Below, in pieces: positions 1 to 40,975 of a stretch of DNA of 40,975 bases. The DNA comes from a virus (taxonomy: Duplodnaviria; Caudoviricetes). The notes under the pieces were generated by a model. The model worked only from the letters and a program-made list of their open reading frames with translations, was not told the origin of the DNA and did no database searches. The translations under genes were made by a program, and so were the position numbers. The first letter of the stretch is position 1. Each line of letters begins with the position of its first letter. The stretch spans positions 1 to 40,975 of IMG/VR virus record IMGVR_UViG_3300038679_000061; one strand, 5' to 3'.

Positions 1-25
1 CCAGGGTCAGGGCGCGCAGCTGCAT
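1..25 (-). CDS. 5' end of a host gene (MQLRALTL..., possibly a signal peptide), truncated by the window edge
   Basis: ATG at 25 on the minus strand, AAAAGGAG Shine-Dalgarno at 31-38, Fur-like box upstream. Confidence 0.5.
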
Positions 26-41
26 GGAAACTCCTTTTGTA

Positions 42-70
42 AACTAAATGAGAACGATTCTAGTTTAGTT
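42..70. promoter_or_regulatory. Fur-box-like operator (host, left flank)
   Basis: TGAGAAC-G-ATTCTAG (49-63) resembles the 7-1-7 Fur consensus TGATAAT-N-ATTATCA and lies inside the AT-rich dyad AACTAAA...TTTAGTT. Confidence 0.6.
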
Positions 71-125
71 AATTGAGAGCTCAAAGCCACACTGAAGTCG
101 ACTTGATGCAGATCAAGCCGGTCCG

Positions 126-195
126 GATGGCGCGCCGCGCGCTTTGGCACTAAATGACGCTGCCTTTGGCACTAAATGACGTCGCCTTTGGCACT
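126..195 (+). repeat. Prophage end with three tandem transposase-binding sites (Mu R1-R3-like)
   Basis: CTTTGGCACT at 142-151, 164-173 and 186-195 (22-bp period); terminal GATGG/TG at 126-130. Confidence 0.85.
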
Positions 196-224
196 GATTT
201 AAACGCCTGAGGAGCGTCTCGAAG

Positions 225-998
225 TCACCAGCTACGGATCACCAGCTCGCCGGTCGTCTTCCGGGTTTCAGCCTTGCTCACAGAGTAGGCAATGTCCAAG
301 CGGTCCATGGCCAAGCCCTTGAAGGCCTTCCGCATCTCCGGGATGTCGTTCACCGAAATGATCATCCGGCCCTTGATCGTCCTGGCAAGCTCGGCCAGGC
401 GGTCGTACTGATCCAACCCGAAACCGACGCCGTATCCCGCCGTGCCCCAGTAGGGCGGGTCGCAGTAGAACAGCGTCCCAGGGCGGTCGTACTTCGCCAC
501 ACACACTGCCCAGTCCAGGTGCTCGATGTAGGTGCTGGCCAGGCGCAGATGCGCTGCCGAGAGGTCCTCTTCAAGACGCAGCAGGTTCAACCTTGGCGGC
601 GCTGTGGCCGCCGTCCCAAAGGTCTGTCCGGTCACCTTGCCCCCGAAGGCTTGCTTCTGGAGATAAAAAAACCGCGCTGCTCGCTGAATGTCCGTGAGTG
701 TCTCCTCGGGCGTGATCTGCAGCCATTTAAAAATCTGTCGGCTGGTCAGTGCCCACTTGAACTGCCGGGTGAACTCTTCGAGATGGTGGCGCACCACCCG
801 GTACAGGTTCACTACGTCGCCATTGACATCGTTCAGCACCTCCGCCTTGGCCGGAGCCTTGGAGAAGTAGAGCGCTGCTGCCCCACAGAACGGTTCGACG
901 TAGCAGGTGTGCCCCGGGAACATGGGCAGGATGTGTTTCACGAGGCGGCGTTTTCCGCCAATCCATGGCACCAAGGGTGCCGCTTTAAATTCCGTCAT
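225..998 (-). CDS. DNA adenine N6-methyltransferase, D12/Dam class (Mu mom position)
   Basis: PWIGGK motif, YVEPFCGAA (motif I), NDVN, FYCDPPY (motif IV). Confidence 0.93.
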   Translation of the reverse strand: MTEFKAAPLVPWIGGKRRLVKHILPMFPGHTCYVEPFCGAAALYFSKAPAKAEVLNDVNGDVVNLYRVVRHHLEEFTRQFKWALTSRQIFKWLQITPEETLTDIQRAARFFYLQKQAFGGKVTGQTFGTAATAPPRLNLLRLEEDLSAAHLRLASTYIEHLDWAVCVAKYDRPGTLFYCDPPYWGTAGYGVGFGLDQYDRLAELARTIKGRMIISVNDIPEMRKAFKGLAMDRLDIAYSVSKAETRKTTGELVIRSW

Positions 999-1143
999 TG
1001 CAAGCCTTTTGAGCGTTTAAAAACTGGTAGGCTCAACCTGCTCTCGCGAGAGTGGCGGGTCTTCGCCTGGCTTGCAGCTCATCCTGCAGGTTCGGGGGCT
1101 TGACCAGGTGTTGACGCACCGGGTCAGGTCGCCCGTCTTTTTT
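999..1143 (-). promoter_or_regulatory. Structured 5' leader of the methyltransferase gene
   Basis: Inverted repeat 999-1006/1069-1076 (TGCAAGCC/GGCTTGCA) abutting the start codon; hairpins CTCTCGCGAGAG and TGACCAGGTG-TTGACG-CACCGGGTCA. Confidence 0.5.
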
Positions 1144-1152
1144 CCGCCCCCG

Positions 1153-1380
1153 CTATACCTCGGCCGAGATGTAGGTCAGGTTCGGTGCCTCGCCCTCGAT
1201 CAATCCATCGCGGACAAAAACTCGGTCTCCCACGCTCGCTTGCCCAACAGCCTGCAGACGGCCTCCGCTGGGCAGCTCGATGGTGGCAACTCCGCCCTCC
1301 ATGGCCAGCACTGTGCCGACCTGCCGACGTTTCGGAGGCTGCAGCGCCAGCCACCTGGCGTAGGGGTTAGTCAATGACAT
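1153..1380 (-). CDS. Small phage tail-associated protein (beta-rich, OB-fold-like)
   Basis: Coupled to the upstream tail gene; VGDRVFVRDGLIEGEAP motif typical of the last gene of such tail modules. Confidence 0.7.
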   Translation of the reverse strand: MSLTNPYARWLALQPPKRRQVGTVLAMEGGVATIELPSGGRLQAVGQASVGDRVFVRDGLIEGEAPNLTYISAEV

Positions 1381-3205
1381 GGGTTTCCACTCCTAGCCTC
1401 TGGTGCATGACAGGCCACTCCTGCATCCCCAGGCCATTGCGCCGCACGATGCCCAGACGCGTGCGGTCATCGCTCACGTAGCTCACCACAGTGCCCGGCA
1501 TGATGATCCCGGTCTCGGGCAGCAGCATCGTCTGCACCGTGACGTGCTCCTGCAGGCCGGTATTAGACAGCTCGGCCAGGCCGCGCTGTCGGTGCGCCTC
1601 TGCGGCCGTGATCAGCGGATGCAGCACCTGGGGGGCCTCCTGATCGCCCGCCGTGCCGGTGCGCGTGAAGGGGCCGAACACCGCCGGTGGCAGGACCCCG
1701 CCCAGATGAATCTGGTTGAAATCGGGGCGGATCACCTCATCGATGTTTTCAACGCTGGTCACCTCGACCGGCAACACGATGTCGGGCGTCAGGTCGGTCG
1801 CCCAGTGCCACGGCGCGACTGGATAGCGCGGCAGCACGCGCAGCACCTTGTCCGTCAGATGAGGTTGGATGTAGGCCCCGACGGCACCAGCGATGTCCTG
1901 CAGCGCCGCGATATACGAGCCCTGGAACATCCAGATGTTGGCCCCGATCAACCAGTCCTCGATCTGCCAATCCACCGTCCAGCCCAGCGATACACCGTTG
2001 ACCGTGAGCACGTCGGCCATGAGCTGCTGCGCCGTGCGGGGCGCTGTGTTGCCGAACGAAAACTGCGGTCCATCGAGCCAGGCCGCTCGGCCTCGGCCGC
2101 GGACTGCGACGCGGTCCTCGGGAAAGCTGCGATCGCGGCTGATACCGCCCGGGTCGATGGTCAGGATCAGATGCTGGCCGTTGACCACGCACTCCACCTC
2201 GACGAACTCGCGCGGCGTGGTGCGCGCCAGGTGCGCGCGGGCACTGTGGTGCAGAGACGCCGACCAGCCGAATGTCCAGCTGTCGGCGTCGATGTCCAGG
2301 GTGAAGCCGGTCGCCTCGAACTCGGTGCCGGCCGGGAGCCGGTAGAGGGTTACGCTGTTGTGAACCATGTAGCAGCTCCGGACAGGAATGACGATCGGCC
2401 CGGGAGCGGGCGGCGGGCCGGGATGGCGGTCGCACTCGAAAAGCAGCTCCAGCGGTGCGCGGCCGTCGGGCCGGAACAGCAGCTCGATCGGCTCGGTCGG
2501 GACGTAGCACCAGTCATCACGACCCGGCGGCTCGGGCCGGGGAGGCTGGCCGCCGGGTAGCGGGTACTGGGCCTGCTGGAATCGCGGGCGCCAGGTGCGC
2601 AGCAGCGGCAGGCCGGTCTGCATGTCTTCGTGCCGCAGCGTGACCAGGTGCACGCCAGGCTGGAAGCGCCCGCGGATGACGGGCAACAGGCGGATGACTT
2701 CTTGAAACTCGCTTTTGACGGCGACGCCGACCGGCTCGCCGCGCTGGAAATGGCTGCGGGCGGCCAGGGCCAGGGCGCGGGCTTGCTCAAAGCGCGATTG
2801 CACGACGTGGGCCACTGGCAGGCCTGGCTGCTCGACTGCGCGGACGACAGCGGTGAGTTCCAGCGCACTCTGCCAGTGGCTGCGCTGCACTCCTGACATG
2901 GGACGGCCGGGCTCGCTAACAACGCGAGCTGTGCTCGTGAGCTGATTTGAGTCTTGCCATGCGCTGCGCAGCCCAACGCTGGCGGGCTGGCCATCTTGCC
3001 ATGCGCCGCTTCGCCGCGCGAGCAGCGGGCGGGCCACGTTGACGTCAAAGACCAGCTCGGCAGATGCGCGCTGCAGGCCGGTGACCTGTCCGCTAGCAGA
3101 TATCGAGTAGTCGGGAATACCACCAGTCGATTCGTCTCCGAAGACGAGCTCCAGCGGCGCCCGATCATCTGGCCGGAATACAAGGTCGAAGGGGTTGATG
3201 GCCAC
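1367..3205 (-). CDS. Tail tip / baseplate hub-like structural protein
   Basis: 612 aa in the tail operon; repetitive N-terminal region and a hub-like C-terminal region (WQIEDW, GAYIQPH, PRYPVAPW). Confidence 0.7.
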   Translation of the reverse strand: MAINPFDLVFRPDDRAPLELVFGDESTGGIPDYSISASGQVTGLQRASAELVFDVNVARPLLARRSGAWQDGQPASVGLRSAWQDSNQLTSTARVVSEPGRPMSGVQRSHWQSALELTAVVRAVEQPGLPVAHVVQSRFEQARALALAARSHFQRGEPVGVAVKSEFQEVIRLLPVIRGRFQPGVHLVTLRHEDMQTGLPLLRTWRPRFQQAQYPLPGGQPPRPEPPGRDDWCYVPTEPIELLFRPDGRAPLELLFECDRHPGPPPAPGPIVIPVRSCYMVHNSVTLYRLPAGTEFEATGFTLDIDADSWTFGWSASLHHSARAHLARTTPREFVEVECVVNGQHLILTIDPGGISRDRSFPEDRVAVRGRGRAAWLDGPQFSFGNTAPRTAQQLMADVLTVNGVSLGWTVDWQIEDWLIGANIWMFQGSYIAALQDIAGAVGAYIQPHLTDKVLRVLPRYPVAPWHWATDLTPDIVLPVEVTSVENIDEVIRPDFNQIHLGGVLPPAVFGPFTRTGTAGDQEAPQVLHPLITAAEAHRQRGLAELSNTGLQEHVTVQTMLLPETGIIMPGTVVSYVSDDRTRLGIVRRNGLGMQEWPVMHQRLGVETHVID

Positions 3206-3218
3206 ACGTCACCACCCA

Positions 3219-3638
3219 TTAAGTGAGCACGACCAAGCCGAGCGAGATCAGCCCACCGGCCTGAAACGGGGGCGACGTTTCGCCCTCAGGCGTATCGGAG
3301 CCACTGACGCGCCAGAAGCCGTCGTGCGCGGCATCGGTCACGTCTCCGACGTGCAGAAGCACGCCATCGGCGGCAATCAGCTCGGCCCAGCGCGGGGTGC
3401 CCGCCGTGATCACCAGCGCAGGATCAGCTGGCGCAAGCACCAACGAGGAGCCAATGATGGCGCCCGCCGGCATGGGCAGCAGCACTGTGGCCATAGGCGT
3501 GTCGCTGTGAGCGCCTGGAACAGTCGGAATCGCGGTGCTATACACATGCACTCTTGGGGTGCTGGCGCCGTTATTCAACCGGGCGAGGGTCGCCGATAGC
3601 TGAGCCGTGGCCAGCACGCCTGTCCCCAGAGAGATCAC
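3219..3638 (-). CDS. Phage tail protein (hypothetical structural)
   Basis: Coupled ORF in the tail operon. Confidence 0.7.
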   Translation of the reverse strand: MISLGTGVLATAQLSATLARLNNGASTPRVHVYSTAIPTVPGAHSDTPMATVLLPMPAGAIIGSSLVLAPADPALVITAGTPRWAELIAADGVLLHVGDVTDAAHDGFWRVSGSDTPEGETSPPFQAGGLISLGLVVLT

Positions 3639-3964
3639 GCTTCACCCCGGAGTAGAGACACGCCGGCCACTGGGCGGAGGTAGTCCTCCTCAGAGGGGTC
3701 GCCAGGGTTTGCCGGAAACTCAGCCAGCGCGATATACCTGCTCCGTTCCACTTCGATTCGCGGAAAGCTAAATGCACCCGACGACGCGTCACTCCAGGTC
3801 TGGCGCGCAAGTTTCTTGTCCGGTAATCTCAACAATGTGATGCGGGCGTACTGGGGCACGTCCACTCCACCGACCCTGCGCTTGACGACTCCATGCAGCG
3901 TGTCTGCGCCACCGAACTCTGCATCGCTGGCGTTAAAAATAGGCGAGATGATGACGGAAACCAT
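3635..3964 (-). CDS. Small tail-fibre-associated beta-sandwich protein
   Basis: TWSDASSGAFSF prealbumin-like motif, directly after the fibre gene. Confidence 0.65.
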   Translation of the reverse strand: MVSVIISPIFNASDAEFGGADTLHGVVKRRVGGVDVPQYARITLLRLPDKKLARQTWSDASSGAFSFPRIEVERSRYIALAEFPANPGDPSEEDYLRPVAGVSLLRGEA

Positions 3965-3965
3965 G

Positions 3966-5147
3966 CTACCGACTCCACGTGCCAGAAATATCCATGAACA
4001 TGCGGCCGCTGGTGTTTGATGCGGTGGAATAGGAATTCCCGATCTCGACAGACATCAGCTTTTTACCGGCCAGATCTTCGGTGGGGGTAAGAACCAATCC
4101 AGTGGTGAAGCCGGCAGAGTTCAGATCCTGTCTCGCGTGTAGAACCCCAGGGAAGAGCCCGCGTACGCCGGCAGTGTCGATAACTTCTACGGCGCACAAT
4201 AGAAGTCCTGCATTAGCCGGGTTTGGGTAGACGCTCACCGTCGAGTAGGTTGCAGAACCGCTGTAAGAGAAGCTGTTGGCTGAATTTTTCCCTGCGCCGC
4301 TCCCATATGCAGGCACGGGCGATGGTGTTGCGTCAAGGCTGCGGGCCAGATACATGCTGTTTGCCGTCACTGTGTTGGAATCCCCCACAGACCCGTCGCG
4401 GCTTATTGAAGTTGAATTCGCGACCATCCGGCGGCCAGTGATGATCCAGCTCCACCCATCCCCAGATTTGTAGGGGGCAATTTCACCCACCAAATTGAGG
4501 TTGTACCGAACGCTGGAAGCCGTGTACTCAACGCCGAAATAAAGTCCGCGATGGTCAGCAAAAGCGACCCAGTGGTGGGCAGCAGAGTCACGACTCTTGC
4601 CCCAGTAGAGACCACCGGACATCTGCGCCGATGTCGGGAACGGATTCACGCCGGTGTGGGCATCACTCATGGACTCGTAGCACACGATCCGTGCGTCGAT
4701 CGTCCCAGAATCGTCAACACGCACGAACAGTCGGCTGGACTCAACGTGCGTTGGACGGAATACCGCGACGTTGCCGTCCGTAAAAACCTCCTCCCATCCA
4801 GCCGAGGCGAGCGCGCAGATGATGCTTCCAGTCGCAGCCCCATCAGGCGCGCCCACCGGAAACGTGATGGAGTTCGGCGTCGGCACGGACGCCACTCGAA
4901 ACTCATCATTAAAAACAGACTGATCTGCCCCAGACAGACCAATGACGCTGCCAACAATATAAGAATGCGCTGCCGCATACGTGGCCGTGGCTACACCGCT
5001 GGCAACAGTCAGTGTCTGGACGTTTGTGGCAGCCCCGCCAGTCACCAGCACGATGCGAAGCGCGCTAAGCATGCTGCCGGCCACCCCAGCGACCATTGGA
5101 AGTACGGGCTGCAGCGCAGAAACAAAGGGTTTTACAAGCTTGCTCAT
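3966..5147 (-). CDS. Putative tail fibre / receptor-binding protein
   Basis: 393 aa, Ser/Thr/Gly-rich; SAGWEEVF motif; visibly lower GC than its neighbours. Confidence 0.65.
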   Translation of the reverse strand: MSKLVKPFVSALQPVLPMVAGVAGSMLSALRIVLVTGGAATNVQTLTVASGVATATYAAAHSYIVGSVIGLSGADQSVFNDEFRVASVPTPNSITFPVGAPDGAATGSIICALASAGWEEVFTDGNVAVFRPTHVESSRLFVRVDDSGTIDARIVCYESMSDAHTGVNPFPTSAQMSGGLYWGKSRDSAAHHWVAFADHRGLYFGVEYTASSVRYNLNLVGEIAPYKSGDGWSWIITGRRMVANSTSISRDGSVGDSNTVTANSMYLARSLDATPSPVPAYGSGAGKNSANSFSYSGSATYSTVSVYPNPANAGLLLCAVEVIDTAGVRGLFPGVLHARQDLNSAGFTTGLVLTPTEDLAGKKLMSVEIGNSYSTASNTSGRMFMDISGTWSR

Positions 5148-7051
5148 GGTGCACTCGGTGGGCGGTCCACGTCACCGCCGGTCAAAAGGTCAAACGAATA
5201 GTCGGTGCCCGGCGCCACGCTCGGCTGCACCGTGCGGATGAGGGCGAACGACTGCATGGCCGCGACCATCTTGCCGAACAACACATTGCCCGCGGCCCAG
5301 CCTCCGCCCCAGCCTGCGGCCTTGAGCTCCAGCAGCCGGGTGGCTGGGTCAAACGGATTTCCTGGGGTGTGGTCTACGTTCTTGGAGCCCGTGCCCATGA
5401 AGCCGCTGAACTCGCCGATGAAATCGAAGTTCTCGGTGTCTTTGTAGCGCCAGGCGTAGCGCTCGGAAAGCGCGCCGGCGTTGGCGACGATGATGGGGTT
5501 GGCGGCGATGTTGTAGGTCGCCGGCGCTTCGTTTCCCTGCGTGCTGTCGGCCCAGGTGATGCCATTCCAGCTCTGCTGATCCCAAACGCCCACGAAACGC
5601 GCGAAGGTGTTGCCCCACAGCAGCGCGCTGCTGACCACCGAGCCCGCCGGGAAGTTGTAGCTCAGCCCGAAATTGAGCTGCATCGTGCCGTCGATCTGCA
5701 GGTCCATCGTCTGCCGCATCTCCTGAATGCGGTGCTCAACGGTGACCGGCTGCGCCCAGCCCGTCACATCGATCACGCGCACCTGGCCGGCGTTGAGATC
5801 GGCCTCAGTGGCCTCGAAACCGGTGTCGATCAGCGCACCGTTGGCGTCGAACAGCCAGACGTGGGTGACACGCTCGCGGCCGAGGTCGATCACGTCGTTG
5901 GCCGCGTAGGTGGCTGGTTCCAAGGTGGCGTTGTGGCCAATGATGATGACGCGGCCCTTTCGGTGCTTCGGTACGCGGCCGTCTTGGGGCAAGCGCACCG
6001 GGTCGAGTCCTGCGATTTCAGGGTCCACAGGCAAATAGAAGCTGCTCGTGGTGTTGATGCGTAGGCTGGCCGGGTCCACCGGCCAGGGGCGCCAGATCTT
6101 GCCCGCCTCCACCGCGCCCACGTCGGCCGGGTCGTACCACCATTCGGCCTTGTCGGCGGCGGTGAGGGTGCTGTCGGTGACGAAGTCGCCGAACTGCAGC
6201 TCACCCAGTCCGCTCTGGAAATTGATCTTGCCCACGGCGTGCGGGCCGCTGAGGTTGCCGTTGAGGTCGCAGCTCACGTTGATGGCGTTGCCTGCCACGT
6301 CGAGTAGGGTGATGGTGATCTGGCCTGGAACGATCGGCGACGTGCTGGTCATGAAAAACACGCTGGCGGTGCGCCAGGCTTCTTTGCTGGTCCAGAGGCT
6401 CTGCAGTGTGAACGCGGTGGGCGAGCCGCTGACCACGTAGTCGGTCATCTTGGCGATGCCGGCCATGTAGTCGATGGAGCCCGAAGCCACGCCGTTGCCC
6501 GAGCCCGTGCGGCGGTAGATCACACCGTCCTGGTCTTCATAGGTCTCGCCCATCCAGACGAAACGCACGCTGTTGGGCACGATGCGGTCGGTGGTATAGC
6601 GGCAAAGGTCGATGACGACCTCGGGCGGCGCGTAGGCCGTGGAGCGCGCGGTGGGCGTGGGCGAGCCCACTTTGTAGGACGCCACCACACTGGATCCGGC
6701 CAGCACCTGCTCGCCCACGCTGGTGGTGCCGTATTCGCCGCCCTCCTGGCTGGTGGAGCCCGAAGACGAGCCGGCGCCGCTGGTGGTGGCGGTGAACTCG
6801 GACGCGTTCTCGTAGTCGCTCTTGTAGCTGGTGGTCAAGCGGTCGAACGAGACCACTTTTAGGCTGGCGATTTTGCCGACATAGTCCACCGTGCCCAGGC
6901 CTCCGACGAAGGCGCCAGCACCATCGTCGCTGAGGCTGTGCAGCGTGATCAGGCGTGTGGCGTCGATCCGAGCGCTTTCGGTGGTGTAGACGCTGCTCCC
7001 GCTGTCTTTGCGACGGGTGACGGGCGTGCTGTAGTCGTAGACGGTTGGCAT
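5144..7051 (-). CDS. Large virion tail protein (second of a pair)
   Basis: 635 aa; repeated G-x-(I/V)-(D/N)-Y-x-x-G motifs; GLDPVRLPQDGRVP motif. Confidence 0.75.
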   Translation of the reverse strand: MPTVYDYSTPVTRRKDSGSSVYTTESARIDATRLITLHSLSDDGAGAFVGGLGTVDYVGKIASLKVVSFDRLTTSYKSDYENASEFTATTSGAGSSSGSTSQEGGEYGTTSVGEQVLAGSSVVASYKVGSPTPTARSTAYAPPEVVIDLCRYTTDRIVPNSVRFVWMGETYEDQDGVIYRRTGSGNGVASGSIDYMAGIAKMTDYVVSGSPTAFTLQSLWTSKEAWRTASVFFMTSTSPIVPGQITITLLDVAGNAINVSCDLNGNLSGPHAVGKINFQSGLGELQFGDFVTDSTLTAADKAEWWYDPADVGAVEAGKIWRPWPVDPASLRINTTSSFYLPVDPEIAGLDPVRLPQDGRVPKHRKGRVIIIGHNATLEPATYAANDVIDLGRERVTHVWLFDANGALIDTGFEATEADLNAGQVRVIDVTGWAQPVTVEHRIQEMRQTMDLQIDGTMQLNFGLSYNFPAGSVVSSALLWGNTFARFVGVWDQQSWNGITWADSTQGNEAPATYNIAANPIIVANAGALSERYAWRYKDTENFDFIGEFSGFMGTGSKNVDHTPGNPFDPATRLLELKAAGWGGGWAAGNVLFGKMVAAMQSFALIRTVQPSVAPGTDYSFDLLTGGDVDRPPSAP

Positions 7052-7067
7052 GTTGTGGTCTCGGGTG

Positions 7068-8765
7068 TCAGGCAGAGGGGATGGGCCAGGTGGTGCCCAG
7101 ACTGCCCGCGCCCAGCACGCTGTCTACCGTGCTCTGGTAGCTCTCCAGGGTCACACGGGGCGCGGAGGTGGTCGTGGTGGTCGTGGTGCTGTTGGCCTTG
7201 GTGGTGGAGAGCGTGCCGCCACTGGTCTGGCTCACCTCTTGCGCGGTGGCCCAGCTGATGCGCAGCGTGCCGGCAGTGGGCTGCTGGGCGAATGGCACCG
7301 TGATAAACCCGCCGACATCCGGCGTGCCGGGGGTGAGAATCTCGCGCTGTAGCGTGGTGGTGTCGTATTGGCAGTCGAATTCGCCGCCGGGGTCGATCAT
7401 GTAGGCCGGGGTCAGCACCACGGTGCGGCTGGGGTGGTCGATGTGGCCGGTGCCGTCGCCGCTGATCGTGCCGTTGGCCGCCGCAGTGCAGGTGCGCACG
7501 GTGCCGCCGCTGGTGTAGCCGATGACCAGGGTGGCAGGCTCGACCATGTCGAGGGGGCCGCCATCGAGCACCCAAGAATATTCAGGGGCGCGAACTGCAG
7601 CGCCCTGCGTGGAGCGGTTGGTGTAGGCGATGCGCGCGCCCCACTGGCTCACCACGGCGCTGCCGATGTCGGGCAGGGCCGGCAGGCTGATCGACCAGCT
7701 GCCGGTGGTGGAGTTCACAGTACCCACGGCGCCGTTGCCGCTGATGGTGCCGTCGCCGTTGTCCATGGCGCTGTAGCGGTTGCCCAGGCTCACCCAGGTC
7801 CACACGCAGGTGTTGGGCTCGGGCGGTGGAACCATCTGGCCGATGTAGGCGCTGATGCGGTTTTCCTGGCTGATCTTGATACGGCGGGCGTGCGGCGCGG
7901 CGGACACGTCGACCTGGCGCGGCGCGGTGGCCAGCGTGAGGCTGCGCACGGCGGCGGGGCGCTGGTCGAGCGTGCTCACCGGCGTGCTGCTGCTGGGTAC
8001 GAGCTGGCTGTAGATGCTGTCGACCTTGATCGACGTCTCGCCGATCGTGTGCGCGGCCAGGGTGCGCGAGCTGCCGTAGTAGTTCGCGGCGTCGGCCTCG
8101 GAGGTGTCGCGCAGCGTGGTCTTGCCAGCGCCCACTGTGAACAGGCGGTTGGGCGATGTGCCTGGAAACGCCTGCGTCAGGCCGCTCTGCAGCGAGCACT
8201 TGACCACCTGGGCCGGGTAGTCACCCTGCGTGTCCGTGAAGGTCCGATTCACAGCCTCCACTTCGATGATGCGCACGTACTGCAGAGCCTCGGTGCCCAA
8301 GCCCTCATTGACCACCAGCACGAGCGTGCGGCCGATGGTTGGCACCGGCTGGCCGACCCGCTGAAAAATCTGGATGTTGTTTTGGTTCTGGACGTGGTTT
8401 TCCAGCAGGAATCCGGGCCACTGTGTGCCGCGGATCAGGTAGTCCGCGATGGCCGTGGCGATCTCGCTGCGGCGCGCGAAGGGCGCGCACTCGGCCAGCG
8501 TGATCTCGACATTGGGATCGGACGGCGGCTTGGCCACGATGGCATAGGAGCCGAGCAGACGGTCGGTATTCGGCGTGTCCACGTGCATGTGCAACTGGCG
8601 GATGGACACCTCGCCGACCGTTCGGGCTAGGGTCGAAACGTCGTCGAAGATGGTGTTCGAGTCCCCGTATTCGATGGTCGTCGCCGATGGCCCGCCGCCG
8701 CCCTCCGGTACGTCAGCCATGACCTGGCTGGCGCGCACTTTCAGGTCATTCAGGAGAATGGTCAT
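7068..8765 (-). CDS. Large virion tail protein (first of a pair)
   Basis: 565 aa; N-terminal SQVMADVPEGGG motif typical of this tail-module family. Confidence 0.75.
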   Translation of the reverse strand: MTILLNDLKVRASQVMADVPEGGGGPSATTIEYGDSNTIFDDVSTLARTVGEVSIRQLHMHVDTPNTDRLLGSYAIVAKPPSDPNVEITLAECAPFARRSEIATAIADYLIRGTQWPGFLLENHVQNQNNIQIFQRVGQPVPTIGRTLVLVVNEGLGTEALQYVRIIEVEAVNRTFTDTQGDYPAQVVKCSLQSGLTQAFPGTSPNRLFTVGAGKTTLRDTSEADAANYYGSSRTLAAHTIGETSIKVDSIYSQLVPSSSTPVSTLDQRPAAVRSLTLATAPRQVDVSAAPHARRIKISQENRISAYIGQMVPPPEPNTCVWTWVSLGNRYSAMDNGDGTISGNGAVGTVNSTTGSWSISLPALPDIGSAVVSQWGARIAYTNRSTQGAAVRAPEYSWVLDGGPLDMVEPATLVIGYTSGGTVRTCTAAANGTISGDGTGHIDHPSRTVVLTPAYMIDPGGEFDCQYDTTTLQREILTPGTPDVGGFITVPFAQQPTAGTLRISWATAQEVSQTSGGTLSTTKANSTTTTTTTSAPRVTLESYQSTVDSVLGAGSLGTTWPIPSA

Positions 8766-8770
8766 CGCGC

Positions 8771-9460
8771 TTACTCGGCAGGGGTTGCAGGTGCTGGTGC
8801 TGGCGCGGGTTCGGCAGGCGCGGCCGGGGGCGGCAGGCGGCCGGCTGCTACGCCGCCCAGCGTTGCGTCGGCGCCCAGGCTGTAGGCGCTCTGGGAGAAG
8901 TCGTACGCGTCTTGCTGAGTGCCGCGTAGCGTGCCGAACAGGTAGCGCTGCTGGCTGTTGGACTGGTCGATGCGGTAGCGCTCCTGGTCAAGCCCCTTGC
9001 TGAACATCTTGAAGCCCAGCACCCGGTCAGTCACCTTCAGGCCTTTGTTAAACCAGCTGGTGCGCTCGGCCAGCTCGGCCTTGCGGATATCGATGTCGGC
9101 CGCCTGCGCCTGCTGCTGCATCGCCATCTGCGCGAACGATGCGCGCTGGGCGGTGGCTGGCGGGCTGGCTGCGCCGCTTTTGCCCAGCATGCCACTGACC
9201 AGGCCCTTGGCGAAGTCGCTGCCGGACTGGTCGGCGAACTTGATCAGGGCCATGGTCTTGGTGTTTTCCAGATCCATGGCCTTCAGGTCCAGCTGGTGCT
9301 GCATCTCCACCAGCGACACCGGGGCGGCCTGGGCGGGCAGCAGGGGCGGCACGGCGGCCGCCGGCTGCGGCTTGGCGGGGTTGGTCTCGCACGCGGAGAG
9401 GGCCAGCGTGGTGAGGGCGATCAGACCGATGCGAATGGCGAGGCGGCGTGTGTGTGTCAT
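8771..9460 (-). CDS. Lipoprotein inserted in the tail operon
   Basis: MTHTRRLAIRIGLIALTTLALSA-C lipobox; ATGA coupling at 9457-9460; Pro/Ala-rich C-terminus. Confidence 0.75.
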   Translation of the reverse strand: MTHTRRLAIRIGLIALTTLALSACETNPAKPQPAAAVPPLLPAQAAPVSLVEMQHQLDLKAMDLENTKTMALIKFADQSGSDFAKGLVSGMLGKSGAASPPATAQRASFAQMAMQQQAQAADIDIRKAELAERTSWFNKGLKVTDRVLGFKMFSKGLDQERYRIDQSNSQQRYLFGTLRGTQQDAYDFSQSAYSLGADATLGGVAAGRLPPPAAPAEPAPAPAPATPAE

Positions 9461-9981
9461 TTCGTGGGCTCCTGAAGGGATTGCGAGAATTTCGAGAGAG
9501 AGCGGTCGAGATCGGTGGGCGTTAACCACGCGGCGCCTGGCTGCTGTTGCGCCGGCTGGCTGGCCGTTGTGTGACTGGCGGCTGCGGGGCGTGGGGTCGA
9601 ACGGTTGCTGGCTTGCCGCTGATCCTCAAGCGCTGCCACCTGGTCGCTCAGCTCGGCCACCTGGTCATCGAGCGTGTCGATGCGGTCCACGAGCTCGGCC
9701 AACGGATTGATCCGCACCGCGGCGGGCTGCACGGCGCTGGGTCTTTGCGCCAGGTCAGGTGCATCGCTGCAGGTGTTGAGCAGCACGACCGCGAGCACGA
9801 CAGCTGCCAGCGCGACCCAGGCCAAGGCCGTAGCCGCTGACCGGTTGCCGGTGTTGCGCCAGACAAAGACCTTGGCGCGCAGGGCTTCCCACGCCCTGCC
9901 GCTGCGCTGCCACAGCGCGGTCAGCGCAGCGCGGGCGAAGGCGGACGACGCCGCCGCAGAATGAGTAGATGGATCGCTCAT
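9457..9981 (-). CDS. Membrane-anchored coiled-coil protein
   Basis: AAAGGAG RBS; one hydrophobic segment (ALAWVALAAVVLAVVLL) followed by heptad repeats (LVDRIDTLDDQVAELSDQVAAL). Confidence 0.7.
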   Translation of the reverse strand: MSDPSTHSAAASSAFARAALTALWQRSGRAWEALRAKVFVWRNTGNRSAATALAWVALAAVVLAVVLLNTCSDAPDLAQRPSAVQPAAVRINPLAELVDRIDTLDDQVAELSDQVAALEDQRQASNRSTPRPAAASHTTASQPAQQQPGAAWLTPTDLDRSLSKFSQSLQEPTK

Positions 9982-9991
9982 CGCATCTCCT

Positions 9992-10396
9992 TTAAAAAGC
10001 ATCGGTGGTGAGAAACCGGAAGACCGGCAGGAAGTACTCGTCGGGCGTTTGCTCGCCGTCGGCCAGGAGCCAGACCGGTGTGGCCTCGAAGCCGCCCTGC
10101 TCGTGATCGAACATGACCTGGCGCGATACGCCACGCAGCACCAGCGTCAGCTTGATGCCCGGCAGTGCCGCCCACAGCTCAAGCGACTCGCACAGAGATC
10201 GCGTGATCCACGCCTTGGAATCCACGCCATCGAGCGTGATCTGGCGGCCAGCCAAGCGCACGCCCACGTGCACCAGCAACGCGCCGGTGGTGCCGGGCCC
10301 GGTGACTTGCTTGACGGGAGACTGGCCGAACTCATCCAGCCAGATGAGCCGATCACCCAGGTGAGCGGTGGTGCCGTTGTAGGTGAGGGTGATCAT
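9992..10396 (-). CDS. Distal tail-like protein
   Basis: MITLTYNG start overlaps the tape measure stop; WLDEF, GALLV and AGRQITL motifs. Confidence 0.75.
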   Translation of the reverse strand: MITLTYNGTTAHLGDRLIWLDEFGQSPVKQVTGPGTTGALLVHVGVRLAGRQITLDGVDSKAWITRSLCESLELWAALPGIKLTLVLRGVSRQVMFDHEQGGFEATPVWLLADGEQTPDEYFLPVFRFLTTDAF

Positions 10397-13260
10397 CTCG
10401 ACGATCTCCCAGCCGCGTTTTCCAGTTCTTTCAGCATTGCGGCGGCTGCTGCCGCGTCGTCGGCACTGGCGGCCCTGAAGGATCGTTTGCGACCACCACC
10501 CAGATCGACCTTGACGTTGTGTGTGGTGTTGTTTCCGCCGCCCTGGCCAGCGCCGCCCTGACCGCTGCTGCCACCCGCGCCCACGGCCGTGTTCGCCAAC
10601 TGTTGCTCCAGCTGCTGGCGCACGGCGCGCCACTTCGCTCGGTCGGCCATGCCCTCCAGCGAGAACCCTCCGGGGTTCATGCGGTCAACATCCCTGTCGA
10701 TCTGCTCGTTTTGCTCCAGGGCCGCGATCGCTGCGCGGATGTCAGCGTTGTCAGCCTCGGTCAGTGCGCCGCGCTTGAGCTTGGCTTCGAGTTCGAACAG
10801 CAACGAGTTGTCTACGGCGTTCTGACCAGCCAAGCGCTCTTCGCGGGTGTTGCCCGTGACCGAGCCGCCCTCTGGTCTGGCGTATTTGTCTGGCCCCAGT
10901 GGGCTTTCGTATCTTGCGTTGATCTCCGCAAGCTTCTTTGCCGACTCTGCAGCTTGTTCCGCGCTCTGGGCCATGTTCCGATAGCCACCTGCCGCACCAT
11001 TGGCCGCATCGCCCGCACCACGGGTGGCGTCGGCGGCATCGTTCATGCTGCGAACAATGGTCTTCCCGGCCGAGTCGGTGGTGACTTCGAACCCACGCAC
11101 AGCAGCCTGGCTCTTTGCGAACGCCAGAGCAGCAGAATCACCCGACGCGATCGCCGCGTTGGCCATCTTCTCGAATGCCTGCGCCTGTTCACGCGCACTG
11201 CCACCCGTTTTGACCACTTCTTCATAGAGCGCTCGGGTGTCGGTCGCAGCCTTCTTCAGCTCGGTGTCGCTGGTGATGCCCAGCTTCTTGAGTGCACCAT
11301 CGAGCCCACTCAAAGCTCCCGTTGCCTTTTTGGCCTGGTCTTCAATCTGTGACAACAGCCCATTGGCCACCTGGTTGCCCAGCGTACTGCGCAGTTGCTC
11401 CACGCGATCTCGCAGCGCAGTGATGGCTGCCTGGCTGTCGGCGGTCTTGATCGCCTTGGAAAGACTGGCCTCCAGTGCCCTGCCAACGTCCACGCCTTGG
11501 GTCTTGAGCTGGTCCAGGCTCGCAATGATGGTGTCTGTGTCGTTGATGGCGCTGCGAGCTGCTTTGCTCATTCCCCCGGCGAGCGCATCGAAGTCCTCTC
11601 CGCTCCGGCGAATCGCCTCACGCAGCGTGGCGTCCATGATGGCGGCGACCCGCTCAGACTCGCGGGCCGTTCCATCCAGCGCCGCCTTCGCCTTGACTTC
11701 AAAGGCCACCAGGTCTTCACCCTTGAGCGCGTCGACCCAGGCCTGTTTGAATTGCTCAGCGCTGATCTTCCCGTCAGCCTGCAGCTTGTCGAGCACCGCT
11801 GCCGCGTTCGCAATACCCGGCTGGCTGGCCAGGTCAAAGTCCTTCCCGATCTCTGCCACGGCTTCAGCGACCGATTTGCCGCTGCGCAACATGTCATCAA
11901 AGACCGCCAGCGAACTCCTGGCCGCGGCGCTCAGCTGGAACTGGGCTTCGATGGCTGCCCTGTTGGCCGCGGTCTGTGCGTCAGCGATGCGCCGGTTCTC
12001 TTCGGCCACTTGAGCGCGCGCGCGATCAGCCTGCGCCAACTCTTCAGTAAGGTCTTTGTACCCGGCCAGCTTCGCCGCCGATTCACCGATCCAGGTGCCA
12101 ATGTCCTGGATGTTCGTCAAGATGCCCAGGAGCGTAAAGGTCTTGAGGCTCCCAAGGATTGCGGCGAACCGTCCAATACCAGCTGCAGCACCAGCGCTGG
12201 CGGCGTTGGCCGCCGTCATGGCCGCCGTGTTGGCCGCGATGGCCGTGGCAGATGTCGCTGCCGCTGCGCCAATACCCAGGAAGGTCTGAGCGAGTCTCAG
12301 GGCCGCAAAAGCTGCCGCCGCCTGGCCGGCGTCGATCAGGTAGCCGGCCACCGTATCAAGGTTCTCTGCCAGAGCGCCGATCGCCCCGGCCGCCAGCTTG
12401 CTCGCCCCTGTGGCCTTGTCGGCTTCTCCGACATAGATCGTCCAGCTGGTGGACAGGTTTTGAAGCGCTCGGCCCACGGTCGGGGGCAGCGTCTCAAACT
12501 CACCTTTGAGCGTGTCCGCCTGGCTCTTGAGAGCGGTGGTGACCACCTCTGTGGTCAGACGGCCTTCGTTGGCCATCTTGCGCAGTTCGCCGGTGGTGAC
12601 ACCGAGCCCGTCCGCCAGAGCTTTTGCAAGCCTGGGGGACTGCTCCATCATCGAATTGAATTCTTCGCCCCGCAGCAGCCCGCTCTGCAGGCCCTGGATG
12701 AGCTGCACGACCGCTGCATCGCTGGCCTGGGCGCTGGCACCCGACAGCTGCACCGCCTGGTTGATCGACTCGGTCAGAGACAGCGCCTGCGCCTGCGCCT
12801 CTTGGGCGCTCTGGCCTGCGTTCTTGCCAGCGTCGGTGAGCCGAGCAAACAGGTTCCCGGTGTTCTGCAGACTGCTGTTGGTTCGCAGGGCGATGTCGGT
12901 GACACCCTCCATCGCCCGATCAAACGCTTCCCCTTCCCCGGTGGCCAGCTTGATCCGCGCGGCCAGATTGGCGTACTCATCAGCCGTTTCGGCCACGTCC
13001 TTGATCAGGCTGGTCAGAACGTTACCGCCCTGAAACAGCACCACAGCTTTTTGAACGAAGGCCAGCTGCTCAGAGATGCTCTTGATGCCGTCTGCAGCTT
13101 TGGCGCCCCGGCGCTGCAGGCTGTCCAGCACCGGGTCGGCAGCTGCGCCCGCGCGCTTGGCTGCTGGATCGATGGACCCCATCGACGACGCCACGCCCTT
13201 CAGAACAGGCGAGGCCTTGTCCGTGGCGTCAATGCGTATCTCAACCTTTTCAGTCGCCAT
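10393..13260 (-). CDS. Tail tape measure protein
   Basis: 955 aa, Ala-rich helical; tape measure domain motif QLIQGLQSGLLRGEEFNSMMEQSPRLAKALADGLGVTTGELRKMANEGRLT. Confidence 0.92.
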   Translation of the reverse strand: MATEKVEIRIDATDKASPVLKGVASSMGSIDPAAKRAGAAADPVLDSLQRRGAKAADGIKSISEQLAFVQKAVVLFQGGNVLTSLIKDVAETADEYANLAARIKLATGEGEAFDRAMEGVTDIALRTNSSLQNTGNLFARLTDAGKNAGQSAQEAQAQALSLTESINQAVQLSGASAQASDAAVVQLIQGLQSGLLRGEEFNSMMEQSPRLAKALADGLGVTTGELRKMANEGRLTTEVVTTALKSQADTLKGEFETLPPTVGRALQNLSTSWTIYVGEADKATGASKLAAGAIGALAENLDTVAGYLIDAGQAAAAFAALRLAQTFLGIGAAAATSATAIAANTAAMTAANAASAGAAAGIGRFAAILGSLKTFTLLGILTNIQDIGTWIGESAAKLAGYKDLTEELAQADRARAQVAEENRRIADAQTAANRAAIEAQFQLSAAARSSLAVFDDMLRSGKSVAEAVAEIGKDFDLASQPGIANAAAVLDKLQADGKISAEQFKQAWVDALKGEDLVAFEVKAKAALDGTARESERVAAIMDATLREAIRRSGEDFDALAGGMSKAARSAINDTDTIIASLDQLKTQGVDVGRALEASLSKAIKTADSQAAITALRDRVEQLRSTLGNQVANGLLSQIEDQAKKATGALSGLDGALKKLGITSDTELKKAATDTRALYEEVVKTGGSAREQAQAFEKMANAAIASGDSAALAFAKSQAAVRGFEVTTDSAGKTIVRSMNDAADATRGAGDAANGAAGGYRNMAQSAEQAAESAKKLAEINARYESPLGPDKYARPEGGSVTGNTREERLAGQNAVDNSLLFELEAKLKRGALTEADNADIRAAIAALEQNEQIDRDVDRMNPGGFSLEGMADRAKWRAVRQQLEQQLANTAVGAGGSSGQGGAGQGGGNNTTHNVKVDLGGGRKRSFRAASADDAAAAAAMLKELENAAGRSSR

Positions 13261-13277
13261 GGGGTAACATGATTTCT

Positions 13278-13430
13278 ATGTACAAGTTGACCTTGCTGTT
13301 GCTGTGTCTGGCCTTCCTGGCCGCTGCTGGCGGTGCTGTCGGCCTGGGCATGGCTCTGGGTGTGTTGGGCTTTGGCATGGGCTTGCTGACCCTTGTGCTT
13401 TCCGCGTGGACAGTCCTCTCGCACCGATGA
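13278..13430 (+). CDS. Small hydrophobic two-TM protein (50 aa moron, antisense to the tail operon; not in the ORF track)
   Basis: MYKLTLLLLCLAFLAAAGGAVGLGMALGVLGFGMGLLTLVLSAWTVLSHR; TAACAT -10-like hexamer at 13265-13270; alternative ATG at 13269. Confidence 0.55.
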   Translation: MYKLTLLLLCLAFLAAAGGAVGLGMALGVLGFGMGLLTLVLSAWTVLSHR

Positions 13431-13434
13431 AGTG

Positions 13435-13487
13435 ACTGTCTCTCGCCAAGCACAAAAAGCTAAGGCCGACATAAGTCGGCCTTAGCT
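13435..13487 (-). promoter_or_regulatory. Late promoter 3 (tail): palindromic activator site plus -10 GACAGT; also terminator-like
   Basis: AGCTAAGGCCGAC-ATAA-GTCGGCCTTAGCT; GACAGT 19 nt downstream on the minus strand, same spacing as the two other copies. Confidence 0.75.
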
Positions 13488-13511
13488 GCTTCTGGAGGGA
13501 AAGATTGAAGG

Positions 13512-14519
13512 TCAGGCCTTGCGCACCCGATAGAACTTGCTGGTGTCTTCACCCGTCTTCGTGGGGTCTTCCACCAGGGTGCCCTTGACAGGCAGCGTGG
13601 AAAATCCCTTCTCGGCCAGCAGCGCGATGCTCGATGCCACGCCTTGGCTCACGCGCCAGATGTCCACGACAGAGGGCTTTTTCGTTCCCGTCTCGTTCAG
13701 CCCTTCAAACATGAGCTCCAGCTCTGCCGCCTCGGCGGTCAACGCTTCGATGACCGCATAGCTGCCGTAGTCGTAGGCCAGGAACACCGTGTCGTCTTCA
13801 GCAAGGCCGGCTGCCTCGGGGTACACATACACACTGGCCGTGTCCACTTCATAGTTGCCAGCAGCCGCCACCAGGTCACCGGTCGGGTGTTGGTAGCTGA
13901 CCCAGAAGGCCTGTCCGTTCGTGACACCCGGCGCGTCGGCCGCCACCTGGATCTGGCTGCCGCCGTTGACCACGGTGTAGTTGCCGGCCGCCGTGAGCTC
14001 GGTGGCCGAGCCCAAGTCGGCACCCGTTTTAACGACGACGTTCGAGACATCGCTGTTCTCCAGCGTGATCAGATCGCCCTTGTCCACGTCCAGGTGCTCT
14101 TCGTCGGTCACGGTCGCGGTTCCAGGCGCAGCGCCCTTGTAAACACGGACGTTCGTGATGTCCATGTGAGCGGTGCGCAGCTTGCCGCCCAGTTGCACCG
14201 TGTGCTGCTCCGCCGCCACCGATCCGCTCTCCACACCATGCACCGCAGCCTGGCAGGCGCGGGCAACGTTGGTCACGTTCGAATCAGCCAGCTGCATCTC
14301 GATCTGAGCGGCAGTGACGCGGCGCAGAGAAGCGTAGGCACCACCGCCCCGTCGCGTCATGTTCGGCTGCGTCTCTTCGCTTTCGGCATGCGTCAGCTCC
14401 AGCTTCAGCACGTTGCCGATGGGGAAGAAGCTCCCCGTCGTGCCGTACTTGCGGGCAGATACCTGGCCGACCAAGGCGGTCGGCTCGAAAACGCGCTTGA
14501 TGATATTTTGCGAACTCAT
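13512..14519 (-). CDS. Major tail tube protein with inserted duplicated Ig-like segments
   Basis: PIGNVLKLEL N-terminus and LMFEGLNE...VDIWRV C-terminus; internal AAGNYTV/AAGNYEV repeat; lies before the tape measure gene. Confidence 0.8.
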   Translation of the reverse strand: MSSQNIIKRVFEPTALVGQVSARKYGTTGSFFPIGNVLKLELTHAESEETQPNMTRRGGGAYASLRRVTAAQIEMQLADSNVTNVARACQAAVHGVESGSVAAEQHTVQLGGKLRTAHMDITNVRVYKGAAPGTATVTDEEHLDVDKGDLITLENSDVSNVVVKTGADLGSATELTAAGNYTVVNGGSQIQVAADAPGVTNGQAFWVSYQHPTGDLVAAAGNYEVDTASVYVYPEAAGLAEDDTVFLAYDYGSYAVIEALTAEAAELELMFEGLNETGTKKPSVVDIWRVSQGVASSIALLAEKGFSTLPVKGTLVEDPTKTGEDTSKFYRVRKA

Positions 14520-14522
14520 GGG

Positions 14523-14732
14523 TCAATCCTTGTTGCTGATGTGGGTGGTGGTGGGTGATACGACGCCGGCATCGCGCAGCCAGCGGGCGGTTTCGGGGTG
14601 CACCGAGATCTCGGCTCCAGGCGGGTGCTTCTTGCCCAGGTGCGTGTGCTCGCGGTCGAGCCTCACGCGCTCCATGGCGGGCGTCTTGGCGCGCCGCCTG
14701 GTCGGCTGCTTTTTCGGGGGTTGTGTGCTCAT
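14523..14732 (-). CDS. Small virion protein
   Basis: Coupled ORF; HTHLGKKHPPGAEISV...ARWL motif. Confidence 0.65.
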   Translation of the reverse strand: MSTQPPKKQPTRRRAKTPAMERVRLDREHTHLGKKHPPGAEISVHPETARWLRDAGVVSPTTTHISNKD

Positions 14733-15244
14733 CGCTTTCTCCATTCGACCCAGTTGTTGGTCTTGAACTCCAGTGCGGCGCTGTGGCACAGCAGCCCGGC
14801 GAAGATCACCGGGCCAGCGTTGGCCACCTGCACACCGCGCTCCTGGAATGGGCCGGCGCCGATCAGGCCGGGCAGGCCCAGCGAGTTGTCCACGCGCACG
14901 GCATCGCGCATGCGCTCGACCAGCTCGTCAAAGATCAGCTCGCTGCTGATCGCGTCTTTAAACGACAGGTAGCCGCGCACCAGCCAGGTGTGTTCGTTCA
15001 GGATTTGGCCGTTGCTGGTCGTCTCAGCGGTCCCCGTGCGCCGGATGTACCAGCCCCGGATGTGCGGCTCCGCCGCGAAGTCGTCCGCGGTCGGGTCGGC
15101 GTGCGTGTACTGGTAGGCCTGTTTAAACCCCTGCTCGCTGCTGGCGTAGCGCTCGCATGGGTGCACCATGCCCGCAGCGGGTACTGCGCTCAGCAGGGCC
15201 TGCAGCGCGGTGCGCGTGGCGGCCAGGGTGGATGGCGTGCTCAT
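14729..15244 (-). CDS. Tail terminator / neck protein
   Basis: Position between the gp10-like gene and the tail tube; PVIFAGLLCHSAAL motif. Confidence 0.7.
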   Translation of the reverse strand: MSTPSTLAATRTALQALLSAVPAAGMVHPCERYASSEQGFKQAYQYTHADPTADDFAAEPHIRGWYIRRTGTAETTSNGQILNEHTWLVRGYLSFKDAISSELIFDELVERMRDAVRVDNSLGLPGLIGAGPFQERGVQVANAGPVIFAGLLCHSAALEFKTNNWVEWRKR

Positions 15245-15744
15245 GCTGCGCCGCCCCCAACCATGAAGTCGGCAATGCGCCCGGCAGCCCGTTCAAACAT
15301 CGCCACGATCTGGCCCGTGGTGGACTCCACCGCCCGCCCCATGGGCCGCTGCGCTGGGGTGCCCTTCTTGGCGATCTTGCGCGCCACCAGGAATGCCACG
15401 CGCTTGACCTCTTTGGGGTCGGTGATGCCCAGCACCGCCTTCACCCAGGGCACCATCGCCTCCACGGGCGGCATGTGCGGCTTGGTGCCCAGCTCCAGGA
15501 AGAGGGCGCTGGGCTGGCTGCTGGCCACAACACCCAATACCCCGACCGGCGTGCTGAATGTGTCGCTCGTGATGCTCGATGCCGTCAGGCCCGAGACGCG
15601 AGGCAGGTTCTCCTGCCACTCCCGCTGTGCCAGCAGCGTGGCCTCGGTCATGGCTTCGAGTAGCACCTGGCGGGTGTACGCCGGCGCCTGGGCCAGGCCC
15701 CGCGCGATCGCCTGCAACCCGGAGATGCTGATGGTCAAGCTCAC
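15241..15744 (-). CDS. HK97 gp10-like / Mu gpG-like neck protein
   Basis: GTG start overlapping the upstream stop; FLELGTKPHMPP and ARKIAKKGTPAQRP motifs. Confidence 0.8.
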   Translation of the reverse strand: MSLTISISGLQAIARGLAQAPAYTRQVLLEAMTEATLLAQREWQENLPRVSGLTASSITSDTFSTPVGVLGVVASSQPSALFLELGTKPHMPPVEAMVPWVKAVLGITDPKEVKRVAFLVARKIAKKGTPAQRPMGRAVESTTGQIVAMFERAAGRIADFMVGGGAA

Positions 15745-16424
15745 AGCCCACCTCGCTGCACCAGGCGGTGGCGCGGGTTGCGGCTGGGCCAGCTCACCAC
15801 GCCCGCAGCCGCAGACCCGGGCGCGCTGCCACCGCCCGTGGCCTTGAAGGGGTCGGCCAGGCCAATGCCCACGTAGTAGGCCGAGCGCAGCTCCTTGGAG
15901 CGTGCGGCGAACTCGCGCGCCCGCGTCTCGGTCATGCTGGCGTCCGAGCCCAGCATGGTCTCGCGCTGCGCGCTGTAGTAGGTGGCCAGCTGGTGGCAGA
16001 GCAGGTGCGCCGCATACTGCGCCACCGCCAGGCGGTGCATCACGGGCACGGTGTCCGCCGTAGCCGACAGTTCGTGTTCGGCCATGAACGTCACGCGCAC
16101 CGTGTCGCCCACCGGCACGAATGTGGCCGCCATGAGCTGCCAGCCTTCCGGCGACATGTAGGCCGCCACGTCGATCAGCGACATCGGGTCGCGGCCGATC
16201 GGGTACTCGGCCTGCTTGACCCACGCGCTTTCCGTCCATCCCGGCGGCACCGGGGCCAGGGAGTTCGCCGCGAACATCACGTCGTCCACCATGAGTCGCG
16301 GCCGGTCCGCGCTGTACTGCAGGCGCGCCGCTTCCAGCGCGCGGGCGCGCGTATCTGTATTGAGCACCTCGCCCTGGTCGCGCGCGAGGTCACTGAGCAG
16401 GGCTTGGAAGTCGGCCAGGGCCAT
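15741..16424 (-). CDS. Head-tail connector / adaptor protein
   Basis: First gene after the capsid gene; helical adaptor-like sequence. Confidence 0.65.
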   Translation of the reverse strand: MALADFQALLSDLARDQGEVLNTDTRARALEAARLQYSADRPRLMVDDVMFAANSLAPVPPGWTESAWVKQAEYPIGRDPMSLIDVAAYMSPEGWQLMAATFVPVGDTVRVTFMAEHELSATADTVPVMHRLAVAQYAAHLLCHQLATYYSAQRETMLGSDASMTETRAREFAARSKELRSAYYVGIGLADPFKATGGGSAPGSAAAGVVSWPSRNPRHRLVQRGGL

Positions 16425-16451
16425 GGGTTCGGTTGGTGTTTAAAAGTCGGC

Positions 16452-16550
16452 TGGGTTGCCAAAGGCTCCGGGTGTGGGGCCTTTGACAACCCACCCCTTG
16501 CGGGGCGGGCCGGGCTGTTTCACTGGGGAGAGCCGCCCCCCTTGCGCGGG
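16452..16550 (-). ncRNA. Structured RNA element downstream of the major capsid gene (candidate Mu-gpT-DE-like motif)
   Basis: Long stem 16452-16493 (TGGGTTG-C-CAAAGGC...GCCTTTG-A-CAACCCA) plus two GCAA-loop hairpins on the minus strand in a 169-nt intergenic gap. Confidence 0.4.
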
Positions 16551-16593
16551 CCACTGCCGTGTGCGCACATCGCTCCTGGATGAGTCCAGTACG

Positions 16594-18972
16594 TCAGGCC
16601 ACAACGGCCTTGGTGGTGCCCTTCTCGCCGTCCACCAGCACGGCGCCGCCGTAGATGTGGCGGATCTTGTAGGTCAGCTTGTCGTTGCTGAACATGGAGC
16701 CCTGATTCGGCGTGTCCTGCACGAACAGCTCCGGATCCTCTCGACCGTCCAGGAAGCCGATCTCCAGCACCGGCAGCACGGTCGGGCTGGCGACCGTGCA
16801 CCAGTCGGTGGCGTCGGTCCAGTAGTCCACCGGAATCACGTCCGGGTTGATCGTCTGAACGAAGGTCTTGTCCAGGTTCTGGTTGCGCACAAACAAGTTG
16901 AACGCCAGCTCCTGCAGCTCAAACGGCACCAGGATGGAGGCCGGGCCGGTGGCCAGGCGCTTGCCGCTGCCCGTGCGGGTCTGCTTGAGCATCGCCAGGC
17001 GGTGTGCCGCAAACTCTGCGGCCGACAACGCAACTGTGAAGAGGTTGGCATGGTCCGCGTGGTACAGCGCCTTGGCGTCGTGGATCGTCGGATTGCTGCG
17101 GAAGAAGTCGAACACGAACTCATACAGCGTGTTCTTCGCAGCCAAGGCCAGCTCGACGGGGATACGGCGCAGCGCCTGCACGTCGTCGTTCTTGATCGCT
17201 TCCAGCGTCACGTCTTCGGTGCCGCCACGCTTGGTCACCGCGTAGGTAGCCTTGTCGTCGCCAGGCGATGTCAGCGCAGCATAGGGGTCCCCCTGTGCCA
17301 CAGCGGGCAGGTTGCCGTAGCCGCCGATGCGCACGCGTTCCTGAGTGCGGAAGTCGTTCACCGGGCCCCAGGTGGCCACCTTCTTCCAACTGTCCAGGTT
17401 CGTCAGACCGGTGTACACGGCCTGCATGCGTCGAGTGATGCTGTCGCCCAGCGCGTCGCCAAAGGTGGTGCTCGCGATGGACTCGCGCATCACACCCAGG
17501 CTCTCGGCCATGCGGCCCTGGTCGCACTCGCGCATCTGCCCGGTCACGCGGCGGTCGCCCGTGATCTCGATGTAGCACTCGCGCAGCGACTGCACGTTGC
17601 GGTGCTCCTTGTGGACCGGATCAAAGAACGCGTCCAGCATGTCGCGGATCATGGTCGGGCGGTCTTGCTCCGAGCTCGTGCCACGCACGAAGTCGGGCAC
17701 GCGCACCGCGCCGCTCTCGGTCATGCGGGCGATGTACTCACCCTCGGCCTTGATCAGGTCGCCCACGGCCGCTTCGGTCAGCCGGTCGGCGCCGGCCGCT
17801 GCGATCTGCGCCTGCAGGCGCTCCTTGGCCGCCTGGGGCAGCTTGGCGGTAGCGATGCGCTCGCGGGCGGCACCGCGCAGGGTGAACACCTGCAGATCAG
17901 CCCGGGTCAGCGGGGTGTCGTCGCCCTTGGCTTCGATCATGCGCGTGCCATCAACGGGCACCAGCGGGCCGCACACGGCTTCGTACAGTTGGGTCACTTC
18001 GTCGTCGGTGACGGTGTCCATGTTGATGGCGGCATGCTTCGCCGGGTCTTTGGCCTTGACGGCCTCCAGCATGCGTTGCTTCCAGAGAGGCATTGCTTCT
18101 TCCTTCGGGTTGGTGATGGTTGGTCCGGCGGCGGCTTCGACAAGACGATCCAGGCCGCCGCCAGCGCCCGGTTCGACAATCAGGTCAACGGAGTCCACCT
18201 TCAAAAAGCGAACGGCCTCGCGGAGCTGTTCGGCTCCCTGAACGCGCTTCTTGGTGCGGGCTGTGGCATCGATCGACAGGCCCAGCAGGTTCTGCATGCC
18301 GCGCTTGACGGCCTCGACCATCTTGGTGACCACCGGATCGGCCGGGTTGATGGGCTTGAAGGTGCCCACCAGAGCGCCCGAGTCGACCCCCTTGCCTTCG
18401 ACGAAGCGCACGCCATAGATGGCGCCCAGCAGCTTGTCCACAGCCTTGCCCTGGCCCTTGATGTGCTCGGCGTCCGTCTTGTTGAAGACACGCACGCCCT
18501 CGAACATCGGCGCGCCTTCGCGCAGCACCGCATCGGGGTAGTAGTTGCTGTTGGCGCTGCGCCCGGCACGAACCAGCGTCACCTCGATCGAGCCATCGCT
18601 GGCTTCGCGAAAAGTGGCTGTGGCGTCGGCCGCGACGGCTTCACGCACCGGAGCTGCAGGAGCGGCAAGTGTGGCGGGGGTGGGAGCGCCCACCGGTTGG
18701 AAGTTGGCAACGACCTCGACCGCTTCGCCCAACGCCACGGTGTTGTCCGCGTTGAGTGTGTAGCTGTAGCTGTACGTCCGACCCTTGAACTGCACCACCA
18801 CCTGGTCAGGCCAGATGCCGCGCACGTCCACGTAGTAGTCGCCATTGGCTGACAAGCGCAACTTGTCACGCACTGCCTGGCGCAGCAGCTCGATGAGCTG
18901 GCCGTATTCCGTGGTCACGGCCTCGGTGAGGCGCGCGAAGCCCAGGCCTGCGGGAATGAGTTTGAACCCCAT
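16594..18972 (-). CDS. Fused prohead protease-scaffold-major capsid protein (Mu gpT-like capsid C-terminus)
   Basis: Protease-like motifs in the N-terminal half (NYYPDAVL, GLSID, SVDLIVEPGAGG); helical scaffold; capsid-type C-terminus (VNDFR, EAIKNDD, YKIRHIYG). Confidence 0.85.
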   Translation of the reverse strand: MGFKLIPAGLGFARLTEAVTTEYGQLIELLRQAVRDKLRLSANGDYYVDVRGIWPDQVVVQFKGRTYSYSYTLNADNTVALGEAVEVVANFQPVGAPTPATLAAPAAPVREAVAADATATFREASDGSIEVTLVRAGRSANSNYYPDAVLREGAPMFEGVRVFNKTDAEHIKGQGKAVDKLLGAIYGVRFVEGKGVDSGALVGTFKPINPADPVVTKMVEAVKRGMQNLLGLSIDATARTKKRVQGAEQLREAVRFLKVDSVDLIVEPGAGGGLDRLVEAAAGPTITNPKEEAMPLWKQRMLEAVKAKDPAKHAAINMDTVTDDEVTQLYEAVCGPLVPVDGTRMIEAKGDDTPLTRADLQVFTLRGAARERIATAKLPQAAKERLQAQIAAAGADRLTEAAVGDLIKAEGEYIARMTESGAVRVPDFVRGTSSEQDRPTMIRDMLDAFFDPVHKEHRNVQSLRECYIEITGDRRVTGQMRECDQGRMAESLGVMRESIASTTFGDALGDSITRRMQAVYTGLTNLDSWKKVATWGPVNDFRTQERVRIGGYGNLPAVAQGDPYAALTSPGDDKATYAVTKRGGTEDVTLEAIKNDDVQALRRIPVELALAAKNTLYEFVFDFFRSNPTIHDAKALYHADHANLFTVALSAAEFAAHRLAMLKQTRTGSGKRLATGPASILVPFELQELAFNLFVRNQNLDKTFVQTINPDVIPVDYWTDATDWCTVASPTVLPVLEIGFLDGREDPELFVQDTPNQGSMFSNDKLTYKIRHIYGGAVLVDGEKGTTKAVVA

Positions 18973-18979
18973 GGCGGGC

Positions 18980-19225
18980 TTACTCGTCCGCGTCGGTGAA
19001 CTTCTGGCCGTCCTTGGTCACGACGACGACGTGGGCGCCGTAGTCCTTGAAGGACAGCACCTCGGAAGCCTCGACAGCCACCTTTTTGGCGCGAGGCACC
19101 TTGACGGGCTTGCCGGCATCGTTTTTGCCGTCCACCAGCTCGATGACGGTGCGCTTCACGCGCTTGGCGGCTTCGGCAGCGGTGAGCTGCTTGCCTTCGG
19201 TCTTGGTCTTGTCGTCGGACATCAA
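18980..19225 (-). CDS. Small head-associated protein
   Basis: GGAG RBS; first gene after the late promoter; VVVVTKDGQK motif. Confidence 0.7.
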   Translation of the reverse strand: MMSDDKTKTEGKQLTAAEAAKRVKRTVIELVDGKNDAGKPVKVPRAKKVAVEASEVLSFKDYGAHVVVVTKDGQKFTDADE

Positions 19226-19274
19226 TCACTCCATCGTGGATGAGCTGCGGGGTGCAGCGGTTGCGATGGAGCGG

Positions 19275-19321
19275 ACTGTGCCGGTGGTGGCACAAAAAAC
19301 TAAGGCCGACATGAGTCGGCC
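19275..19321 (-). promoter_or_regulatory. Late promoter 2 (head): activator palindrome plus -10 CACAGT
   Basis: CTAAGGCCGAC-ATGA-GTCGGCC; CACAGT at the same 19-nt spacing. Confidence 0.75.
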
Positions 19322-19344
19322 CGGTGGAGGCAGAAAAGCGGCTT

Positions 19345-19659
19345 CTAGCCTAGCACGCCACTTCGGTGGATGTGTGGGTTGAACAGCTCGTTGATCTCGT
19401 TGTGCGCCCAAATGCCATCAACATAGGCAACCTCGTTGCCATGCAGGCCGTCAAGCAGATCCATGAAATAGGTCTTCCGCCTGTCATAGCCCAGCGCCGC
19501 CAGGACTTCGCCACACATCTTGCGACCTGCCACCTTGTGGCCCTGCTGGTGCAGATAACAGCCGAGGGCAAAGGCATCTTTGTGGAGCATTTGAAGGTGC
19601 GGCGAGGTCACTTCCTTGTGGATGATCTCGCGCAGTTTTTCAACAGATTGGATTTTCAT
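19345..19659 (-). CDS. Accessory (moron) protein, 104 aa, unknown function
   Basis: GAGG RBS; lower GC; putative own promoter TTGCAA-N17-AACAAT (19715-19687). Confidence 0.7.
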   Translation of the reverse strand: MKIQSVEKLREIIHKEVTSPHLQMLHKDAFALGCYLHQQGHKVAGRKMCGEVLAALGYDRRKTYFMDLLDGLHGNEVAYVDGIWAHNEINELFNPHIHRSGVLG

Positions 19660-19835
19660 GGTTGGCCTCGTTGGATGATGAGCGCTATTGTTTGTGGCCG
19701 CATCCGATCTTGCAATACGCAAACCAAAGACAACCGCAATATTGTCAGTACGTTTAAACCCCGTTTAAAACGCCCGCCAAGGCCAGGCGGCGGTAATTTC
19801 CAAGGGGTTGCCGCGTCGCGGTCGTTTAAACGCTC

Positions 19836-20771
19836 CTAGCGGGCCGGGCCTTCCTTGCGTCTGCCAGCCTGTTTCGCTGCCTGGTCGAGTGCCGCTTTGC
19901 GGCCATCCAGCTTCAGCTCGCGTTCGGTAAACGGCTTGGCCCCCGGGGTCGATACCTTCCACCCCTTCATCCATGGAATCGAAATGCATCCGCAGTTGAT
20001 CACCTGGCCCACCGGCGCGGCCGGATCATGGGGGCACTGCATCATGTCAAAGCCGCCGCCAGGGTTGGGCACCTTGAACAGCTTCCCGGCTTCCACCACC
20101 TGGCCGTCCATCAGGTCGTGGTTCCAGCGGCTGTGGATCTTGCCGCTGCGCCGCCATTGCTTGCCCAGGCCCGGCACTATGGGCGAAGCCTGCACCAGGC
20201 GGTCGTTGTTGGCCACCGCGAAAGCACGGCTCACTTCGGTGTGCACGATGGTGGTGGCGCGCTTGGCCGACTCTTCGCCCAAGATCGCCTCCACCGACTT
20301 GATCGCTTCAACGGGCGTTTTGCCGCCGATGGTCACCAGGCCCAGTTGCTGCGCGATCTTGCCCGCCGCCACTTCTGTCACGTCTTTCATGCGGTCCACA
20401 GAGAAGGTCCGCATGGCCGCCAGCACGCGGGCATCCAGAGCCTGCAGGCGCATCTCGACATTGAAGCCGGCCACAGCCAGTGGCTTGTCCACGAAATCTT
20501 CGCCCAACTGCCAGGCGTCGCGCAGCGCCAGGCTGGCGGCAGTGCCCGCCAACGTGCCGGTGGCGGTGAGCACCGTCTCCAACTGGTCGCGCAACCTGGT
20601 GAGCTGCCACAGCTTCCAGTCAGCCGGCTGGGCCGTGAGCTGCTGGTTGATCTGCACCAGGGCATCGCGCAGCAAAGCCACCGTGCGCTGGTCGGTGGCC
20701 AGCAGCAACCTGGCGCGCTCGGCCAGGCGCTCCTTGATCGCGGCCTCGAAGGACTTCTGTTCCGGCGTCAC
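19836..20771 (-). CDS. Mu gpF-like head morphogenesis protein
   Basis: GTG start; RATTIVHTE, KQWRRSGK, H..MDGQ and PHDP...INCGC motifs. Confidence 0.88.
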   Translation of the reverse strand: MTPEQKSFEAAIKERLAERARLLLATDQRTVALLRDALVQINQQLTAQPADWKLWQLTRLRDQLETVLTATGTLAGTAASLALRDAWQLGEDFVDKPLAVAGFNVEMRLQALDARVLAAMRTFSVDRMKDVTEVAAGKIAQQLGLVTIGGKTPVEAIKSVEAILGEESAKRATTIVHTEVSRAFAVANNDRLVQASPIVPGLGKQWRRSGKIHSRWNHDLMDGQVVEAGKLFKVPNPGGGFDMMQCPHDPAAPVGQVINCGCISIPWMKGWKVSTPGAKPFTERELKLDGRKAALDQAAKQAGRRKEGPAR

Positions 20772-22294
20772 GCTCCATCCTCGTCCACGCCAACGGCCAC
20801 AGCAGGTGCGGCCGCGGGCGGGGCGGCTCGGCCCGCCTGGAGGGCCGCACGTTCGTCCGCCGAGAGGTTGAAGCTGTCCTCGGCCTGGCTCTTGGCCTTG
20901 CGCTCGGCCGCTTCCTTGCGCGCTGCCTCCAGCTCCGTCTTGGCGTCGAAGTCCTGACCGAAGCGCTGCGCCACGTCGGCCACGATCTTCAGCGCCGTCT
21001 CCTGCGTCAGCAGACCGGCGTCGATCATCTGGATCACCGACCCCACAAGTGCCTGCATCGCGCTGGCGAACTTGGTCACGTCCTTGTTCACCAGCTCGGG
21101 GAACACCGCCGTCACCTGCCACTTGTCTTCCGCCCAGTCGGGCTTCTCCCCGCTGGCCTGGGCGGCCTTCCACAACACAAAGCGCCCGATTTCCTCCAGC
21201 GCCAGCTTGAGGAAGTTCTGCCGGCCGGTGTAGATCTTGAAGGTGGGTTCACCCATTTCCGATGCGGCGGCCCGGTTTACATCACCGCCTCCGCCAAACC
21301 AATGCTCTGGCGTGGTGCTCCCGCCCAGCACGTGGTTGCGCAGCAGCCGGGCGCTCTCGCTGGTGTCGGCCGCCTGCAGGTCGGGTGCCTTGGCCTCCAG
21401 CTTCACGCTGTCGTTGTGGACGAAGGTGCTGTTGGGGGCGGGCGGGGTGAACTCCTTCTCGTATTTCTTGACCGCCTCGGGGTCGGCCCCGGTCAGCGTC
21501 ACGTCCCAGACAAAGGCGCGCAAGTAGCCAATGCGGTCCAGTTCGTTGAACAAGAACTCGTCATAGGCGTCCAGCCAGTCGATCTGCCCCAGCAGGTCGC
21601 TGCGGCCACGGCTGCCGTTGGGGAATTTGTTGAGCTGGTACAGCAGGCACTCGCCATCCGCGAAGTCCTCCGCGCGGATGCGGGCCGTGTTGGCGCTGAA
21701 CAGATCGTCGTCTTCGCCCAGCACGATCACGCGGTATTTGTGCTGCTTGCCCCGGTTGTCGCGTTTGGTCACCACGCCAATGGGCTGCTCGGGGTTGTCG
21801 GGGTCGGTCACCACGGTGGCGATCTGGCGCGGGTCCAGGTAGCCCAGGCGCACGAAGCCGTCGCCATCGCGCACGTTGGCGATGTAGCACTGCTCGCCCA
21901 GCAGGCCCAGGGCACGCACGCGGGGGGTGAGTTTCAAAGGCCAGTTGTTGATGGGGTCTGACCAGAAAGCGTTGATCAGCTTTTGATGGTCCTCATCTTT
22001 GCACTGCAGCGTCACGCCCTCGGCCAGCAGGTAAGCCAGCGGCAGCTCCACCAGGCGGTTGGCGAGCAGGTTGCTCTGCCAAAGGTATTCCGCCACCTTC
22101 TGCATGCGGTCCTGGGCCATGGGCGACAGGTCGCGTTCGTTCTGGCTGCTCAAGCCATCGCCACTCAGGCGGCGCCATCCTGGTTCATCCGAGCCTTGGG
22201 CCGAGGCGGCCTCGCGCATCGGTGTCGGTGTCGGTGTTGGGGCGGCTGCGGGCAAGAGGCCCACCGCTTCAAGCATTCGGTCAAAAAATCCCAT
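20768..22294 (-). CDS. Portal protein
   Basis: About 508 aa between terL and the gpF-like gene; RGRSDL and PEHWFGGGGDVNRAAA motifs. Confidence 0.82.
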   Translation of the reverse strand: MGFFDRMLEAVGLLPAAAPTPTPTPMREAASAQGSDEPGWRRLSGDGLSSQNERDLSPMAQDRMQKVAEYLWQSNLLANRLVELPLAYLLAEGVTLQCKDEDHQKLINAFWSDPINNWPLKLTPRVRALGLLGEQCYIANVRDGDGFVRLGYLDPRQIATVVTDPDNPEQPIGVVTKRDNRGKQHKYRVIVLGEDDDLFSANTARIRAEDFADGECLLYQLNKFPNGSRGRSDLLGQIDWLDAYDEFLFNELDRIGYLRAFVWDVTLTGADPEAVKKYEKEFTPPAPNSTFVHNDSVKLEAKAPDLQAADTSESARLLRNHVLGGSTTPEHWFGGGGDVNRAAASEMGEPTFKIYTGRQNFLKLALEEIGRFVLWKAAQASGEKPDWAEDKWQVTAVFPELVNKDVTKFASAMQALVGSVIQMIDAGLLTQETALKIVADVAQRFGQDFDAKTELEAARKEAAERKAKSQAEDSFNLSADERAALQAGRAAPPAAAPAVAVGVDEDGA

Positions 22295-22298
22295 GGCG

Positions 22299-22478
22299 TC
22301 AGTCCTCTGCGGCCTGCTCGGCACCCACAAGGGCGAGCGCCAGGCGGCCATGATCGTTGTGCGTGGTGACCACCTCGCGCAGTTTTTGCGCGGCCAGCTC
22401 CACGCCCTTGCGGTCAGCTTCTGGCAGGCCCACGATGTGGCCCCGGATGATCAAGAGGGTTTGTTGTTCTTCGGTCAT
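22299..22478 (-). CDS. Small hypothetical protein (59 aa)
   Basis: Fills the terL-portal gap; helical. Confidence 0.55.
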   Translation of the reverse strand: MTEEQQTLLIIRGHIVGLPEADRKGVELAAQKLREVVTTHNDHGRLALALVGAEQAAED

Positions 22479-22492
22479 TGCGTGATACTTGG

Positions 22493-24160
22493 TTACCCCC
22501 GCCGGAACATGCGCTGGGCCGTATGGCCGTAGCGCGCCCGGGCGGACTGTTGCGAACTGGTATTGCCACCCTGGGCCGCTGCCGCCACGCCGCCCGTCAC
22601 GGCCAGCATCCACAGCATCACGATCATGTCGGGGCCGTCGTCGTGGTCGGCCTTGGGAAAGTGGCGGAACTGGTCGATCAGGGTGGTCTGGCTGCTGTGC
22701 AGGCGAATCAGCCCGTTGTGCATGTGCGGCTGCAGGGTCTCGATGCGCAGCAGCTTGTCGCTGATCGGGATCAGGGCGCGCGCCGGTACCGGCACGTGCA
22801 GTTGGGCGCTGCGCTTGATCAGCTCGGTGCGCAGGAACTCCTGAAACTGCACCGCCTCCACGCCCCAGACGATGCAGCAGTACTCGCGCTGCAGCTCAAT
22901 GATGTCGCTGATGATCCGGTCGGGGGTGCGCTTCTTGATCTTGGCCTCCACCACATCCAGGACGCCGGTCTCTCGGTTGTAGCCACCCACGCCCAGGGCG
23001 CTCGGGTCGCGGCTGTTGCCGGCCTTGCCCAGGCTGGGGTCCGCCGCGCCATAGAACACCCACTCGGCCAGGCGGTTCACCCAGAAGCGTATTGAGGCGT
23101 TGAACGGGGCATCCTCGCCCGCCACCGGGTCATTCTGCTGCTCGCTGTCGAACGCGGCATGGCCTTCCCGGGCCCGGCGGATCATCAGCTTGTGGATCGG
23201 CCGCAGCGCGGGCCAGCTCACCACCGCGCCCCGGTCCATGTCGGCCTGCTGCTCGCGATACATCGCCATGGCCGCGGCTTCGCCCTCCTGCGGCGTGTCG
23301 GCATTGAGCAGCAGCCCTTCGAACTGCTCCCACAGGTCCATCCGCTCCGGCCACTGGATGATGGCCTTGAGCACCTTGCGGTTCCAGAGCGGGTTCTTCA
23401 GGAAGCGCGCCAACACCGAGTCATAGTGCAACACCGTGCCCACCAGGATCGCGTGCATGGAGTCATCCGGAGGCCCCAGGTTGAGCACGCTGGCTGTGAC
23501 GAACTTCTGCAGCTTGTCGCGCTGGGCCGGTGTGGCGACGTTCTCGTCGTTCTCAATGTCGTCCATGATCGCCAGGTCGGGCCGGTGCGCGCCGTGGCGG
23601 CGGCCCCGAATCTTCTTGGCCGAGCCGAAGGCCTCAATCTTGCGGCCGTTGCGCGTCACGATCACGCCCGCGCGCCAAACCTTGCCCTGGCCGTACACCT
23701 CGGGGAAGTCGCCGCCAATGCGCGGGTTGGCCTCCAGCTCGGCCTTGATGGCTTCCAGCATCTCGGCCGCCTGCTCAAAGGCGTCCATCACGATGATCGG
23801 GTACCAGAGCTGCTCGGTGACCACGCACCAGGCTGCGAAGCTCATGCTGATCTTGGTGGACTTGGCCTCGCCCCGGGGTGCTGCCAGGGCATCGCGCTGG
23901 CCGGTGGGCGAATTGATGATCTCCGGGAGGCGTTTGTAGAGGTACAGGTGCAGCGCGCTGGGCTCGGCCTTGCCGTAGTGGGGGAAGTAGTTCCGGTCCC
24001 AGTACTCGAAGCCGGTCACCGGGTCAAACACCTTGCGGCGCCGCTCGGCGATCGCCTCGGGCGTCACGTCCCAGCCGTCCAGGTTGGCATCAATCTGGCG
24101 GCGCAGGCCATCGGCCAGAGCGGCCAGGCCGTCCAGGAACTCCTTGCTGGTCTTGGCCAT
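22493..24160 (-). CDS. terL: Terminase large subunit
   Basis: APRGEAKST Walker A, IMDDIE Walker B, VGTVLH coupling motif; nuclease domain DPSLG and HDDGPD. Confidence 0.93.
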   Translation of the reverse strand: MAKTSKEFLDGLAALADGLRRQIDANLDGWDVTPEAIAERRRKVFDPVTGFEYWDRNYFPHYGKAEPSALHLYLYKRLPEIINSPTGQRDALAAPRGEAKSTKISMSFAAWCVVTEQLWYPIIVMDAFEQAAEMLEAIKAELEANPRIGGDFPEVYGQGKVWRAGVIVTRNGRKIEAFGSAKKIRGRRHGAHRPDLAIMDDIENDENVATPAQRDKLQKFVTASVLNLGPPDDSMHAILVGTVLHYDSVLARFLKNPLWNRKVLKAIIQWPERMDLWEQFEGLLLNADTPQEGEAAAMAMYREQQADMDRGAVVSWPALRPIHKLMIRRAREGHAAFDSEQQNDPVAGEDAPFNASIRFWVNRLAEWVFYGAADPSLGKAGNSRDPSALGVGGYNRETGVLDVVEAKIKKRTPDRIISDIIELQREYCCIVWGVEAVQFQEFLRTELIKRSAQLHVPVPARALIPISDKLLRIETLQPHMHNGLIRLHSSQTTLIDQFRHFPKADHDDGPDMIVMLWMLAVTGGVAAAAQGGNTSSQQSARARYGHTAQRMFRRG

Positions 24161-24164
24161 GGCG

Positions 24165-24662
24165 CTACTTCACCTTGGCGAGTTCTTCACCAAACGGCTC
24201 CAGCAGCTCCACCATGGCGGTCAGGTGCTGCGGGTACCGGCCCTGGGCGAAAGTGACCAGGCGCTGCAACACGTCAAGCTGGATGGCCTGCTTGTTCAGC
24301 TCCGGCGACAGGCGTTTAAAACTCGCCATCGTCTTGTTGAAGCTGTCGCTCATGGAGGCCAGTGTGTCGGCCCGATCACGCGCGCTCATGTCCTTGGAGT
24401 CGCGCAGCTGGTCCATGGTGGCCTGGTGCTGCACCAGGTAGTCTTCCAGCAGCTTCTTGCTCAGCGTGCTGAAGTTGTCGTCGCCCAGGGCCACGGCTGC
24501 GCGCACGGTTTCCCAGTCGTCGCCCTTGTCGGCGGCTTCCTGCTTCCAGCGGTTGGCGGTGCTGCGGGGAATGCCCACCTTCTTGCAGGCGGTTTCCATC
24601 GCCATGCGCTGGTAAACGTACAGGCCCCGAAGCTGAGTGCGTTTCTCGGATGCGTGGGCCAT
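24165..24662 (-). CDS. terS: DUF1804-family putative terminase small subunit
   Basis: N-terminal HTH (GIPRSTANRWK...GDDWETVRAA) directly upstream of terL. Confidence 0.8.
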   Translation of the reverse strand: MAHASEKRTQLRGLYVYQRMAMETACKKVGIPRSTANRWKQEAADKGDDWETVRAAVALGDDNFSTLSKKLLEDYLVQHQATMDQLRDSKDMSARDRADTLASMSDSFNKTMASFKRLSPELNKQAIQLDVLQRLVTFAQGRYPQHLTAMVELLEPFGEELAKVK

Positions 24663-24934
24663 TACTGTCCGGTGCCTCCACGGCTCAGCCACTGCTTCGC
24701 GCCTTCGATCGCCAGGGCGATGCCGATGGAAACGGCCGATCCGCTGATGGCACCTGCCACGGCCGCCTTCTGCTCGACCACGCGCAGGCGCTTGTCAATG
24801 GAGTTGTGGCGCTCCTCCATGCGCGCGTCCAGCGTGTCAATGCGTTGGTCCTGGCGCACCAGGTGGGCGGTGATGCTGTCGAGCTTGCCGTCCATCTTTC
24901 CCAGCAGCATGAGTTCGTCTTTTTCCATCGCCAT
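24662..24934 (-). CDS. Coiled-coil protein with C-terminal TM (XhlA/holin-like lysis-region protein)
   Basis: Heptad N-terminus and a hydrophobic Gly/Ala-rich C-terminus. Confidence 0.6.
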   Translation of the reverse strand: MAMEKDELMLLGKMDGKLDSITAHLVRQDQRIDTLDARMEERHNSIDKRLRVVEQKAAVAGAISGSAVSIGIALAIEGAKQWLSRGGTGQ

Positions 24935-24940
24935 GGCGCG

Positions 24941-25552
24941 TCACTTTCCGTCTTTTAAAAAGTCAATCAGGTGTTGGAACCGCTGCCGGTCTTCGGCGCA
25001 GGTTCGGGCATTGGTTGCCTGGTTGTCCCAGGCGTCGTCGAGCGTGAGGCCGGCGCTTTCGGCGCAAGCAGCGTCGGCGCTTTCGGAGGCACCAGCAGAG
25101 CCGCAGGCACCGGCTGGCGCATCAACACCGGTGAGCGCGCCATTCCACATGCGGACAGCAGCAAGAGTGAGCACAGGGCCGCTGTCGCCAGCAGCACCAG
25201 GCGCAGGCCGCTTGCCTGGGCCCGGCGCATCGGGCACGGGTGTGTTGCTGCATGGAGCCACAACCACAGGCCCAGGCACAACAAGAGGAGCGCGGCGGCG
25301 AAGATCCAGATACTGGGTGTTGAGGTCGGCATAGCGGGCTTCCTGGTCGAGGTGTTCCTGGAGATAGCTGGCGGCAGCCAGGTCGGCGCGTTTGGTTTCC
25401 TTGGCGATCGCCTTGGATACCGCCTGCTCGGCCTTGGCTTGCTTGGCCTGCCAGGCGTTGTCGGTGGCCGTGTGGCCCCACCAGTAGCCACCGCCCACGA
25501 GGGCCAGGGCTGTGCAGAGCAGGGCCAGCGCGCGCGCGGCAAGGCTGCTCAT
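24941..25552 (-). CDS. Rz: Inner-membrane spanin (Rz-like)
   Basis: N-terminal TM, coiled coil and Cys-containing C-terminus; follows the endolysin. Confidence 0.75.
   Translation of the reverse strand: MSSLAARALALLCTALALVGGGYWWGHTATDNAWQAKQAKAEQAVSKAIAKETKRADLAAASYLQEHLDQEARYADLNTQYLDLRRRAPLVVPGPVVVAPCSNTPVPDAPGPGKRPAPGAAGDSGPVLTLAAVRMWNGALTGVDAPAGACGSAGASESADAACAESAGLTLDDAWDNQATNARTCAEDRQRFQHLIDFLKDGK
24967..25230 (-). CDS. Rz1: Embedded outer-membrane spanin lipoprotein (Rz1-like)
   Basis: Alternative frame inside Rz: MRRAQASGLRLVLLATAALCSLLLLSA-C lipobox and Pro-rich mature part. Confidence 0.7.
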   Translation of the reverse strand: MRRAQASGLRLVLLATAALCSLLLLSACGMARSPVLMRQPVPAALLVPPKAPTLLAPKAPASRSTTPGTTRQPMPEPAPKTGSGSNT

Positions 25553-26112
25553 CGCTGCAGCTCCATGCACTTCTGGTGGCGCTCGGCCTGGCGGTTCCAG
25601 ACGCCGCGGCAAACCTTGTTGCCAGGCGTTGAGCAGTCGAACTCCCATCGGATGGGGCGGCCCTGCGCATCGCGCCGGTTCACCACCCAGCCCGGCCCTT
25701 CTTTGCGCGCGCTGGTCATCTTGCGGTAGTTCAGCAGCGCGTTGCAGGCCTGCGGGTAGTTGCTCGCCAGCAGCTGGCTGCGCATGCCCGATTTCAGCCA
25801 GGCACCCGTGCCGTACTGATAGACGAAGTCCATGTAAAGGTCGTACTCACCCTGGGTCAGGGCCACGCCCGGCAGGCTGTCGCGAAAGATCGCTTCTTCC
25901 TTGCCGATGTGCGCCTGCGCTTTGATGAGGGCGCGCACGGGTGTGGTGGTGTCGCCCATCTTCACGGGCTTGCCGTCTTCGTGCTTCGTGGATCCAAAGC
26001 CCAGGGTGGGCACATCGCCCTGGGTGGGAATCACCGCTGTGGTCGTGTAGTGCTCATGCACTGCTAGACCAACGAACGCGGAGAACGACAGCGACAGGCC
26101 GGCGACCAGCAT
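25549..26112 (-). CDS. Endolysin, GH24 lysozyme with SAR-like N-terminus (start may be TTG 26163)
   Basis: Weakly hydrophobic N-terminal segment followed by an E...D..T catalytic triad (HEHY...GDVPTLGFGST); FVYQYG; CRGVWNRQ. Confidence 0.88.
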   Translation of the reverse strand: MLVAGLSLSFSAFVGLAVHEHYTTTAVIPTQGDVPTLGFGSTKHEDGKPVKMGDTTTPVRALIKAQAHIGKEEAIFRDSLPGVALTQGEYDLYMDFVYQYGTGAWLKSGMRSQLLASNYPQACNALLNYRKMTSARKEGPGWVVNRRDAQGRPIRWEFDCSTPGNKVCRGVWNRQAERHQKCMELQR

Positions 26113-26206
26113 GCGCGGGCTGACGGCACCGCGTAAGGATGAGGGCCGCCTGACAATGGACAATGGTCGCTTCTCACCACCACCATACCCATTGAAAGGG
26201 GCACTC

Positions 26207-26386
26207 ATGAACGAAGCACAGGCCGCAGCCTTAACCGACCAGATCATTGGCAAACTCCTGACGCATCAGGAGAACGCGCTGGGCACGTACCCTTTGAATG
26301 ATGAGTCTCAGGCTCGGTTCGCTGCAAAGAGCATTGCTGCGTTTCGCCTGCAACTGATTGAGGAACTGAAGACGCAACCGCAGTGA
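26207..26386 (+). CDS. Small antisense accessory protein (59 aa)
   Basis: GAAAGGGG RBS before ATG 26207; MNEAQAAALTDQIIGKLL..., helical. Confidence 0.55.
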   Translation: MNEAQAAALTDQIIGKLLTHQENALGTYPLNDESQARFAAKSIAAFRLQLIEELKTQPQ

Positions 26387-26585
26387 CCGCAGCGCGGTAG
26401 ACCCGGCCCGCGTTTTCGCCAAAGGAGTCGGTGGCCGCCATGTCGGCTTTCGACTTCGCCCATTCCTGCGCCGCCGCCAGTCCTACCTGGTGGCGGCGTT
26501 CTTGTTTTCTGTTGACGAAGAAAGCAACGGCGGCAATAGCCGCAACGCTGATGAAGCCGAGGATGAAGGAGGATGTGATGCCCAT
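26244..26585 (-). CDS. Single-TM protein, first gene of the lysis operon (holin/antiholin candidate)
   Basis: N-terminal TM followed by a basic stretch; ATG 7 nt from the late-promoter -10 (leaderless). Confidence 0.5.
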   Translation of the reverse strand: MGITSSFILGFISVAAIAAVAFFVNRKQERRHQVGLAAAQEWAKSKADMAATDSFGENAGRVYRAAVTAVASSVPQSVAGETQQCSLQRTEPETHHSKGTCPARSPDASGVCQ

Positions 26586-26591
26586 GCCGCG

Positions 26592-26643
26592 ACTGTCGTC
26601 GGGAGGGCAGAAACAACTAAGGCCGACATGGGTCGGCCTTAGT
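26592..26643 (-). promoter_or_regulatory. Late promoter 1 (lysis): activator palindrome plus -10 GACAGT; terminator-like for the upstream accessory operon
   Basis: ACTAAGGCCGAC-ATGG-GTCGGCCTTAGT; GACAGT at the same 19-nt spacing. Confidence 0.75.
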
Positions 26644-26663
26644 AGGGGAGGCGAGAGAGGTTT

Positions 26664-27272
26664 CTAAGGTGCCACGGGAGGCTGGGGCGCGGCAATCTTT
26701 GGCGCGGATTCGCGAGGCCCGCGTTCAATGATTCTCGAACCATCGAAACTGTAAAGGTGCATCCAGCAGACCTCCCACCAGTTGAGCGGATAAACCTTCT
26801 GACGGCGTCCGACAGCGATTTCATTTTGACAATGAATCACCAGCGCTGCAAAAGAGGGTGGCTCGCCCGATTCGATCTTCGCCACCTGCGCCTTGAAGTC
26901 GGATAGATGCTCTTGAGTCCACTCTACGCCCACTGCATACATGGCAGCCAAGATCGATTTGAATTGGGCTTTGAGCTGGCCATGCACCCGCGCCCGCTCC
27001 GAAAACCCAAAGACCAGTGGCAGTATGGAAGCAATCGCGGCAATCAGCGCCAGCCACTTCCCCCAGTCCCCATCCTTGCCGGCAATATCGGCAAAAGCGG
27101 ACGTGGCTGCGATTGCCGTCGCGGCCTGCAGCGCACGCTCCATACCGCCGAGAAAGCGCTCACGTTTGGCGTGATACGAGGCAGACAACCGGCAGCGTTC
27201 AAGCAGCTCTTCTTGTTCGTCCCAAAGAAATTTGGCACGGTCGACCAAAGGCGAGCTTTCTGTTGTGGACAT
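26664..27272 (-). CDS. SLATT-like two-TM effector protein
   Basis: SASYH...RERF, then two hydrophobic helices, then FSERARVH, the usual SLATT layout. Confidence 0.6.
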   Translation of the reverse strand: MSTTESSPLVDRAKFLWDEQEELLERCRLSASYHAKRERFLGGMERALQAATAIAATSAFADIAGKDGDWGKWLALIAAIASILPLVFGFSERARVHGQLKAQFKSILAAMYAVGVEWTQEHLSDFKAQVAKIESGEPPSFAALVIHCQNEIAVGRRQKVYPLNWWEVCWMHLYSFDGSRIIERGPRESAPKIAAPQPPVAP

Positions 27273-27280
27273 GAGGACTC

Positions 27281-27475
27281 CTACTTCTTTGGCGGGGGAG
27301 GCCTGGTCTCCCCACGCGGTGCTATCGGGTCTATCGTAGTCTTGCTGTCACTTGTTGGTGAGCGCCAGTTTTCAAGTGCGGGGGTGCGACCCGACTCGCG
27401 TTGAGGCACCTGACTCGGTTCCCTTCGTCCGCTAGAGCTGCGGTTTTTACCTTGGTCATTCTGATTTGTGGCCAT
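27281..27475 (-). CDS. Small disordered peptide (64 aa) ending PPPPKK
   Basis: AAGGAAAG RBS; tightly spaced between its neighbours. Confidence 0.55.
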   Translation of the reverse strand: MATNQNDQGKNRSSSGRREPSQVPQRESGRTPALENWRSPTSDSKTTIDPIAPRGETRPPPPKK

Positions 27476-27487
27476 GTCATGCTTTCC

Positions 27488-28132
27488 TTAAAGTGTCTTT
27501 CGTGGGCCATCAACGCCCTGCATCCATTGGGCTGGCAGCATGCGCACAGCAGGAACGCGCTCCATCCAGACATCGATCTTTCGCCGGCCCGTGTTCCTCA
27601 ACTTTTCCCGAGCGTTGAAAACGCACACATTGGGCAACCAGGCAACAGCTTGCTCCAAGGGCTTACCCACATGATAGCCAAGCCATTTTTCTATGGTGTT
27701 GAGGTCGCCCACCCCACCTTGAAATCCGCTGGTCACAGCAACCAAGCTCACCCCCAGCGTCTCAACTGCGGAAACTACCTCCGGAAAAGCGACACGCGCG
27801 GTTTGAGGGAAAGTCAGCAACTCAGGGACGCCATGGAATGGAAACTCAGGCATGTGAGACTTGGTGCCCCAGGCTCGCGTCAGAAAGGCGTGCAGCGGCG
27901 GCAGCTCGGGGCCAAAGCCAATCTCTGCATAGAAAACCGCAGAGAAGTGGTCGCGTAGCGAGTAAATGACCATGTGCTTTTTGCTGGCTGAAGACAGCTT
28001 GGTCAACGATGTTTCCATCGGTTTGACCTGGTATTTCAGCAGTCCATCCTTGCCAGCGTAGTAGTGCTTTGAAACGCTGGCCACCAGTTGGTGGGCATGG
28101 TTGGGGTGATTGCTTCTGTAATGCTGCATCAC
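27488..28132 (-). CDS. Stand-alone, apparently inactive DDE transposase catalytic-core homolog
   Basis: Colinear motifs HPNHAHQLVAS..YY, DHFSAVFYAE, FL.RAW, PFHGVPELL, LGVSL, FNA...TGRRK..W match HPNHVWQIDAS-type Mu-like phage transposases; acidic triad missing. Confidence 0.6.
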   Translation of the reverse strand: MMQHYRSNHPNHAHQLVASVSKHYYAGKDGLLKYQVKPMETSLTKLSSASKKHMVIYSLRDHFSAVFYAEIGFGPELPPLHAFLTRAWGTKSHMPEFPFHGVPELLTFPQTARVAFPEVVSAVETLGVSLVAVTSGFQGGVGDLNTIEKWLGYHVGKPLEQAVAWLPNVCVFNAREKLRNTGRRKIDVWMERVPAVRMLPAQWMQGVDGPRKTL

Positions 28133-28144
28133 GATTTGACGACC

Positions 28145-28726
28145 TCACCGACCGCACTTCCGTGCTTCGCCAATCTGCTTCAGCCGCTCAACCCTTTCGG
28201 CCTCGCTGAGCCGTATGCTGCTGGCGCTGGTTTCCATGGCCCTGATCTCCATCGGCGTCGGGCAATTCATGGACACGGTACGGGTTGGCTCCACGCCTGG
28301 CCGGTGCTGAATGCTCGTGACGATGCCGTCTTCTGTGTAGACGTACCACGACTGACGGGGCCGGTCATAGATGATCTGATCTTTGAGCCGACCACTGTAG
28401 TTGTTCGCGTTCACCTTGGTCGGCGCACCCATGGCCTTGTCCAGCTCCATGCGCGTCATGCCAACAAGCGGTTCACCGCTGGCGATGGCCGCATTGACTT
28501 TGCTTCGCCATTCGACGGTAGCGATCTCCATCTTCGTTCTTGCCGCTGATTCGGATGTGCTGGCGTTCGAGTGCCCGGAGGCGGGACGCACGTTCAGCGT
28601 CTCCCCGTTGCCGGGACAAGCAGCGTCCTGAAACACAACCTGACCGTCGATCGTGCATTTGTTGATGGCCCACACGGGAGCCCCTGAAATGATCGCCAGC
28701 GCGATCATCACCGTCTTGATCTTCAT
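28145..28726 (-). CDS. Exported DUF4124-like protein with SmpA/BamE-like C-terminal region
   Basis: Signal peptide (PVWA), INKCTIDGQVVFQDAACP, VGMTRMELDKAMGAP. Confidence 0.75.
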   Translation of the reverse strand: MKIKTVMIALAIISGAPVWAINKCTIDGQVVFQDAACPGNGETLNVRPASGHSNASTSESAARTKMEIATVEWRSKVNAAIASGEPLVGMTRMELDKAMGAPTKVNANNYSGRLKDQIIYDRPRQSWYVYTEDGIVTSIQHRPGVEPTRTVSMNCPTPMEIRAMETSASSIRLSEAERVERLKQIGEARKCGR

Positions 28727-28758
28727 TTTTCTCCCTTCCTACCGCTACCTGCCGCCGA

Positions 28759-29295
28759 TCACCTCGTGATTGAAACGACCTGTCCTTGATTGGTGTAAAC
28801 GTACCGGATCGGCGCGCTCACACCGTACACGTACTGACGCCGGACGCCATATGCCGTCTCAGTTTCATTGATCTTGGAGTACGACCACTCCCGGGCAAAC
28901 CTCGTACAAGCCAGAAAGTTCGATTCGGCCATGCCAACAACGGGTTGAGCAAGCACGGCACCTGGGCCGCACGTCACACGGTCGGATCGGATGGAATCTT
29001 CGATCGACTTCCGGTGCGCCTCTCGCCGATCAAGGGCGGCCTGTGCGCGTTGTCGATTCTCTGGCTGCTCCATCTGGGCATTGAGCGATCGCGCGACCTC
29101 GGCGGAACTCATGACGTTTTTGGGTTGTGCCATGGCCTGAGTCGCGGCTTTGCCGGGGGACTGCGTCGCGTTCGGGCACGCAGCGTCCTGGAACACTACT
29201 GAGCCATCCGCCCCGACGCACTTGTTTGCAGCCCAAGCCGAGGACCACCCCGAACAGGCCAGCACGAGAACTACCACCTTGATCTTCATGTCCAC
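28759..29295 (-). CDS. Exported DUF4124-like protein (paralog)
   Basis: Signal peptide (SAWA), NKCVGADGSVVFQDAACP, INETETAYGVRRQYVY. Confidence 0.75.
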   Translation of the reverse strand: MDMKIKVVVLVLACSGWSSAWAANKCVGADGSVVFQDAACPNATQSPGKAATQAMAQPKNVMSSAEVARSLNAQMEQPENRQRAQAALDRREAHRKSIEDSIRSDRVTCGPGAVLAQPVVGMAESNFLACTRFAREWSYSKINETETAYGVRRQYVYGVSAPIRYVYTNQGQVVSITR

Positions 29296-29307
29296 TCCCC
29301 TCAGACG

Positions 29308-30030
29308 CTACTGAAACACCACACCGGCCCAACGCACACGACCCAACACCTCGAAGTCTCGCCCGCTGTCTTCCTCCAGCGGGATGTCAAAAGGCAAGTA
29401 TTCGGTGTTGGCGCTGCTGGCGCGCAGCAGCTTGCCCGGTAGGCGCTGCAGCGTCTTGATCATCAGGCCGCCATCGAGCCGGATGGCATGCAGGCCTTCG
29501 GTCGACACCTCTCGCGCCTTCCGGTCCAACAAAGATGTGTCCTTAGAGTGCAACACCGGCTCCATGGATCTGCCCACGATGGTCACCAGTGCCAGTTCGT
29601 TGTGTTGTATCCCCAACTCGCCCCGGATGAACTCCACGGCGAATGGACGCATTGCAATCACTTTCTCAATTTCGCTGAAGGCACCGTTGCCCGCCGAAAA
29701 CTGCACATCGAATTGCGGGACGTAGACATAGTCGCCGGCCTCCACGGCGTAGATGCTGCGCTCCACCTTGGTGGAGGTTTCGACACCCGTCAACAGCCAT
29801 TCGGCCGAGACGTTCAGCTCAGCGGCCAGCCGAACCAAGGTGAAGGCGTCGGGAACGGAAACGCCCCGCTCGAATTTCCCCAGGGTGTTGACGTGCAGCG
29901 CCAGTCGAGCTGCCAGCTCTTCGCGCGGCATCCGACCCCGCGCCTGTCGAATGCGATCGCCCAGTGCGGCGGCATAGGCATCACGCCCGCGCTCATCCTG
30001 CGTCTCTTCCGCACTTTTTAATGTGTCCAT
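29308..30030 (-). CDS. cI: Phage repressor, XRE HTH plus S24 peptidase (CI/LexA-like)
   Basis: HTH (LAARLALHVNTLGKFERG); SAG cleavage site; GRSMEP Ser and IKTL Lys catalytic dyad. Confidence 0.92.
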   Translation of the reverse strand: MDTLKSAEETQDERGRDAYAAALGDRIRQARGRMPREELAARLALHVNTLGKFERGVSVPDAFTLVRLAAELNVSAEWLLTGVETSTKVERSIYAVEAGDYVYVPQFDVQFSAGNGAFSEIEKVIAMRPFAVEFIRGELGIQHNELALVTIVGRSMEPVLHSKDTSLLDRKAREVSTEGLHAIRLDGGLMIKTLQRLPGKLLRASSANTEYLPFDIPLEEDSGRDFEVLGRVRWAGVVFQ

Positions 30031-30043
30031 AGACACATTAAAA
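30016..30043. promoter_or_regulatory. Operator palindrome over the repressor start codon
   Basis: Perfect 12-4-12 inverted repeat TTTTAATGTGTC-CATA-GACACATTAAAA. Confidence 0.7.
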
Positions 30044-30177
30044 CATGTACGACTCAAGGTGCAAACCTAAAAAGTGGGTGTCTCCTTCCGATGGGGGATG
30101 CATCCGTGTGCGCCGAGAGACAAAAAAATGTGTTCCATGAGTTGCTGGCGCACTTAATTGTGTTTATGATCATCACC

Positions 30178-30483
30178 ATGGACACACAAAAAGGTATACA
30201 GCCAACTGACTGGCACCCTGCCGATGTAAAGGCCGCACTCGAAAAGAGAGGTGTAAGCCTTCGTCAGCTCGCAAAGAGTCATGGCTACTCACATTTCCAA
30301 CGCGTATTGACCACCCACTGGTGGGCTGCCGAGCAGATCGTTGCTGCCGCCTTGGAGACCAAGCCCGAAGCGATCTGGCCCAGTAGGTATGAACGGCCGC
30401 GAACCAATGCGAAGAAGCGCACCAGCAAGATCACGCTCACGCGTTCGGGTCGCATTCGTCTGATGGTGGAGGAACGGACATGA
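30178..30483 (+). CDS. ner: Ner-like transcriptional regulator
   Basis: DWHPADVKAALEKRG...PEAIWPSRY signature. Confidence 0.92.
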   Translation: MDTQKGIQPTDWHPADVKAALEKRGVSLRQLAKSHGYSHFQRVLTTHWWAAEQIVAAALETKPEAIWPSRYERPRTNAKKRTSKITLTRSGRIRLMVEERT

Positions 30484-32696
30484 CCTGGCTCACCGCTCGC
30501 GAGCTGGCTGGCTTGCCTGGCATGCCAACTGCTGAGTTCCGCACCCGCGAGAAGCTTCAACGCTTGGGCATACCCGGCAGACCTCGGCTTGGCCGCGAGG
30601 GTGGCGGCGGCACTGAATACGACTGCAGCGCACTGCCCGAAGAAACCCGCGCCGCCATCGCAGCGCGAAAGATCACCCAGGCGGGCAGCACCGTGCTCGC
30701 CCTGGTGGAGTCCGCGCCCGTCCGCTCCTTTGTGCCTCCAACGCTGCCAGAGCCGCGGCCCGGCCAGCTGGCGCCCGTGCCCTCTCCATCGCGTCGCCCA
30801 CCCAGCCAGGCCGACAAGTCGGTAGCCGATGCCCGCGTGCACCTGGTCAACCTGGTGCAGACGCTGGTGCCGTTGCACGGCCTCAAGCGGTCGTGTGTAC
30901 TGCTCGCCGCACAGCTCGTGACGGGTGAGGCCGGTGCCGAGGTGCTGGCCATTGCCCGCACGGCCAACCAGCGCGCTCGCGGCGACTCGGTCAGCGCCCG
31001 CACGCTGGAGCGCTGGATCGGTGCCCATCGCGAAAGCGGCTGGTGGGGCCTGCTGCCGGTAGCGGTTGAGGTGGCCGCCACACCCGAGCGCATGGAGCAA
31101 GACGTAGCGGCCGTGCTCGGCCTGTACCACAGCCGCAACCCCGAGTTCCGCAAGCTGACCCAGGCCGCCAAGAAGGTCACGCGCGCCATGGGCCGCGAGT
31201 TCGACACCTGGGAGGCGCTTTACGGTCGCGCCCGCCGCGCCCTGGACAAGCTGGGCCAGTCACACGAAGCGAACGTGGCACTTATCAAGTCCCGCCACTC
31301 CGGCTCAGAGCGCGACGTGAAGCTGCCGTTTAAACGGCGCGACGCCAGCATGCTGGCCCCGCTGGACGTGTGGGTGATGGACGGCCACAGCTTCAAAGCC
31401 AAGGTGCGCCACCCGGACCACGGCGCCCCGTTCGCACCCGAGCTCACGCTGGCGCTCGACTGGTCTTGCCGCAAGATCATGGGTTGGTCGGTCTCGCTCT
31501 CAGAAAACGTGTTCGCGGTGGGCGACGCGCTGCGCCACGGCGTGGGCCAGTACGGCAAACCGGCCCTCCTGTACACCGACAACGGTGGCGGTGAAACCGG
31601 CAAACCCATGGACTGCCCGATTGACGGCTTCGCCGCTCGCCTGGGCATCGACCACCGCACGGGTATCCCGGGCAAGCCACAAGGCCGCGGTGTGATCGAA
31701 CGCTCCTGGCAGACCCACGCGATCAACTGTGCCCGCCAGTTCGGCAGCTACCAGGGCAGCGACGTGGACGGCGGCGAGTTCCGCAAGGTGGCCGCCGAGC
31801 TGGCAAAAGAGCAGCGCGCCGTGAAGCGCGCCCAGGAAACGGGCACGGTGGTTCGCCTGTCCACCAAGTGCCCCACCTGGGCCCAGTTCGTCGAGGCGGT
31901 CGAACGCATGGTCGCCGAATACAACGGCACCCACCGCCACCGCATGCTGCCCAAGCGCGCCGACGGCAAGCACATGACGCCCGATGAGGCCTGGGCCGCC
32001 AAGTTCGACGCGAGCCTGCAGCACCTGCCCACCGCGGGCGAGCTGCGCGAGCTGTTCATGCCAGCGGTGCTGCGCACGGCACGCCGAGGCGAGGTGCAGT
32101 TCTTCAACCAGACCTATTCGGCCCCCGAGCTGATGCGCCGCGATGTGGAAGGCTGCGAGGTCAGCGTGCGCTACGACATCCACGACCCGAGCTGGGTGCG
32201 CATCTACACGCTCGACGGTCAGTTCGTGTGCGACGCGCGCTTCGCCGCCAACCGCATCGACGCCATGCCCAAGGCCGTGGTGCAGATGGCCCGCGAAAAG
32301 CGCGTGGCCGCCACCGTCAAGTTGCGCCAGCAACAGATAGAGACCGCCTTGCGCGAGCTGGACTCGCCCGTCCAGGCCGACACCGTTTTCCTGCCGGAGC
32401 CCATTGCCCCCGTGGTGCTGGGTTCCACCCTGGAGGCGAAAACCTCCTCCCTCCCTGATTCCTCCATGGGCGAGGCCGCGCAAGCGGACTCGGGCAGGCC
32501 TTTCTTTGACACCCCGGGCGCGCGCTACGAGTGGCTGATGCGCCACCGCGATGAGTGGACGGGCGTGGATCAGGAGTGGATCGCCCAGTACGTCGAGTGC
32601 GACAGCTACGAGCAGCTGCGCGAGTACTACGAGGGGCGAGGCCTGGGGTGGGGAACGGCCGCCGAAGAGCAGCCGGGTTTTAAGAGTGCCCTGTGA
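30480..32696 (+). CDS. MuA: Mu-type DDE transposase A
   Basis: N-terminal Mu HTH (WLTARELAGLPGMP); DGH, YTDNGGG and GVIERSW DDE triad; C-terminal VRYDIHD. Confidence 0.95.
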   Translation: MTWLTARELAGLPGMPTAEFRTREKLQRLGIPGRPRLGREGGGGTEYDCSALPEETRAAIAARKITQAGSTVLALVESAPVRSFVPPTLPEPRPGQLAPVPSPSRRPPSQADKSVADARVHLVNLVQTLVPLHGLKRSCVLLAAQLVTGEAGAEVLAIARTANQRARGDSVSARTLERWIGAHRESGWWGLLPVAVEVAATPERMEQDVAAVLGLYHSRNPEFRKLTQAAKKVTRAMGREFDTWEALYGRARRALDKLGQSHEANVALIKSRHSGSERDVKLPFKRRDASMLAPLDVWVMDGHSFKAKVRHPDHGAPFAPELTLALDWSCRKIMGWSVSLSENVFAVGDALRHGVGQYGKPALLYTDNGGGETGKPMDCPIDGFAARLGIDHRTGIPGKPQGRGVIERSWQTHAINCARQFGSYQGSDVDGGEFRKVAAELAKEQRAVKRAQETGTVVRLSTKCPTWAQFVEAVERMVAEYNGTHRHRMLPKRADGKHMTPDEAWAAKFDASLQHLPTAGELRELFMPAVLRTARRGEVQFFNQTYSAPELMRRDVEGCEVSVRYDIHDPSWVRIYTLDGQFVCDARFAANRIDAMPKAVVQMAREKRVAATVKLRQQQIETALRELDSPVQADTVFLPEPIAPVVLGSTLEAKTSSLPDSSMGEAAQADSGRPFFDTPGARYEWLMRHRDEWTGVDQEWIAQYVECDSYEQLREYYEGRGLGWGTAAEEQPGFKSAL

Positions 32697-32714
32697 CGGT
32701 TGCAGCCGTCACAG
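32691..32714. promoter_or_regulatory. Hairpin at the A-B junction
   Basis: CTGTGACGG-TTGCAG-CCGTCACAG overlapping the transposase stop codon. Confidence 0.5.
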
Positions 32715-32766
32715 AGCGTGCCTGAGTTGATGTGTGTATCGAGACCCAAACGAGAAGGAATGTAGC

Positions 32767-33528
32767 GTGAAAAAAGGATTTGTTCAAACTGAGAACTTCC
32801 GCCGCCTGCGGGAAGCGGAGAAGCTGGTAGACCAGCGCGGAGCCATCGAGGCCAGCCTGGTGCTGGTGCGCGGCGTGTTCGGCATCGGCAAGTCGATGCT
32901 GACCGAGCGCTGGGCCAGCGACGCCGGGCACATCTTCATCCGTGCCAAGGAGACCTGGACCAAGCACAGCATGCTGCGCGACATCGCCGCCAAGATGGGC
33001 TTGCCAACGGACGGCAATTCTTCCCAGGTGCAGGACCGCATCATCGGCCGCCTGGCGGTCTCCATGACGCCGCTGATCATCGACGAGGCCGACCACCTGA
33101 TCCCCACCTCGCGGGTCACACGCGGCAGCCAGCGCGTGGCGCCGATGCTGGAGGCGGTGCGCGACGTCACCGACATCACCGGCGTGATGTGCTTCCTGGT
33201 CGGCATGCAGGACTTTCCCACGATGGTGCTGCAGTTCGACCACATCGCCAGCCGCGTGGCGCACATCGTCAACCTGGAGCGCCTGTCCATCGAAGACGTG
33301 CAGGCAACGGTCAAGGCCAAGGCCGAGATCGCCATGGCGCCCGAGGTGGTCACCGCCATCCACACCCAGGCCAAGGGCCGCATGCGCTGGGTGCTCGGCG
33401 CGATCACCAACATTGAGGCCTGGGCAAAAGCCAACAGCTGGGCACGTGTTGAAGCGGCTCACATCAAGGGTCGCTCGCTCTGCACCGAGTTCACCAGCCA
33501 GAGCGCCACCAGCGGGAAAGGCCTCTGA
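32767..33528 (+). CDS. MuB: MuB-like AAA ATPase (transposition target capture)
   Basis: GTG start after an AAGGAA RBS; GVFGIGKS Walker A; LIIDEAD Walker B; LVGM; IASRV. Confidence 0.9.
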   Translation: MKKGFVQTENFRRLREAEKLVDQRGAIEASLVLVRGVFGIGKSMLTERWASDAGHIFIRAKETWTKHSMLRDIAAKMGLPTDGNSSQVQDRIIGRLAVSMTPLIIDEADHLIPTSRVTRGSQRVAPMLEAVRDVTDITGVMCFLVGMQDFPTMVLQFDHIASRVAHIVNLERLSIEDVQATVKAKAEIAMAPEVVTAIHTQAKGRMRWVLGAITNIEAWAKANSWARVEAAHIKGRSLCTEFTSQSATSGKGL

Positions 33529-34160
33529 TGAAACACGGCCAACCGTGGTTCGTGATCGCCACGCTGCGCGGCATCGGGCGCCACGTCAAGACCACCGATC
33601 AGCCTTTCACGGTTAAAGACGTGGTGGGCTGGGATGCCGATCTGAAGGGCGCCGCACCCAAGGTGCGCGTGGCGTTGGACAAGCTGCTGTTTCACAAGCT
33701 GGTGCAGCGCCATGTGCCCGAGCGCGAGTCCATCCTGCGGCCCTTGGTGCAGGTTGAACACTGGAAGCTCACAGACAAGGGCCTGGCCACCTGTCGCTCG
33801 GTGCTGCGCGAGCAGCCAAGGGCGAAGGCCCCCGATCCGAACGCCTTGTCCACGCGTTTGTGGTCGCTGCTGCGGGTGCGCAAGATGCTGACGGCCGAGG
33901 AGGGCGCCGCCACCCTGATCGATGCGGGAACGCGCGACTTTGCTGCCGCACAGCACCAGATCGCCGGGTACCTGCGAGCCTGGGCCAAAGGGGCTCCGGA
34001 GCTGGTCCAGGTGAGCGCCAAGACCGTCAACGGCGCCAAGCGCTACGTGATGGTCAAGGAAGGGGGGGCACACCCTCCGCCCACCAAAGCCACCGGCGAG
34101 CCTGTCCTGCCCGCGCCCAAGCTGCTCACGCCACGCAACCGCACCGGGGAGGCCGCTTGA
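33528..34160 (+). CDS. Early protein, probable winged-helix DNA-binding
   Basis: Coupled to B; LWSLLRVRK..T motif. Confidence 0.7.
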   Translation: MKHGQPWFVIATLRGIGRHVKTTDQPFTVKDVVGWDADLKGAAPKVRVALDKLLFHKLVQRHVPERESILRPLVQVEHWKLTDKGLATCRSVLREQPRAKAPDPNALSTRLWSLLRVRKMLTAEEGAATLIDAGTRDFAAAQHQIAGYLRAWAKGAPELVQVSAKTVNGAKRYVMVKEGGAHPPPTKATGEPVLPAPKLLTPRNRTGEAA

Positions 34161-34177
34161 ACCCGACACGCCCCTAC

Positions 34178-34618
34178 ATGCAAGAGCCTTGGTTCGTGTT
34201 GCTCACCGAGCGCTGCCAAGGCGCCGTGCGCGCCCGCATTGCCGAGCAACTGGGCATCAGCTCCACGGCGCTGTCCATGGTGATCAACGCCACCGGTCCG
34301 TATGGCACCGGCGCTGCCAGCACCGACCGCATCGCTGAGCGCGTGGTGCACACCTTCGGCCGCTACGCCTGCCCCCACCTCACGGCCGAAGCCGGGGGAG
34401 AGGAGTGCGTGATCACCGCCGACCAGTGCCGTGCTTATGCACACCGTCCACCCCCCACGGGCAGCCCGCGCGCCATGCAGCACTGGCAGGCCTGTCGGCA
34501 GTGCTCACACCGCGAGGCCAGCGTGCCGCCCGTCGAGCGAATCCCGGTTCCTCGCAAGTCTTCGCGCTCGCCCGATCCATCTTCTTCACCCCAGGAGATT
34601 CCCCATGACGTTGTTTAA
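34178..34618 (+). CDS. HTH protein with Cys-rich C-terminus
   Basis: IAEQLGISSTALSMVIN HTH; CPHL...C...WQACRQC. Confidence 0.75.
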   Translation: MQEPWFVLLTERCQGAVRARIAEQLGISSTALSMVINATGPYGTGAASTDRIAERVVHTFGRYACPHLTAEAGGEECVITADQCRAYAHRPPPTGSPRAMQHWQACRQCSHREASVPPVERIPVPRKSSRSPDPSSSPQEIPHDVV

Positions 34619-34832
34619 ATGCCTCGCTCAAGGTGGCCCCGTTGGCCTCGCGCATGCGCTGCGCGAAGCGTGGATCGCCCACCGTATCCGCCGCGTTGCC
34701 CTGTTCCTTGATCAAGAGCGCGACCTGCACCGTGAGCACATGGCTCAGCTGCACGCCGAGCTGCGCCGCCTGGCGCAGCGCCAGGTCAGTGCAACCCAGC
34801 GCGCCGCTGCTTTCTGGAGGGCGCTGTCATGA
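34605..34832 (+). CDS. Hypothetical early protein
   Basis: AGGAG RBS; coupled. Confidence 0.6.
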   Translation: MTLFKCLAQGGPVGLAHALREAWIAHRIRRVALFLDQERDLHREHMAQLHAELRRLAQRQVSATQRAAAFWRALS

Positions 34833-35050
34833 GCGCCCTGGTGATCTCCCTGGAGCTGCCCATGGCCGAGGCCGACTACCGCCGCCCGAAGCTTTCATGG
34901 GTCAAGCGCCGAGCGCGCCGCATCCAGCGCTTTTTCAAGGTCTCCCGCAGCATCGCGATCGCCGAGGCCATCGACGACTACCACGCGTTCGCACAGATGC
35001 ACCGCGCCCGTCTTCTCACCTTGATTCAAGGAGGCCGCAGCCATGGCTAA
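34829..35050 (+). CDS. Hypothetical early protein
   Basis: ATGA coupling; GGAGG RBS. Confidence 0.6.
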   Translation: MSALVISLELPMAEADYRRPKLSWVKRRARRIQRFFKVSRSIAIAEAIDDYHAFAQMHRARLLTLIQGGRSHG

Positions 35051-35468
35051 AGGCATCACCCATTCCTGCGCCAACATCTGGCGCGCCATCGCCCGGGCGG
35101 GTGGGTGGCACTGGCGGCAGCGTGTCGCGAGCGACTGGGACGGCATCTACGCCGAGAGCGAGATTCAGGAGAGCCTGGAAACCCTGCACCGCGGCGGCTT
35201 CCTGGAACTCGGCGAGTCCCGACGCCACGGCAACGTGTACGCCTACACGGTCAAGTGCCACCAGCTGCCCGGTGAGACGCTGCTGCCGGTCACGGCCGCA
35301 GATGGTGAGCCCGATGCCCTCACGACGGTGGCCGCTCCCCCGCGCAACGACGTGATGAACACCGTCTACACGCCGCCCCAGCCCATCTACCGGGCCGGCG
35401 CCCTGGACTACCAGGCATGCCCCAGCCTGCACATGGGCAAGCGCCGCCCCTTTCGGAGCGAAACATGA
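35043..35468 (+). CDS. Hypothetical early protein (wHTH-like; RAGALDYQACPS motif)
   Basis: AGGAGG RBS; coupled. Confidence 0.65.
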   Translation: MAKGITHSCANIWRAIARAGGWHWRQRVASDWDGIYAESEIQESLETLHRGGFLELGESRRHGNVYAYTVKCHQLPGETLLPVTAADGEPDALTTVAAPPRNDVMNTVYTPPQPIYRAGALDYQACPSLHMGKRRPFRSET

Positions 35469-35701
35469 CATTCATGGAGCTGCAAGACAACGCCCAGCAG
35501 CTGGCCCGCCTGCGCATCGTGCTGCTGGCCCTGCTACCCAAGACCGGCGAGCCTCGCACGGTCTCCGAGCTGGCCGCCTCGGCCTACACAGACAAGCAGT
35601 CGGTGTCCGACGCGCTGTTCGACGACTACATGGACGGCCGGATCGGCTTCGATGTGGTGACCGATTCCTTCCATGACAAACGCCAAGGGAGCGCGCTGTG
35701 A
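35465..35701 (+). CDS. Hypothetical early protein
   Basis: ATGA coupling; GGAG RBS. Confidence 0.6.
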   Translation: MTFMELQDNAQQLARLRIVLLALLPKTGEPRTVSELAASAYTDKQSVSDALFDDYMDGRIGFDVVTDSFHDKRQGSAL

Positions 35702-35946
35702 GCCTTACACCAGCCGAACTGGCTGCGGATGACGCAGCGCTCAAGGTACTGACCAACCGCCTGGCCGAGATGGCCGAAGCCGCGCCAAGCCATCGCCTGA
35801 TGTTGCTCGCGCTGCTGGCCACCTACCAGGCCGTGGCGAGCGTCCACCCATGCTGCACGCGCACAGCTGCCGAGGCCGCACTGCAGGTGGGCGGCCGGCT
35901 ACTGATCTCCACCCTGGACGCATTGCCGCGTTCCAACCTTCACTGA
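35698..35946 (+). CDS. Hypothetical early protein
   Basis: GTGA coupling; GGGAG RBS. Confidence 0.6.
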   Translation: MSLTPAELAADDAALKVLTNRLAEMAEAAPSHRLMLLALLATYQAVASVHPCCTRTAAEAALQVGGRLLISTLDALPRSNLH

Positions 35947-35963
35947 AACCAAAGGAGCCACTC

Positions 35964-36581
35964 ATGGCCGAAAAAAACACCATCCCCGCCGGCTACTGGC
36001 AAGACGCCAACGGCGCCCTGATCCCCACCGCCAAGATCAAGGAAATCGACAAAGACCGCCACACCACGGTGGTGCAACTCGCGGAAGCGGCAAAGGACGT
36101 GAGCGCATCCCTGCTCGGCTTCAAGCTGCAGGCCATGCAGACCATCCAGGAGTTCATCACCCGCAGCCTGGAGCAATACGAGGTCAAGACCGGCGGAGAC
36201 AAGGGCAACGTCACGCTGGTCAGCTTCGACGGGCGCTACAAGATCACCCGCCAGGTGCAGGACTCCATCGTGTTCGACGAACGCCTGCAAGCGGCCAAGG
36301 CTCTGATCGACGAGTGCATCCACGTCTGGGCCAAGGGCAGCAACAGCAACATCAAGGTGCTGGTGAACGACGCCTTCCAGGTGGACAAGGCCGGCGCAGT
36401 CAACACCTCGCGCGTGCTCGGCCTGCGCCGCCTCGCCATAGACGACCCCACCTGGACCCGCGCCATGGCCGCGATCAGCGACAGCATGCGTGTGTCCAGC
36501 AGTAAGGCCTACGTGCGCTTCTACGAGCGCGACGAAGCGGGCGAGTACCAGGCGATCAACCTGGATGTGGCGGGGGTGTGA
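35964..36581 (+). CDS. DUF3164 family Mu-like phage protein
   Basis: GYWQDANGALIP, KGNVTLVSFDG, FDERLQAAKALIDEC, YVRFYER motifs. Confidence 0.88.
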   Translation: MAEKNTIPAGYWQDANGALIPTAKIKEIDKDRHTTVVQLAEAAKDVSASLLGFKLQAMQTIQEFITRSLEQYEVKTGGDKGNVTLVSFDGRYKITRQVQDSIVFDERLQAAKALIDECIHVWAKGSNSNIKVLVNDAFQVDKAGAVNTSRVLGLRRLAIDDPTWTRAMAAISDSMRVSSSKAYVRFYERDEAGEYQAINLDVAGV

Positions 36582-37303
36582 TGAGCAAGTCCAGAGGCCT
36601 CCTCCCGCCCCGCGAGTTCTGGCCGCCCCATCACCTTGAGGTGCTGCGCCGCTTCTACGCCGACCTTCGGACCGATGACATCGCAGCTCTGCTGGGGAAA
36701 AGCACTTCGCGGGTCTATGCCAAGGCCCAGGCGATGGGCCTGAAAAAGAGTGCCGAATTTCAGGCCAGCGTCCACAGCGGGCGTGTGCAGCGCGGGCAGC
36801 AAGACCCGCGCATGCTCGGTACACGCTTCCAAAAAGGTCTTGTTCCCTGGAACAAGGGCCTCAAGGGCCTGACCCACGAGGGCAGCAAGGCCACCCAGTT
36901 CAAGAAGGGCCAGATGTCCGGCGCCGCCCAGCACAACTATGTGCCGGTTGGTAGTTATCGCATCAGCACCGATGGCAACCTGGAACAGAAGCTGACCGAC
37001 GATCCGTCCATCGTGCCACCGCTTCGGTGGACACCTGTCGCCCGGATCGTCTGGGAGCGCGACAAAGGGCCAATCCCGGCCGGCCACCTGGTGGTGTTCA
37101 AGAGCGGTCAGAAGACGGCCGAGCTTGATCAGATCACCGTCGACCGCCTGGACTGCATCACCCGCGCCGAGAACGCGCGCCGCAACCACTGGGCGTTTCG
37201 CCATCCCGAGCTGGCCGCCATCGTGCCGCTCAAGGGCGCGATAACGCGCCAGGTCAACCGTATCAACCGCGCGGCCCGAGAGGCCGAGGAGTCACGAGCA
37301 TGA
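36581..37303 (+). CDS. HNH-family protein (degenerate HNH_3-like)
   Basis: RFQKGLVPWNKG and TQFKKG repeats; VWERDKGPIPAGHLVVFK...LDCITRAENARRN. Confidence 0.75.
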   Translation: MSKSRGLLPPREFWPPHHLEVLRRFYADLRTDDIAALLGKSTSRVYAKAQAMGLKKSAEFQASVHSGRVQRGQQDPRMLGTRFQKGLVPWNKGLKGLTHEGSKATQFKKGQMSGAAQHNYVPVGSYRISTDGNLEQKLTDDPSIVPPLRWTPVARIVWERDKGPIPAGHLVVFKSGQKTAELDQITVDRLDCITRAENARRNHWAFRHPELAAIVPLKGAITRQVNRINRAAREAEESRA

Positions 37304-37638
37304 GCAACGTCGAATCACCAGCCACCCCGCACATCACCGAGCTGCAGGCGGTGCTGATGGACACACTGAAAAGCCTGGGCAGCATGGGCCGCGGGCCGGA
37401 GAAACTCGACGTCGAGCAGATCAAGGCCCAGGTCAGCATCGCGAATTCCATGAAGGGCGTGGCCGACACGCTGGTGGACACCGCCCGCGTGGCGCTGGAG
37501 TACTTGAAAGCCACTGGGGCTGATCGGTCGAACTTCCTGGAGGGCCGGCCCGGAAAGGTCGGCCTGCCGGCGCCGTCCACAACGCCCACGCCACATAATC
37601 CGTTTCCGGTGTCTGTGTCGCACAGGCTGGGGGAGTGA
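37300..37638 (+). CDS. Hypothetical protein (HNH-associated)
   Basis: ATGA coupling; VADTLVDTARV..EY motif. Confidence 0.65.
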   Translation: MSNVESPATPHITELQAVLMDTLKSLGSMGRGPEKLDVEQIKAQVSIANSMKGVADTLVDTARVALEYLKATGADRSNFLEGRPGKVGLPAPSTTPTPHNPFPVSVSHRLGE

Positions 37639-37641
37639 GCC

Positions 37642-38343
37642 ATGACCCGCGACGACGCCCTCAAGAAAATCAAGAAGTGCCTGGCGCTCTCCCGCAGCGC
37701 CAACGAACACGAAGCCGCCGCCGCGCTGCGCCATGCCCAGAAGCTCATGCAAGTCTTCAGTCTGGCCGAGGAGGACATTTCCCTGGCCGACGTGAGCGAG
37801 GTGCGTGTCAAGGCGCGATCCACCGCGGCCAACCGCTGGGAACTCGCGCTGGTGCACCTCGTGGCCGACGCCTTCGGCTGCGAGACCTTCGGAAGCCTGA
37901 ACGGCGCCTACAACGCCGCTGGCAACTTCGTCCGCACGCGGCACTGGGTGTTCGTCGGCATCGACACCGCGCCCGAGGTGGCTGGCTATGCAGCCGAAGT
38001 GCTGATCCGCCAGTGCGCCACCGCCCGCCTGGCACACATTGCCAAACAGCCCAAGAACTGCAAGCCCATCACCAAGACCGCACGCGGCGATGCGTTTGCC
38101 GTGGGCTGGGTGGCCGGCGTGGAAGCGAAGGTCGAAGCGTTCGCCCAGTCAGGCAAGAACGAAACCCTGCTGCTGGCCTACATGCAGCGCGAGCACCCGG
38201 ACCTGGCCGAAGGCAAGGTGCGCGACACCACGAAGGCGCGACGCGTGGACCACGGCCACATTGCCGCCGGCTACCGGGCGGGCAAAGCCGCCGAGCTGCA
38301 CCGTGGTGTGGGTGGAAACGAAGAGCGGAGGTTGATCGCATGA
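37642..38343 (+). CDS. DUF2786 domain protein
   Basis: KIKKCLALSRSANEHEAAAALRHAQKLM signature. Confidence 0.85.
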   Translation: MTRDDALKKIKKCLALSRSANEHEAAAALRHAQKLMQVFSLAEEDISLADVSEVRVKARSTAANRWELALVHLVADAFGCETFGSLNGAYNAAGNFVRTRHWVFVGIDTAPEVAGYAAEVLIRQCATARLAHIAKQPKNCKPITKTARGDAFAVGWVAGVEAKVEAFAQSGKNETLLLAYMQREHPDLAEGKVRDTTKARRVDHGHIAAGYRAGKAAELHRGVGGNEERRLIA

Positions 38344-38582
38344 GCCGTCCCGTCCTACTCCAGATCAACCAGTCAGGCGCCTGGCGAACGGGCCTTGACT
38401 TCGACGCCAGCGGATTGCCCGATGAGTTCATGCACCACATCGACCAGGTGCTGCGTCTGGCCTACGGCCCAAAGACGACGGCCCGCATCGTGATGACACG
38501 TGAGGGTGCCAACGGGAAGGTTGTGGCCACGAACGATGTGCTGTTGCGCTGGTCGCGCGAGAAAGGCTGGGTCAAGGTATGA
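38340..38582 (+). CDS. Hypothetical protein
   Basis: GGAGG RBS; ATGA coupling; LQINQSGAWR motif. Confidence 0.6.
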   Translation: MSRPVLLQINQSGAWRTGLDFDASGLPDEFMHHIDQVLRLAYGPKTTARIVMTREGANGKVVATNDVLLRWSREKGWVKV

Positions 38583-38872
38583 GCCGCGCACCCACCAAGA
38601 CCGTCCAGATGGCCTGCCTGCAGATCGGCTATCAGCGCCTCCTGCTGCCAGCGGACAAGGCCATGAAAGTGGTCGAAGCCCTGCAGCACGCGGTGCAGGC
38701 CGAGATCGAGTTCAAAGGCCACAGGGAGCACTACCAGGTGCAGGAGGAATCCCTGCGCGTCGAGTTTTCGCTGGTGAGTCAAAGCCAGATCAGCATGCCG
38801 CACGGCGAGCCGTTCCCGAAGCCGGCCACTCGGCCCGCCTTGCCGCCCGCACGCCCGAGGTTGCCGCGATGA
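38579..38872 (+). CDS. Hypothetical protein
   Basis: ATGA coupling at both ends. Confidence 0.65.
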   Translation: MSRAPTKTVQMACLQIGYQRLLLPADKAMKVVEALQHAVQAEIEFKGHREHYQVQEESLRVEFSLVSQSQISMPHGEPFPKPATRPALPPARPRLPR

Positions 38873-39201
38873 GCGATATCCAGATCATCGTTCTCTGTGT
38901 GGTGACTGCTGGCGCTGCGGGTGCACTTGTCGGCATGCTGGTCGCTTCCACCCTGGCCGCGACCATCGTCAAACACTGGCTGCCGGAGCTCCCTGAGTTC
39001 ATCGTGCTCAAGTCGCTCACCCTGAAAACAACCATCACTGATGAGGATGATGGTCTAAGCGTCCACTCCGGCGCAACCTGGTCTGCCAGCGGAGTGACTG
39101 GGCAATTCGTCGAGCAGTGGCTGGAGCGCCGCAACCTTGTGATGTCCCCGAAGGGGAAAGACTTCACTGTGGGCACGAAGACGAAGAAGGGCGGTGCCTG
39201 A
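38869..39201 (+). CDS. Membrane protein with N-terminal TM
   Basis: IQIIVLCVVTAGAAGALVGMLVA hydrophobic segment; GAGG RBS. Confidence 0.6.
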   Translation: MSDIQIIVLCVVTAGAAGALVGMLVASTLAATIVKHWLPELPEFIVLKSLTLKTTITDEDDGLSVHSGATWSASGVTGQFVEQWLERRNLVMSPKGKDFTVGTKTKKGGA

Positions 39202-39506
39202 TGCCCGTCTACCGCCTCGCACTCGGAATGGTCCACATGCGTGGTACACGCCTGCCCGCGCCGTGTGCTGCACGCATCCTGATCGACGACCAGGACGCCC
39301 CATGCATGGCCCCCAGCGCCTACCTCTGCGACGGCCTACCGCCGCCACTCCGCCCGGGCGACCACCATGGCACCGGTACCTGTGACGCCCCCCTGTGCGA
39401 AGCCCACGCACGCCAGGTCGGGAAAAACCGCCACCTGTGCCCGGCCTGCCACCTCTCCCAGCGCAACGCCGAGCCGCAGCGCAGCCTCTTCACCTCCATC
39501 GTTTAA
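39201..39506 (+). CDS. Cys/His-rich (zinc-binding) protein
   Basis: LCD...TCDAPLCEAH...HLCPAC. Confidence 0.7.
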   Translation: MPVYRLALGMVHMRGTRLPAPCAARILIDDQDAPCMAPSAYLCDGLPPPLRPGDHHGTGTCDAPLCEAHARQVGKNRHLCPACHLSQRNAEPQRSLFTSIV

Positions 39507-39511
39507 ACGCC

Positions 39512-40027
39512 ATGGCCACCACCACCCGCCGAAACTTCACGGCCCACACCAACCAGGCCAACGCCGACGCCCAGCGCAAGCGCGAGCTCGGCCATATCCA
39601 CCAGGGCAAGGCCGCCCTGACCTGGAGCGATGACGACTACCGGTTCCACCTGTCGGACCTCACCGGTAAGACCAGCGCCGCCGATCTGGACGCAACAGGC
39701 CGCGCCAAAGTGCTCGCCCGCATGGCCGCCGCCGGCTACAAGCCCAAGGCCAGCACCTTCAAACCCTTCGACCAGGCCGCCAAGATCAAGTGGCTGTGGA
39801 AGAAGATCGCCGCCGCCGGTGGCCTGCGCGACGCTAGCGAATCCGCACTGCTCACGTTCGTCGGTCGCCACACCGGCAAGGGCGTCGCAGACCTCAAATT
39901 CCTGCCCACAGCCGACGCCTCCAAGGTAATCGAAGCCCTCAAGTCCATGCTCACCCGCGCGGAGCGGGCTGTTCGAACAGGGGAGGCGCCCCAACACCTG
40001 GACTCCGGGCAGGTCACCCTGAAATGA
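39512..40027 (+). CDS. gemA: GemA-like (DUF1018) regulatory protein
   Basis: IHQGKAAL.WSDDDYR...TGKTSAADL, KIKWLW and ASKVIEALKSM motifs. Confidence 0.88.
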   Translation: MATTTRRNFTAHTNQANADAQRKRELGHIHQGKAALTWSDDDYRFHLSDLTGKTSAADLDATGRAKVLARMAAAGYKPKASTFKPFDQAAKIKWLWKKIAAAGGLRDASESALLTFVGRHTGKGVADLKFLPTADASKVIEALKSMLTRAERAVRTGEAPQHLDSGQVTLK

Positions 40028-40443
40028 GTGACCTGGCCGACCTCATCGACTCGGACCTGCTGCCCCAGCTGCTGCAGGACTTCGAGCGCCTCATCGGCCT
40101 CCCGGCTACCTTGGCCCTGGTGCGAGTCCACGGTGGCCTGCGCATCTACATCCCCACGCCAGCCCGCGTCCACGCCGACCATCCCTACGCCAAGATCATC
40201 GGCGTGGACCGCCTCATGACCCTGGCCGAGACCTACGGCGGCGAGGATCACTTCACCTTGCCCAAGGCCGAACGGGCCATCCTAGCCCTGCGCAACGCCC
40301 GCATCGCCCACGCCTACGGCCACCACAAGACCGTGCGCGAACTGGCCGCCGAACACCGCCTCACCGAGCGCCAGATTGAGCGCATCGTGGCCGCTGCAGG
40401 CGTCACAGCGCCCACGGATCGGCGGCAGTCCACCCTGTTTTAA
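40024..40443 (+). CDS. mor: Mor/C-family transcriptional activator
   Basis: GGLRIYIP, RNARI and LAAEHRLTERQIERI HTH; last gene of the early operon. Confidence 0.9.
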   Translation: MSDLADLIDSDLLPQLLQDFERLIGLPATLALVRVHGGLRIYIPTPARVHADHPYAKIIGVDRLMTLAETYGGEDHFTLPKAERAILALRNARIAHAYGHHKTVRELAAEHRLTERQIERIVAAAGVTAPTDRRQSTLF

Positions 40444-40468
40444 ACGCCTATGCGTGGCGTTTAAAGAC

Positions 40469-40592
40469 GTGCGACCTTGCGTCAGGTCGCACGCTGTGGA
40501 TAACCTTCTATCCACACGCCTAACCATTTGATTTGATTGAATTTCTCAAGGTCGCACTTCGAAACGAGGTGCGACCTCGCTACGTGCGACCT
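40469..40592. repeat. Five GTGCGACCT repeats around paired DnaA-like boxes and an IHF consensus
   Basis: Repeats at 40469, 40484(rc), 40549(rc), 40569, 40584; TGTGGATAA 40495-40503; CTATCCACA 40508-40516; TAACCATTTGATT 40521-40533. Confidence 0.75.
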
Positions 40593-40708
40593 CGGTTCAG
40601 GCCGATTTCACTCATGTGAATGGCCCGCCAGCCCGCTCCAGGCGTGAATCCCACTCGGAAGCACCATCGGACCACCCTGGCCCGGAATCCGCCCGTTTTG
40701 GCCGTTCT

Positions 40709-40849
40709 GTGCCCCCGCAGCGCCCATTTCGTGCCAAAGCCACCGTCAAGGCCGCAGAACCCAAAACCGCTCGCAAACCCGCGCCGCTATTGAGGTCCGC
40801 CAAATCTATCCACAGCCCCCGGCAGTGCCAAAACGATCACCTCCCCATC
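40709..40849 (-). repeat. Prophage end with L1 + spacer + L2/L3-like transposase-binding sites
   Basis: GTGCCAAA at 40825 and 40731, degenerate GTGCC at 40709; CA at 40846-40847 lies 15 nt from the outer site, mirroring TG at 128. Confidence 0.8.
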
Positions 40850-40940
40850 TCCGGGTGTTGGCCCGGACCGGCCGATGGCGCAGCGCGCGTTTTGGCACGG
40901 ATCTATATGCCTGAACAGGCGTCTCGTGGTCTTGCGTTTC

Positions 40941-40961
40941 AAATAAGAATGGTTATCATTT
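40941..40961. promoter_or_regulatory. Fur-box-like operator (host, right flank)
   Basis: AATAAGAATGGTTATCATT closely matches the Fur consensus. Confidence 0.65.
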
Positions 40962-40975
40962 AAAAACTGGCAATC

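Follow-up and report, generated by a model that had tools for sequence, protein, structure and literature searches.

The window, by which we mean the whole analysed stretch of 40,975 bases, is a Mu-like phage record that is 84% complete. The minus strand carries the terminase, portal and tail genes, and a D12-class adenine methyltransferase is encoded at the phage end (225-998, minus strand). The plus strand holds an early operon with a Ner-like regulator, the transposase, B, GemA and Mor; it starts with the Ner-like gene (30091..30483, plus strand, Pfam/PHROG), which is followed by the resident Mu/D3112-type transposase (30480..32696, plus strand). In divergent orientation, a CI-type repressor with HTH_3 and peptidase S24 domains (29308..30057, Pfam/PHROG) is the first gene of a head-to-tail run on the minus strand, which continues with two DUF4124-like cargo genes (28759..29295 and 28145..28726), the gene under study (27488..28132), a 64-aa low-complexity ORF of no family (27281..27475) and a SLATT-like membrane protein (26664..27272; weak NCBIfam matches to SLATT_1/4, phrog_11791 with E 2e-20). 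The gene under study, a stand-alone RNase H core that lacks the DDE residues and appears to derive from a B3/Beetrevirus-type transposase, is separated by 12 bp from the neighbour on either side. The run ends at a 12-pair hairpin with a T tract (26616..26643, minus strand), the likely terminator of the repressor/cargo operon; seven such sites were found versus 4.6 expected in shuffled sequences, and this one fits by position. The gene thus lies in the operon downstream of the repressor, as a preliminary description of this DNA had stated. No sigma-70 promoter above chance was detected in 26000-30500.

The endolysin (25549..26253, minus strand, Pfam) forms the other border of a variable slot, in which GC drops to 0.56-0.58 compared with 0.65-0.70 around it; GC3 is 0.64 for the dead core and 0.85-0.91 for the transposase, terminase and portal genes. 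The dead core is absent from all 19 related Mu-like loci. The ten closest (L100-L109) span the repressor-endolysin slot with differing cargo, which makes it a hotspot for cargo in this group of Mu-like phages; by labels given from sequence reading, L109 has an HTH-metallopeptidase-like gene there, and L107 a nucleoid-associated-like gene paired with a membrane protein. The tandem DUF4124-like genes of the window (28145-29295, minus strand) have hydrophobic N termini. The upstream one, with a Pfam E of 0.0017 that is under the cut-off, also occurs in two loci without the dead core (L103/L104), in whose slot one of the pair has a 47% homolog. The 64-aa ORF and the SLATT-like gene behind it (26664-27475, minus strand) may form a two-gene defence cargo of their own within the operon. 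Directly upstream of the endolysin, two ORFs overlap in antisense (26111-26386, plus strand; 26244-26585, minus strand), and both have counterparts in L101. A SLATT-like gene next to the dead core was found in none of the other retrieved loci, and a functional link of the dead core to its SLATT-like or DUF4124-like neighbours was dropped since the pairing is absent elsewhere.

Contigs from an RNA library (one run of one groundwater study) are identical to positions 26864-27306, 27306-28052 and 28064-29713. They are weakly consistent with lysogenic expression of the cargo stretch, because the run was found using this very stretch and may hold DNA. For the same reasons, and because only contigs from one study are at hand, the little or no contig cover of the early operon (~30005-39999) and of most late genes in this run carries no evidential weight. 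Another 1.3-kb contig (4049-5345, depth 28, 3 differences) covers a tail-fibre-like ORF (3966-5147) and may stem from a related phage or mark a second expressed region.

The ORF is intact and encodes 214 aa from a GTG or 213 aa from the next ATG (28129). All motifs listed in the preliminary description were found in the same order, and its assignment to the core of HPNH-class Mu-like transposases was borne out by profile alignments and structure matches. A profile built from 36 close homologs aligned with the transposase of Pseudomonas phage PM105 (Beetrevirus; hhalign P=97.75, E=1.3e-12, 197 columns) and with that of Microcystis phage Mae-JY22 (P=98.5, E=2.7e-15). Searching phage records with the dead core by tblastn yielded seven weak matches, all to proteins of ~590 aa, six of which are annotated as transposases of Pseudomonas phages such as PM105; we take these PM105-like enzymes to be B3-type. 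The resident transposase of the window, phrog_310/D3112-like according to PHROG, is indeed of a different subfamily, and aligning it with the dead-core profile gave no match (P=0.28). In line with these alignments, the AF2 model (pLDDT 92.3) matched RNase H/integrase folds, namely the cores of TnsB, IstA and integrases (Foldseek E 2e-7; VIA Z 16.8, rmsd 2.8 over 184 residues), and domain II-alpha of MuA, Tn7-like TnsB and IS21 IstA shares the RNase H fold with Z 15-17. The best structural neighbours in the Atlas are phage DDE transposases (TM 0.77-0.81), and the Atlas cluster holding the protein has 127 members labelled only "hypothetical protein". At E up to 0.1, the window protein had no match in Pfam, NCBIfam or PADLOC; the sole PHROG match was phrog_2610, a weak one (E 0.047).

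The alignment with PM105 covers residues 143-353 of 592, which agrees with the previously noted absence of the DNA-binding and C-terminal domains: typical B3/Beetrevirus-type transposases have ~560-600 aa with end-binding and C-terminal domains, whereas the dead core has 214 aa and neither of them. What it shares with B3-type transposase A (PM105 YP_009188523.1; E. coli WP_096974514.1) is a colinear core of ~200 residues, the hairpin insertion and structural motifs. In contrast to these enzymes, it lacks D/D/E and both flanking domains, is not followed by an AAA+ B gene, and is transcribed with a repressor or located on unrelated elements. In the window, its neighbours are DUF4124-like, the small ORF and the SLATT-like gene, and no B gene stands beside it; the same holds for all 80 loci retrieved (0/80), where B occurs only beside the active transposase in L009, L010 and L050. 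Because triad, flanking domains and B gene all fail, we place the dead core outside the B3-type transposases, yet as derived from them.

All three catalytic acids were expected to be substituted, and the alignment bears this out: the D, D and E columns are occupied by V16, P108 and G141 (213-aa numbering). For the third acid the loss was correctly noted, but not the exact residue, since the Glu column holds the glycine just before "DLN" and not the later residue of GDLN; an Asp stands one residue after the lost Glu. The alignment comprises 239 distinct domains, taken from 261 of at least 150 aa that start by profile position 20 (shorter fragments excluded), and consists of 214 dead domains, 24 full-length transposases and a truncated transposase (L098), which was grouped with the latter. 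The triad is intact in 24/24 full-length transposases and in L098. Among the 214 dead domains an acid occupies columns 1, 2 and 3 in 0, 1 and 2 rows, and not a single homolog keeps even two. In 99/214 an acid lies no more than one residue from the third column; at or adjacent to the first column, 0/214 have one.

N10, H13, D60, G100, P102, W87 and W188 are common to the dead family and the active transposases. D60 is invariant, and D60 and H61 are conserved equally in the active enzymes and are therefore probably structural. New conservation arose in the beta1-beta2 hairpin (S20 94%, H22 84%, Q34 93%, with K36 retained) and elsewhere (E69 89%, F136 93%), and the loop preceding the old E helix, P-G-N in transposases, became S-G-F (134-136). 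The conserved basic beta-hairpin comprises residues 20-36 of the window protein; the segment that starts at the first catalytic position and includes the hairpin has a mean net charge of +3.4 compared with +0.5 in transposases, and the family has a median pI of 9.0. In active transposases, the hairpin itself is probably a point of contact with target DNA. In TnsB, core domain II-alpha touches the transposon end and the target DNA at the junction, while the stability of the tetramer relies on helix III-alpha and recruitment on the C-terminal hook (PMC9371665). The dead family retains the DNA-contacting core without the parts that stabilise or recruit the tetramer. Compared with MuA, TnsB and IstA, it is predicted to be inactive and lacks the tetramer-stabilising and ATPase-contacting domains described there (PMC9371665). 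Judging from charge and ancestry, the dead core may bind DNA.

To gain an overview of the family, 1.84 billion representative sequences were searched with the profile, resulting in 567 hits at E<=0.001, 237 at 1e-10 and 89 at 1e-30; full-length transposases appear in the tail, and the listing covered the best 150 of the 567. DNA scans added 4 viral, 24 genome and 64 metagenome loci. The short form accounts for 18/24 genome loci, hosted by Gamma- and Alphaproteobacteria, Bacteroidota, Acidobacteriota and WOR-3, and full transposases for 6/24; short forms are also located on Leptospira, Cupriavidus and Pseudomonas plasmids. A scan of genome contigs with the single protein as query found nothing. 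Most dead members (183/214) have at most 260 aa, with a median of 212 aa, and the domain is N-terminal in 210/214. The 22/214 exceeding 400 aa mostly add TPR/ST7-like repeats (4/4 in one set, 14/32 in the scanned set), with sources including Nitrospiraceae and Bacillota; a homolog search of longer proteins missed these fusions and gave only six full-length transposases. Of the fusion members (P0124, P0131, P0133, P0135; L066-L068, L089), some have an extra unclassified C-terminal region of 230 aa, and the C-terminal part of the 734-aa fusions matched only TPR look-alikes (<0.9). An ATPase-like tail of P0119 was dropped because it had no significant match to B protein, Pfam or NCBIfam. No toxic effector domain was found in stand-alone members and no conserved gene partner across loci.

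Phylogenetic analysis of 41 dead and 25 active rows separated the two groups by a split with 100/100 support and a branch length of 1.18, and in the tree of 214 and 25 rows a long branch again sets the dead domains apart (SH 0.85). As the trees are unrooted, the origin from active enzymes is deduced from the general occurrence of DDE in this fold. NG86 dN/dS was 0.048-0.278 in every homolog pair with dS 0.2-1.5, with no sign of neutral decay; the window gene has no close DNA pair. The single branch, the loss of the triad and these dN/dS values indicate an old domestication and not decay, in agreement with the preliminary description, which had called the gene intact and domesticated. Decay into a functionless transposase fragment, for which the loss of catalytic residues and flanking domains would speak, has a negligible probability, as it is contradicted by dN/dS, the uniform length, the new invariant residues and the well-folded model.

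Most of the 80 retrieved loci (a redundant set, 44 of at least 8 kb) are not Mu-like. Carriers include conjugative or mobilisable elements (L021, L022, L025, L037), plasmids, chromosomal islands and non-Mu prophages (L007, L008, L086). Only L009, L010 and L050, which represent one E. coli prophage, have a Mu-like transposase, B or portal gene nearby. It is a conserved, unnamed family on ICEs, plasmids and unrelated prophages across several phyla. One further record retrieved, Microcystis phage Mae-JY22 (L002, PP438414.1), encodes an intact-DDE B3-type transposase and a Gam protein, has most genes annotated as hypothetical, and looks like a transposable phage.

Neighbours of the dead core include Hachiman, Gabija, AbiE, restriction enzymes, TIR, HEPN, HNH, Fic, RelE/ParE and type II toxin-antitoxin genes. 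By hand count in 25 loci, Pfam defence or toxin-antitoxin types made up 18/89 near genes versus 5/98 far genes (from these loci, at a distance of 6 kb or more; p=0.002), with a Pfam list drawn up post hoc from the near genes, three near hits from one gene family and four unscanned near genes counted as misses. PADLOC hits above 100 bits, a line set afterwards, were found in 14/162 near and 2/98 far genes (p=0.03; one hit is a sigma factor), and all PADLOC hits at E<=1e-8 in 19/162 and 9/98 (p=0.68), thus without enrichment. Gene calls at these loci came from a simple custom picker, and many loci lie among housekeeping genes (L016, L023, L028, L069). The association with defence genes is therefore modest, test-dependent and suggestive. 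Within one Bacteroidales sub-branch, on ICEs as well as in prophages, a gene for a GHKL-ATPase/BbrUII-like nuclease of 650-665 aa directly adjoins the dead core or overlaps with it (L025 9986-16247; L077, L080-L082, L086); next comes a TrlF/Ppl-like ATPase in L025 and Gabija in L080. A general two-gene system with this gene was rejected because the pairing is limited to that sub-branch.

The reading we prefer, tentatively and at slightly less than even confidence, is that a dead B3-type core, kept by purifying selection as mobile cargo, protects its carrier or host from phages or other mobile elements by binding DNA and not by cutting it. It builds on what was established here: the fold, the D/D/E loss, the single branch, purifying selection, the loss of flanking domains, the cargo slot and the spread over element types. 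The scattered, partner-less and low-frequency spread (1/401 Bacteroidales genomes; 27/5426 complete E. coli genomes) is the cargo pattern of defence. The same features, a variable low-GC slot, defence neighbours and patchy spread, are found for single-gene defence factors of prophage and ICE hotspots (PADLOC PD and PDC), but no PADLOC model fits the window protein or 16 other members (no match at E up to 1e-8 for the latter). From its place in the repressor operon, the dead core would be made in the lysogen. The more basic beta1-beta2 hairpin and the S-G-F loop, rebuilt above the former active site, could then grip DNA ends or bent or branched DNA, using a grip inherited from the core of the ancestor, and binding to replication or recombination intermediates of an invader would block them. 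TPR-fused members may instead report the recognition of such intermediates onward. The target would not necessarily be a transposable phage. The earlier proposal of a lysogenic defence borne by a prophage thus stands as far as the repressor-operon cargo slot and a probably defensive role are concerned, but its aim at a different Mu-like clade is not supported.

A more specific version, which we regard as doubtful, would make the protein the first anti-transposition immunity protein in bacteria. Here, the catalysis-free DDE core would capture the ends of transposons or the intermediates of strand transfer, or else act as a poison of the transposase, and would thereby block Mu-like replicative transposition and DDE insertions into the carrier, with TPR fusions coupling recognition to signalling.

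Among the alternatives, a non-defensive role as a DNA- or protein-binding factor of lysogenic conversion or regulation that benefits the carrier is unlikely. The basic surface, the repressor-operon or HTH-adjacent placement in the window, L003, L009 and L013 and the missing enrichment in the unfiltered PADLOC test would all fit. A precedent is TldR, described as a nuclease-dead TnpB that acts as a prophage repressor (10.1101/2023.11.30.569447). TldR likewise is a transposon enzyme domesticated through loss of catalytic acids and found on temperate phages, but it is RNA-guided with a RuvC fold, in contrast to the RNase H-type DDE core described here. A regulator of this kind would have to act without a sequence-specific DNA-binding domain, and both the frequent defence neighbours and the scattered, partner-less, rare spread resemble defence cargo.

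Rather unlikely is a new enzyme or toxin, a nuclease or abortive-infection effector with an active site rebuilt from S20, H22, Q34, D60, H61, E69 or the Asp beside the lost Glu. Cargo of one gene requires an effector, D60 is invariant, and S20, H22, Q34 and E69 are conserved to 84-94% and new compared with transposases. The acid within one residue of the third position also fits, but the Asp after the lost Glu is missing in over half of the homologs, no member has an acid at or beside the first position, and the D60/H61 pair is shared with active transposases.

The preliminary description had proposed a dominant-negative subunit that poisons the transpososomes of heteroimmune transposable phages, here those of B3-type, and this we consider quite improbable. 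The idea has attractive sides: the nearest relatives are B3-type transposases, many surface and core residues are retained, and both Mu-like carriers use the repressor operon, so that lysogens would produce the protein and induction would shut it off. The Tn5/IS50 inhibitor, a truncated transposase that keeps the C-terminal part and is made from the transposase gene, acts by forming heterodimers. This inhibitor protein is reported to come from its transposase gene (PMC2632911), and like the dead core it is a transposase derivative with non-catalytic action; the dead core differs in being a separate, long-diverged gene that is usually far from a cognate transposase. It also lacks the end-binding domains, II-beta, helix III-alpha and the C-terminal hook, which assemble or recruit MuA and TnsB tetramers (PMC9371665); a core-core contact would still be conceivable. 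A complex prediction with residues 60-470 of a B3-type transposase scored 0.00 and was uninformative either way.

In E. coli, B3-type transposases are common (639/5426 complete genomes, 708 places), which would suit the decoy idea, and the homolog WP_000522931.1 occurs in 27/5426, one copy each. In 27/27 carriers the gene lies in a B3-type (HPNH-class) prophage, in the same slot after the repressor and 3 kb from the prophage's own B3-type transposase, so the host prophage is itself of the class that was to be poisoned. A second or third B3-type transposase, which must sit on elements without the dead core because the latter occurs once per genome, was found in 6/27 carriers versus at most 62/612 non-carriers (p=0.06, pointing away from exclusion; four of the six carriers are near-identical strains). 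Carriers are thus not depleted of rival elements; with clonal carriers and an unclear order of arrival, this means that no exclusion was seen, rather than that exclusion was disproved. Against a rival-phage target also stands that Mu-like genes lie near the dead core in only one prophage (three loci) of the 80 loci. Finally, a Bacteroidota sub-branch is under strong selection, yet full-length B3-type transposases were found in 0/401 Bacteroidales genomes compared with three clear and three distant cases in 401 Gammaproteobacteria (p=0.25 and 0.03), a weak contrast since full-length transposase and dead gene (1/401 of those Bacteroidales) are both rare. Apart from this question, the B3-type Mu-like prophages present in ~12% of complete E. 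coli genomes have a varying post-repressor slot (e.g. L127 4536-7597), holding a Flk-like gene, the dead core and DUF2441, or elsewhere an 'ABC transporter ATPase', adenine methylase and nucleoid-associated genes; it is likely an unexplored defence hotspot.

That the protein, like an inhibitor, restrains transposition of its own carrier and so keeps the prophage from jumping in lysogeny is highly improbable. The E. coli gene does lie 3 kb from a homologous active transposase, but the two proteins are only 23% identical and distant on the tree, and ~96% of E. coli genomes with a B3-type transposase lack the dead core (27/639 have it). Moreover, the resident transposase of the window is unrelated, and in 15/15 carrier genomes searched the sole match to the transposase profile was the dead gene itself, with no B3-type transposase present.

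We found no report of a widespread stand-alone dead DDE core in the literature covered, which did not extend to bioRxiv supplements and most subscription journals. The DefensePredictor text and 10 supplements held nothing on the family, and WP_000522931.1 is absent from the supplements. In the accessible part of a review of mobile-gene recruitment in prokaryotes, transposases are mentioned only for Cas1 (PMC8987985). The dead-core family is thus apparently undescribed, being absent from the literature searched and from four family libraries.

Bacterial domestication of dead transposon enzymes is known for TnpB, and the dead DDE core is a further case. If the family is defensive, it would be a new single-gene system made from a phage's own replication enzyme, and would represent a class of genes that searches for new systems may filter out because they look like parts of mobile elements; one defence-discovery pipeline reportedly left out integrase-like communities (10.1101/2025.01.08.631966). 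Should it prove to block DDE transposition, the family would offer a natural inhibitor of enzymes by which phages and transposons spread. With a homolog in E. coli prophages (WP_000522931.1), all of these readings are testable.
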